Below are positions 1 through 64,000 of a stretch of 64,000 bases of DNA, one piece after another (the stretch's first letter is position 1; the number at the start of each line of letters is the position of its first letter). Origin of the DNA: Squalus acanthias. Its lineage: Eukaryota. Below the pieces are notes generated by a model. It was not told where the DNA came from, made no database searches, and worked only from the letters and a program-made list of their open reading frames with translations. The position numbers and the translations under genes are program-made. The DNA is taken from NCBI GenBank assembly GCA_030390025.1, contig CM059428.1:168516001-168580000 (forward strand). The letters are read 5' to 3'.

Positions 1-513
1 GACAAATTGCTACTTTCTTGTGAGCTGATTAATTTCTGTCAGACTGAACTGAAGAATGTTATAATTTGCTATAACAGTTTAAGCATGTCACAGGACCATA
101 CACCCTAACTATGTCTGACGAGAAAACTGGTCTCCTACCCATTCTTAATTTAGTCCATATCGAGTGCATCACAAGTAGACACTCCATATCTACGTAATTC
201 CAGACTTCGCTGCAAGCTTCACAGAAAGTTGAATTTAGTTTAGAATACTTTTTCCAATGCATATACTAATATTTCAAACTAATGTCACACTAATGGGTAA
301 AAAATATAGAACATTGACTGTAAAATATATTGCAATTTCAATCTCCCAAAAAAGTGCTGGCTTTCATAAAATGTGGAGCTATTTAGAGCTAAAATATAAC
401 GTATAATTTGAACAAGGAAGCTATGTTGCCAACAATTATGGATAAAGTGTTGGATAAAATCTTGAGAGTATGGACAATAAACTATTCATTAACAGTAATG
501 GTTGTTGTCCTAC

Positions 514-543
514 CCTTCACTTTTAGGAAACCCATTGTCTGCT
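514..543 (-). pseudogene. 3' remnant of an Ig exon (QTMGFLKVK plus donor), truncated by a CR1 insertion
   Basis: Matches the 3' end of exon 4799-5065 and its GTAGGA donor; CR1 ORF1 sequence begins at 544. Confidence 0.85.
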
Positions 544-3500
544 TGTGGGAGCCGGTGGACCCCACTGAGGCTCACGGCGATTACATCTGTGACAGGTGTC
601 TGCTGCTACAGGATCTCCAGCTCCGTGTTGATGAGCTGGAGTCTGAGCTTCAGACACTGCGACACATCAGGGAGGGGGAGAAGTACCTGGACTCTGTGTT
701 TCAGGAGGTGGTCACACCTATGAAGTTAATTAATTCAGATGTAGCCCATGGTCAGCGACAGGACGGTGTGACTACGAGTGAGGCAGGTACGGGGATCCAG
801 GAGGTAGTGTTGGAGGAGCCGCAGCCCTTGCTCTCGTCCAACAGGTTTGAGGTTCTTACTCCCTGTAGGGGACAGGAGCAGGGACTGCAGGGAGGATGAG
901 CAACTTGGCCACAGCACCGTGGAACGGGGGGCCATTCAAGAGGGGGGAGTAAATAGAAATGTTGTAGTGGTAGGGGATAGTATTATTAGGGGGATAGATA
1001 AGAGTTCTCTGCAGCCGAGAGCGAGAGTCCCGTAGGCTGTGTTGCCTGCCCGGTGCCAGGGTTAAGGACATCTCCTCTGGGCTGGAAAGAAACTTGCAGT
1101 GGGAGGGGGTGGATCCAGTTGTCGTGGTCCATGTTGGTACAAACGACGTAGATAGGACAAGAAAGCCGGTTCTGTTAAAAGAGTATGAGCAGCTAGGGGT
1201 CAAATTAAAAAACAGAACCTCAAGGGTAATAATCTCTGGATTATTACCTGAGCCACGAGCGAATTTGGCAAGGACAAATAAAATTAGAGAGTTAAATGAG
1301 TGGCTCAAAGTCTGGTGTGGGAGAAATGGGTTTTGCTTCCTGGGACACTGGCATCAGTACTGGGGCAGGAGGGAGCTGTTCCGTTGGGACGGGCTTCACT
1401 TGGCCAGTGCTGGGACTAGAGTCCTGGCGGATCATATAACTAGGGCTGTAGAGAGGGCTTTAAACTAACTAGTTGGGGGGGGGGGGGGGGGGAGGATCCT
1501 AGAGAGCAAATAATAAAAATGACAACAGAGAAGGTCATAGACTTAGGTAGCAGTGGGGAAATTAAAAACCAGAGTGTGTCAGGAAGGGGCAGAAGGTATG
1601 GAGTAAAAGGTAAAGTAATAAAAAGGGCAAAAGCAGGAACTAAGTGTCACAAAACATATTTGAAAGTTCTCTATCTGAATGCACGTAGCATTCGTAACAA
1701 AATAGACGAGTTAATGGCACAAATAACTACATATGGGTATGATCTTGTGGCCATTACAGAAACATGGCTGCAGGGTGACAATGCCTGGGAATTAAACATA
1801 CCAGGTTATTTAACGATCAGGAAGGACAGGCAGGAAGGAAGGGGAGGTGGGGTGGCTATGTTAATAAAGGAAGGAATCACTGTAATACAGAGAAATGATA
1901 TTGGGTCAAAAGATCAGGATAATGAAACAGTTTGGGTGGAGATAAGGAATAATAAGGGGAAAAAAACACTAGTGGGCGTAGTCTATAGGCCTCTGAACAG
2001 TTGCAACTCTGTTGGACGGAGTAACAATCAGGAAATAGTTGAGGCTTGTAATAAGGGAACATCTATAATTATGGGGGATTTTAACTATCATATTAATTGG
2101 ACAAATCAAATTGGGCAGGGCTGCCTTGAGGATGAGTTCATTGAGTGTATTAGGGATGGGTTTCTTGAGCAGTATGTAACTGAACCGACCAGGGGGCAAG
2201 CAACCTTAGATCTGGTCCTGTGTAACGAGACAGGATTAATTAAAAATGCCCTAGTAAAGGATCCCCTTGGAATGAGTGACCATAACATGGTTGAATTCCA
2301 TATTCAATTAGAGGGTGAGAAGGTTGGATCTCAAACAAGCATGCTAAGCTTGAATAAAGGAGACTATGAAGGTATGCGAGCGGAATTGAGTAGAGTGGAT
2401 TGGGAAAATAGATTAAAGGGTAAGACGATACATGATCAGTGGTGTACATTTAAGGAGTTATTTTACAACTTCCAAAAATAATATATTCCACTAAGAAAAA
2501 GGTGTAAAAGAAAAGACAGTCATCCGTGGCTAAGTAAAGAAATTAAGGATAGTATTCGACTAAAAACAAGGGCTATAAGGTAGCCAAATCTAGTGGCAGG
2601 ATAGAGGATTGGAAAACTTTAAAAGACAGCAAAAAATAACAAAAAGATTGATTAAGAAAGGGAAGATAGATTATGAAAGTAAATTAGCAAAAAATATAAA
2701 AACAGAAAGTAAGAGTTTTTATAGTTATATAAAAAGAAAAAGGGTGGCTAAAATAAATGCTGGTCCCTTAGAGGATGAGACCGGGAAATTAATGGTGGGA
2801 AATATGGAGATGGCAAATATACTGAATGAATATTTTGTATCAGTCTTTACAGAAGAGGACACTAAGAATATCCCAACACTGGACAAACAGGGGGCTATAG
2901 GGGGGGAGGAGCTAAACACGATCAAAATCACTAAGGAAGTGATACTCGGTAAAATAATGGGACTCAAGGCGGATAAATCACCTGGACCTGATGGCTTACA
3001 TCCTAGGGTCTTGAGGGAAGTGGCGGTAGGGATTGTGGATGCATTGGTAATCATTTTCCAAAACTCCCTGGACTCAGCAAAGATCCCGGCAGACTGGAAA
3101 ACTGCTAATGTAACACCCTTATTTAAAAAGGGCAGTAGACAGAAGGCTGGAAACTATACACCGGTTAGCCTAACATCTGTGGTAGGTAAAATTTTGGAGT
3201 CCATTATTAAGGAGACAGTAACGGGACATTTGGATAATCATAATTTAATAGGACAAAGTCAGCATGGTTTTATGAAGGGGAAGTCATGTTTGACAAATTT
3301 GCTGGAGTTCTTTGAGGAAGTAACACACAGGGTGGATAAAGGGAAACCAGTGGATGTGGTGTATTTAGACTTCTAAAAAGGCATTTGACAAGGTGCCACA
3401 CAAAAGATTATTGCTTAAGATAAAAAATCACGGGATTGGGGGTAATATTCTGGCATGGATAGAGGATTGGCTATCTAACAGAAGGCAGAGAGCTGGGATA

Positions 3501-6500
3501 AATGGTTCATTCTCAGACTGGCAATCAGTAACTAGTGGTGTTCCGCAGGGGTCAGTGCTGGGTCCCCAACTCTTTACAATCTATATTAACGATTTGGAGG
3601 AGGGGACCGAGTGTAACATATCAAAGTTTGCAGATGATACTAAGATGGGAGGGAAAGTAGTGAGTGAGGAGGACATAAAAAATCTGCATGGGGACATAGA
3701 CAGGCTAAGTAAGTGGGCAGAGATTTGGCAGATGGAATACAATACTGGAAAGTGTGAGGTTATGCACTTTGGCAGGAAAAATAGTAGAGCAAGTTATTAT
3801 CTTAATGGCAAGAAACTGGAAAGTACTGAAGTACAAAGGGATCTGGGGGTCCTGGTGCACGAAACTCAAAAGGTTAGTATGCAGGTGCAGCAAGTGATTA
3901 AGAAGGCCAATGGAATGTTGGCTTTCATTGCTAGGGGGATAGAATGTAAAAATAGGGAGGTATTGCTTCAGTTGTACAAGGTATTGGTGAGACCGCACCT
4001 GGAATACTGCATACAGTTTTGGTGTCCATACTTAAGAAAAGACATACTTGCTCTCGAGTCAGTACAAAGAAGGTTCACTCAGTTAATCCCGGGGATGAAG
4101 GGATGGACATATGAGGAGAGGTTGGGTAGATTGGGACTCTACTCATTGGAGTTCAGAAGAATGAGAGGCGATCTTATTGAAACATATAAGATTGTGAAGG
4201 GGTTGGATCGGGTGGATGCGGGGAGGATGTTCCCGATGATGGGTGAAACTAGAACTAGGGGGCATAGTCTTAGAATAAGGGGCTGCACTTTCAAAACTGA
4301 GATGAGAAAGAACTACTTCACTCAGAGGGTGGTAGGTCCATGGAATATGCTGCCCCAAAAAGCTGTAGAAGCTACATCATTACATAAATTTAAAACAGAA
4401 ATAGACAGTTTCCTAGAAGTAAAGGGAATTAAGGGTTACGGGGAGCAGGCAGGAATTTGGACATGAGTCTAGGTTCGGATTGGTCATGGCCCTGTGGGTA
4501 GCGCAGCGGGCCCAGGGGCCGTGTAGCCTGATCCTGCTCCTATTTCGTGTGTCCAATTCTGTTAGGTTCAGGAGATGGTTCTGTGATAGTAGATTGGCAG
4601 TTAGGATCAGATCAGCCATGATCTTATTGAATGGCGGAGCAGGCTCGAGGGGCCAATTGGCCTACTCCTGCTCCTATTTCTTATGTTCTTATGAACAAGA
4701 AATCCATATCGCCAACAATTATGGATAAAGTGTTGAAAAAAATCTTATGAGAAGATGAACAATAAATTAATCATCAAGAGTAACGATTGTTGTCCTACCC
4801 TTTACTTTTAGGAAGCCCATTGTCTGCTGATCCCCTGAATCGCAGGTATATTCTCCAGCATCTTCGACTTTTAGGCTATGAATAAGCAGCTCAACACAGG
4901 AACCCTTTTGCTTCATTTCATGCTTCTCGCTTGAATGAAGTACCACAGATCCCTTCCTCCATTCCACTGGGGCGTCTGGTTTTGTGATCTCACAGTTCAG
5001 AATGGCAGTGCCATCCTCTTCAGCTTCCTTGTTCTGAAGCTCTTGTTTGAAAAGCACAGGAAGGGCTAAGGGAGACAGTAAATTAGGTCTCGATGATGTA
5101 CTTCAGTTATGGTTCAAAACTGATTTCTGAACACCCACAAAACCTCAAACAAGCTCACTAAAACAATGTTTGAGGAAGTTATTCAATTTTTTGGTTCTGC
5201 GAGCATTCCTGAACATTGTTCTTACGGTTGTTGACCTTTGACTTGCTGGACTGGATTACACCTTGCTGGTAACTGACAAATTGCTACTTTCTTGTGAGCT
5301 GATAAATTCAGTCAGCCTGAACTGAAGAATGTTATAATTTGCTATAACAGTTTAAGTATGTCACAGGACCATACACCTTAACGATGTTTGACGAGACAAC
5401 TGGTCTCCTACCCATTCTTAATTTAGTCCATATCGAGTGCATCACAAGTAGACACTCCATATCGACGTAATTCCAGACTTCGCTGCAAGCTTCACAGAAA
5501 GTTGAATTTAGTTTAGAATATTTTTTCCAATGCATATACTAATATTTCAAACTAATGTCACACTAATGGGTAAAAAATAAAGAACATTGACTATAAAATA
5601 TATTGCAATTTAAATCTCCCAAAAAAGTCATAGTCATAGAGTCATAACGGCACAGAAGGAGGCCATGTGGCTCATCGAGTCCGTGCTGGCTCTCTGAAGA
5701 GCAATCCAGTCAGTCCCATTCTCCCCGCTCTATCCCCGTGGCCCTGCAAATTTGGGCGCGATCTTGCCAGCCCTGGGGAGGCGGGCTAGCCGGGAAAACG
5801 GCAGAATGTGGGGGCAGGTGCCCATCCCGCCTCCGTGCCATCTTCCCAGGAGGCGGGTCGCCGACCTGCGCCGGGTCCCGTCTCCTGGAGGCGGGAAGGG
5901 GATTACAGCCACTTAACTGCCTGTTAACAGGTAGTTAACAGGCAGATAAGAGGATTATCCCCATTTTACCCACACAAGTGCGGGCTTCCCGGAGGCTGCG
6001 AACCTCGCCAGGGTCACCGAGGCGAGCAGTGGGTCTGCGGGGTGCAAAAGAGCGCTGTGAAGGTAAGTGAATGGTGCAAGTGTGGAGAGGTGAGTATATG
6101 AGGTAAGTGAAAGTGTTAGAAAAAGTTTACTTACCTTTGTTTCTTCCTGCAGGCTTCAATTGTTGGGGATGCGGAGAGTCTCGCATCTCCGCGGCAGAGA
6201 TGACAGATGGCTGCTGCATTCTCCAATGCAACAACCATCTAATTTCTGCTAAAAAATGAGGTTTGATGAGTCTTGAATACAAGAACTCATCAAACTACAG
6301 AGAATGTCAGCGTTTGACAGCTTCACAGAGCTGTCAAACGATGACAATTCATCTGTCAATGCGCTGACGTTCTCTGTAACCGGCTTCCCCTTAATTGGCC
6401 TGCTAAGCCCGCTGGGCGGGCTTAACAAGGTCAATCAAGGGAAAATAGCGTGGGTTGGCCACAAGTCGATGGAGGCGGGACTAAAACCCGACAAGTGGGA

Positions 6501-9500
6501 GTCCTGCCTCCAAAAGCTCCCCATTGGCAAAATCCAGCCCTTTATTTCCCTCAAGTGCCTATCCAGTCTCCCCTTGGAAACATTGAGTGTCTCTGTTTCC
6601 ACAACTTCCGTCGGCAAAGAATTCCAGGTCATCACCACTCACTGCGTTAAAACGTTTTTCCTCACATCCTCCCTGTATCTCTTGCCCAAAAACTTAAATC
6701 TGTGACCCCTAGTCCTTGTACCATCAACTAGTGGGAACAGCCTTTCCCCGTCTAGCCTATCCAAACCCGTCATAATCTTGTACACCTCTATCAAATCACC
6801 CCTCAACCTCCTTTGCTCTAATGAAAACAAATCCAGCTTCTTCAACCTGTCCTTGTAGCTAAGATCCCCCATTACCAGGAACCATTCTGGTAAATCTCCT
6901 CTGCACCCACTCGAGGGCCTTCACATCCTTCCTAAAGTGTGGTGACCAGAACTGGATGCAATACTCCAGTTGTGGCCTAACCAGCGCTTTATAAAGGTTC
7001 AGCATAACTTCTCTACTTTTGTACTCAATGGGGGAAAAATTGAGTCGCGCCCCCTTTGGGGTGCTAACTTCGCCGGGGCATTACTTTTAGCGCCCCAAAA
7101 AAATTAGCGCCGCCCACAGCCGAAATTAATCGGTAGCGCCCCAAGAGGGAAGCAGGGCGCTACTAGAAGCGCCCCGCCTCCCTCTTGGGGCGCTGTGAGG
7201 GGATATCGCGGCGCTACGTGCCGCAGTGCATGTCGCATCGCGGTACTGCAGGCCATCCTCCCCTTCTTAAAGGGGAGGGGCCTTGCGCAGCGCGACCCGG
7301 GGCCCTGCGCAGCGCGACCCGGGGCCCAGCTGGGCCACCAGGGAGCGGAGTGCAGGCAAAAGAGCCCAGCACTCAAGAGAAGTGCCGGGCTCACGGAGCT
7401 CAGCCGGCACTCCGCGGGGGGCGCTCCAGGGGAAGCCGGAGACGGCAACGAGGGCAGGTGCTGGCAGGCGGCCAGCAACAAAAATGGCCGCCCGGCACCT
7501 TGCCTTTAATTAACACCGCCCTGGCCACAGGTAGGCCCCCTTAACCCCATCGGATATAGCGTCCGGCAGTAAGTCAGGGGGCTCTACTGAAGATCGCAGT
7601 GCCGCGGGGCGCTAACGGTTACTGCCGCCGCTAACCTCCCGCTGAATTTCGCGGGATGCGTTGGCAGTGCTGCGCCTAGGCGCTAGTTGCTTTGCACCCC
7701 ATTAGCGCCCTCTTCGGTAGCGCCCCCCTGACTTACCGCCGGACGCTATATCCGACGGGGTCAGGGGGGCCTACCTGTGGCCAGGGCGGTGTTAATTAAA
7801 GGCGAGGTGCCGGGCGGCCATTTTTGTTGCTGGCCGCCTGCCAGCACCTGCCCCCGTTGCCGTCTCCGGCCTCCTCTGCAGCCCCCCCGCGGAGTGCCGG
7901 CTGAGCTCCGTGAGCCCGGCACTTCTCTTGAGTGCTGGGCTCTTTTGCCTGCACTCTTAGGGCGCTAACGGGAGGTGCAAAGCAACTGAATTTTTCCCCC
8001 ATAACCTCTATTTATGAAGCCCAAGGTCCCATATGCTTTGTTAACCACTCTCTCCATATGTCCTGCCACTTTCAGGGACCTATGCACATTAACTCCCAGG
8101 TCGCTCTGTCACTGCACACTCTTTAAAACTGTACTATTAAGTGTATATTGCTATCCCTGCTCCTTCTGCCAAAATGCATCAGCTCACCCTTCTCTATTTT
8201 AAATTCCATCTGCCACTTGTCTGCCCATTCTGCAAGCCTTTCTATGTCCTGTTGCAGTCGATTGGTATCATCACTGTTTGCCACACCCCCAAGTGTGAGA
8301 AGATGGACATACTACACTATTCATTAACAGTAATGGTTATTGTCCTACCCTTCACTTTTAGGAAGGCCATTGTCTGCTGATTCCCTGAATCGCAGGTATA
8401 TTCTCCAGCATCTTCAACTTTTAGTCTATGAATAAGCAACTCAATACAGGAACCCTTTTGCTTCATTTCATGCTTCTCGCTTGAATGAAGTACCACAGAT
8501 CCCTTCCTCCATTCCACTGGGGCATCTGGTTTTGTGATCTCACAGTTCAGAATGGCAGTACCATCCTCTTCAGCTTCCTTGTTCTGAAGTTCTTGTTTGA
8601 AGAGCACAGGAAGGGCTAAGGGAGACAGTAATTTAGTTCACGATGATGTACTTCAGTTAAGATTCAAAAACGATTTCTGAACACCCACAACATTTCAAAG
8701 AAGCTCACTAAAAAAACAATGTTTGAGATGGCTATTCACCATCAGGATTCTGTCACCATTCCTCAAAACCTTCAACTTGCACTTACATTTGTTGTCCCTA
8801 AAACCGCTGAATTAGATTACTCCTGGATGCTCACTGACAAATTGCTACTTTCTTGTGAGTTGATAATTTTTCTCAGCCTGTACTGAAGAACGTCACAATT
8901 TGCAATCACAGTTTACGTACGTCACAAAATCAAACACCATAATTGGTGTAAGGGAGTCAAGGGTTATGAGGAGTGGGCAAGGAAGTGGTGTTGAGGCCAA
9001 GATCAGATCAGCCATGATCTTATTGAATGGCGGAGCAGGCTCGAGGGGCCAAATGACCTACTCCTGCTCCTACGTCTTATGTTCTTATGTAACTACATCA
9101 AACAACACAACTGGTGTCCTACCCATTCTTAATTTAGTTCCTAATCAGTGCATCACAAGCATTTCTTTATAATTCCAGACTTCTCTGCATAACTTTGTAA
9201 AAAGTTCAATGCAGTGCAGAATATTTTTTCCAATTTATGTACTAATATATTTCAAATTAATGTCACACTAATGGGTAAAATAAATATAGAATACTGACTA
9301 TATAACTATGTTGCAAGTTCCACCTACCAAAAAGTGCTGACTTTCATAATAATATGTGGAGCTATTTTGGAATGAAACAAAAATTAAAATATCATTTGAA
9401 CAAGGAAGCCATATCGACAACAATTATGGATAAAGTGGTGGATGAAATCTTAAGAGAAGATGGACAACAAACTATTCGATAAGAGTATTGGTTGTTGTCC

Positions 9501-12500
9501 TACCCTTCACTTTTAGCACGCCCATTGTCTGCTGATCTCCTGAATCGCAGGTATATTCTCCAGCATCTTCGACTTTTAGGCTATGAATAAGCAACTCAAC
9601 ACAGGAACCCTTTTGTTTCAGTTCATGCTTCTCGCTTGGATGAAGTACCACAGATCCCTTCCTCCATTCCACTGGGGCATCTGGTTTTGTGATCTCACAG
9701 TTCAGAATGGCAGTACCATCCTCTTCAGCTTCCTTGTTCTGAAGCTCTTGTTTGAAAAGCACAGGAAGGGCTAAGGGAGACAGTAATTTAGTTCATGATG
9801 ATGTACTTCAGTTAGGATTCAAAGCTGATTTCTGAACATCCACAAAATTTGAAACAAGCTTGATGTGAGGAAGCTATTCACTATCAGGGTTCTGCTATCA
9901 TTCCTCAACAGCCTGAGCTTGCTATCATGGTTGTTATTGACATTAGAACAGCTGTTAAACTGACAAATTGCTACTTTCTTGCGTGTTAATTTCTGCCAGC
10001 CAGGAACTGAAGAATGTGAACATGTTCAATAACAGTTGATGTATGTCATAAAATCATATACAATAACCATGTCTAACAAGACAACTAGTCTCCTACACAT
10101 TCTCATTTTAGTCTCTATCGACTGCATCACAAGCAGACACTTGCCATTTCTATGTAATTCCAGACTTTTCTGTAAAGCTTCACTAAATGTTCAACACAGT
10201 TCAGAATATTTTTAACCAATGTATATACTAACATACATATACTAATATATTTCAAACTAATGGGTAAAAAGAACACTAACTATAAAACTGTTGCAATTTC
10301 CACCTCCCAAAAAGTGCTGACTTTCATAAAATGTGGAGGTATTTTGATGTCAAACAAAAAATAAAATATAATTTGAACAAAAAATCCATATCGCCAACAA
10401 TTATGGATAAAGTGTTGAATAAAATCTTATGAGAAGATGAACAATAAATTAATCATTAACAGTAATGGTTGTTGTCCTACCCTTCACTTTTAGGAAGCCA
10501 ATTGTCTGCTGATCCCCTGAATCGCAGGTATATTCTCCAGCATCTTCGACTTTTAGGCTATGAATAAGCAACTCAACACAGGAACCCTTTTGCTTCATTT
10601 CATGCTTCTCGCTTGAATGAAGTACCACAGATCCCTTCCTCCATTCCACTGGGGCATCTGGTTTTGTGATCTCACAGTTCAGAATGGCAGTACCATCCTC
10701 TTCAGCTTCCTTGTTCTGAAGCTCTTGTTTGAAAAGCACAGGATGGGCTAAGGGAGACAGTAATTTAGGTCTCGATGATGTACTTCAGTTAGAATTCAAA
10801 ACTGATTTCTGAACACCCACAAAACCTCAAACAAGCTCACCAACAGAAAACAATATTCAATTTCAGGGTTCTGCTAACATTCCTGAACAGCCTGAACGTT
10901 GCTCTCATGGTTGCTGTTGTCCTTAGAACTGCTGGATTGGATTATTACTTGCTGTTAACTTACAAACTGCATTAGGTTTTGTAACCTCACAGAGCAGAGT
11001 AATGGTACTAGTTTCTTTAGCTTCTCTAATTTGAAGCTCTTGTTTGAAAAGCAGAGCCAGGGCTGAGGGAAGCAGTATTTTAATTCATGATGTGTCGTAA
11101 TCAGCATGGATACCCTACTGTGATCTCTGAGAATCTAACTCCATTCAGCTTCACTGAAACAATAATGCATTCTAATAGTTAAGAGTATCATTCAGTTCTG
11201 CTTAAACAGCAGCCTAAAGTACTTGACCATACTACACTGGCAGTGATGTGATGCTACTATCATCTTTATTCTCTTTCATCAATGATATGCAGCTTCTGTT
11301 ACACTCTCTGCTCACTGTGTAGCAGCAAGATGTCTTAATATTTCTTTGGTTCAATTATTGCCTTGCAACTTGTAATACACATCTGTTTCCTTATATTTAG
11401 ATGCATTGCAGAATCTCAAAATTTAAATAGGGCAATCCAATTGTGATATTACAATTATGTGCGACATAATCTTATTTTATAAAGACAACCAGAGTCGATA
11501 ATAACATTATAGGGTTGATTCCAACTTGGGGGGGCGTTCGGGACAGGCATAGCAGGGCTGGCAGGAGTCCTCCACGGACTCAAAAGGTATGAGGCCCGAG
11601 TTCTTAAATTTTTTTTAATTGTCTGCACTGTCTCCCTTTTGAAGCCATAAGAGCTGGCAGGCTTAAGCGAGAAAGCAGGTGGAAGGCCGAGGCCACCAGG
11701 ACTCAAAGAAACAGTCCCCTGCATAAGATTAGTGCTGGTGGGGGGGGGGGGGGTCCTCCAAAGAACTGCTGGTAGTGAGTGAGGGAGGGAAGGCCGGGGC
11801 TAGAGAGGCTCAAGGATTCCTGCTCCTCCTGGCCCACAAGGAATCCTCCGAATTTTTTTTTTTTAAACTTACCTTGGCCTGTGCAGCATACTCTGCTGTA
11901 TCCCACCAGGTTTCTCTGGTGGGTTTGGTGCCATGTGGGCCTCCTGTTAGTTCAAGTTAAAATGGAGTCATGGATTTTCCATGTAATGCAAGTTCCATGC
12001 CTGATCTGAGGAAACACCCACACCCTCTTAACCCCCGCCACATCTCTCCCGCGAGCAGGATAAAAATTGACCCATAAGTTTTGCATAGTTTATCACAATC
12101 ACTATGATTTTTATCAAAGTATGACGTAAGATTTGTAGAGATATTGGTGGTAATTTTTACCTAGCTCCCCAGGCAGTCAGATCGGCCACCCGTTTTACAC
12201 CTCACCCAATTTTATTTTCCATTGAATTCCATTTCATTTCCAGTCAATGGAAAGGAAAATTGGGTGGGGTGTATAACAGGCGCCATGCCAAAGTTGAACT
12301 TCGCCATCATGAACTCACAAAATCCATAGTAATAAAAGTAATGATGTGGTCTTGCTAACAAAAGGTTAGCAAAAGTGGTCAGCGACATTAAAAACCTCAA
12401 ATGATTAAAATTCTCTATTTGAATTACAAATGTCTAATGAGTGTTGTCCTACCCTTCACTTTTAAGGAGGCAGTGGTTTGTTGATCTCCAGAATCACAGG

Positions 12501-15500
12501 TATATTCTCCAGAGTCTTCTAATTTTAAGGCTGTGAATAAGCAACTCAACACAGGGACCTTTTTGCTTCATTTCATGCTTGTCACTTGGGTGAAGCAGCA
12601 CAGACCCCTTTCTCCATTTGACTGGGGCATCAGGCTTGGTGACCTCACAGTGCAGAGTGACAGTACCGTCCTCTTCAACTTCCTGATTGTGAAGTTCTTT
12701 TTTGAAAAGTACAGGCAAGGCTGAGGGAGACAGTAATTTGCGATTATTTAGTTTAATTAACGTTAAAAATAACAGTAATTATGAGTCTCTTAATATCCAG
12801 CCAAAATTCAAAACAATTCTACTGAATATAATACAATATTCATTATTAATATAAATACATGCATATAAGCTCAAACAGGATGCAAAGAGAATACATTTGA
12901 ATTTTACTTTTAAAAGTAATTTCCTTACCATTTGTAATTTAAGCCCTTTACATGATCACAAACAACTCCTATCTAAATAATTTGTAATAATTTCAGCAAA
13001 CTCTCCCAGCTTGTTGATATAAATGTATTTTCATAGAAAGATATGCAGGTCAGGCTACTTGACAGGTGTTCCATGCCCATCCACTTACACACCATAACGG
13101 CAGGCAGAGGTGAACTCACCTCGCTTTTGTAAATTTTAAAATCACAGAGGCTAATTTCCCAAAGGAAGCTGGGCCGCAGATCCAATGAGACCATTAAGAT
13201 ACGTCTAACTAACTAGAATGTTGGATGCTTCCTTGGAAGCACCCTAATCACAATATGTCATGCTTTTGGTAGCAATGCCTGAAAGAAGGCATGCTATAGT
13301 GATCAACAACCAGCATTCCCTGATGGGCCACTGTAGGAGAAATTCCCTAAGAAATGCCTTAAATGTGTTCTCAAAATGTAGTCAGTAGTCAAACTGAAAG
13401 TTAGGAAAGAAAGGATGAATGATCATTTAGCCATGAAGGCTTATGCAAACAAAACATTCCTTGCCAGGGACAGAAGAATTCCTTGCCAGGGACAGAAGAT
13501 GACTTCAAGACCATAGGCTAGGAGGTGGTTTGGTAAAGAGGCCATAAATATGACCTGCCCTTTGTTAGCAAACACCTGAAACTAGGGAGTGAATGAATCA
13601 CCTAGCATGTTGAGGTACTGATGATTCACTGATTTGGAGGTCATCAAGGAAACCAACATGGTTCTGTGAGGTGATTGACACCAGAACAGCTGAACTCTTC
13701 TAACGCATGTGTCACTCAGATTGTTCAATAAAATCGAGGAGGTTTCTTTGGACATTAAGGATATAGGATAGTATTTTTGACACTAAAGTCAGTCTCAATT
13801 CTTAGTCTTCAGTTCTGGTTCTTTTATTGGTACATTCTCTAGTATATGTAGAAGGGAGTTTCTGTAAAATCAAAAAATGCATCTCGGACAGAGAGAGAAA
13901 AGGTTACAGAACTTAATTGTATGGCTGCACCAGCCAGATATAAGTATGTCACTTAGATATTCAAGTTTCAAGGGAGATGAGATTTAGGACAGCTAGTCCA
14001 GTTACAGCTACTAGCACAGAAGGCGAATTTACCCAAGAGGAACTTCTACAGATGGAGATTCATCACTTTGACGTCTCAGAAGGCTAACACATCATCCCAG
14101 AAGAAGGCGAGGCAATCAGTTCATCCAGGCCATCTCATAGGATGAAGTTGTATACATTCTATAAACATTGCTAACTCCAAGCATATAGACTTTAATTTAT
14201 TCAAAAGTTGGGTATCTAATGCACCTAAGCGAAATGCACTTGAAACTATGCATAGCTAAGTTCAAAGTTGTTCCGCATAGAATCATAGAATGGTTATAGC
14301 ACGGAAGGCGGCCATTCGAGCCTGTGCCCGTGCCGGCTCTCTGCAAGAGCACTTCAGCCAGTCCCACTCCCCCGCCCTTTCCCGTAGCCCTGCAAATTTT
14401 CTTCTTTCAGGTAGTTATCCAACTCCCTTTTGAAAGCAGTGATTGAGTCTGCCTACACCACCCTTTCAGGCAGTGCATTCCAGATCTTAACCACTCGCTG
14501 AATAAAAAAGTTTTTTCATACGTCGCCTTTGGTTCTTTTGCCAATCACCTTAAATCTGTGTCCTCTGGTTCTCGACCCTTCCACCAATGGGAACAGTTTC
14601 TCTCTATCTACTCTGTCCAGACCCCTCATGATTTTAGGAATGCTCCTCTGGGGTTCACACTTACGTAGGATTACACTGTCTACAGCACAGAAACATCTGT
14701 TGAAATCTATCCTCTCTTGGCTCCCTTATGACTAATAGATTTTTAATCTCCATTTACTAATCACTTAAGAGTGGATTTTGACTCCTGGACAGGAAGCCAG
14801 GGGAGCCAACGGCCTTCCCACACAAAAATCTCTGTGGGAGGCCTTGGCCGATTTTAACGGCCGGGGTTCACTTACATCCGACAGCTACCTGCCCAAAATG
14901 CACGTAAAGAGGTATCTGACCGGCTCTGAGCAAATTAAAATTGCAAGACCCATCGGCCACCTGCCAGCACTATGGTTAAGTCACAAAGCGGGGGTGGGGG
15001 GGAGGTGGGAAATCAAGGCCCTCCTGTCTCCAGTAAGGAAAGTTTTCCTCCCCACCAGGTTTTACTGAACGGGGCTCCTTAGTTGACCCCCTATGTTGTT
15101 AAAGTGCCATTTGATGTCTTAGGACCTCTATTAGCATATATTAATGAGACTTCCACCTGAGCAAGGCAGGCACCTCAGCCGTCTAAAAACAAAAGGGCAC
15201 AATTAAGATGGCGGTTGGCGGGAATCGAGTGGTAACAGGGCATTAAGTCTTTGCAAAGCTATTGCTACTGTGCACCTGACATGTTCCCGCCCAGTGGGTG
15301 GATTTTAAAATTCCCCTTTTGGTCTCTCTGCCTGTCAACTCTAGTTTAAATGAATCCCAACTGTTTTCATGTACTTACCCCAGTTTGATTACATTATTTT
15401 AGACTTACAGGCAAGCTACTGTGTTAGGAGGAATTAGGAGTAGAAATTGCCAGTTTTTTTGGGAGCAAGATATCGGCACATTCAGAGTGTGTGCCAGGTG

Positions 15501-18500
15501 CCAAAGACCCAAGGCTTGTCCCAATTTGAGCCTTTGGTCCCTCAGCTGAATAATTCCTGCGAGCTGCAGACACCAATCATGCAGACGGTTTAGGCTTGGC
15601 GCATGCTCCGTTCAGTTTCTAACCAATTTCGAAGAGCGGTCCTTAAACAGGCGTAAGGCTCCTCATTCGCATCTGCAAGGGGCCTAACACCTGTTTAAGA
15701 CGACCGTCAGGGACGCCTGAATGTCGCCAAAGCCAACATGGCCTGACAAAATTGGACTTTTTTGCTGCCATTTCATAACCAAAAAAACGGGTAAAACAAG
15801 GTCCAATTTCACCCCTACACAAAAGCAAAATACTGCGGATGCTGGAAATCTGAAATAGGGTCATCGACCTGAAACGTTAACTCTGTTTCTCTCTCCACAG
15901 ATGCTGCCTAACCTGCTGAGTATTTCCAGCATTCTCTGTTTTTATTTCCAATTTCACCCCCTCTGTCTCTTATAAAAACATAATTGTAATAATCAATTAG
16001 CAATCAGCACTAAAAAAACAATTTGTACAACTGTATTTATCAAGAAACTGGAAATCTTGATAGGATAAATGGGAAAATACAGAAAGCAGCACAAAAACCC
16101 TAGATAATGAAAATTCATAAAAGATTTCATTGCAATGAATAGTGATGGTTGTCCTACCCTTCACTTTTAAGGAGGCAGTAGTTTTCTGGTCCCCAGAATC
16201 ACAGGTATAGACTCCAGCATCTTCCGGTTTTAGGTTGTGAATAAGCAACTGAATGCTGGAACCTTTTTGCTTCATTTCATGCTTCTCACTTTGGTAGAGC
16301 ACCAAAGATCCCTTGCTCCATTCCACTGGGGCATCAGCTTTAGTAATCTCACAGTGCAAAGTGGCAGTACTAGCCTCTTCAGCTTCCACGTCCTTAAGCT
16401 CTTGTTTGAAATGCACAGGTAGAGCTAAAGGAAGACAGTGATTCAATTCATGGATTAGTCCAGAAACTGAAATTCTGTGGTTCTAAATATCCAGAACATA
16501 ATTCTATCTAGTTTCAAGAGAAAATAATTAATTCTAATCCATGGCATTTTTGTTTATTTCTTGATAATCTTTTCCTAAAAAAAACCTCATAGTACTACAG
16601 ATTGTACATGTCGTTCTTCAGGTTTTAAGGGGTACGACTTTACATAGGGGCGGGAATCGGGGGTCGAAGTGGGCGGAGATCCATCCAAGCCCCTGGAGTG
16701 TAAGATTTTACTGACGTGGAGGCCAGCGAGTGGGAATGGGATATCGCAGGGGGTGGGGTGGGGCGGGGCGGTGGTTTAAAGAGAACAGGTCACTGCCAGA
16801 GAAACAGTCCCTGGCAAGTCGAGAAGGGGAGTGGTTCGAATGATCGTGGTTGGCGGAGGGAGTGGGAAGCCTGCGGAAGAGGAGGCCCAAGATATCCATG
16901 TGGGGCCAAGTGGAGCCGGACCTTTTACAGATGTCAGTGTTTGGGTCTAATACCTGCCTCATTCCACCCCTACAAATATCCTTCCCAACCCCCGCCCGCC
17001 CCCCCAACGGAGTTAAAATTAATCCCAGAGATTTTAAAGCCAGAAAACAGGATTCAAACTTTAGATCCAGGAACAGAAAGTATTCTACCCACTCCAAATC
17101 CACTCCCTATATGTGTTAAATATTAAATATGGCAAAACTCTTGTTAATTAATCTAAATTAATCACACAAATAATCTTTCTCAAATATCCACTGGAAAGCT
17201 AAATTTGTTCTAATGGTAAAATGGTAGATTTTCAAGTATGTTTCATATTTTAATAGTTTACAGAATCATAGAATGATACAGCACAGAAGGTATTTCATCG
17301 TAATTTGGAATATAAATGTATGTACTTTATAAATAACCCTATTAAACTACCCTAAAATATTAGTCTTTTTTTGTTTTATTCCTATTAGTATAAAAGCCAG
17401 AAACTAGTGGCCAGACAAATGGGATCTTTTCTATGCTTAGCACTTGAGCAACAGGGTATAATGCACATTGGAGATGTTATTTTCTCCCACACTTAGTTTT
17501 AATTTCAACAACAGGATCTCCCATGGTGTTGCATTGTCTTTGTGATGTTTCTTTTTCTTTCTCTCCTCTTCTGCTTCTATCTCTCCCTTTCTTGTCTTTG
17601 ATGCCCTTGCTCCCAGCAAAGACCTTTACTCTCCCCTCATCTCGGTCATTCAGCCAGGTATGTTGTTTCCCCTCATATCTGCATTGTGGCCCCCCCCCCA
17701 TATTTGCTCCTTCAAGTCCAAGGGGTGCAGACTTGAGCATATCTGGTGCACAGGTGTTTTAGCCATCTATCACTAGAGACAGGCTAGACCACATCAAGCA
17801 CTACCAAGCCTCAATTTCCTCTATAGGTAATGAAACAGATTCCAACATTGAAAATAGATGTATCATATAGTAAGACAATTTCTTAATACCAGACATCTTA
17901 CATATAAAGTTACACAATTAGATTTTTATCATGCCTACATAAGAACACTCATTTTAAAGTCATTCATTGTAAGTGATTTGATAAGATGCAATACAAATAC
18001 AGATCTTTCTTCCTGTTTAACAGCATATATCCTTTAGAAATTCCTATACAAACTCATTTTTTCCCCAAACTGTGAAACAACTTACCTCCATCAGGCTTTA
18101 CTCTCTTCCAATTTACAAACTTGCTGTCACCAGACCACTACATCTTGATTGGAAGAGAAAATCAGGTCACTCTTTAGCACACCACTCCACAATGGACCGT
18201 GGAGGCTGAATTCAACATTTGCACGGAGATGCCATGGATTAGAATTAATTATTTTCGGGCCACTGTTTTTTTTAAAAAGTAGGATCTGGCAATAGCATGC
18301 TTCGTCGGGCAAGCTGCCTCATACTCTCCGCAGCTCGCCAGCTTTATGGAAATGAGGCCCGATGCTCAATATCGGGGGCACCTCAGGCCTCACTATTCTG
18401 GCGCAGGAGTTGTACCCTGTGCGCCACCCCCCCTCCCCCCGCACGGGCCGAAAATTGGAGACACCCGAATTTCTATACCGTGATCTTCCTTCAATGAGCT

Positions 18501-21500
18501 GGAGAAGATGGTGAGCACGGAAGAAACCATACAGCATTAAAATCCCTTAAGATTTAATTATGTCATGTAATGATTGTAGTCCTACCCTTTACTTTTAAGA
18601 AGGCCATGGCCAGCTGATCCCCTGAATCACAGGTATATTCGCCAGCATCTTCTGGTTTTAGGTTGTGAATATACAACTTATCGCTACAACCTTTTTGCTT
18701 CATTTCATGTTTGTTAATTGAGTGAAGTATCGAAGATCCTTTTTTCCACAGAACTGGAGCATAATTTTTAGCCTCCACGGTCCATTGTGGAGGGGTGTGG
18801 TAAGGTTATAAATAGTGACCTGATTTTCTCTTCCAATCAAGATGTAGTGGTTAGGTGACAGCAAGTTTGTAAATTGGAGGAGAGTAAAGCCTGATGGAGG
18901 TAAGGTGTTTCACAGCACAGTGAGATCGTGCTGTCTTCTTCAGCTTCCTTATTCTGAAGCTCTTGTTTGAAAAGTACAGGCAGGGCTAAGGATCACAGTG
19001 ATTTTATTTAATATAAGATGAAAGGTCAGGCCAATACCAAACCTTGCATTTCTGTAATGGTCTCAATAGCCAAAAATAATTCAACTAAGAATACTACATA
19101 CATTTTCGTATTTTGGTGCTAATTCATGGAATTATTGTAATAAGTATCCCAAATTTACAAACTGTCTTTATGTGGGAGAAATTCATTTCTTCGATGGCCT
19201 CTATTCATGATTTGATTTCATAGTATTTTGGCTTCCAAACACAACTGCAAGATAAAAGTCAGTTCTCGATATTTTCTAAATTCAAGTGTCATTTTTAATA
19301 GGTTTAACAGTGGTAACTGCCCATTCAGAAGTTTAGTGCCCTCCATCCCAAAACAATTTTGGTCCATGTTTGCAATTGTTATCACTAATTAATATAGCAC
19401 CTACAGGCGGTTTCTAAGACAACGTGATTACGTCTTCCCATTTTTTTATATTCATTCCTGGGATGTGGGCGTCACTGGCAAGGCCACATAAATTATTGCC
19501 TATCCCTAATTGCCCTTGAGAAGGTGGTAGTGAGCCACCTTCTTGAACCACTGCAGTCCGTGTGGTGAAGGTACTTCCACAGTGCAGTTAGGGAGGGAGT
19601 TCCAGGATTTTGACCCAGCGACGATGAAGGAACGGCAATATATTTCCAAGTTTTACAGTTGTTACACAGTACCTTTCATGTATTCTCAGGACTTTTTAAT
19701 AACATGAAAGAGTCAAAATAAAGTTTAAAATATAATTACTCCTTAATTTCAGAAAATGAATTGTCTTTATTATACAAGTGATAATTGTTTCAAAGCCAGT
19801 TTTCAAATCAGATTATCAAAATGGTCACAAATATATGACCTAAATTGATTTTTGAATGAAATTCACCTCTGCCTAACTGTTCCTTGCTCAAGAGAAGACT
19901 GACTTCCAATATTATACTACTTTATATGTTAAACTTTATGTAAGAGTAAAGTAAAGGCAATGGAATTCTATTTAGCATTTTAAATCATTCATTTTGCCAG
20001 GGAGAGAGCCATAAAGCAGGCAGAAACAAAGAGAGGAAGATATCAAAATTGCAAGAGGTGCAATGACATAAAAAATAAGAAAAATGAAAGAGCCCTATAT
20101 AAAATGAGTGGGAGGAATGAGTAGCACAAGTAAAAGTAAATGACAAAAGGATGGGAGAGAAAGGAAAGGTAAGAAAATAAGACACTGTAAAAAGAGAAAC
20201 TAAAAAGGACAAGAAGAATAAAAGGTAAGAGAAATATTACATTCAGTTCTCCTAATTCCATATACCCCTGCAAATTTATATAAAATCAACAGGACGTGTT
20301 CTGATTATAATTGTCCTGAAAAAATCATGTGAACTACTCTCTTCAGGCAGGCAATTGAATTATATAGTCAGTCTTGATGCTCCAGGAGAATGTTTATAAG
20401 TGCTTACAAAAAAATCATAGGATTTAACTACTATAAGTAAAGTTGATTGTCCTACCCTTCACTTTTAAGCAGCTCTTCGTCTTTTTGTCGCCAGAATCAC
20501 AGGTATATTCTCCAGAGTCTTCTAGCTTTAGATGGTGAATAAGCAATTCAACACTGGAACCATTTTGCTTCATTTCATATTTGTCACTGGGATGAAGTAG
20601 AATAGATCCCATTCTCCACTCCACTGGGGCATCTGACTTAGTAAGCTCACAGCAAAGTGTGGCAGTATCTCCCTCCTGAGCTTCCATATTCTCAAGCTCT
20701 TTTTTGAAGTGCACAGGCAGGGCTAAGAGAAACAATAATTTCACTACTTAATTCAAGCGGAAGACGACGCAGGATCATAAATGACACAGGCACTATTCTC
20801 ACAGTTCTCCAATACCAAAACTCTAAACTCAGAAAAGCCTGACATTATTGTATTGATAAAGGAAATGCAGTGGATGTTATATATATTTGCAAGACACATT
20901 TCATAAGGTGCTGCATAGGAAGCACAGTGTATTAAATGGAGTGTGATTGCATGGATGGGAAGTTAGTTAAAGAACAGAACAATAAAAATTGCAATGGTTA
21001 ATGGATATTTTTTGCACTGGAGGAATATAAACAGTGGTGTCCCCCAGGGTCAGAGTTCAGATTGTTGCTCTTTTCAATATACGCAGATGATCAGGATTTG
21101 GGAATAGGGTACAAAGTTAAAAAGATATAAATAAATATCGGGAGTATTGTTAACTGTCAAGATGACAGTAAGTAACTACAGGAGGACATACATAGGTTAA
21201 TAAATTGAGCACAGATGTCAGATGAAAACCCTATTTCCACTGGTCAGTAAATTAGTAAGTTAAGGACGTGAATTTAAGATCATCGCCAAAAGAATAAATT
21301 GAGATGTTAGCAGGTTTTTTTTTTATTTAATGGGATGGTAGGAGATGGGTTTGCTGTGATGTTACAGCAGCAGAGTGGGAGAAGCTCTGAGGAAATTCCT
21401 GGTCAAAGACTCTGTTAAACAGCACCATACAAAAAAGCCATTTGCAATTACTGTGCAAGACTCCCAATTGGCTAATTTGTTGGTTCTACAGAAATCTGCA

Positions 21501-24500
21501 TTATTCCCAACTGCAATTCCACCCTTTCAATGCACTGCAGGTTACAAGGAGCTATCTCTAACCTTTGCTGATAGATTCCAGCCTACTAGGGATGATGTAA
21601 CGTCACTACATGACCCTCTGTTTAGGAAAGGTTTTGTTTGCCTTACCTTTTACTTTTAAGGAGGCAGTTGTCTGTTCATCCCCAGAGTCACAGGTGTATT
21701 CTCAGCATCTTCAAGTTTTAAGTCATGAATAATCAGCTCAACGCTAGAACCTTTTTGTTTCATTTCATATTTGTTATTGGGCTCAAGTAGCACAGATCCT
21801 TTTTTCCATTTTACAGGAGCATCAGGTTTGGTCAGCTCGCACTGCAATGTGGCAACACTCCCTTCTTTATGCTCTTTATTCTGAAGCTTCTTCTTGAAAA
21901 GCACTGGAAGCGCTAGAACAGTAAATTGAAGCAATTTCTTGATTAAGTGCCTCCAAAGAACTTCTTCACAGCTACATTTTATGAATTAGCAAATGTGTAT
22001 GCTCACTAGACAAGATGAAATAACTGTTCACATGAATAACAACTTATATATTTTCATACACAATTAAAATTATAGATAGATGCGCATGATTACAAGATTT
22101 CCTTGCACATATTAGATAAAATAAAGTTATTATGAAACATGCTGCCTTCCATATTTGAGCAACAAATGGTGAAACAAGAGAATTCTTACTCTCTCTTCTA
22201 ATAAAGCAATCCTCTACATTGGATTAGCCCCGTCATCCAACTGAAGAAAACAGATGGTCTTTATTTCCTTAAGAGCTTATGGTATCATTGTCAACATGAT
22301 GGTTTCCCTCCTCATACAGCCAACCATCTTAGCACCTGAGGTCACTTCTCAATTCTCTTCAGCTAAAGAGTCTGGCAATAGCAGCACAGCCAATGGAAGT
22401 GTTGTAAAAATAACAAATGCTAAATGAGGATTTTTTTATGGCAGTAATTAATCCCAAGATAATTATAGATAAAGAATATAATTCAGCCTATCTTAACTCA
22501 CCCTTCCAGAAAAACCTGAATGCTTCACAGCAATATAGAACTACTCTTCCCATAGAGTCATGGAATGTTACAGCACAGAAAGAAGCCACAGGGACGTTAT
22601 CAGACAAAATTTGATACCGAGCCGCATAGAGATATTAGGACAGGTGAATAAAAGCTGCTTGGTCAAAGAGGTAGATTTTAAGGAGCATCTTAAACGACGT
22701 CTCGCTCTCGCTGCACCAAGATCGACCTAACAAGAAGAAGTACCAGAGGAAGAAGCCGCTGAGCGGAGCAATCGAGACCGACTGCGTGTGGGGTCTGGCT
22801 AGTGTAGAGGCGGCGGACCTGGATGGAGCGGCTGCGGCGAGGCAGAGCAAATAAAAGAGGCGGCGGCGACCAGGTAGGCCCACAGAGGCGGCGGACCTGG
22901 GTGGAGCGGCTGCGGCGAGGCAGAGCAGATAAAAGAGGCGGCGTCGACCAGGTAGGCTTACCAATCTGAGCCCCGAGAGCGGGAGAGAGAGAAGTAAAAA
23001 ATAATCAAAGTGTGACGTCACCAGAAAGCAGGTAAGTGATTGGTTGGTGAGTATTTCTCTTTTTCCATACTTAAATTCTGTGGTTTATAGTTTCTAGAGT
23101 CTCTGTGGTGTAGCGGGGACTGCTGTTAAGCAAGGGGCCCTTGAGTATATCATTTAATTGATGTGAAATTGGTGGGATTCAATAAGTTTAATTTTAATTA
23201 ATTAATTAAAGGGTAAGTCATGGCAGGAGAGCTCGGTGCCGTGATATGCTCCTCCTGCTATATGTGGGAAATCAGGGACGCTTCCTGTATCCCTGACGAC
23301 CATGTGTGTGGGAAATGTATCCAGCTGCAGCTACTGACGGACCGCATTGCGGCGCTGGAGCTGCGGATGGATGCATATTGGAGCATTTGCGACGCTGAGA
23401 ACGTCGTGGATAACACGTTTAGCGAGTTGGTCACACCGCAGGTAAAGGGTGTACAGGCAGGAAGTGAATGGGTGACCACCAGGCAGAGTAAGAGGTGCAG
23501 GCAGGTAGTGCAGGGGTCCCTGTGGCCATCCCCCTCTCAAACAGATATACCACTTTGGATGCTGTTGGGGGGGGATGACTTATCAGGGGAAGGCGGCAGC
23601 AGCCAACTTCCTGGCACCATGGGTGGCTCTGCTGCACAGGCTGGGAGGAAAAAGTGTGGAAGAGCTATAGTGATAGGGGATTCAATTGTAAGGGGAATAG
23701 ATAGGCGTTTCTGCGGCCGCAAACGAGACTCCAGGATGGTGTGTTGCCTCCCTGGTGCAAGGGTCAAGGACGTCTCGGAGCGGCTACAGAACATTTTGGA
23801 GGGGGAGGGCGAACAGCCAGTAGTCGTGGTGCACATAGGCATCAACGATATAGGTAAAAAACGGGATGAGGTCCTAAAAGCAGAATATAGGGAGTTAGGA
23901 GGTAAATTAAAAAAGAGGACCTCAAAGGTAGTAATCTCAGGATTGCTACCAGTGCCACGTGCTAGTCAGAGTAGAAATAGGAGGATATTTCAAATGAATA
24001 TGTGGCTAGAGGAATGGTGCAAGGGGGAGGGATTCAAATTCCTTGGACATTGGAACCGGTTCTGGGGGAGGTGGGACCAGTACAAACGGGACGGTCTGCA
24101 CCTGGGCAGGGCCGGGACCAATGTCCTAGGGGGAGTGTTTGCTAGTGCTGTTGGGGAGGGTTTAAACTGAAGTGGCAGGGGGTTGGGAACCTGAGCAGGG
24201 AGACAGAGGAAAGGGAAACAAGGATAAAAGCTAAAGACAGGAAGGAGAAAAACAAAAGTAGAAGGCAAAGAACTCAACGGTTTAAATCAAACATGGTCAT
24301 AGTAAATAATAATTCATATAGGTCTGAAAGCGTTAAAAAAACAAGCCTGAAGGCTTTGTGTCTTAATGCAAGGAGCATTCGGAACAAGGTGGATGAATTA
24401 GCTGCGCAAATAGAGGTAAATGAATACGATTTGATTGGGATTACAGAAACATGGCTCCAGGGTGGCCAAGGCTGGGAACTCAACATCCAGGGTTATTCAA

Positions 24501-27500
24501 TATTTAGGAAAGATAGGCAAAAAAGAAAGGGAGGTGGGGTAGCATTGCTGGTTAAAGAGGGGATTAACACAATTGAAAGGAAGGATATTAGCTCTGATGA
24601 TGCGGAATCTGTATGGGTAGAACTGAGAAATAACAAGGGGCAGAAAACGTTAGTGGGAGTGGTATACAGACCCCCAAACAATAATACGGAGGTTGGGGAC
24701 GGCATTAAAAGGGAAATTAGAGAAGCATGCAGTAAGGGCACAGCAGTCATCATGGGTGACTTTAATTTACATATAGATTGGGCTAACCAAATTAGTAAAA
24801 ATACTGTGGAGGAGGAATTCCTAGAATGTTTACGAGATGGTTTTCTGGAACAATATGTCGAGGAACGAACCAGAGATCGGGCCATCTTAGACTGGGTATT
24901 ATGTAACGAGAAAGGATTAATTAGCAATCTTGTTGTACGAGGCCCCTTGGGTCAGAGTGATCATAAGCGGGGGAAGTTATAATGGGGAACAAAGAAATGG
25001 CAGACCAATTAAATGCATATTTTGGTTCTGTCTTCACAAAGGAGGACATAAATAACCTCCCAGAGATGTTGGAGAACATACGGTCTGATGAAAGGGAGGA
25101 ACTGAAAGAAATCAGTATTTGCAGGGAAATGGTGTTAGGGAAATTGACGGGATTGAAGGCCGATAAATCCCCAGGGCCTGATAATCTACATCCTAGGGTA
25201 CTTAAGGAAGTGGCCCTAGAAATAGTAGATGCATTGCTGATCATCTTCCAACATTCGATGGAATCTGGAACTGTACCCATGGATTGGAGGGTAGCCAATG
25301 TTACCCCACTATTCAAAAAGGGTGGTAGAGAGAAAGCGGGGAATTACAGACCGGTAAGCCTGACATCAGTATTGGGGAAAATGCTAGAGTCCATTATAAA
25401 GGATGTAATAGCTGAGCACTTGAAAAACAGTGACAGGATCGGACAAAGTCAACATGGATTTACAAAAGGTAAATCGTGCTTGACTAATCTACTGGAATTT
25501 TTTGAGGATGTAACTGGGAAAATAGATAAGGGAGAACCAGTAGATGTGGTGTATTTGGACTTTCAAAAGGCTTTCGATAAGGTCCCGCATAAGAGATTAG
25601 CGTGTAAAGTTAAGGCACATGGGATTGGGGGCAAGGTATTGACTTGGATAGAGAACTGGCTGGCGGACAGAAAGCAGAGAGTAGGAATTAATGGGTCTTT
25701 TTCCGAGTGGCAAGCAGTGACTAGTGGGGTACCGCAGGGATCGGTCCTTGGACCCCAGCTATTCACAATATACATTAATGATCTAGATAAGGGAACTAAA
25801 TGTAATAACTCCAAGTTTGCAGATGACACAAAGCTGGCTGGGAGTGTGTGCTGCGAGGAGGATACCGAGAAACTCCAGGATGATTTGGACAGGTTGGGTG
25901 AGTGGGCAGAAGCGTGGCAGATGCAATATAACTTGGATAAATGCGAGGTTATCCACTTTGGTGTCAAAAACAGAAAGGCAGACTATTATCTGAATGGCAA
26001 TAGATTGGGAGAAGGGGACGTAAGCATGCAGGTGCAGCAGGCGGTAAAGAAGGCAAATGGTATGTTGGCCTTCATAGCGAAAGGGTTTGAGTATAGGAAC
26101 AGGGATGTCCTGCTGCAGTTGTACAGGGCCTTGGTGAGACCACACCTTGAGTACTGTGTGCAGTTTTGGTCGCCTTATCTGAGGAAGGATGCTCTTGCCA
26201 TGGAAGGAGTTCAGCGAAGATTCACAAGGCTGATACCTGGGATGGCAGGAATGACATATGAGGAAAGATTGGGTCGATTGGGCTTATACTCGCTGGAGTA
26301 TAGAAGAATGAGAGGGGATCTCATCGAAACATATAAAATTCTGACAGGTCTGGACAAACTAGATGCAGGAAGAATGTTCCTGATGGTCGGAGAGTCCAGA
26401 ACCAGGGGTCATAATCTAAGGATAACGGGTAAGCCATTTAGGACAGAAATGAGGAAGAATTTCTTCACCCAGAGAGTGGTGAACCTGTGGAATTCTCTAC
26501 CACAGAAGGTAGTTGAGGCCAAGTCATTAAATATATTCAAGAATGAGTTAGATATATTTCTTAAAGCTAAAGGTATCAAGGGATATGGGGAGAAGGCAGG
26601 TACAGGGTACTGAGTTTGGATGATCAGCCATGATCTCATTGAATGGCGGAGCAGGCTCGAGGGGCCGAATGGCCTACTCCTGCTCCTATCTTCTATGTTT
26701 CTATGTTTCTACGAGAGAGTGGTAGAGGCAGACAGGTTTAGGGAGGGAATTCCAAAGTTTAGGACCTAGGCAGCTGAAGGCACGGCCACCAATGGTGAAA
26801 TGAAGGAAATCGGGGGTTGCACAAGAGGCCAGAATTGGAGGAGCGCAGAGATCTTGGAGGGTTGTAGGTGGTTACAGAGATAGGGACGGGCGAGGCCATG
26901 GAGGGATTTGAATACAAGAATGAGAATTTTAAAATCGTGGCGTTGCTGGGCAGGGAGGCAATGTAGGTCAGCGAGCACAGGGGTGATGAGTGAACAGGAC
27001 TTGGTGCAAGTTGGGAGGTTCTCAAGTGAGTCCGGGAGGGTGGAAGGAGGCAATTCGGGAGGCGAGTGAGTGGTGTCCGGCAGGAATCCGCGGTTTTAAT
27101 GTGGATCTGGGATGAGTGTTCCTACTCTTCCTGGCTCCACATTAAGAACATAAGAACATAAGAAATAGGAGCAGGAGTAGGCCAATCGGCCCTTCGAGCC
27201 TGCTCCGCCATTCAATAAGATCATGGCTGATCTGATCCTCACCTCAAATCTAAAGAACACAAGAAGTAGGAGCAGGACCTGGCCACTCAGCCCCTGGGCC
27301 CGCTACGCCACCCACAGGGCCTCGACCGATCCGAACTCAGCCTCATGTCCAATTTCCTGCCCGCTCCCCGTAACCCCTAATTCCCTTTACTTCTAGGAAA
27401 CTGTCTATTTCTGTTTTAAATTTATTTAATGATGTAGCTTCCACAGCTTCCTGGGGCAGCAAATTCCACAGACCTACTACCCTCTGAGTGAAGAAGTTTC

Positions 27501-30500
27501 TCCTCATCTCAGTTTTGAAAGAGCAGCCCCTTATTCTAAGATTATGCCCCCTAGTTCTAGTTTCACCCATCCTTGGGAACATCCTTACCGCATCCACCCG
27601 ATCAAGCCCCTTCACAATCTTATATGTTTCAATAAGATCGCCTCTCATTCTTCTGAACTCTAATGAGTAGAGTCCCAATCTACTCAACCTCTCCTTGTAT
27701 GTCCACCCCCTCATCCCGGGGATTAACCGAGTGAACCTTCTTTGTACTGCCTCGAGAGCAAGTATGTCTTTTCTTAAGTATGGACACCAAAACTGTATGC
27801 AGTATTCCAGATGCGGTCTCACCAATACCTTATATAACTGCAGCAATACCTCCCTGTTTTTATAATCTATCCCCCTAGCAATAAAAGCCAACATTCCGTT
27901 GGCCTTCTTGATCACCTGCTGCACCTGTATACTAACTTTTTGATTTTCTTGCACTAGGACCCCCAGATCCCTTTGTACTGCAGTACTTTCCAGTTTCTCG
28001 CCATTAAGATAATAACTTGCTCTCTGATTTTTCCTGCCAAAGTGCATAACCTCACATTTTCCAATATTGTATTGCATCTGCCAAATCTCCGCCCACTCAC
28101 CCAGCCTGTCTATATCCCCTTGTAGGTTTTTTATGTCCTCCTCACTTTCTACTTTCCCTCCCATCTTTGTATCATCTGCAAACTTTGATATGTCACACTC
28201 GGTGTAAGGTGCGTAAAAAACATTAGATTTACCTTTAAGGATCGCTGGTTTGGCTGCTGTGCGTCTGGGAAAACTGACTGCAGCATGTACGGCGCATGCT
28301 GTGGTCAGTCGTAAACAGATTTTACAAAGGAGCCTGAAGCAGACACTAGGACTCCGATTTGCATAACTTTCAGGCGTGCGGCACACTTCCATGGAAACAT
28401 AGAAGATAGGAGCAGGAGTAGGCCATTCGGCCCCTCGAGCCTGTTCCGCCATTTAATGAGATCATGGCTGATCATCCAAATTCAGTACCCTGTCCCTGCT
28501 TTCTCCCCATATCCCTTGATCCCTTTAGCCTTAAGAAATATATCTAACTCCTTCTTGAATATATTTAATGAATTGGCCTCAACTGCCTTCTGTGGTAGAG
28601 AATTCCACAGGTTCACCACCGGTATGGAATGTGCACGTGCGTGCCACACACAATATAGGGTCTATAACAATGTCCCCTGTAAGTTTTTTTTGGGCCATGT
28701 CGACCCGTTACGTGGCAGCGCAGCCCATTCAAAATTCCGCTCATGCGCGGTTTTTTCAAATTTAAAAGCCAGCTTCCGGCCGCGCGGGAGCTCAAGAGCG
28801 CTGCGCATCCGCACAGCTTAAAGGGAACATTGGTCCACAGCACCTGTTTTTCACCAAAAAACACAGCCATTACACAATCAAATTTCTAGGCCATTATGTT
28901 GCGCAACCTTTAAAAACTTTTCCATACGGCGCAAATCTAAACTTATATGTAAAGAAAAGAAAAACATGAGGAAAATGAATTCAGTACCAACAGAGACAAC
29001 ACGATAATAAAAAAAATTAACAGAATTCAAATAGCATAAGAAATACTAAAGGTTGATTTTACGAATGTGCCTCTGGTACAGACTTTCACCCAGTTAAGCT
29101 CATTTTGGGAATTCGAGTGTTGCATTAAGCAAGCCCTGCAGGATTTTATCATAGAATAGTGCAGCACAGAAGGAGGCCATTCGGCCCATTGAGTCTGCGC
29201 CGGCTCTATGTTTGCAATTGTTATCACTAATCAATATAGCACCTACAGGTGGTTTCTAAGACAACTTAATTATGTCTTTCCATTATTTTTATATTCATTC
29301 CTGGGATGTGGGCGTCGCTGGCAGCGCCAGCATTTAATGCCCATCCCTAATTGCCCTCGAGAAGGTGGTGGCGAGCTGCCTTCTTGAACCACTGCAGTCC
29401 GTGTGGTGAATGGACTCCCAACAGTGCTGTTAGGGAGGGAGTTCCAGGATTTTGACCCAGCGACGATGAAGGAACGGCGATATATTTCCAAGTCTTACAG
29501 TTGTTACACAGTACCTTTCATGTATTTTCAGGACTTTTTATAACATGAAAGTCAAAATAAAGTTTAAAATATAATTACTCCTTAATTTCAAAAAATGAAT
29601 TGTCTTTATTATACAAGTGATAATTGTTTCAAAGCCAGTCTTCAAATCAAATTATTAAAATGGTCACAAATATATGACCTAAATTGATTTTTGTATGAAA
29701 TTCACCTCTGCCTAACTGTTTCTTAAGAGAAGACTGACTTCCAATATTATACTACTTTATATGTTAAACTTTATGTAAGAGTAAAGTAAAGGCAATGGAA
29801 TTCTGTTTAGCATTTTAAATCATTCATTTTGCCAGGGAGAGAGCCATAAAGCAGGCAGCAACAAAGAGAGGAAGATATCAAAATTGCAAGAGGTGCAATG
29901 ACGTAAGAAATAAGAAAAATGAAAGAGCCCTATATAAAATGAGTGGGAGGAATGAGTAGCACAAGTAAAAGTAAATGGCAAAAGGATGGGAGAGAAAGGA
30001 AAGGTAAAAAAAGATACTGTAAAGAGAGAAACTAAAAAGGACAAGAAGAATAAAAGGTAAGACAAATATTACATTCAGTTCTCCTAATTCCATATACCCC
30101 TGCAAATTTATATAAAATCAACAGGACATGTTCTGATTATAATTGTCCTGAAAAAATCATGTGAACTACTCTCTTCAGGCAGGCAATTGAATTATATAGT
30201 CAGTCTTGATGCTCCAGGAGAATGTTTATAAGTGCTTACAAAAAAAATCATAGGATTTAACTACTATGAGTAAAGTTGATTGTCCTACCCTTCACTTTTA
30301 AGCAGCTCTTCGTCTTTTTGTCGCCAGAATCACAGGTATATTCTCCAGAGTCTTCTAGCTTTAGATGGTGAATAAGCAATTCAACACTGGAACCATTTTG
30401 CTTCATTTCATATTTGTCACTGGGATGAAGTAGAATAGATCCCATTCTCCACTCCACTGGGGCATCTGACTTAGTAAGCTCACAGCAAAGTGTGGCAGTA

Positions 30501-33500
30501 TCTCCCTCCTGAGCTTCCATATTCTCAAGCTCTTTTTTGAAGTGCACAGGCAGGGCTAAGAGAAACAATAATTTCACTGCTTAATTCAAGCGGAAGACGA
30601 CGCCGACGGATCATAAATGACACAGGCACTATTCTCACAGTTCTCCAATACCAAAACCTCTAAACTCAGAAAAGCCTGACATTATTGTATTGATAAAGGA
30701 AATGCAGTGGATGTTACATATATTTGCAAGACACATTTCATAAGGTGTTGCATAGGAAGCACAGTGTATTAAATGGAGTGTGATTGCATGGATGGGAAGT
30801 TAGTTAAAGAACAGAACAAAAAAAATTGCAATGGTTAATGGATATTTTTTGCACTGGAGGAATATAAACAGCGGTGTCCCCAGGGTCAGAGTTCAGATTG
30901 TTGCTCTTTTCAATATACGCAGATGATCAGGATTTGGGAATAGGGTACAAAGTTAAAATTTGAAGAAGATACAAATATCGGGAGTGTTGTTAACTGTCAA
31001 GATGACTGTAAGTAACTGCAGGAGGACATACATAGGTTAATAAATTGAGCACAGATGTCAGATGAAAACATTATTTCCATTGGTCAATAAATTAGTAAGT
31101 TGAGGACGTGAATTTAAGATCATCACCAAAAGAATAAAGTGAGATGTTGGCTGATTTTTAATTTTATTTAATGGGATGGTGGGACATGGAATGCCCAACC
31201 AGAAACAGCAGTAAAAGATGGGAAGTGTGTAAATATTTTTAAAAGAAAGAGCGTTTAAGTAGACCATTCTTTCAGAGAGCCAGCAGGATGCAGTGTGAAT
31301 AGCCTCAATGCCTGCTGTAAAATTTCTCAGCCAGGAATTTTCTCGGAGCTGCTCGCACTGTACTGTTGTAACGGCAGCAGAGTGGGAGGAGCTCCGAGGA
31401 AAATCCTGGTCAAAGACTCTGTTAAACAGCACCATACAAAAAAGCCATTTGCAATTACTGTGCAAGACTCCCAATTGGCTAATTTGTTGGTTCTACAGTA
31501 ATCTGCATTATTCCCAACTGCAATTCCACCCTTTCAATGCACTGCAGGCTACAAGGAGCTATCTCTAACCTTTGCTGGTAGATTCCAGCCTACTAGGGAT
31601 GATGTAACGTCAATATACGACCCTCTGTTTAGGAAAGGTTTTGTTTGCCTTACCTTTTACTTTTAAGGAGGCAGTTGTCTGTTCATCCCCAGAGTCACAG
31701 GTGTATTCTCCAGCATCTTCAAGTTTTAAGTCATGAATAATCAGCTTAACGCTAGAACCTTTTTGCTTCATTTCATATTTGTTATTGGGCTCAAGTAGCA
31801 CAGATCCTTTTTTCCATTTTACAGGAGCATCAGGTTTGGTCAGCTCGCACTGCAATGTGGCAACACTCCCTTCTTTATGCTCTTTATTCTGAAGCTTCTT
31901 CTTGAAAAGCACTGGAAGCGCTAGAACAGTAAATTGAAGCAATTTCTTGATTAGGTGCCTCCAAAGAACTTCTTCACAGCTACATTTTACGAATTAGCAA
32001 ATGTGTATGCTCACAAGACAACATGAAATAACTGTTCACATGAATAACAACTTATATATTTTCATACATATAGATGCACATGATTACTACAAGATTTCCT
32101 TGCACATATTTGGTCATAGATAAAATAAAGTCATTGGGACAGAAATTCGGCTCCCTGGCTTCCCACGGGTGCAAGGATCGCCCACGCACCTACCTACCGC
32201 GCCTGCCGTTGACCTCTGGGCCCACGGGGACTTCGGCTCCTGGGCCTCCCCCAACTGCCGGCGCGCAGTGTTTGTGTATCCCAGGGGCGTAGTTTGTGCG
32301 ATGCGTCACCTGGGATCACATGGGCCATGGAGAGGCAATGGCAGCAGACCATCTTTCATTCATAGATTTGACAGGAAGAGCTGTCAAATCTATGAATACT
32401 GATCGGCCCCAAAATATCCCTAAAACTACAAATACATTTTTTAAAAAACATCACATTTTTAAAATAACTATAAATTACATTAATTAATTATTTTAAACAA
32501 AAATTTAAATTTTTGAAAAAATTAATTACATTTTTTAACAGGGCTAAAACTAAACTTTCCTTTCTTTAAAGTAATTAAAAAAGATAAATCTGTGAAAAAA
32601 ATGTTTAAATTTTAATAAAATCAACAATTACCTTGTTAAAAGAAGGCCTTGCGCATCCTTTTTAAAAGTGTATCTTCTCCGTGCTTACCTTCACGGAGGA
32701 ACCTGTAAAAAAAATCCGAAGTGCGAGGCGAACGCGCTGGCCCTCCGGCGTGCGCGTTCGACCTCTGAACCCCTTTCCTCAGGGGAACGGAAGTGCCGGT
32801 TTCCCACGCATGCGCAGTGCATGCAAGAAACCGGCACTTTCGTTCCGTCCACGGGTGAGTATACAGTGCGTACTCACCCGACAACAGCCGAATTTCGGCC
32901 CCATTATGAAACATGTTGCCTTCCATATTTGAGCAACAAATGGTGAAACAAGAGAATTCTTACTCTCTTTTCGAATAAAGCAATCCTCTACATTGGATTA
33001 GCCCCGTCATCCAACTGAAGAAAACAGATGGTCTTTATTTCCTTAAGAGCTTATGGTATCATTGTCAACTTGATGGTTTCCCTCCTCATACAGCCAACCA
33101 TCTTAGCACCTGAGGTCACTTCTCAATTCTCTTCAGCTAAAGAGTCTGGCAATAGCAGCACAGCCAATGGAAGTGTTGTAAAAATAACAAATGCTAAATG
33201 AGGATCTTTTTATGGCAGTAATTAATCCCAAGATAATTATAAAGAATATAATTCAGCCTATCTTAACTCACCCTTCCAGAAAAACCTGAATGCTTCACAG
33301 CAATATAGAACTACTCTTTCCATAGAACCATGGAATGTTACAGCACAGAAAGAGGCCACAGGGACGTTATCAGACAAAATTTGAGAGATATTAGGACAGG
33401 TGAATAAAAGCTGCTTGGTCGAAGAGGTAGATTTTAACGACGAGAGAGTGGTAGAGGCAGACAGGCTTAGGGAGGGAATTCCAAAGTTTAGGACCTAGGC

Positions 33501-36500
33501 AGCTGAAGGCACGGCCGCCAATGGTGAGATGAAGGAAATCGGGGGTTGCACAAGAAGTCAGAATTGGAGGAGCGCAGAGATCTTGGAGGATTGTAGGAGC
33601 TTACAGAGATAGGGACGGGCGAGGCCATGGAGGGATCTGAATACAAGAAAGAGAATTTTAAAATCGAGGTGTTGCTGGGCCGGGAGGCAATGTAGGTCAG
33701 CGAGCACAGGGGTGATGAGTGAACAGGACTTGGTGCAAGTTGGGAGGTCCTCAGGTGAGTCCGGGAGGGTGGAAGGAGGCAAGTGAGTGGTGTCCGGCAG
33801 GAATCCGCAGTTTTAATGTGGATCTGGCAAGAGTGCTCCTGGCTCCACATTAAGGTAAGTAAAAAACATTAAACTTTCCTTTAAGGATCGCTGGTTTGGC
33901 TGAGAAAACTGACTGCAGCATGTACAGCGCATGCTGTGGTCAGTCGTAAACAGATTTTACAAAGGAGCCTGAAGCAGACAATAGGACTCCGATTTGCATA
34001 ACTTTCAGGCATGCGGCACACTTCCGGTATGGAATGTGCACGTGCGTGCCACACACAATATAGGGTCTATAACAATGTCCCCTGTAAGTTTTTTTGGGCC
34101 GTGTGGACCCGTTAACGGGCAGCGCAGCCCATTCAAAATTCCACTTATGCGCGGTTTTTTCAAATTTAAAAGCCGGCTTACCGGCCGCGCGGGAGCTCAA
34201 GAGCGCTGCGTATCCGCACAGCTTAAAGGGACCATTGGTCCACACACCTGTTTTTCACCAAAAAACACAGCCATTACACAATCAAATTTCTAGGCCATTA
34301 TGTTGCGCAACCTTTAAAAACTTTCCCATACAGCGCAAATCTAAACTTATATGTAAAGAAAAGAAAAACATGATGAAAATGAATTCAGTACTAACAGAGA
34401 CAACACGATAATAAAAAAAATTAACAGAATTCAAATAGCATAAGAAATACTAAAGGTTGATTTTACCAACGTGCTTCTGGTACAGACTTTCGCTCACTTA
34501 AGCTCATTTTGGGAATTCGAGTGTTGAATTAAGCAAGCCCTGCAGGATTTTATCATAGAATAGTGCAGCACAGAAGGAGGCCATTCGGCCCATTGAGTCT
34601 GCGCCGGCTCTATGTTTGCAATTGTTATCACTAATCAATATAGCACCTACAGGCGGTTTCTAAGACAACTTAATTACGTCTTTCCATTTAAAAAAATTAA
34701 TTCCTGGGATGTGGACGTCGCTAGCAAGGCCAGCATTTATTGCCCATCCCTAATTGCCCTCGAGAAGGTGGTGGTGAGCTGCCTTCTTGAACCGCTGCAG
34801 TCCTTGCGGTGAAGGTACTTCCACAGTGCTGTTAGGGAGGGAGTTCCAGGATTTTGACCCAGCGACGATGAAGGAACGGCGATATATTTCCAAGTCTTAC
34901 AGTTGTTACACAGTACCTTTCATGTATTCTCAGGACTTTTTATAACATGAAATAGTCAAAATAAAGTTTAAAATATAATTACTCCTTAATTTCAGAAAAT
35001 GAATTGTCTTTATTATACAAGTGATAATTGTTTCAAAGCCAGTTTTCAAATCAAATTATTAAAATGGTCACAAATATATGATCTAAATTGATTTTTGTAT
35101 GAAATTCACTCTGCCTAACTGTTTCTTGTTCAAGAGAAGACTGACTTCCAATATTATACTACATTATATGTTAAACTTTATGTAAGAGTAAAGTAAAGGC
35201 AATGGAATTCTATTTAGCATTTTAAATCATTCATTTTGCCAGGGAGAGAGCCATAAAGCAGGCAGAAACAAAGAGAGGAAGATATCAAAATTGCAAGAGG
35301 TGCAATGACGTAAGAAATAAGAAAAATGAAAGAGCCCTATATAAAATGAGTGGGAGGAATGAGTAGCACAAGTAAAAGTAAATGACAAAAGGATGGGAGA
35401 GAAAGGAAAGGTAAAAAAAGACACTGTAAAAAGAGAAACTAAAAAGGACAAGAAGAATAAAAGGTAAGACAAATATTACATTCAGTTCTCCTAATTCCAT
35501 GTACCCCTGCAAATTTATATAAAATCAACAGGACGTGTTCTGATTATAATTGTCCTGAAAAAATCATGTGAACTACTCTCTTCAGGCAGGCAATTGAATT
35601 ATATAGTCAGTCTTGATGCTCCAGGAGAATGTTTATAAGTGCTTACAAAAAAAATCATAGGATTTAACTACTATAAGTAAAGTTGATTGTCCTACCCTTC
35701 ACTTTTAAGCAGCTCTTCGTCTTTTTGTCGCCAGAATCACAGGTATATTCTCCAGAGTCTTCTAGCTTTAGATGGTGAATAAGCAATTCAACACTGGAAC
35801 CATTTTGCTTCATTTCATATTTGTCACTGGGATGAAGTAGAATAGATCCCTTTCTCCACTCCACTGGGGCATCTGACTTAGTAAGCTCACAGCAAAGTGT
35901 GGCAGTATCTCCCTCCTGAGCTTCCATATTCTCAAGCTCTTTTTTGAAGTGCACAGGCAGGGCTAAGAGAAACAATAATTTCACTATTTAATTCAAGACG
36001 ACGACGGCGCAGGATCATAAATGACACAGGCACTATTCTCACAGTTCTCCAATACCAAAACCTCTGAACTCAGAAAAGCCTGACATTATTGTATTGATAA
36101 AGGAAATGCAGTGGATGTTATATATATTTGCAAGAGACATTTCATAAGGTGTTGCATAGGCTAATTTGTTGGTTCTACAGAAATCTTCATTATTCCCAAC
36201 TGCAATTCCATCCTTTCAATGCACTGCAGGTTACAAGGAGCTATCTCTAACCTTTGCTGATAGATTCCAGCCTACTAGGGATGATGTAACGTCACTACAT
36301 GACCCTCTGTTTAGGAAAGGTTTTGTTTGCCTTACCTTTTACTTTTAAGGAGGCAGTTGTCTGTTCATCCCCAGAGTCACAGGTGTATTCTCCAGCATCT
36401 TCAAGTTTTAAGTCATGAATAATCAGCTCAACGCTAGAACCTTTTTGCTTCATTTCATATTTGTTATTGGGCTCAAGTAGCACAGATCCTTTTTTCCATT

Positions 36501-39500
36501 TTACAGGAGCATCAGGTTTGGTCAGCTCGCACCGCAATGTGGCAACACTCCCTTCTTTATGCTCTTTATTCTGAAGCTTCTTCTTGAAAAGCACTGGAAG
36601 CGCTAGAACAGTAAATTGAGCAATTTCTTGATTAAGTGCCTCCAAAGAACTTCTTCACAGCTACATTTTATGAATTAGCAAATGTGTATGCTCACTAGAC
36701 AAGATGAAATAACTGTTCACATGAATAACAACTTATATATTTTCATACATAATTAAAATTATAGATAGATGCACATGATTACTACAAGATTTCCTTGCAC
36801 ATACTTGGTCATAGATAAAATAAAGTAATTATGAAACATGTTGCCTTCCATATTTGAGCAGCAAATGGTGAAACAAGAGAATTCTTACTCTCTCTTCTAA
36901 TAAAGCAATCCTCTACATTTGGATGACGGGGCTAATCCACTGAAGAAAACAGATGGTCATTATTTCCTTAAGAGCTTATGGTATCATTGTCAACATGATG
37001 GTTTCCCTCCTCATACAGCCAACCATCTTAGCACCTGAGGTCACTTCTCAATTCTCTTCAGCTAAAGAGTCTGGCAATAGCAGCACAGCCAATGGAAGTG
37101 TTGTAAAAATAACAAATGCTAAATGAGGATTTTTTTATGGCAGTAATTAATCCCAAGATAATTATAGATAAAGAATATAATTCAACCTATCTTAACTCAC
37201 CCTTCCAGAAAAACCTGAATGCTTCACAGCAATATAGAACTACTCTTTCCATAGAGTCATGGAACGTTACAGCACAGAAAGAGGCCACAGGGACGTTATC
37301 AGACAAAATTTGATACCGAGCCGCATAGAGATATTAGGACAGGTGAATAAAAGCTGCTTGGTCAAAGAGGTAGATTTTAAGGAGCAACTTAAACATCGAG
37401 AGAGTGGTAGAGGCAGACAGGTTTAGGGAGGGAATTCCAAAGTTTAGGACCTAGGCAGCTGAAGGCACGGCCACCAATGGTGAAATGAAGGAAATCGGGG
37501 GTTGCACAAGAGGCCAGAATTGGAGGAACGCAGAGATCTTGGAGGGTTGTAGGTGGTTACAGAGATAGGGACGGGCGAGGCCATGGAGGAATTTGAATAC
37601 AAGAACGAGAATTTTAAAATCGAGGCGTTGCTGGGCCGGGAGGCAATGTAGGTCAGCGAGCACAGGGGTGATGAGTGAACAGGACTTGGTGCAAGTTGGG
37701 AGGTCCTCAGGTGAGTCCGGGAGGGTGGAAGGAGGGAATTCGGGAGGCGAGTGAGCGTTGTCCGGCAGGATCCTGCGGTTTTAATGTGGATCTGGGAAGA
37801 GCGCTCCTACTCCTCCTGGCTCCACATTAAGGTGCGTAAAAATCTTTGAACTTACCTTCAAGGATCGCTGGTTTGGCTGCTGTGCGTCTGAGAAAACTGA
37901 CCGCAGCATGTAAGGCGCATGCTGTGGAATGGAATGTGCACGTGCATGCCATACACAATATAAGGTCTATAACAATGTCCCCTGTAAGTTTTTTTTGGGC
38001 CGCATGGAGCCTTTAACAGGCAGCGCAGCCCATTCAAAATTCCACTCGTGTGGTTTCTTCAATTTGAAAGCCGGCTTACCGGCCGCGCAAGAGCTCAAGA
38101 GCGCTGCACAGCTTAAAGGGAACATTGGTCCACAGCACCTGTTTTTCACCAAAAAACACAGCCATTACACAATATAATTTCGAGACCATTATGTTGTGCA
38201 ACCTTTAAAAACTTTTCCATACAGCGCAAATCTAAACTTATATGTAAAGAAAAGAAAAACCATGAGGAAAATGAATTCAGTACTAACAGAGACAACACAT
38301 AATAATAAAAAAAAATTAACAGAATTCAAATAGCATAAGAAATACTAAAGGTTGATTTTACGAATGTGCTTCTGGTACAGACTTTCACGCACTTAAGCTC
38401 ATTTTGGGAATTCGAGTGTTGAATTAAGCAAGCCCTGCAGGATTTTATCAGAGAATAGTGCAGCACAGAAGGAGGCCATTCGGCCCATTGAGTCTGCGCC
38501 GGCTCTTTTGAAGAGCAATCCAGTTACTCCCAATCCCCGGAAATTTTTTCTGCTTCAAATATTTATCCAATTCCCTTTTGAAGGCTATTATTGAATCTGT
38601 ATCCACCACCCTATCGGGCAGTGCATTCCAAATCCTAAGCACTCATTGCATAAAATTGTTTTTCCTCATGTCACCTCTGGTTCTTTTGCCAATCACCCTA
38701 AATCTGTGCCCTCTCGTTATCGACCCTTCAGCCTTTGGAAACAGTTTCTCTTGATTTACTCTATCTAGATCCTTCAAGATTTTAAACATCTTTATCAAAT
38801 CTCTCTTAGCCTTCTCTGCTGCAAGGAGAACAACTTCTCCAGTCTATCAATGTAACTGTATTCCCTCATCCCTGGAACCATTCTAGTAAATCTCTTCTGT
38901 ACCCTCTCCAAAGCCTTCACGTCCTTCCTTAAGTGTGGTGCCCAGAATTAGACACAATACTCCAGCTGGGGCTGAACTAGTGTTTTATACAGATTTAACA
39001 TAACTTCCTGGCTTTTGTACTCTATGGGCTGGATTTTGAATGACCCATGGAGTCGGGTTTGGAGGCGTGTGGGGGGTTAAATTTGCGGGGTCGGGGTTTC
39101 CGACCCCATCCCGCCTCCACGCAATTTTGACAAAATCAGTCGCGGGGTTCCCGACTCCGTCCCGCCTCCAAGAGGCAGGAGAGGCCATTAAAGCACTTTT
39201 GAAACGTTGTAGCTAGTTTAACCCTTTTCTGACGTGAAGCACGCCTGGTGTGAAACACTCCAGTGAAACCTGGCGGGAGCACAATTGGATAGCTGACTAT
39301 CAGCTGCAAGTCCACTATTACAACGGGGATGTGATGAAGGTAGGTCTCTCTCTCTCTCTCTCTCTCTCTCGCTTGCATCCAGGTCCACTCACATCAGAAG
39401 CAATGCAGACAGGTCCTCTCTCACCAGTAGCCAGACAATCTCTGAGAGCAGGCAGTCAGCAATGATGACATCATCAGAGGCGGGTTTCAGACTGAAACCA

Positions 39501-42500
39501 CTAATGCTGCAACTCAATTGCCCAATTAAGTGAAAATTGCATCAGGCATCCACATTAATCTGGAGTCGGGGGGGAAACACGAAATGCAGGTTACACGACC
39601 CCATCACAAAATCCAGCCCTATGCCTCTATTTATAAATCCCATATGGTTTATTAACTGCTTTTATAACCTGTCCCTGCCACCTTCAAAGATTTGTGCAGA
39701 AGCACCCCAGGTCTCTCTGTTCTTGCACCCCCTTTAAAATTGCACCATTTAGAATGTATGGTCTCTCCTCAGTTTTCCTACCAAAATGTATCAGCTCACA
39801 CTTCTCTGCATTGAATTTCATCTGCCTTGTGTCCGCCCACTCCACCAGCCTGTCTATGTCTTCTTGAAGTCTATTACTATCTTCCTCACTGTTTTCGATA
39901 CTTCCAAGTTTAGTGTCATCTGCAAATCTCGAAATTGTGCTCTGTACCCCCAAGCCTAAGTCATTAATGAATATCAAAAACGGCAGTGGGCCTAGTACTG
40001 AACCTTGGGGAACGCCACTGTATACCTCCCTCCAGTCCGAAAAACAGCCATTCACTACAACTCTCTGTTTTCTATCCCTTAGCCAATTTTGTATCCATGC
40101 TGCTACTGCCCCTTTTTACCCCTTGGGCTTCAATTTTGCTAACAAGTCTACTATGTGGTACTTTATCAAACACACTGGGGGCGATTTTCTGACGTCGGAG
40201 GAGGCGGGTAAATTAGATTCAAAGAGGTCGGGTTCGGAACCCGCCTCCAAGCCGCCTCCGTGGGATTTTGCCGGTGCCGGTTTTGGAGGTCGGGAAACGC
40301 TCCCGCCTCCAACTGGCCATTGCGCGAATTAACTTCGTTAAATGCTTGTTAAGGGCCTCTCTAAGCCTATTTTGAGAGGCCCTCATGAATTTCCCAGCAT
40401 TTCGGCGTGCTCCACGCAACTCCTGAACCACGCCAGGTAAACCTGGCGGGTTGACTCGTGGGTGACCTCCTCACTGCTGCAGGTCTAACAAGACATTGTT
40501 TATTGCAGCAAGGATTACTTGCAGGTGCCAGACCTTGGCTTTAAAAGGTCACTGAGCACTTTTAGAAGGCCTTCCAAAGTCGGAGGTGCTGCAGCTTGAC
40601 TCCATCAACTGTGGGACCTCCTTGGAAGACCCTCTCCCTGCTTGCAATGAGCGCTTCCCCAAAGGAGGCATCTACAAGCAGCATGGGAACCATTCATTTT
40701 CTTTCTGCATGGACCTCAGATGAGGATGAGGACCATCCAGGGCAGCAGCAGAACCAGGCAGCTCAGCAGCAACATCAGCTGCAGCCCCAACCTCCTGCTC
40801 AGCCACCTAATGCTGCACAGGGCAGAAGGCGCCAGCGCATCGAGGCACCTCGCCGCAGGAGGTACCCCCCACAGAGAGTTTACAGACAAAGGATGAGCTA
40901 CCTCAACATGAGTGAGCAGCAGTGCCACACTTCTTTTAGCCTCAACCTGTCACATTAACACCACCTCTTGCCTTGATCATCTCTTAATCTCTCCTTTTGT
41001 TCTTTAATCCCCTCCCCCTTTTCCCAGCTTTATCCTTGCCTTAAATCTATTTCATTTCCTGCTATTTCCAGTTCTGACGAAAGGTCTTCGACCTGAAACG
41101 TTAACTCTGTTTCTCTCTCCACGGATGCTGCCTGGCCTGCTGAGTTTTTCCAGCATTTTCTGTTGTTATTTCCATCATAGAGACCATTGGGTTGTTGAAG
41201 ATGCGCTTCCGTTGCCTTGACCGATCAGGTGGAGCCCTGCAGTTACACCATACAGGGTCTCCAGAATGGTCGTGGTCTGCTGTACACTGCACAACATCGC
41301 ACAGCGTCATGGCTTGCAGCTTCCTGATGAGCAAGCAGCTCAGTACCAGCCCTCCTCAGATGAAGATGAGGAGGAGGAGGAGCAGGAGGAGGTCAGAGCG
41401 CCGGTGTATCGACCAGCGGCAGCACGCGAGCACATGGCTGCCAGGGATGAACTTATCATGGCCAGATTTGCATAGGTTGCCCAAGTTGGCACATGTCCTT
41501 GGCTCCATCCTAGGACTTCATTGACAATGGACATGACTCTCTGGCCTCCTTTCACTCAGGCCACCAACCAGACAACGCAAGTGTGGCGGTGCCCGCAATG
41601 TGGAGCTTCCTAAGGCGAAAGAACAGATGGCATAACGCCAACCTTTTGGCTTCAAATCATTTTAATGCTTTCCAACAGGGATGGCATTTCATCAATATAC
41701 AGAAACAGTCTCCCAATCTGCACACAGATCTGGAGGTTATATCCCTTGCCAGCTGTACCCTCACAGCCTTGGTTTCTTTGGCAGGCCTCTTCCTCCGAGA
41801 TGAGTGGAAGAGCACCTCCATGCTAGCTCTCACCCCCTCAAACAACCTTTGCAGCGCCTCATCTGAGAGCCTTGGTAGGCCCTTGCCTTGGAATTGGACA
41901 TGGGTATCTCAAAAGATGTTGGAGGTGGTGCAGGAGAAGCAGAAATGCTGTGGAGTGAGCCAAGGGAGCAAGAAGCCATAAAATCAGACTGGAAAAGTGC
42001 TGTCAACAGAGGCGAGTTTCAGTCGCAAAACACTAATTGAGCAAGGCATCCCACACCTCTGAAATCAAGTGGTCAATCATGGGAAAATCGCAAAATTTTG
42101 AAACCTATCAGTGGAGGCGAGTTTCAAATCCACCCAAACTGAAACCCGCCTCCATCTCGCCTCCAGTGGGAAAATCGCCCCCCTTGTGAAAGTCCATATA
42201 CACATCAACTACACTGCCCTCATCCACCCTCTCTATAACCTCATCAAAAAACTCGAGTTAGTTAAACACGATTTGCTCTTAACAAATCCGTGCTGGCTTT
42301 CCTTTATTAGTCCATGATTGTCCAAGTGGCTGTTAATTTTCTCCTGGATTATTGTTTCTAAAAGCTTTCCCACCACCGACGTTAAACTGACTGGCCTGTA
42401 ATTGCCAGGTTTATCCTTCTCCCCTTTTTTGAACAAGGGTGTAACATTTGCAATCCTCCAGTCCTTTGGCACCACCCCTGTATCTAAGGAGGTTTGGAAG

Positions 42501-45500
42501 ATTGTGGCCAGCACCTCCGCAATTTCTACCCTTACTTCCCTCAGCAACCTAGGATGCATCCCATCCGGACCGGGTGACTTATCCACTTTAATTACCACCA
42601 GCCTTTCTAGTACCTCCTCTTTATCTATTTTTATCCCATCCGGTATTCCAGCAACCTCTTCATTTACCATAGCTATGGCAAAGTCCTCTTCCTTGGTAAA
42701 CACCGATGCAAAGTACTCATTTAGTACCTCAGCCATGCCTTCTGCCTCCACCAATAGTTCTCCATTTTGGTCCCTAATCGGCCCCCACCGCTCCTCTGAC
42801 GACCCTTTTACTGTTAATATGCCTGAAGACAACCTTTGGATTCCTTTTATGTTATGTTATTTTAAACCAATTATAATTAAATGGAACACAAGTTCATAAA
42901 CCTGCTGCTTAAAAGTAAAGGTAGGTAGACAAAAAGTGAAGAGCTGTATTCGTATAGTCTGAATAAATGAATGTTATTACAAAAAATACTTTTCCATACC
43001 TTTCACTTTAAGGCAAGCTGTGGTCTGTTGATCGCCTGAGTCACAGGTATATTCTGCCGTATCTTCGAGTTTCAGATTGCAGATCAACAGTTCAGCAATA
43101 GGTCCCTTTTGCTTTACTTTATACTTGTCACTGGGATGAAGCACCACAGTTCCTTTTCTCCACTCTACGGGAGCATCAGGCTTAGTAAGCTCACAGTGCA
43201 GAGTGGTGGTGCTGCCTTCTTCAGCTTCCTTGTTCTGAAGCACTTGTTTGAAAAGTACCGGAAGGGCTGGTAGGGCAAGATTATAGTGCATTTACAATAA
43301 AAACAAAACAAGGTATTAAGCAGTTATACAATTATTGTACTTCTTCCTTATATAGTTGGTTGAAACTCTTTTGCAAGTTTAAAAAAAAATGACCTGAAGT
43401 ATTCATAATGAAAAGTAAAACTTATTTTGATTTAATCTATCCAATATCGATACACTCTTTTCAGGAGTATGTGCATGTGCGTTTATACTTGTTAATGTAT
43501 AAATATCTTGATAAGAAGAATACAAAAGGAAAACAACTTTAAAGCTTTAAAGCTTCACCTGACGAAGGAGCAACGCTCCTAAAGCTTGTGATTTCAAATA
43601 AAGCTGTTGGACTATAACCTGGTGTTGTGCGACTTCTCAACTTTAAAGCTGTTTACTGGCTGTTTGTGCAAACACAAAACCAAAACCTTCACTTAAAAAA
43701 ACATTTTATTTTCTTTCCTTTTTTCCTTGCTATTTTTATATTTTTTTGACAGTAGTTACCTGTGGGATTAAGAAAATACATCTCTGCAATACAAAACAAA
43801 GCAGTAAGTTCAGTTGTTTTATATGGCTGTAAATCAAAAACAGATAATTTAAAAGTGTTTATTTGAAGTTTTTTGGAAACTGCATGAGAACCATTCCACG
43901 CCCAACTGAGAAAGGCATCTCATTGCTTACTTATACAACATTACTTATGAAATTACTACATTTGCAAATTAGTAAAGGGTTAGAGTTGATAGTTATGGAC
44001 ACAATTAGGCACAAAATGCAATTTCAACCATGCCCATTTCTGAAAGGATCAGTGTCTCACATGAAGTGACTTTGGCTAAAATGTAGGCCACTTTAGAGTG
44101 TAGTTAAGAGTCAACCATGTTGGCGTGGGTCTGGAGTCACATATAAGCCATACTGGGATGCCAGCTTTTTTTTCTCTTATGGGACAGTAGTGAACCAGTT
44201 GGGTTTTAATGACAATCCAACAACTTCATGGTCACTTTTACTACTACCAGATTTTTAACTCCAGATTTTTTTTTAAACCGAGTTCAAATTTTCACAAAGC
44301 CACGGTGGAATTTGAACTCGCGTTCTCTGGATTACTAGTCCAGTAACATAACCACTACACTACAGTACCTGACCAGGCAAGTGGATCCACATTCCTAAAT
44401 TGAGCCTGGTAGATGGTAGAGAGTCTTTGAGGGGGGTCAGAAAATGAGCAACTGGTCACAAAATATCCAGCTACTGCCCTGCTTTTGTAGCTACAATGTT
44501 CATATGGCTAGTCCAGTTAAGCTTCTGGTCAATGTTCACCCGCAGGATATAGATAGTGGAGCCTCATTTAATACAGCACTCCATCAGCGTTGCACTGAAG
44601 TGTCAGCCCAGATTTTGTGCTGAAGTCTCAGAGTGGAGCTTGAACCCACAACCTTCTGACTCAAAGGCGAGACTATTACCACTGAGTCAAGGTAACATTT
44701 AATTATCATCAGCACTCATTACTACTGAAGGTCAGGAGTAGATGGCTGGGCCTTTTTTTGTTGTAGATTGTCATTACCTGGCAGTCATGTGGTGTGATGT
44801 TACCCACCACTTGTCAGCCAAAGCCTGGATGGCATGGTTTATTTTATTATTGGAGGAGTTGTGACTGGAGCTGCACACTGTAGAATCACCAGTGAACAGC
44901 TCTGCTCCTGATCTGATAATGGAAGGATGAAGCAGCTGACGATTGTTGGGTCAAGTACACTTCCCTGAAGAACTCAAGCAGCAATGTCCTGAGGTTCTGA
45001 TGACTGGCCTCCAACAACCACAACCATCTTCCTTTGTGTGACTCCTGTTATTGCAGTGTTTTATCCTTGGCTCCTATTGACCACAGTTTTGCTAGAGGGC
45101 CTTGGTGCCATAATTAGTCAAATGTAGCTTTCATGTCGAGGCAGCTACTCTCACTTCTCCATCCTTGCTTCTGCCATTCGGCTCTTGCATCCATATCTGG
45201 ATCAAGGCTCTGACAGGATCTGGAACTGAGTGTTTCCGGTGGAACTTGAAATGAGCATCAGAGAACAGGTTCTGGTGAGTCGGTGTTACTTGGAATGGAT
45301 AAGTAGGATACTGGTGTGAGGAGGATAATAAAGAATAATAAAGGCTTCACCAGGCATCCCCACATGCAATAGGAGCATATCAAAGTAGTACAATTTTAGA
45401 GATGGAGGCCCCTGAAAACATTAGCTGTCAGGATCATTCTGTCAAAGCTATTGTTGTGTGCTGCAATGTACCCCTGATAGTAGCAATAGTAAATGTGTGC

Positions 45501-48500
45501 AATTACTATATATAGCAGCCTTGTAAATATCATTCGAGTCTGAGAGATGTCCAGGAAACAGTCCTGGAACGATTGGAATGACCTTTAACCTTCCCCAGGC
45601 TTCATCCCTGTAATACTATTGATATACAGAAGTTTACTTGGTTATGCACTACTTAGTGAATTATTGCTTTCGGTCCTTGCAACATAGAAAACAAATAACT
45701 GTCAAGATTGCCTAAATCAGTCTGCAGGAGAGGCCCAGAAAATCCATGAGTTGCAATTACGGTGGTTACGTCAGGATCACGCCCATAGGTGCCCTCCAGA
45801 TACCCCACCAGAGTGCATAGGGTCAGCGGGAAGTTGCCTAATGGGCATGGAGCAAGTGAGAAACCATGCCACTACTGGCACATCTTTGGCACCTGCCTCT
45901 GCGTGAAACCAGAAACTGAACCCCCCCCCCCCCCCCCCCCGCACCTGCCCACTTTCGGGGGTATGTGGTGATCAGGCCCCTTCTCCCACAAGACCGAAGC
46001 TTTGCCCTGTTTAGCCCCGTTAAACAGATTTTTGGTATATTCAAAAAAACTGGCCTTTTTGCAGGGGTTCAGTCCATTCTCCTTATTTGGACCCTGAGGT
46101 GGGACCTAGTGGCCCTCATTTATATGTAAATATTCCTCATTTCACTCAGCATATCAGCCTTCAGCAATATGCTGGGTCCAGACTGAGCCAAGGAAGTGGG
46201 AATACCCAGCTCAGGTCCAGGGCTGCCCCTGACATCAATGGTCTTCTAAGGGGTGGATCTGCCAACCGGAAAAAAAAAAATTCGCAGAATTGGCAGGTAC
46301 CTGACAGAATCAAATCCCTGGGACACTCTGCTGATTCCCTAATGATCCAAACTCAAATGGGACATGATAGACTAAAACTGCTGCAACATGAATCCCATAG
46401 AACAAAATTTTAAACCAGTGTCAAACAGATGCTGGAGATACTCAAAGTTTATGAAGAATATCTCATAAAATGGGACTAACTAACTTAATTTAAAAAATAT
46501 TGCACAAACCTTTACCATTTTGTTTTAATGTCATTATCACATTGCTGTTTGTGGGAACTTGCTGTGTGCAAATTGGCTGCCGCGTTCCCACATTACAACA
46601 GTGACTACACGCTGCTTTGAGACGTCCAGTGGTCGTGAAAGGCGCTATATAAATGTAAGTCTTTCTTTTTTTCCCCCCCAATGGAAACTAATTCATTTAT
46701 CTATCACCGACAGACACTGATCCAACAGAAAGCCGCCAAGTAAAAAGTCTTTGCATTTGGATACAATATTTACCTAGCCTAACTGTGAGAGTAGATCACT
46801 ACCGTAAGGCAATAAGATGCCTCTGGACATTGCCGTGATGTTTGAGAACCATGCTTTGCAGAGGTAAAAAGGAGTTACTAGTATAATAAAATGCATTTCC
46901 AACTACACCGCACACAATACCCAGAGGAAATTTCCTTTAAGATCTATTTGTTTTTTTCTGTCAATTTCTGTTAATTTGTATATTTAAATAATGAGTGCTG
47001 ATGATAATTAAATGTTACCTTGACTCAGTGGTAATAGTCTCGCCTTTGAGTCAGAAGGTTGTGGGTTCAAGCTCCACTCAGACTTCAGCACAAAATCTGG
47101 GCTGACACTTCAGTGCAACGCTGATGGAGTGCTGTATTATTTCTGATAAAATGTTAAACATTTGCCTATTCACATAAATGTATGGGATCCCATAGCACCA
47201 TTTGAAGAAAAGCAGGGAAGTTTCCCTCAACCAACACTACCAAAGTAAATTAACTGTTCGTTTATCTCATTGCTGTTTGTGGGAACCAGTTGCCATCTTT
47301 ACCTACATAGTAACAGTGACTACAACTCAAATGTAATTCATTAGCTGTGAAGCACTTAGAGACATCTTAAGGGCATGAAAGGCGATATATAAATGCAACT
47401 TCATTCATTGACGGGGAAACTGGCTCAGTAGTGTTACTGCGGTCAAAAGTATGAGATGCAAATTAGTACGTACAATTAAAATAACTAAAGTACAAACTAT
47501 GCTTACCCACTATTTTAAAAGAGATTTTGACCCATTCATTTTAGATAGGTTAATACCTCCGTTAGAGAGGAATGTCATACGAAAGCAGTAAGTATTTGGC
47601 ACATTGTCGCAAACATTACATTTTAGTTTTATATCTTTATGCAACTGTTTCATCCTGTTGAGCTCAGTATTGCCTCACTCCCAATTATGTCAACAGCATG
47701 CACTGTTTAAACAAAAATATTAAAAAAGTGGAAAATGGAATATTAAATGCAGTTACAGTTGTTTTCTATTCAAATTAGTACCGATGGAAAGAATCATTTT
47801 GCAGAGAAAGCTCACTATAGTGATCCCTTTTACATATCAGATAATTGCAAAGAACAATAAATAACGTGAACATCTATTTATTTTGTTCCATCCATCTTTG
47901 TTGGGTCTTGAAAGAAATTTTCTCATCATTTTTGAAAGGGATACTGATCGTGAACCTCATTCTTGAAGAAAGGCTTTAAATTAATTGATTGGTATGTTTT
48001 CACATACACATCTGAATGGTAGATATTTTATTTCACAAAAGGCATGAAAATAGGTAAGTTGTTAGATAACAGCACTGGTAAAAATATTATCAAATACAAG
48101 AAAAAAGGCAAGACAAGTAGACCAAAGTCAGTAATTAAGGGAAAGAAACATTACGATTTATTTTATAGCCAAATAAAGACACAGAACTGTTAATTGGGAA
48201 CGGTACATTAATAATGTAAATTAAAAAAATTATGAGTTTAAGAGGGATAAGATGAGCAGAAAATATACAGTAGCCCCTCATTATAACACTCTCCAATATA
48301 CTGTAATCTTTTCATAACAAACTGTTTCAACAACAAAGATCCCAGTAAATACCTTGGCCTTCATTTTCTCTCAGTGATAAATTCTAATATTTCTTTTTTC
48401 ACCTGCCTATATTTTGAGAAATTTTCTTTTTACCAAGTTTTAAAATGCTAGCGGAGAAGACCAAGTCTGCACAGATAATTACAACAGCTAGAAGTACTGC

Positions 48501-51500
48501 CCTCAGTGAGATACGGCTCCAGCCACATGTTCAAAGAGAATTTGGAAAGGAGTACACAATAAAAAAAAATTCTCTTGTTCCAACATGATGCTTACTTAGC
48601 TGCTCAGCCAGCAACCCTAACAACCATAAACAGCAGCAGAACTCCATCCAGGGCTCATTTACACATGAAAAAAAAATAGCTGCAGTACCCAGGCAAATTT
48701 CTTGCTGGCAGTGACTTGGATTGCCCACTCAAGAGGAAAATGCAAGTACTTCTTTTTAACACAGCGCTCATTATTGCACTCCCTGGCTTACTACAACATT
48801 TGATGCAACCCCATATCGTTTACAACAGCCTCTTCAATGGGCAATCCATGTGAAATACACTCTCTTACATTCTTCTCACTCTCAAATATACCACAACCTC
48901 TGATGCAACACATTATTCTGGACTTCCTCATTACAGAAATCGTACAGAATATCTTATCTGTTGCATACAGCTCACTACTACCACTCTGACACATTTAGCT
49001 CACATATCTCTATTAACTCAGGATTCATATAAAATACTCTCACTATCGTATGTTCTATCACTTCTTTCTAATTGATAGGACCAGTCACTGAAAGTATCTA
49101 GTCCATGTGAAGCTGTTATAAGCAAAGATAATTAAGTGAAAACAAGTTGAGTACTTTGCCAGTTTTTTTCAGCAACTCTACCTTAAAAATCACACTGATG
49201 CATAAGAAAAAGCCTTAAAAAATTTTTTTTTTTGCATTTCACAGGAAATTACATGGCCGCTGAAAGGTGGGGATTAAGAAAACAAACCAAAAAAAAATGC
49301 TCAACAGTAATTTGGCCTTGAATTGGAGGTTGTGTTGCTTAGTTGCAACACAGCTGAACGAAGCAGACTCAGACCAGCTGTTCTTTTTCTACCTTCCTTT
49401 CCTATGTTCATATGAACCTAGGCTTAGTGTCCAAAGTTGTCTTTAAAATGATCTTAAAAATATTAATGCATCGTGATGTAATGTGATCAGGTTATTATAT
49501 CTGGTCGGGGGGGTGCAGTACACAATTTCAAAATTAAAAACATCAAATGAGACTAGAAACTAGAAGAATATTTCCCCACATTTTTGTAGATATGTGACAG
49601 ACTCCCAGCAGTTAAAACTATGTTGATTAAGTATTTTAAAAGGAACTGGTTAATTATTTGCTTATAAATGGGATTGAAGGTTTTAAGGATGTATGAACAA
49701 AGATAATCAAATCCTGCATGAAACATCATGGTTTCTGTGCTGTGGGGAAGCTGGAAATATACTAGCTAATAAGCTATATGGTTAAGTAGATATTCTGGAC
49801 TTTTACCTGATTACCAATGGGCTGTGGGGATAAACTTTAAAAGAACCTTCTCACAGAATATTAAATACATTGTTTGGAGTCCATGACATGGCAAGGTTTG
49901 TAAAACAAATGTATTTGATAGATGTGATAGTGTATTTGTTATGGTACAGGATTAGCAATCCAGAGGCTGTGATTTCAAATCCCAGAGTGATAAATTGAAA
50001 CCCACCATAGAATTGAACTGAATAAATCTGGTAATTTATGGGCTGGCACTAGGAATACAAAATGACCATGCAAAATTGTCGTTAAAAACTCAACTGGTTT
50101 GCTAATGTCCTTCAGAGAAGGGTGACTTGCCACCCATGCTCAGTCTGGCCTACATGTAACTCCAGTCCCACACTAACATGGTTATCACTTAATGCCCTCC
50201 AAAGTGACCTAGCAACCCACACAGTTATAATTGCAGCGATTCAAGAAGGTGCTCCACTACAACCATCTCAGAACAACTTGTGATGGGCAATAAATACAGC
50301 CATGTCAACATCACTGTTTCAGCTGGATGGGCTGCTTGCCTATTTACAGGCGTGTATGAAAATAGCATTGGGTGTTAATGGAGTAACTGAAGTGCCCATC
50401 CCATCATGTTGTTCAGTCTGAGAATGGGCAAGCGACAGTTGAAAAATCGGGTAAACTCCACCGCTCTTCTTTAAAATTATGCCGCGAATCTTTTACGTCC
50501 ACCTTAAAGGGCAGACAGGGTCTCAGAATAACATCTTAGCTCAAAGACAGCACCTCCGACAGTGCAGCATTCCCTCAGTGCTGCACTGAAGTGCAGTTTA
50601 GATTACGCGCTCAAGTCTTTGGACTGGATTTTGAACCCATCTGAGTCAGAGGTGAGAGTGCTGCCACTCAGCCAAGCCTGACACTTAAACAGTCAATGGT
50701 GGGAAATTCTAGCTCTTGTTGTCTAAGCTTAGATTAAATAATGATCAAGTCCCAAAGCAGTTTAAGCCTCTGACACATGACATGCGAAAATGTGAATAGA
50801 GTGTGGGTGGGGCTTCAGGGTCCCAGTGACCAGGAGAGAAAATCGTTGACTGACTGATTTTATTCTCACTCTGCACACAGAGGTGTAGAACTGAACCCAA
50901 CCAGAGTAGAGGGAGGAAGAAAACTGGGAGTGGAGGAAAGAAATGTTGGCGATGGTGCGGAGGGTTTCAGTTTCAGCACAGGGAGGAGGGAGAGTGTGTG
51001 GGATGGGGTTTTGTAGTTTTGGGTTCAAATGTGTTATTTTGGTCATATTTATATATTTGCCATTTTCTGCCCACAGGGCAATCACGGTGCACTGACCAAC
51101 ACCGTAGCTTGTCAGAATAGGGCAGGTGGAACCGAGCCAGAGGCAGCTCTGGGAAGTCATCTTATGAGCACTGGGTTGGGAAACAAAAATTCAATTGGTT
51201 TTTGGGCACTGGGCTAGCACTGCCCTCCCTCCCACATTTTTTACATTTTGACGCATCTGTCTATTTATATACTGGAAATGTTTTAGTTGTTTTCACAGCA
51301 AAATGCATTTATTATTAAACCTCCACAGAAGGCAACTGTCTATAACAATTGAATAAAACTCAGAGTTGTCAGGATATGGAACGCTCTACCTGAAAAAGGT
51401 GGTGGGAGCTGATTCCATAAATAATTTTAAAAAGAGCTTGGACAGGTACTTGAGAATGAGGATCTTACAAGGATTACGGACAAAAAGCAAGGATGTGGGA

Positions 51501-54500
51501 CTAAGCACGACTGCTCATTCTAAGAGCCAGCACAGGCACAATGCTCCGAATGGCCTCCTTCCGTGCTGTATGTTTCCATGATTCTATGAAAACTAACAGA
51601 ACCAAACAAAAAAAGGATCTTCCTTGGTTATTGATCATTTCGTCATATTTAAACAGAGTACTCTATACACCAACAACAACTTACATTTATATAGCTCCTT
51701 TAAAACATCACAGTAGCGTAGTCACACAATAATTGACACACATACTTTGTTGTGGTACATTGCACTTACACAAAGTTCCTTCACAGCTAATGTAGTACCA
51801 TTATTCAAGAAGGGTAGTAGGGATAAACCAGGGAATTACAGGCCAGTGAGCCTAACATCAGTGGTAGGGAAATTATTGGAAAAAATTCTGAGGGACAGAA
51901 TTACTCTCCACTTGGAGAGGCAAGATTAATCAAGGATAGTCAGCATGGCTTTGTCAGGGGGACATCATGTCTAACCAATTTGATTGAATTTTTCGAGGGG
52001 GTGACTAGGTGTGTAGATGAGGGTAGTGTAGTTGATGTAGTCTACATGGACTTCAGTAAGGCTTTTGACAAAGTCCCACATGGGAGACTGGTCAAGAAGG
52101 TAAGAGCCCATGGGATCCAGGGCAATTTGGCACATTGGATCCAAAATTGGCTTAGTGGCAGGAGGCAGAGGGTGATGGTCGAAGGTTGTTTTTGTGACTG
52201 GAAGCCTGTGTCCAGTGGTGTACCGCAGGGATTGATGCTGGGTCCTTTGCTGTTTGTAGTGTACATTAATGATTTAGATATGAATGTAGGAGGTATGATC
52301 AGTAAGTTTGCAGATGACACGAAAATTGGTGGAGTGGTAAATAGCGAGGAGGGAAGCCTCAGGCTACAGGATGATATAGACGGGTTGGTCAGATGGGCAG
52401 AACAGTGGCAAATGGAATTTAACCCTGAAAAGTGTGAGGTGATGCATTTTGGGAGGACTAACAAGGCAAGGGAATACACAATGAATGGTAGGACCCTAGG
52501 AAGGTCAGAGGATCAGAGGGACCTTGGTGTGCATGTACATAGATCCCTGAAGGCAGCAGGACAGGTAGATAAGGTGGTTAAAAAGGCATATGGGATACTT
52601 GCCTTCATTAGCCGAGGCATAGAATATAAGAGCAGGGAGGTTATGATGGAGCTGTACAAAACGCTAGTTAGGCCACAGCTGGAATACTGTGTGCAGTTCT
52701 GGTCGCCACACTATAGGAAGGATGTGATTGCATTGGAGAGGGTGCAGAGGAGATTCACCAGGATGTTACCTGGGCTGGAGTGTTTCAGCTATGAAGAGAG
52801 ACTGGACAGGCTAGGGTTGTTTTCCTTAGAGCAGAGAAGGCTGAGGGGGGACCTGATTGAGGTGTACAAAATTATGAGGGGCATAGATAGGGTAGATAGA
52901 AAAGAACTTTTCCCCTTAGTAGAGGGGTCAATAACCAGGGGGCATAGTTTCAAGGTAAGGGGCAGGAGGTTTAGAGGGGATTTGAGGAAAAACTTTTTCA
53001 CCCAGAGGGTGGTTGGAATCTGGAACTCACAGCCTGAAAGGGTGGTAGAGGCAGGAACCCTCAACATTCAAGAAGCATTTAGATGAGCACTTGAAACGCC
53101 ATAGCATACAAGGCTACGGACCAAGTGCTGGAAAATGGGATTAGAGTAGACAGGGCTTGATGGCCGGCGTGGACACAATGGGCCGAAGGGCCTCTTTCTG
53201 TGCTGTATAACTCTATGACTATGACTTACTGTAACAATTTTATTACAGTTGATATGAAGGCTGCGCTCACTCTGCTCATAGACCTGGGGCTGGATTTTGA
53301 TACTGGGGCGGGTTGGGGTCGTGTCATCCGCATTTCGTGTTATCCACCCGACTGCAATTGGATGTGGGAGATTGATGCAATTTTCACCTAATTGGGCAAT
53401 TGAGTTCCAGCATGTGGGAACCCAGGAACCAATTAGTGGTTTCAGTCTGAAAGTCGCCTCTGATGATGTCATCATTGCTGCTGCATTGAAGGTTTTCAGA
53501 GACTGCCTGGCCTTTGCTGTGAGTGGACCTGGATGCAAAATGAGCAGCAGCTGAGAGAGAGAGAGAGAGAGAATTTTTTTTGCATCCAGGTCCTCTCACA
53601 GCAAAGGCCAGGCAGTCTCTGAAGACATTCAATGCAGCAGCATCAGAGGCGACTTTCAAATAGTGGACCTGCAGCTGATAGTCAGCTATCCACTTGTGCT
53701 CCTGCCAGGTTTCACTGGCGTGTTTCACATCAGGCGTGCTTCACGTCAGAAAAGGGTTAAACTAGCTAAAACGTTTTAAAATGGCATGACAGAGCCAATT
53801 TAGGGCTTGTTAAGGGCTTTAATGGCCTCTCCCGCCTCTTGGAGGCGGGACGGAGTCGGGAACACCGCACACGATTTTATCAAAATTGCGTGGAGGCGGG
53901 ATCAGGTCTGCCCACCACTTTTCGCAATTTTAACCCCCCACACGCCTCCAAACCTGCCTCCACGGCCCTATGAAAATCCAGCCCCTGGTCTCCAAAGGAT
54001 GCAAAACAGGAGTAATGTTGCCGAACTCAGCTCTTTTTGATAAGAAAATATCAACTATTTAGCCTCACCCGGAAATGCACAAAAGAGGCAGCAGTGCTCA
54101 TTGGCTGCCCAGGAAAGTACTATTAATTTCTTCACCCAGAGAGTGGTGAGAATGTGGAACATGCGACCACAGGGAGTAGTTGAAGCGAATAGTATGGATG
54201 CATTTAAGGGGAAGCTAGATAACACATGGGAGAAAGGAATAGAAGGGTATGTTGATAGGGTGAGATGAAGAGAGATGGGAGGAGGCTCGTGTGGAGCATA
54301 AACACCGCATGGACCAGTTGGGCTGAATGGCATGTTTCTGTGATGTACAGTCTATGAAACAATTCTCTGTCAAGTTTCAAGACTCTTAGACATGCATGAG
54401 ACCCATGTGTGAACTCCAGGAACAAGCCGAGAGATGTATTTATGGCAAAAAAGAAAACAGTTGCAGAGAGCTTACACCAACCTATCACATCATCCTGAAG

Positions 54501-56692
54501 GAGGAATCAGTCTAACAGACACATTGCTTTGCCAAAGCCCCTCACGTAAAAATCTGGATTAACCAGTTGGTAATAAGTAAGCCTGGTACATGGCATTAGA
54601 CTTGGATGTCAAGAACATCAAGATGGTTGGTACATCACAAGCTGCACAGGTTGAATGCATGTGTCCATTGCATAGCTGAAGTGGAAACTTTAAGGCTTGA
54701 GGCATTAGTGCTTGAAGGCATTACCTGCAGACCAGATATGAGAACATGCACCCAATTATCAGAGGTTCGGTGCTCTCAAAATTGGGTTGCAGAGAGTTAT
54801 TTCTTTGTTGAAGGTAAGTACCTCCACCTGGCCGAACTACCATTCATAAGAACATAAGAAATAGGAGCAGGAGTAGGCCAATCGGCCCTTCGAGCCTGCT
54901 CCGCCATTCAATAAGATCATGGCTGATCTGATCCTCACCTCAAATCTAAAGAACACAAGAAGTAGGAGCAGGACCTGGCCACTCAGCCCCTGGGCCCGCT
55001 ACGCCACCCACAGGGCCTCGACCGATCCGAACTCAGCCTCATGTCCAATTTCCTGCCCGCTCCCCGTAACCCCTAATTCCCTTTACTTCTAGGAAACTGT
55101 CTATTTCTGTTTTAAATTTATTTAATGATGTAGCTTCCACAGCTTCCTGGGGCAGCAAATTCCACAGACCTACTACCCTCTGAGTGAAGAAGTTTCTCCT
55201 CATCTCAGTTTTGAAAGAGCATCTGCCAAATGGGAACCATTTATCCCAATCCCATTCAATAGCGTATGATGTGTGTCCATGCTGTGGTCAGAAGGATGCA
55301 CTCACTCATTTTATGGGGAGCTGTGCTATTCACCAGGTTGCTTGTGAGGAAGTCCTGGGTATCTAGGCAGTGAATTTCCATGGGGTTTCTCCCACTCATC
55401 ACACTTTGGTGGAAGAGCCGTGGAAATACCAGGAAAATATTCTGCTGACGTTATGGCAGACAAGCAGGAGAACCCGCATGAAAATTCACCCCCCACCTCA
55501 ATGTCTACCCAGTGAGGGCTCACATCCACACTTGTCAGCTGTTTATGTTCTTTGTGGTAAAGGAGAGATAAGCTGGGTCTCTATGGGGTTAAGTTGGCTC
55601 CAAGTTGACATGTCTGCCCCTCGAGCCTGTTCCACCATTCAATGGGATCATGGCTGATCTGTGAACTAACTCCGTATACTCGCCTTTGTCACTTATCCCT
55701 TAATACCTTTGGTTAACAAAAATCTATCAATCTCAGATTTAAAATCAACAACTGACCTAGCATCCATTGCCGTTTGCGGAAGAGAGTTCCAAACTTCTCC
55801 CACTTTATGCATGTAGAAGTGTTTCCTAACTTCACTCCTGAAAGGTCTGGCTCTAATTTTTAGACTATGCCCCCTAGTCCTAGACTCCCCAACCAGCAGA
55901 AATACTTTCTCTCTATCTACCCTATCTGTTCCCCTCAATATCTTGAAAACTTCAATCAAATCACCCCTTAATCTTCTAAATTCCAGGGAATACAACCCTA
56001 GTTTGTGTAATCTCTCCTTGTAATTTAACCCTTGGAGTCCAGGTATCATTCTGGTAATGTCCAGATATCATTCACCTGAGTGTAACAGTGGAACCTTCCC
56101 TCAGCAAAGATTCATAGTTTCAAGAGAGAGAGAGAGAATTTCTAGAAGGAGCAAAAAAATCATTGCAATCGAATAGCCTTCACTGCAACACTATGGTGAC
56201 ACATTTAATACACTCTGTTTAAAGTTGTGGCACCAACAGAGTAACTGTGTAAAACCACTTAACTGCAACTTGTTTCTTGATCAGTCACATATTTTGCACA
56301 GCACCAGATGACAGCATTATAGAGAGGGACTACTGTATAAACTAGCCATGTTAGTCTGATTTGAGTAGGAATCAAAATGAAAAGTTAAAAAATGGTTATC
56401 GTTCTATTATACATTTTGTTCCTACCATTAATTTTCAAGGAAGCACTGGTCTGTTGGTCTCCAGTGTCGCAAGTGTATCTTCCACTATCATCTGGTTTGA
56501 GTTTGTGAATAACCAGCTCAACAATGGATCCTTTTTGCTTCATGTCATATTTGGCACTGGGATGAAGTGAAGTGGATCCTTTTTTCCATTGCACCGCTGC
56601 ATCTGCTCTGCTAATTTCACAATGCAGTATGACAGATTCGTTCTCTTGAGCTTCTTCATCCTTAAGTTCTTGCTTGAAGATCGTAGGCAAGG
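514..56692 (-). CDS. OBSCN: Internal Ig-repeat region of a giant muscle protein gene, most likely obscurin (spliced; 5' and 3' ends outside the window)
   Basis: Repeated 89-codon exons of the form (A)[38 protein letters not shown]...[41 protein letters not shown]. Each has an AG acceptor and GT donor in phase 1. One Ig per exon with this motif is the architecture of the obscurin tandem Ig region. Confidence 0.85.
544..4693 (+). mobile_element. CR1-clade LINE, 5'-truncated within ORF1, disabled
   Basis: ORF1 pieces: CxxC/coiled region and SGNH esterase motifs (GDS, GTND, DGLH), ending at 1468. ORF2 pieces: APE endonuclease (YLNARS, ITETWL, GDFN, SDH) and RT ([14 protein letters not shown]) at 1519-4466, broken by frameshifts and stops near 2480-2600 and 3374. 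TTCTTATG-type tail. Confidence 0.95.
4799..5065 (-). CDS. OBSCN: Ig-domain exon, 267 nt, phase 1-1
   Basis: tcccttag|CC CTT CCT GTG ... AAG G|gtagga; open frame. Confidence 0.9.
5754..6540. mobile_element. PIF/Harbinger-type MITE
   Basis: Termini gggcgcgatcttgcc / ggcaaaatccagccc, 3-bp TSD TTT, several internal hairpins (6200-6350). Confidence 0.8.
7030..8000. mobile_element. GC-rich Harbinger-type MITE with a large internal inverted repeat
   Basis: Termini gggggaaaaattgagtcgc / gcaactgaatttttccccc; the host CR1 resumes at 8001; internal arms 7348-7593 and 7711-7956. Confidence 0.8.
8349..8615 (-). CDS. OBSCN: Ig-domain exon, 267 nt
   Basis: Canonical AG/GT, open frame (ORF 8317-8607). Confidence 0.9.
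8948..9090 (+). mobile_element. CR1 3'-end fragment
   Basis: gatcagccatgatcttattgaatggcggagcaggctcgagggg... stem-loop followed by a TTCTTATG tail. Confidence 0.85.
9504..9770 (-). CDS. OBSCN: Ig-domain exon, 267 nt
   Basis: Canonical AG/GT, open frame (ORF 9472-9762). Confidence 0.9.
10481..10747 (-). CDS. OBSCN: Ig-domain exon, 267 nt
   Basis: Canonical AG/GT, open frame (ORF 10449-10739). Confidence 0.9.
10964..11062 (-). pseudogene. Truncated Ig exon (N-terminal third), possible in-frame 99-nt mini-exon
   Basis: cctcag|CC CTG GCT CTG CTT TTC AAA CAA GAG ... TGT GAG GTT ACA AAA CCT AAT GCA GTT T|gtaagt, encoding [33 protein letters not shown]. Confidence 0.8.
11512..12073. mobile_element. 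Harbinger-type MITE (degenerate)
   Basis: gggttgatt ... aattgaccc termini, ATA TSD. Confidence 0.6.
12453..12720 (-). pseudogene. Ig exon with +1 frameshift (268 nt)
   Basis: Splice sites intact. An extra base in the T run at 12523-12526 shifts [11 protein letters not shown] out of frame. Confidence 0.8.
14276..14635 (-). mobile_element. CR1 3' fragment
   Basis: catagaat tail repeat, 3' stem-loop and RT C-terminal sequence. Confidence 0.85.
15817..15947. mobile_element. Penelope-like (PLE) terminal fragment, hammerhead core partly deleted
   Basis: ggtcatcgacctgaaacgttaactctgtttctctctccacagatgctgcc matches 41083-41170; flanked by a duplicated tccaatttcacccc. Confidence 0.7.
16158..16424 (-). 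CDS. OBSCN: Ig-domain exon, 267 nt
   Basis: ctttag|CT CTA CCT GTG ... AAG G|gtagga; open frame. Confidence 0.9.
18586..18985 (-). pseudogene. Ig exon disrupted by a ~150-bp inverted insertion
   Basis: 5' part [26 protein letters not shown] and 3' part APVLWKKG...AFLKVK are separated by 18763-18909; there is an in-frame TGA inside the insert. Confidence 0.85.
20456..20722 (-). CDS. OBSCN: Ig-domain exon ([12 protein letters not shown] type, copy A)
   Basis: Canonical AG/GT, 267 nt, open. Confidence 0.9.
21647..21912 (-). pseudogene. Ig exon ([12 protein letters not shown] type, copy A) with 1-nt deletion
   Basis: 266 nt; reads ttctcagcatc where copies B and C read ttctccagcatc (near 21702). 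Confidence 0.75.
22806..22957 (+). repeat. Two-copy direct repeat (78-bp period) in the CR1 5' UTR
   Basis: agaggcggcggacctgg...gaccaggtaggc at 22806 and 22884. Confidence 0.9.
23012..23051 (+). promoter_or_regulatory. CRE palindrome, inverted CCAAT and splice-donor motifs in the CR1 5' UTR
   Basis: GTGACGTCAC at 23012-23021; CAG|GTAAGT near 23031; ATTGG near 23039; GTGAGT near 23047. Motif matches only. Confidence 0.4.
26711..27020 (-). mobile_element. L2-clade LINE 3' fragment (continues at 22590-22699; paralogues ~33358-33750 and ~37287-37705)
   Basis: [12 protein letters not shown]...[20 protein letters not shown], a typical L2 ORF2 C-terminus. Confidence 0.8.
27147..28204 (-). mobile_element. 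Young 5'-truncated CR1
   Basis: Uninterrupted RT C-terminal frame (FADD...GERAGNWT), TAAG duplication, empty site in units B and C. Confidence 0.95.
28391..28618 (-). mobile_element. CR1 3' fragment
   Basis: Reverse complement similar to 26475-26710; absent from unit B. Confidence 0.9.
29290..29492 (-). mobile_element. 3' end of a different non-LTR retrotransposon (also ~19450-19650, ~34695-34895, ~58350-58470)
   Basis: [19 protein letters not shown] coding end plus a gggcaattagggatggg tail; clade not determined. Confidence 0.65.
30289..30555 (-). CDS. OBSCN: Ig-domain exon (copy B of 20456-20722)
   Basis: Canonical AG/GT, 267 nt, open. Confidence 0.9.
31654..31920 (-). CDS. OBSCN: Ig-domain exon (copy B of 21647-21912, intact)
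   Basis: ttctag|CG CTT CCA GTG ... AAA G|gtaagg, 267 nt. Confidence 0.9.
32136..32902. mobile_element. Harbinger-type MITE
   Basis: gggacagaaattcggct / agccgaatttcggcccc termini, ATT TSD, empty site in units A and C. Confidence 0.9.
35696..35962 (-). CDS. OBSCN: Ig-domain exon (copy C of 20456-20722)
   Basis: Canonical AG/GT, 267 nt, open. Confidence 0.9.
36336..36602 (-). CDS. OBSCN: Ig-domain exon (copy C of 21647-21912, intact)
   Basis: Canonical AG/GT, 267 nt, open. Confidence 0.9.
39026..39619. mobile_element. Harbinger-type MITE
   Basis: gggctggattttg / caaaatccagccc TIRs, TAT TSD; same family as 53287-53984 in opposite orientation. Confidence 0.9.
40927..41172 (+). mobile_element. 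Penelope-like element 3' fragment replacing the Harbinger transposase core
   Basis: Pyrimidine-rich tract plus hammerhead-containing terminus, homologous to the reverse complement of 60055-60340. Confidence 0.75.
41070..41106 (+). ncRNA. Minimal type I hammerhead ribozyme motif (PLE-associated)
   Basis: agtt CTGACGA a aggtc-ttc-gacct GAAA cg TT aact: intact core, stem I agtt/aact, stem II aggtc/gacct, palindromic ACGU stem III. Confidence 0.75.
43000..43266 (-). CDS. OBSCN: Ig-domain exon, 267 nt
   Basis: ctaccag|CC CTT CCG GTA ... AAA G|gtatgg; open. Confidence 0.9.
43555..43640 (+). mobile_element. Short PLE-derived insertion with a mutated hammerhead motif
   Basis: tcac CTGACGA a ggagc-aac-gctcc tAAA gc tt gtga (GAAA changed to TAAA); flanked by a duplicated ctttaaagct. 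Confidence 0.7.
44085..44368 (-). mobile_element. tRNA-derived SINE (family also at ~49930-50310 on +)
   Basis: Head with an A/B-box-like gagttcaaattcc; shared body aaacccaactggttcacta. Confidence 0.65.
47018..47405 (+). mobile_element. tRNA-headed SINE resembling DeuSINE/SacSINE1 (other pieces at 46530-46670, 50440-50685 on -, 61240-61340)
   Basis: tgactcagtggt A-box, ggttcaagctcc B-box, gctgacacttcagtgca body, aaaggcg.tatataaatgcaa tail. Family name is from recall, not a search. Confidence 0.7.
51783..53226 (+). mobile_element. 5'-truncated CR1 LINE
   Basis: RT ORF 51980-53086, CTATGA tail. Confidence 0.95.
53287..53984. mobile_element. Harbinger-type MITE
   Basis: gggctggatttt / aaaatccagccc TIRs, CTG TSD. 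Confidence 0.9.
54847..55221 (-). mobile_element. CR1 3' fragment, apparently identical to 27151-27525
   Basis: No mismatches seen by eye over ~370 bp. Confidence 0.9.
55616..56057 (-). mobile_element. CR1 3' fragment
   Basis: ORF 55693-56049 ([17 protein letters not shown]). Confidence 0.9.
56426..56692 (-). CDS. OBSCN: Ig-domain exon, 267 nt (5'-most in the window, most divergent)
   Basis: aaacag|CC TTG CCT ACG ... AAT G|gtagga; open. Confidence 0.9.
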
Positions 56693-57605
56693 CTGTTTGG
56701 GCAACATTAAAGACTGAATATTATAACAACAACTTGTAATGTCCCATCTTTTTACTTGTATATGGAAAATGAGGCAGCGTTTCTCACTGCACTCTGCTCT
56801 CCCTCTTACAGCAAATAGCAGTGGATGAACAAAACCGAGGATGATGAAATGCATTTCACTTCGAGGATATCACAAGGACAAAAGAAAAATCTAAGGCAAG
56901 AAAATGCCATTCAATTCAGCAGACCCTGTTCCATCCAGAGTCCACTTGTGATTGTTTTATCACAGAATTCTCACAACTGCACATATTGATCCCATGTTTT
57001 AAGCAACATTAAATTCCCTTCCCTACTTTCCCTGAAAAAAAAATCAAACGGCTGTTACATTAACCACAACTCTGAATCAACCGGAAATAACAATAGAAAA
57101 TGCTGGAAATACAAAACAGCATTTGTAAAGAGAAAAGACAGGTTATGTCAGGTGAGTAACCCTTCATCAGAACATGTGAATGACTGGAGTCTGCAACAAT
57201 ATCAGGATTTCCTCTATTAATGTGTGGCTAATCCTACAACAAATGATTATTAAAGGTCTCTTGAACGAAGAATTAGTGCAGTCATAATTAATTCCTCAAA
57301 CATATGTGGTCAAGGATTAAGATATCAAATGTTTGAAAGGAATTATTTATTTTTGTATGTTTCCAACTTTCTTCAAACCTATGGGTCAATCCTTAAATGA
57401 GAATGTTTTGTCCAAACTTGTGATTATATTTCTCTTCATTTTCTCTACTCTTCTCCTGAATAATTTGTCTAGATTTTCCAATATGGATTCAATTTACATC
57501 CTATTGGTTTGAAACAGGTGTTATTGCTGACCTGAAGTAAAGATTGCTGTTTGAACCTAATTTTCCACGATAAGCTTATCATAATTGTGCATAGCTTCAG
57601 ATATA

Positions 57606-57786
57606 GGGGTACATTTTCAACTTGCGGCCTGGGTGTAAAACTGGTGTTGCGAATCGGCCACCTGTTACAGAGACTGCTCAATTTTCATTTCTGTTGATTT
57701 CAAATGGAAATTAGAATTAAGCTGTTTCTATTATGGACGACCCATCTGCAATTTTACACCCGGACAGCAAGTTGAACATCTACCCC
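57606..57786. mobile_element. Short palindromic Harbinger-type MITE (related relic at ~12146-12305)
   Basis: ggggtacattttcaacttgc / gcaagttgaacatctacccc, ATA TSD, imperfect foldback over the whole length. Confidence 0.75.
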
Positions 57787-60054
57787 ATAGATTTGGATTT
57801 TTTGAAGGAGTGCACTTGTGCTGGGTACACAAAATTGCATGCAAGTAAAAGTACAAATAACTAAAGGACATAGGGAGCAAAGAACCTCACAATCTTCAGA
57901 AAACTTTTTTCCAAGGCTGAATGGGGAAGAGAGCAAAGAAGTGACAGGTAAAAGTGAAGTGAAAGAAAACCCAAAATGCAGTCATGAGTCTGCAGGCAAG
58001 TGACGGTGCAGCCCAACACGTGACACCTTGTCTGAGGGCTGCTGAAGTGGAGGTGGTGCTGGATAAGGTGATTGTGAAAACGGAGGTCAGTATTGCAGCA
58101 TGCCTCGTAACTTATTAGTAATACCATTAGTTGTACCAGCCCTACGGTGCATGGCAGCTGCAGGTGTCCTCGCAGCATATGGCACAATTCTGCATTTGGC
58201 TCTCCGATTACGCAGATCCTGTGAAGGTAGTTCCCCATGGTAGTTGCCAGGTGAGCGGCCAATACCTGCACATGTGGTTGGTGGCATCTTGGCGGGTACA
58301 GCTAATTATGCAATTCTAGTTGTTTATCACCCCCACGTGCCTTTTTTCAAGCTGGAGCACTGAAATACCACACGGACTGCAGCGGTTCAAGGCGGCAGCT
58401 CACCACCACCTTCTCAAAGGCAATTAAGGATGGGCAATAAATGCTGGCCTTGCCACATCTCGTGAATGAATTTTTAAAAAACTATGAAATACTGTGATTG
58501 GAGTGCTGGTGAGGAAGCATCCAGCATTATAGTTAGTCAGACATTTATGTATCTTATTTGTGTCATCAAGTCTGTTGTCCCAGCTTCCTTTGGGAATATG
58601 AGCCTCCACATGAATAAATCCTCTTGACAAATTTTGCAGGAAATAGCAAATAGAGCAGTCTGATCTCCCTTTTCACTCTTCTTCTTCCTCAAAAAGCATC
58701 AGTGATTTAAACACATAATTTTACCTGAATTTCACCTTGTACTCTCGATGAACTGCTGCATACTTACCATTACTCAGCAACCCTGGACATCCATTTCACA
58801 TGGATGCAGTTATGAACGGTTATAGTTAAGAATGGGTGTCCTGCATACACAATCTTCGTGATATAGCTGCAGGATATACTCGCCCACATTATAATTTTAA
58901 AAGAGGCTTCATCCTGTTTCAGAGGGGAACCTCCGGTTCCCAATGCTTTATGCATCAAAAACAGTATAACGGATCTCTGCCCACTTTTCTAACTGGGTTC
59001 ACCTGATTTACATCTGAAAGCCGGCTGAACCTGATTGGAAAATTAAGGGTACTGACTCTTAGTGGGATACAAATCCAATCTAAAGTCACCCTCCACCTCA
59101 CCCAAGTGGTCATTCTCCTTTTTATTAAAAAAAACCAAAATGTTCTTGTCTTGCCAATTTTCTCCCCATCTCTCTTGTAGGAATTAACTTCTTGCTGGGT
59201 ATGGCTCCACAGGTGCCACAACAATTCCAGTATCTTGGCCATGGGAGATTATTTACGTATGAGCCTTGCCAGTAAGTGTCAGCAAGCCATTTGACCATAT
59301 GGTTAATTAAAGTCAAGCCTGATCCTCTAGTCACCGAAAGGTCACACACAAGCACTTCCAGCAGAGTCCACGTTTCAGGAAGGTTCGCTGTACACAGATC
59401 AGCGAATCCTATTCAATCTTTCCCTCCCTGACTCAGGATCTAAGGCTGATTGTTGTACCTTTACTGCCGCCCAAGCTGATATCAACCAATGCAGCACAAG
59501 CTGGGACCAAGGATGTAACCTACGTCCTTCCTGATCTGTGTGGCTCAGCCATTCATTGGGTAAATTCACTGACACATCATGGGAGCTAAGCGTCCATTCT
59601 TATATAGCCACATAGATATGTACGGGATCGGAAAGGTCTATTGTGATATGTATGGCCGGTATCAAAGTTCAAAAGTGTTCCCTTTTCTTTAAATGAACCC
59701 TGATGTGAAGTGTCGGCAAACTATTCAATTATGGAGTGCATCATGACCAAACCCAAACTTGTCCTCCTCTGACAATCATGTGCATACACTTTTCAGCGGT
59801 AGTCACTGCATAGTGATCAGGAGTAGGAATCTTAGCTGATTTACCGCTCCACTATAGCCAGGTTTACCACCCAATCTGCTGCCCAGTCTGAGATCAGGAA
59901 TTGAACTAGGACACTCAAGAGGCCATCAGGGACCTCCAAACCTGTGTTCAAATGAACTGTGTAGTTCTTCCAGTATACAAAGCATATAACAATCCCAACA
60001 GCTCTAATTTCTTGTTTATCCAATGAGTAATTCAGCCACCAGACTAAGAAGGAA

Positions 60055-60535
60055 CAAGAAATAACAACAGAAAGTGCTGGAAACACTCAACAGGTCAGGC
60101 AGCATCGAGGAGAGAGAAGCAGAGTCAACGTTTCAGGTTGAACCCTTCATCGGAACTGGAAAAGGTTAGGGAGGAAAGATTTTTAAGCAGGGGCAGGGAG
60201 GAGGGGAGGAAAGAACAAAGGGAAGGTCTATGATAGGATGGAAGGCAGGAGAGATGGACTGACAAAAGGGATGATAGTGCAAGGCAAAAGGAGAGGTAAT
60301 GGGACAAGTTAAGAAACAAAAGCTGGCTCTAGATGATGCGTGAATGATAATGGCAGCAACATTAACAGCTACCATGTGAGGAAACAAGAGGAAAAAAATA
60401 TATAAAGAAATACAGGGGCCAATTTATAGTCTGAAATTGTTGAACTCGACGTTAAGTCCAGAAGGCTGTAAAGTGCCTAATAGAAAGAGGTGCTGTTCCT
60501 CGAGCTTACGTTGAGCTTCGTTGGAACAAGGCAAG
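60055..60535 (-). mobile_element. Penelope-like element 3' region (GIY-YIG C-terminus plus mutated hammerhead)
   Basis: CSNEAQRKLEEQHLFLLGTLQPSGLNVEF. The minus strand at 60122-60158 reads agttCCGATGAagggttcaacctGAAAcgttgact. Confidence 0.8.
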
Positions 60536-61344
60536 TCCAGAAGGAGGAGTCTTGCGAGGGTCTCGTGACTGGGGGTTGGGGGGAAGCCCAGTACAGTAGA
60601 GGCCCAGACTTTCCTTGTGGGGCCTGAAGGAGCTCTCCAATAAGTGCACATGCTAGAACAGCTCCATGTAATAAGACAACTCTGGAAGTCCTGCAAAAAA
60701 AACAATTAACCTTTTTGGAAAAATAGCACCAGTGCTATGGCAGTGGCGGAAGGAATCAATGCTGTCTCACCAGTGCACCGAACCTGGTGAGGAAGACATT
60801 TGCTGGTCTGAGAAAGGTTGCCAAGGTACATCTGCACACACATTGCTTAATTTTATGTGGTCTTACAAAGGATCTTAATAGCACTGCGGTTTAAGGTTAG
60901 GCAGCAGCACATATAGAAAATACACAGCACTTTGAAAACTGTTCGTGCACTATTTCTTTGTTCCTTCTCATTCTCCAGAACCTGCAAATAGAGGGTGATG
61001 GCCAAAGCTCCTATATTGGCAACACACAATGACTGACAGTTCCTTGGGTAGAGAGTCACATGTAGCAGACGGATACAGCTTCTCACACAGGATGTTTGCA
61101 CACAAAAGGGAGGAGTACTCCTGATTCTCCTGCCTCTATGAATTTTTACCCAAAAAATGGAAACTTACCTTCCTAGGCCACATCCGCATCCGGAAAACCT
61201 GAGCGAAGCAGGCCCAATTTCTCGGAGGGGACCTAAAACAGGTGTGACTACACTTCCAATGTACTTCATTGGCTGTAAAGCGCTTTGGAACATCCTGAGA
61301 TTGTGAAAGGTGCTGTATAAAATGCAAGACTTTCTTTCTTCTGG

Positions 61345-62512
61345 ATTTTCAGAAGGCCTTCGATAAGGTCCCACACAAGAGGTTGGTGAACAAAATTAGG
61401 GCACATGGAATTGGGGGTAATATACTAGCATGGATTGAGAATTGGTTAACAGACAGAAAACAAAGAGTAAGGATAAACGGGTCTTTTTCAGGATGGCAGG
61501 CTGTGACTAGTGGGGTACCGCAAGAATCGGTGCTTGGGCTATTCACAATCTATATTAATGATTTGGATGAGGGAACTAAATGGAACATTTCCAAATTTGC
61601 TGATAATACAAAGCTAGGTGGCAGTGTCAGTTGTGAAGAGGCTTCAAGGGGATCTCGATAGGCTCAGTGAGTGGGCGAGAACATAGCAGATGGAATATAA
61701 TGTGGATAAATGTGAAGTTATCCACTTTGGTAGAAAAAACAGAAAGGCAGAGTATTTCCTAAATGGTGAAAGATTGGGGAATGCAGATGCTCAAAAGGAC
61801 CTGGGTGTCCTTGTACATGAGTCACTGAAAGTGAATGTGCAGGTGCAGCAAGCCATTCGGAAGGCAAATGGTATGCTGGCCTTTATTACAAGAGGATTTG
61901 AGTACAGGAGTAAAGAAGTCTTACTCCAATTATATAGGGCCTTGGTGAGACCACACCTGGAGTACTGTGTACAATTTTGGTCTCCTTACCCAAGGAAGGA
62001 TATACTTGCCATAGAGGGAGTGCAACGAAGGTTCACGAGATTGATTCCTGGGATGGCGGGACTGTCGTATGAGAAGAGATTGAGTAAACTAGGCCTGTAT
62101 TCTTTTGAATTCAGAAGAATGAGTGGGGATCTCATTGAAGCATACAAAATTATTACAGGGCTTGATAGGGTGGATGCTGGGAGAATGTTTCCCTTGGCTG
62201 GGGAGTCTAGAACCAGGGGCCACAGCCTCAGGATAAAGGGTAGACCATTCAGGACTGAGATGAGAAGAAATTTCTTCACACAGAGGGTGGTGAATCTTTG
62301 GAATTCTCTACCCCAGAGGGCTGTGGAGGCTCAGTCATTGGGTATATTAAAAACAGAAGTCGATAGATTTCTGACAAGTAAAGGCATCAAGGGATATGGC
62401 GATCGGGCCGGTGAATGGAGTTGAGGCAGAAGATCAGCCATGATCTCACTGAATGGCGGAGCAGGTTTGAGGGGCCAAATGGCCTACTCCTGCTCCTATT
62501 TCTTATGTTCTT
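61345..62512 (+). mobile_element. 5'-truncated CR1 LINE
   Basis: RT ORFs 61383-61661 and 61690-62424, stem-loop and tail. Confidence 0.95.
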
Positions 62513-62690
62513 CTGTCTTCTTTCATTAGCATGTCCAATATGATGTCGAACGTTTTTCAGGTATTCTTGGGGCACAGGACATAGCCCTGCAAAATCGGTC
62601 ATTTTCCCCCCTGGAAAACAGCCACAATGATTACCAATTTCTACCCCCAAATTTCAGATGCTACTAATGAGCAGAGCTCAGATCCAAGTA

Positions 62691-63054
62691 CAGGAAACTC
62701 TTTATTAACCGGCACCGACGGGACCGGCGTGGTGCCAGTTAATCAAAAAGTCCGGATAACGGAGAGTTATATCTCCCAACGTACGAGAGCCCCGTACACA
62801 TTGACATGCGCCTGCATTCGGAGCTCCGTCTCCCCGGGGACCGCCAGCTGACCATCTGTCGTGTCCGCTGCCTACCCGGGCTGCACATTCCCCTCCCAAT
62901 CTACACGCTCCGATACAAGGCAAACGCCTCGGGGTTTTTTTTTAAGTTAATTTTAAACGAGAGATGAAGGAAAACCCCGGTTACCTACTCAAGAATTTTG
63001 CCGGTTAAGAGAGATTTCCGGATATTTGGGTGCCGGTTAATAAAGAGTTTCCTG
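62691..63054. mobile_element. Tc1/mariner (pogo/Tigger-like) MITE
   Basis: Perfect 26-bp TIR caggaaactctttattaaccggcacc, TA TSD. Confidence 0.9.
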
Positions 63055-64000
63055 TATTTGTGGCCTGGTCCCTAGCCTCCCAGCAAAACTGATGGCTGGG
63101 AATGGAGACAAAGGCCAACCTTCCTACAAGGCTGACCATTCATACCCTTTAGCCTTGAGGGATGTCTGTGCCTCTCTGAAGTTCCCACTGCATCAATCGG
63201 CCCTCGACCCAGTTTGGCACAACAGGCAACAATCAGGAGAACTCACTTCAGTTAAATTTACAGCCTGGCATGATGGAATCACCAGACTAGGCTAGCTCAT
63301 GCACAAGCTATTCCACTAGTTGGCTAAAAAATTTCACCTCTCCCAACATGACCATCTCTAGATGCCACATTATCTCCAGAACCCTGCAATACTCTGCAGA
63401 CTTCAGCATGAGCCAGTTCTCCTGGAGTTTTTCCTTCACTCCCCAATGGTTTCCTGCATCTCCACCCTGTGCACAATTCTCATGACAATGACCAAAGATA
63501 GGACAGAAAACCTGAGAAAAGCCCAAAATCTAACCACTTATTAAGGGAAGGTGACTAATGAATGGCACGGAGACAGATCCTAAATCCTATCAGATGCAAC
63601 AAAATGCACGAAGACCAACTCAAGATTATATATGACACATAGTGCACCCATGTTCAAGCACCACAAATTGCATCCCTCCATATCAGACAATGCTGGATAG
63701 GTTGTGGCCAGAAGAGCACACCCCTCCACATATTGTTGCCATGCCTCTGCATTCAGCCATTCTGGATAGCAGTTTGGGAGACCACAAGGACCATGGGTGG
63801 CCTTGCAATTCCAGAGGAATTCCACAGGCTTACCCACTCCCTCCCACAATCAACAGGCTAACACAACTCTCACTACTAGCTGCAAGAAGATGATACTCGA
63901 CTCTAAAGCTAAGAGCAGCCCTCCCACCAATAACATGTGGCTTAAGCATAGTTGGAACAGATCTCAATTAGAACGAGTGTTGTTCAGCTCCTGCTTGGAA

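Follow-up and report, generated by a model that had tools for sequence, protein, structure and literature searches.

The window (the whole 64-kb stretch of DNA that was analysed) carries a CR1 element in which ORF1 closes on a canonical slippery heptamer and ORF2 lies in the -1 frame. The question raised by this arrangement is how the ORF2 protein is made. Translation of ORF2 in two-ORF LINEs is called unclear in the literature (PMC3708506, PMC5009743). According to the original prediction, ribosomes may shift -1 at the heptamer and produce an ORF1-ORF2 fusion rather than re-initiating on ORF2. No description of -1 frameshifting for CR1 was found in the literature searched; classic CR1 papers may mention the ORF overlap. 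The available text of PMC4120745, PMC13343379 and PMC4316615 gave no mechanism of ORF2 translation, CR1 is absent from the available text of the 2016 recoding review (PMC5009743), and the one paper naming both CR1 and frameshifting applies frameshifting, in its accessible portion, to retroviruses only. Among the APE-type non-LTR elements, ORF2 of Dictyostelium TRE5-A and TRE3-A is said to need a -1 frameshift (PMC5911963). These two differ from CR1 in clade and host and have an ORF1 without a known function.

Anatomy of the CR1 copy and its junction

On the basis of its domains and 3' repeats, the main CR1 copy (Table 1) is classed as a CR1-clade LINE with a type IVB ORF1 of chondrichthyan type. 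ORF1 is composed of a Cys-rich N-terminus, a long helix and an SGNH esterase (PF13472, E 8e-13), in agreement with the zf/lz N-terminus and esterase which define type IVB ORF1 in CR1 subgroup 7 (PMC4120745). The top structural match of the predicted ORF1 model was the ZfL2-1 ORF1 esterase (4c1b, E 5e-10; PMC3905857). The nearest named relatives of both ORF1 and the endonuclease were shark and ray sequences. ORF2 contains the APE endonuclease and reverse transcriptase of CR1 elements, interrupted by a deletion; in comparison with the second CR1 of the window, it lacks about 490 nt near 24965. As this deletion throws the reverse transcriptase out of frame, the copy is dead and makes no working enzyme, and it is a mere relic of the signal. 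Its 3' terminus, with TTCTATGT x2.6, falls within the 2-4 terminal 8-bp repeats without poly(A) typical of CR1; in chicken and turtle this repeat is ATTCTRTG (PMC2817409). Vertebrate type IVB CR1s (PMC4120745, PMC13343379) are alike in ORF1/ORF2 domains and in the 8-bp terminal repeat. The target duplication flanking the main copy is 2-3 bp, and uninterrupted copies of the surrounding older repeat, which join the two flanks, were found at 37259-37585 and about 33330-33629. A segment at 28390-28619 showed 95% identity to the 3' end of the main copy, indicating that the family was active fairly recently.

Table 1. Features of the main CR1 copy and of the second CR1 junction in the window
Feature	Position	Strand	Remark
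CR1 LINE copy, both ends present	22700..26710	+	sits inside older repeat
78-nt tandem unit, 1.9 copies, 5' UTR of CR1	22806..22957	+	
ORF1, 316 aa, ends G-L-N-stop	23220..24170	+	domain and structure matches
TAG closing the -1 frame 5' of the heptamer	24143..24145	+	
U_UUA_AAC slippery heptamer (TTTAAAC)	24161..24167	+	ORF1 register GGT TTA AAC
Stop-free basic linker in -1 frame, heptamer to endonuclease	24167..24358	+	
ORF1 stop abutting the heptamer	24168..24170	+	TGA in main copy, TAA in family
G5 run, +11 after the heptamer	24178..24182	+	candidate stimulator without conserved pairing
In-frame ATG	24293..24295	+	good context AACATGG, not conserved
ORF2 APE endonuclease domain	24359..24964	+	PF03372 E 2e-13; PF14529
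Remaining ORF2 (reverse transcriptase)	24967..26613	+	PF00078 E 2e-33; out of endonuclease frame
8-bp repeat TTCTATGT, 2.6 copies, 3' terminus	26691..26711	+	no poly(A)
Heptamer and TAA (GCT TTA AAC TAA), second, diverged CR1	1459..1468	+	ORF2 in -1

The positions originally given to the TAG, the TTTAAAC in X_XXY_YYZ register and the TGA were all correct, and the -1 frame does open 15 nt 5' of the heptamer and is stop-free up to the endonuclease. Two details held in part. The ORF1 end GGT TTA AAC TGA is right for the main copy, but the family stop is TAA and the TGA is private. The ATG at 24293, taken as the start of the endonuclease ORF, lies in the -1 frame but is not conserved. TTTAAAC alone is common, with 23 occurrences on both strands of the window, and TTTAAACTRR was found 3 times against 1.2 expected, 11/100 shuffles reaching 3. 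It is the placement of the heptamer at the ORF1 end, not its mere presence, which exceeds chance in the sequence. The other CR1 of the window in which a junction is preserved (965-4543, in its wider extent 393-4543), with about 65% nucleotide identity to the main copy, has the same -1 layout. This second element belongs to another family and shows several stops and frame breaks and a G18 run 3' of its heptamer. Outside the window, the junction of the main copy is closely like the consensus row ScyCan_CR1-1a (PMC13343379). CR1 rows with heptamer and stop are present for chimaera, sharks, rays, bowfin, coelacanth, bullfrog, alligator and crocodile in the same source, where they were found by motif search and show the range only, with no count.

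Conservation of the heptamer in related elements

Scans with an ORF1 alignment, in which the search profile itself ends in LN, led to 67 fetched loci. Junction counts use 13 of these loci and the 2 window copies; the other 54 end inside ORF1, are other esterase elements or encode bacterial hydrolases. No relatives were found in viral contigs in three scans. A canonical heptamer in the zero-frame register was observed in 14 of the 15 LN/GN-type junctions, of which 13 have U_UUA_AAC and one (L002) has G_GGA_AAC. The single junction without it, L004, is a decayed copy. Six residues (G, A, H, S, C and T) occur before the 13 U_UUA_AAC heptamers, and the Leu codon is TTA in 13/13 LN junctions versus 13% usage in the ORF1s of the same loci. 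Given the peptide, the required codons would be expected with a probability of 0.02-0.06 per U_UUA_AAC locus from ORF1 codon usage, a value which must not be multiplied over loci as these are related. The -1 frame is open from the heptamer into the downstream gene, and the endonuclease was in -1 in 11/13 junctions. The exceptions, L004 and L023, have it in +1 and are decayed copies, L023 with a 7-nt gap; a further decayed copy, L003, has one late stop in the -1 frame. Across the aligned junctions of CR1 families, the heptamer and the -1 register, expected to persist by the original prediction, are not freely lost, and relatives switch between canonical heptamers.

Among the relatives, L027 shows a textbook layout, in which the heptamer precedes the ORF1 stop by 8 codons and is followed after 10 nt by a strong hairpin (z -3.6, 0/200 shuffles). 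For a frameshift reporter, the segment L027:2021-2075 is the best positive control of natural origin. In three other esterase elements, taken from the 54 uncounted loci (L018, L028, L035), the endonuclease is in the ORF1 frame and the heptamer is missing. L035:2501-3350 has esterase and endonuclease in one unbroken frame and may be a natural-looking fusion or a copy which lost its stop. In L028:1326-1744 and L046:1642 the esterase ORF1 stops at TGA CTA, a readthrough-prone context, and in L028 the endonuclease follows in the same frame, no other stop intervening. Related elements of this kind may use stop readthrough as a further route.

Variation within the family of the main copy was read over 24125-24215 from depth-weighted contigs of 4 sequencing runs, the ends of this stretch apparently carrying no listed places. 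The only variable places listed, 24160, 24169 and 24172, lie on either side of the heptamer. At 24160, Gly is changed to Asp in 6-17% in the 4 runs; 24169 G>A in 98-100% of depth gives the family stop TAA; and 24172 G>A in 53-73% of depth in the 4 runs creates an out-of-frame AUG just past the stop. No variant at >=2% was observed in the 4 runs at the synonymous heptamer positions 24161, 24162, 24164 and 24167, and no indel at the site was listed in the run contigs, which lose rare variants. In the rest of ORF1, 8/13 variable places were third positions among those listed (40 of 159 rows). The heptamer looks constrained at the RNA level, past the encoded peptide, and its conservation extends beyond what the peptide demands.

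The C-termini of ORF1 proteins were analysed in 209 homologues, of which 166 reach the C-terminus. N is the last residue in 116/166; 96 are xLN, and in 95 of them the codon of x can have U as its last base; 11/166 are xGN (10 Q, 1 S), all with an x whose codon can have G there. Among 90 representatives under 65% identity, placed on a FastTree tree, 36 were xLN, 11 xGN, 9 xKN and 34 none of these. In all nine xKN proteins x is able to end in A, and eight of them have the motif 10-12 residues before the stop. The ratio of pyrimidine-only to purine-only x was 14:1 before LN and 0:10 before GN/KN (P0198 scored as NLN). The tree points to no more than a few independent switches, with SGN next to SKN as its sister leaf and FLN placed within the QGN group, so that the nominal p of 3e-6 for this covariation is too optimistic. 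The xLN, QGN and xKN ends fit the pattern which U_UUA_AAC, G_GGA_AAC and A_AAA_AAC would impose, the A_AAA_AAC class being read from protein only and G_GGA_AAC from one DNA locus. These are three of the four shiftiest heptamers (PMC5009743). One protein, P0006, ends its ORF1 in ELN and is incompatible with the heptamer. In the ORF1 model the terminal G315-L316-N317 lies past the last helix with pLDDT under 50, which is weak evidence since termini often look so.

A clade of related esterases without terminal LN carries a DGLHP motif, and we infer a link of these relatives to ZfL2-1. Six relatives of the xKN/QGN proteins (P0146, P0149, P0156, P0169, P0126, P0153) have SFL, SFF, TFL, RFF or EFF close to where the xKN or QGN motif stands in those proteins, and these residues possibly represent U_UUU_UUA or U_UUU_UUY heptamers.

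Sequence downstream of the heptamer

Sites of -1 frameshifting usually have a stable structure a few nucleotides downstream, and protein-stimulated exceptions exist. The G-rich hairpin proposed 3' of the heptamer did not hold, its fold of -6.5 kcal/mol being not significant (z -0.1 to -0.9). RNAalifold on the first 70 nt of 9 aligned vertebrate-type junctions gave 0 conserved pairs, and family variants alter the 5' arm of the hairpin. The hairpin was rejected as stimulator on these three grounds; a stable 3' structure was found neither in the main copy nor in the 9 vertebrate-type junctions, and is present in L027. A run of >=4 G was found at +10/+11 in all 12 vertebrate-type loci which are long enough, in every case read as nnG GGG by the -1 frame, and runs of >=4 G start at 0.9% of nearby positions. 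In L002 the G-run starts at +13, and L027 is without one. A G-quadruplex was predicted in only 4/13 folds of 60 nt and is unsupported as a universal stimulator. Natural G-quadruplex stimulators were 'not currently known' in 2016 (PMC5009743), and synthetic ones work (PMC3919603). Frameshifting in pea enation mosaic virus depends on a stop located 3 nt past the slip site (PMC5009743).

The linkers between heptamer and endonuclease have 33-93 codons. Ahead of the first in-frame AUG they contain 0 stops in 283 codons, where 24.5 were expected, and the other frames contain 49/566. The absence of stops before the AUG suggests that the linker is likely translated from the ORF1 end onward.

Probable frameshifting and the alternative readings

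A programmed -1 frameshift at the CR1 ORF1 end, giving an ORF1-ORF2 fusion, is the best reading of these patterns and is probably correct. A fraction of ribosomes would slip -1 at U_UUA_AAC in the gag-pol manner, by tandem slippage of tRNA-Leu and tRNA-Asn, and make an esterase-endonuclease-reverse transcriptase fusion. The predicted junction peptide is GEGLN|LKWQG, and the fusion would have roughly 1,300 aa in intact copies. The majority of ribosomes would halt at the next codon and release free ORF1p. CR1 shares heptamer class and register with coronavirus IBV (U_UUA_AAC), Rous sarcoma virus gag-pol and pea enation mosaic virus (PMC5009743). In contrast to the viral sites, the vertebrate CR1 junctions have a G-run in place of a pseudoknot or stable hairpin, as far as folds of local, nested pairs show. 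More speculatively, the vertebrate pause might come from the adjacent stop and the G-run at +10/+11, not from a hairpin, and the G-run might be protein-bound or G-quadruplex-like.

Termination and re-initiation near the ORF1 stop, by UAAUG, by an AUG 2 nt on or independently of AUG, would yield a separate ORF2p, with the heptamer as a pause or termination signal. We consider it unlikely, although it accounts for the open linker equally well as frameshifting. SART1 and mammalian L1 have a bicistronic LINE RNA as in CR1; UAAUG is the SART1 re-initiation signal (PMC3708506), and L1 ORF2 initiation is thought to be AUG-independent (PMC5009743). UAAUG yields exactly the -1 geometry and overlaps the ORF1 stop in some shark and ray CR1s, namely a stingray family (P0233, P0263, P0264) and, judged by eye, the three shark consensus rows ScyCan_CR1-1a, SquAca_CR1-17a and SquAca_CR1-6c. 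An in-frame AUG 2 nt past the stop was found in 5/14 loci. ORF2 initiation of the SART1 type also needs an RNA structure downstream, and the first 70 nt of the aligned junctions showed no conserved fold. Against this, UAAUG is present neither in the main copy nor in its family, where no variant at 24171 reached >=2% in the 4 runs and the out-of-frame AUG after the stop is frequent. Sister families have other codons in place of the AUG, and in L001, whose family includes sturgeon sequences, the endonuclease motif is preceded by no in-frame AUG. In only 7/14 loci does the first AUG past the stop share the frame of ORF2 (p 0.15). UGGGA, a calicivirus-type motif, was found within 100 nt upstream in 4/11 loci only and was rejected as a conserved signal. 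The SART1-type signal needs no slippery heptamer, and re-initiation predicts neither the switching of canonical heptamers nor a heptamer 8-12 codons before the stop, as in L027 and the xKN proteins. The preference for a frameshift fusion over re-initiation in the original prediction passed the comparative test of heptamer and -1 frame but meets several families with an AUG at or near the stop. Both mechanisms may coexist in some families.

A motif acting on DNA or transcript without a ribosome shift (polymerase slippage of +1 nt, a splice or processing signal, or a protein site) appears very improbable. Synonymous constraint and a conserved unpaired G-run would suit a binding site, and the gene models P0031 and P0231 join ORF1 and ORF2 in a single frame. 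These models are single-member clusters and probably represent mutated copies. A site bound for its one sequence would not switch between the three best -1 heptamers in codon register, the lack of a listed indel at the site in the run contigs speaks against such a motif within the limits of those contigs, and T3A3 runs are short for polymerase slippage. Natural single-ORF fusions were seen as 2 longer matches only, one of them a fused gene model, and were not counted as evidence.

The least credible reading, in which LN is a peptide constraint and ORF2 starts by scanning or internal entry at a downstream AUG, has in its favour that the ATG at 24293 is the first AUG past the stop in the main copy (122 nt on, in good context) and that 10/11 loci have some in-frame AUG ahead of the endonuclease, but these AUGs scatter from codon 4 to 89, and the reading is largely refuted by the TTA bias, the stop-free pre-AUG codons and a ray protein of 70% identity which has Ala in place of the 24293 Met and aligns without gaps 5' of this site.

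A wider form of the frameshift reading is possible and is put forward tentatively. Esterase-type CR1s, the dominant retrotransposons of most vertebrates, might make their reverse transcriptase as a Gag-Pol-like -1 fusion from an old signal switching between U_UUA_AAC, G_GGA_AAC and A_AAA_AAC, driven in vertebrates by the adjacent stop and an unpaired G-run as an undescribed, structure-poor stimulator. If frameshifting is true, CR1 ORF2p would be attached, at a fixed ratio, to an esterase ORF1p that binds membranes, and ORF2 annotations beginning at a downstream Met would be truncated. The signal would then be a very widespread chromosomal -1 frameshift signal in vertebrates, possibly with a new kind of stimulator.

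A few other repeats and database entries were also observed. Further CR1 fragments of the window are located at 27147-28619, 40097-39780, 42583-42182, 51785-53052, 54845-55998 and 61342-62509. Another short repeat containing TTTAAAC is present in three near-identical copies at 19729, 29568 and 34972 (minus strand). Two shark-type CR1 proteins, P0009 and P0246, carry the species names Pseudomonas aeruginosa and Aeromonas cavernicola, come from short contigs and are likely host contamination in public assemblies.
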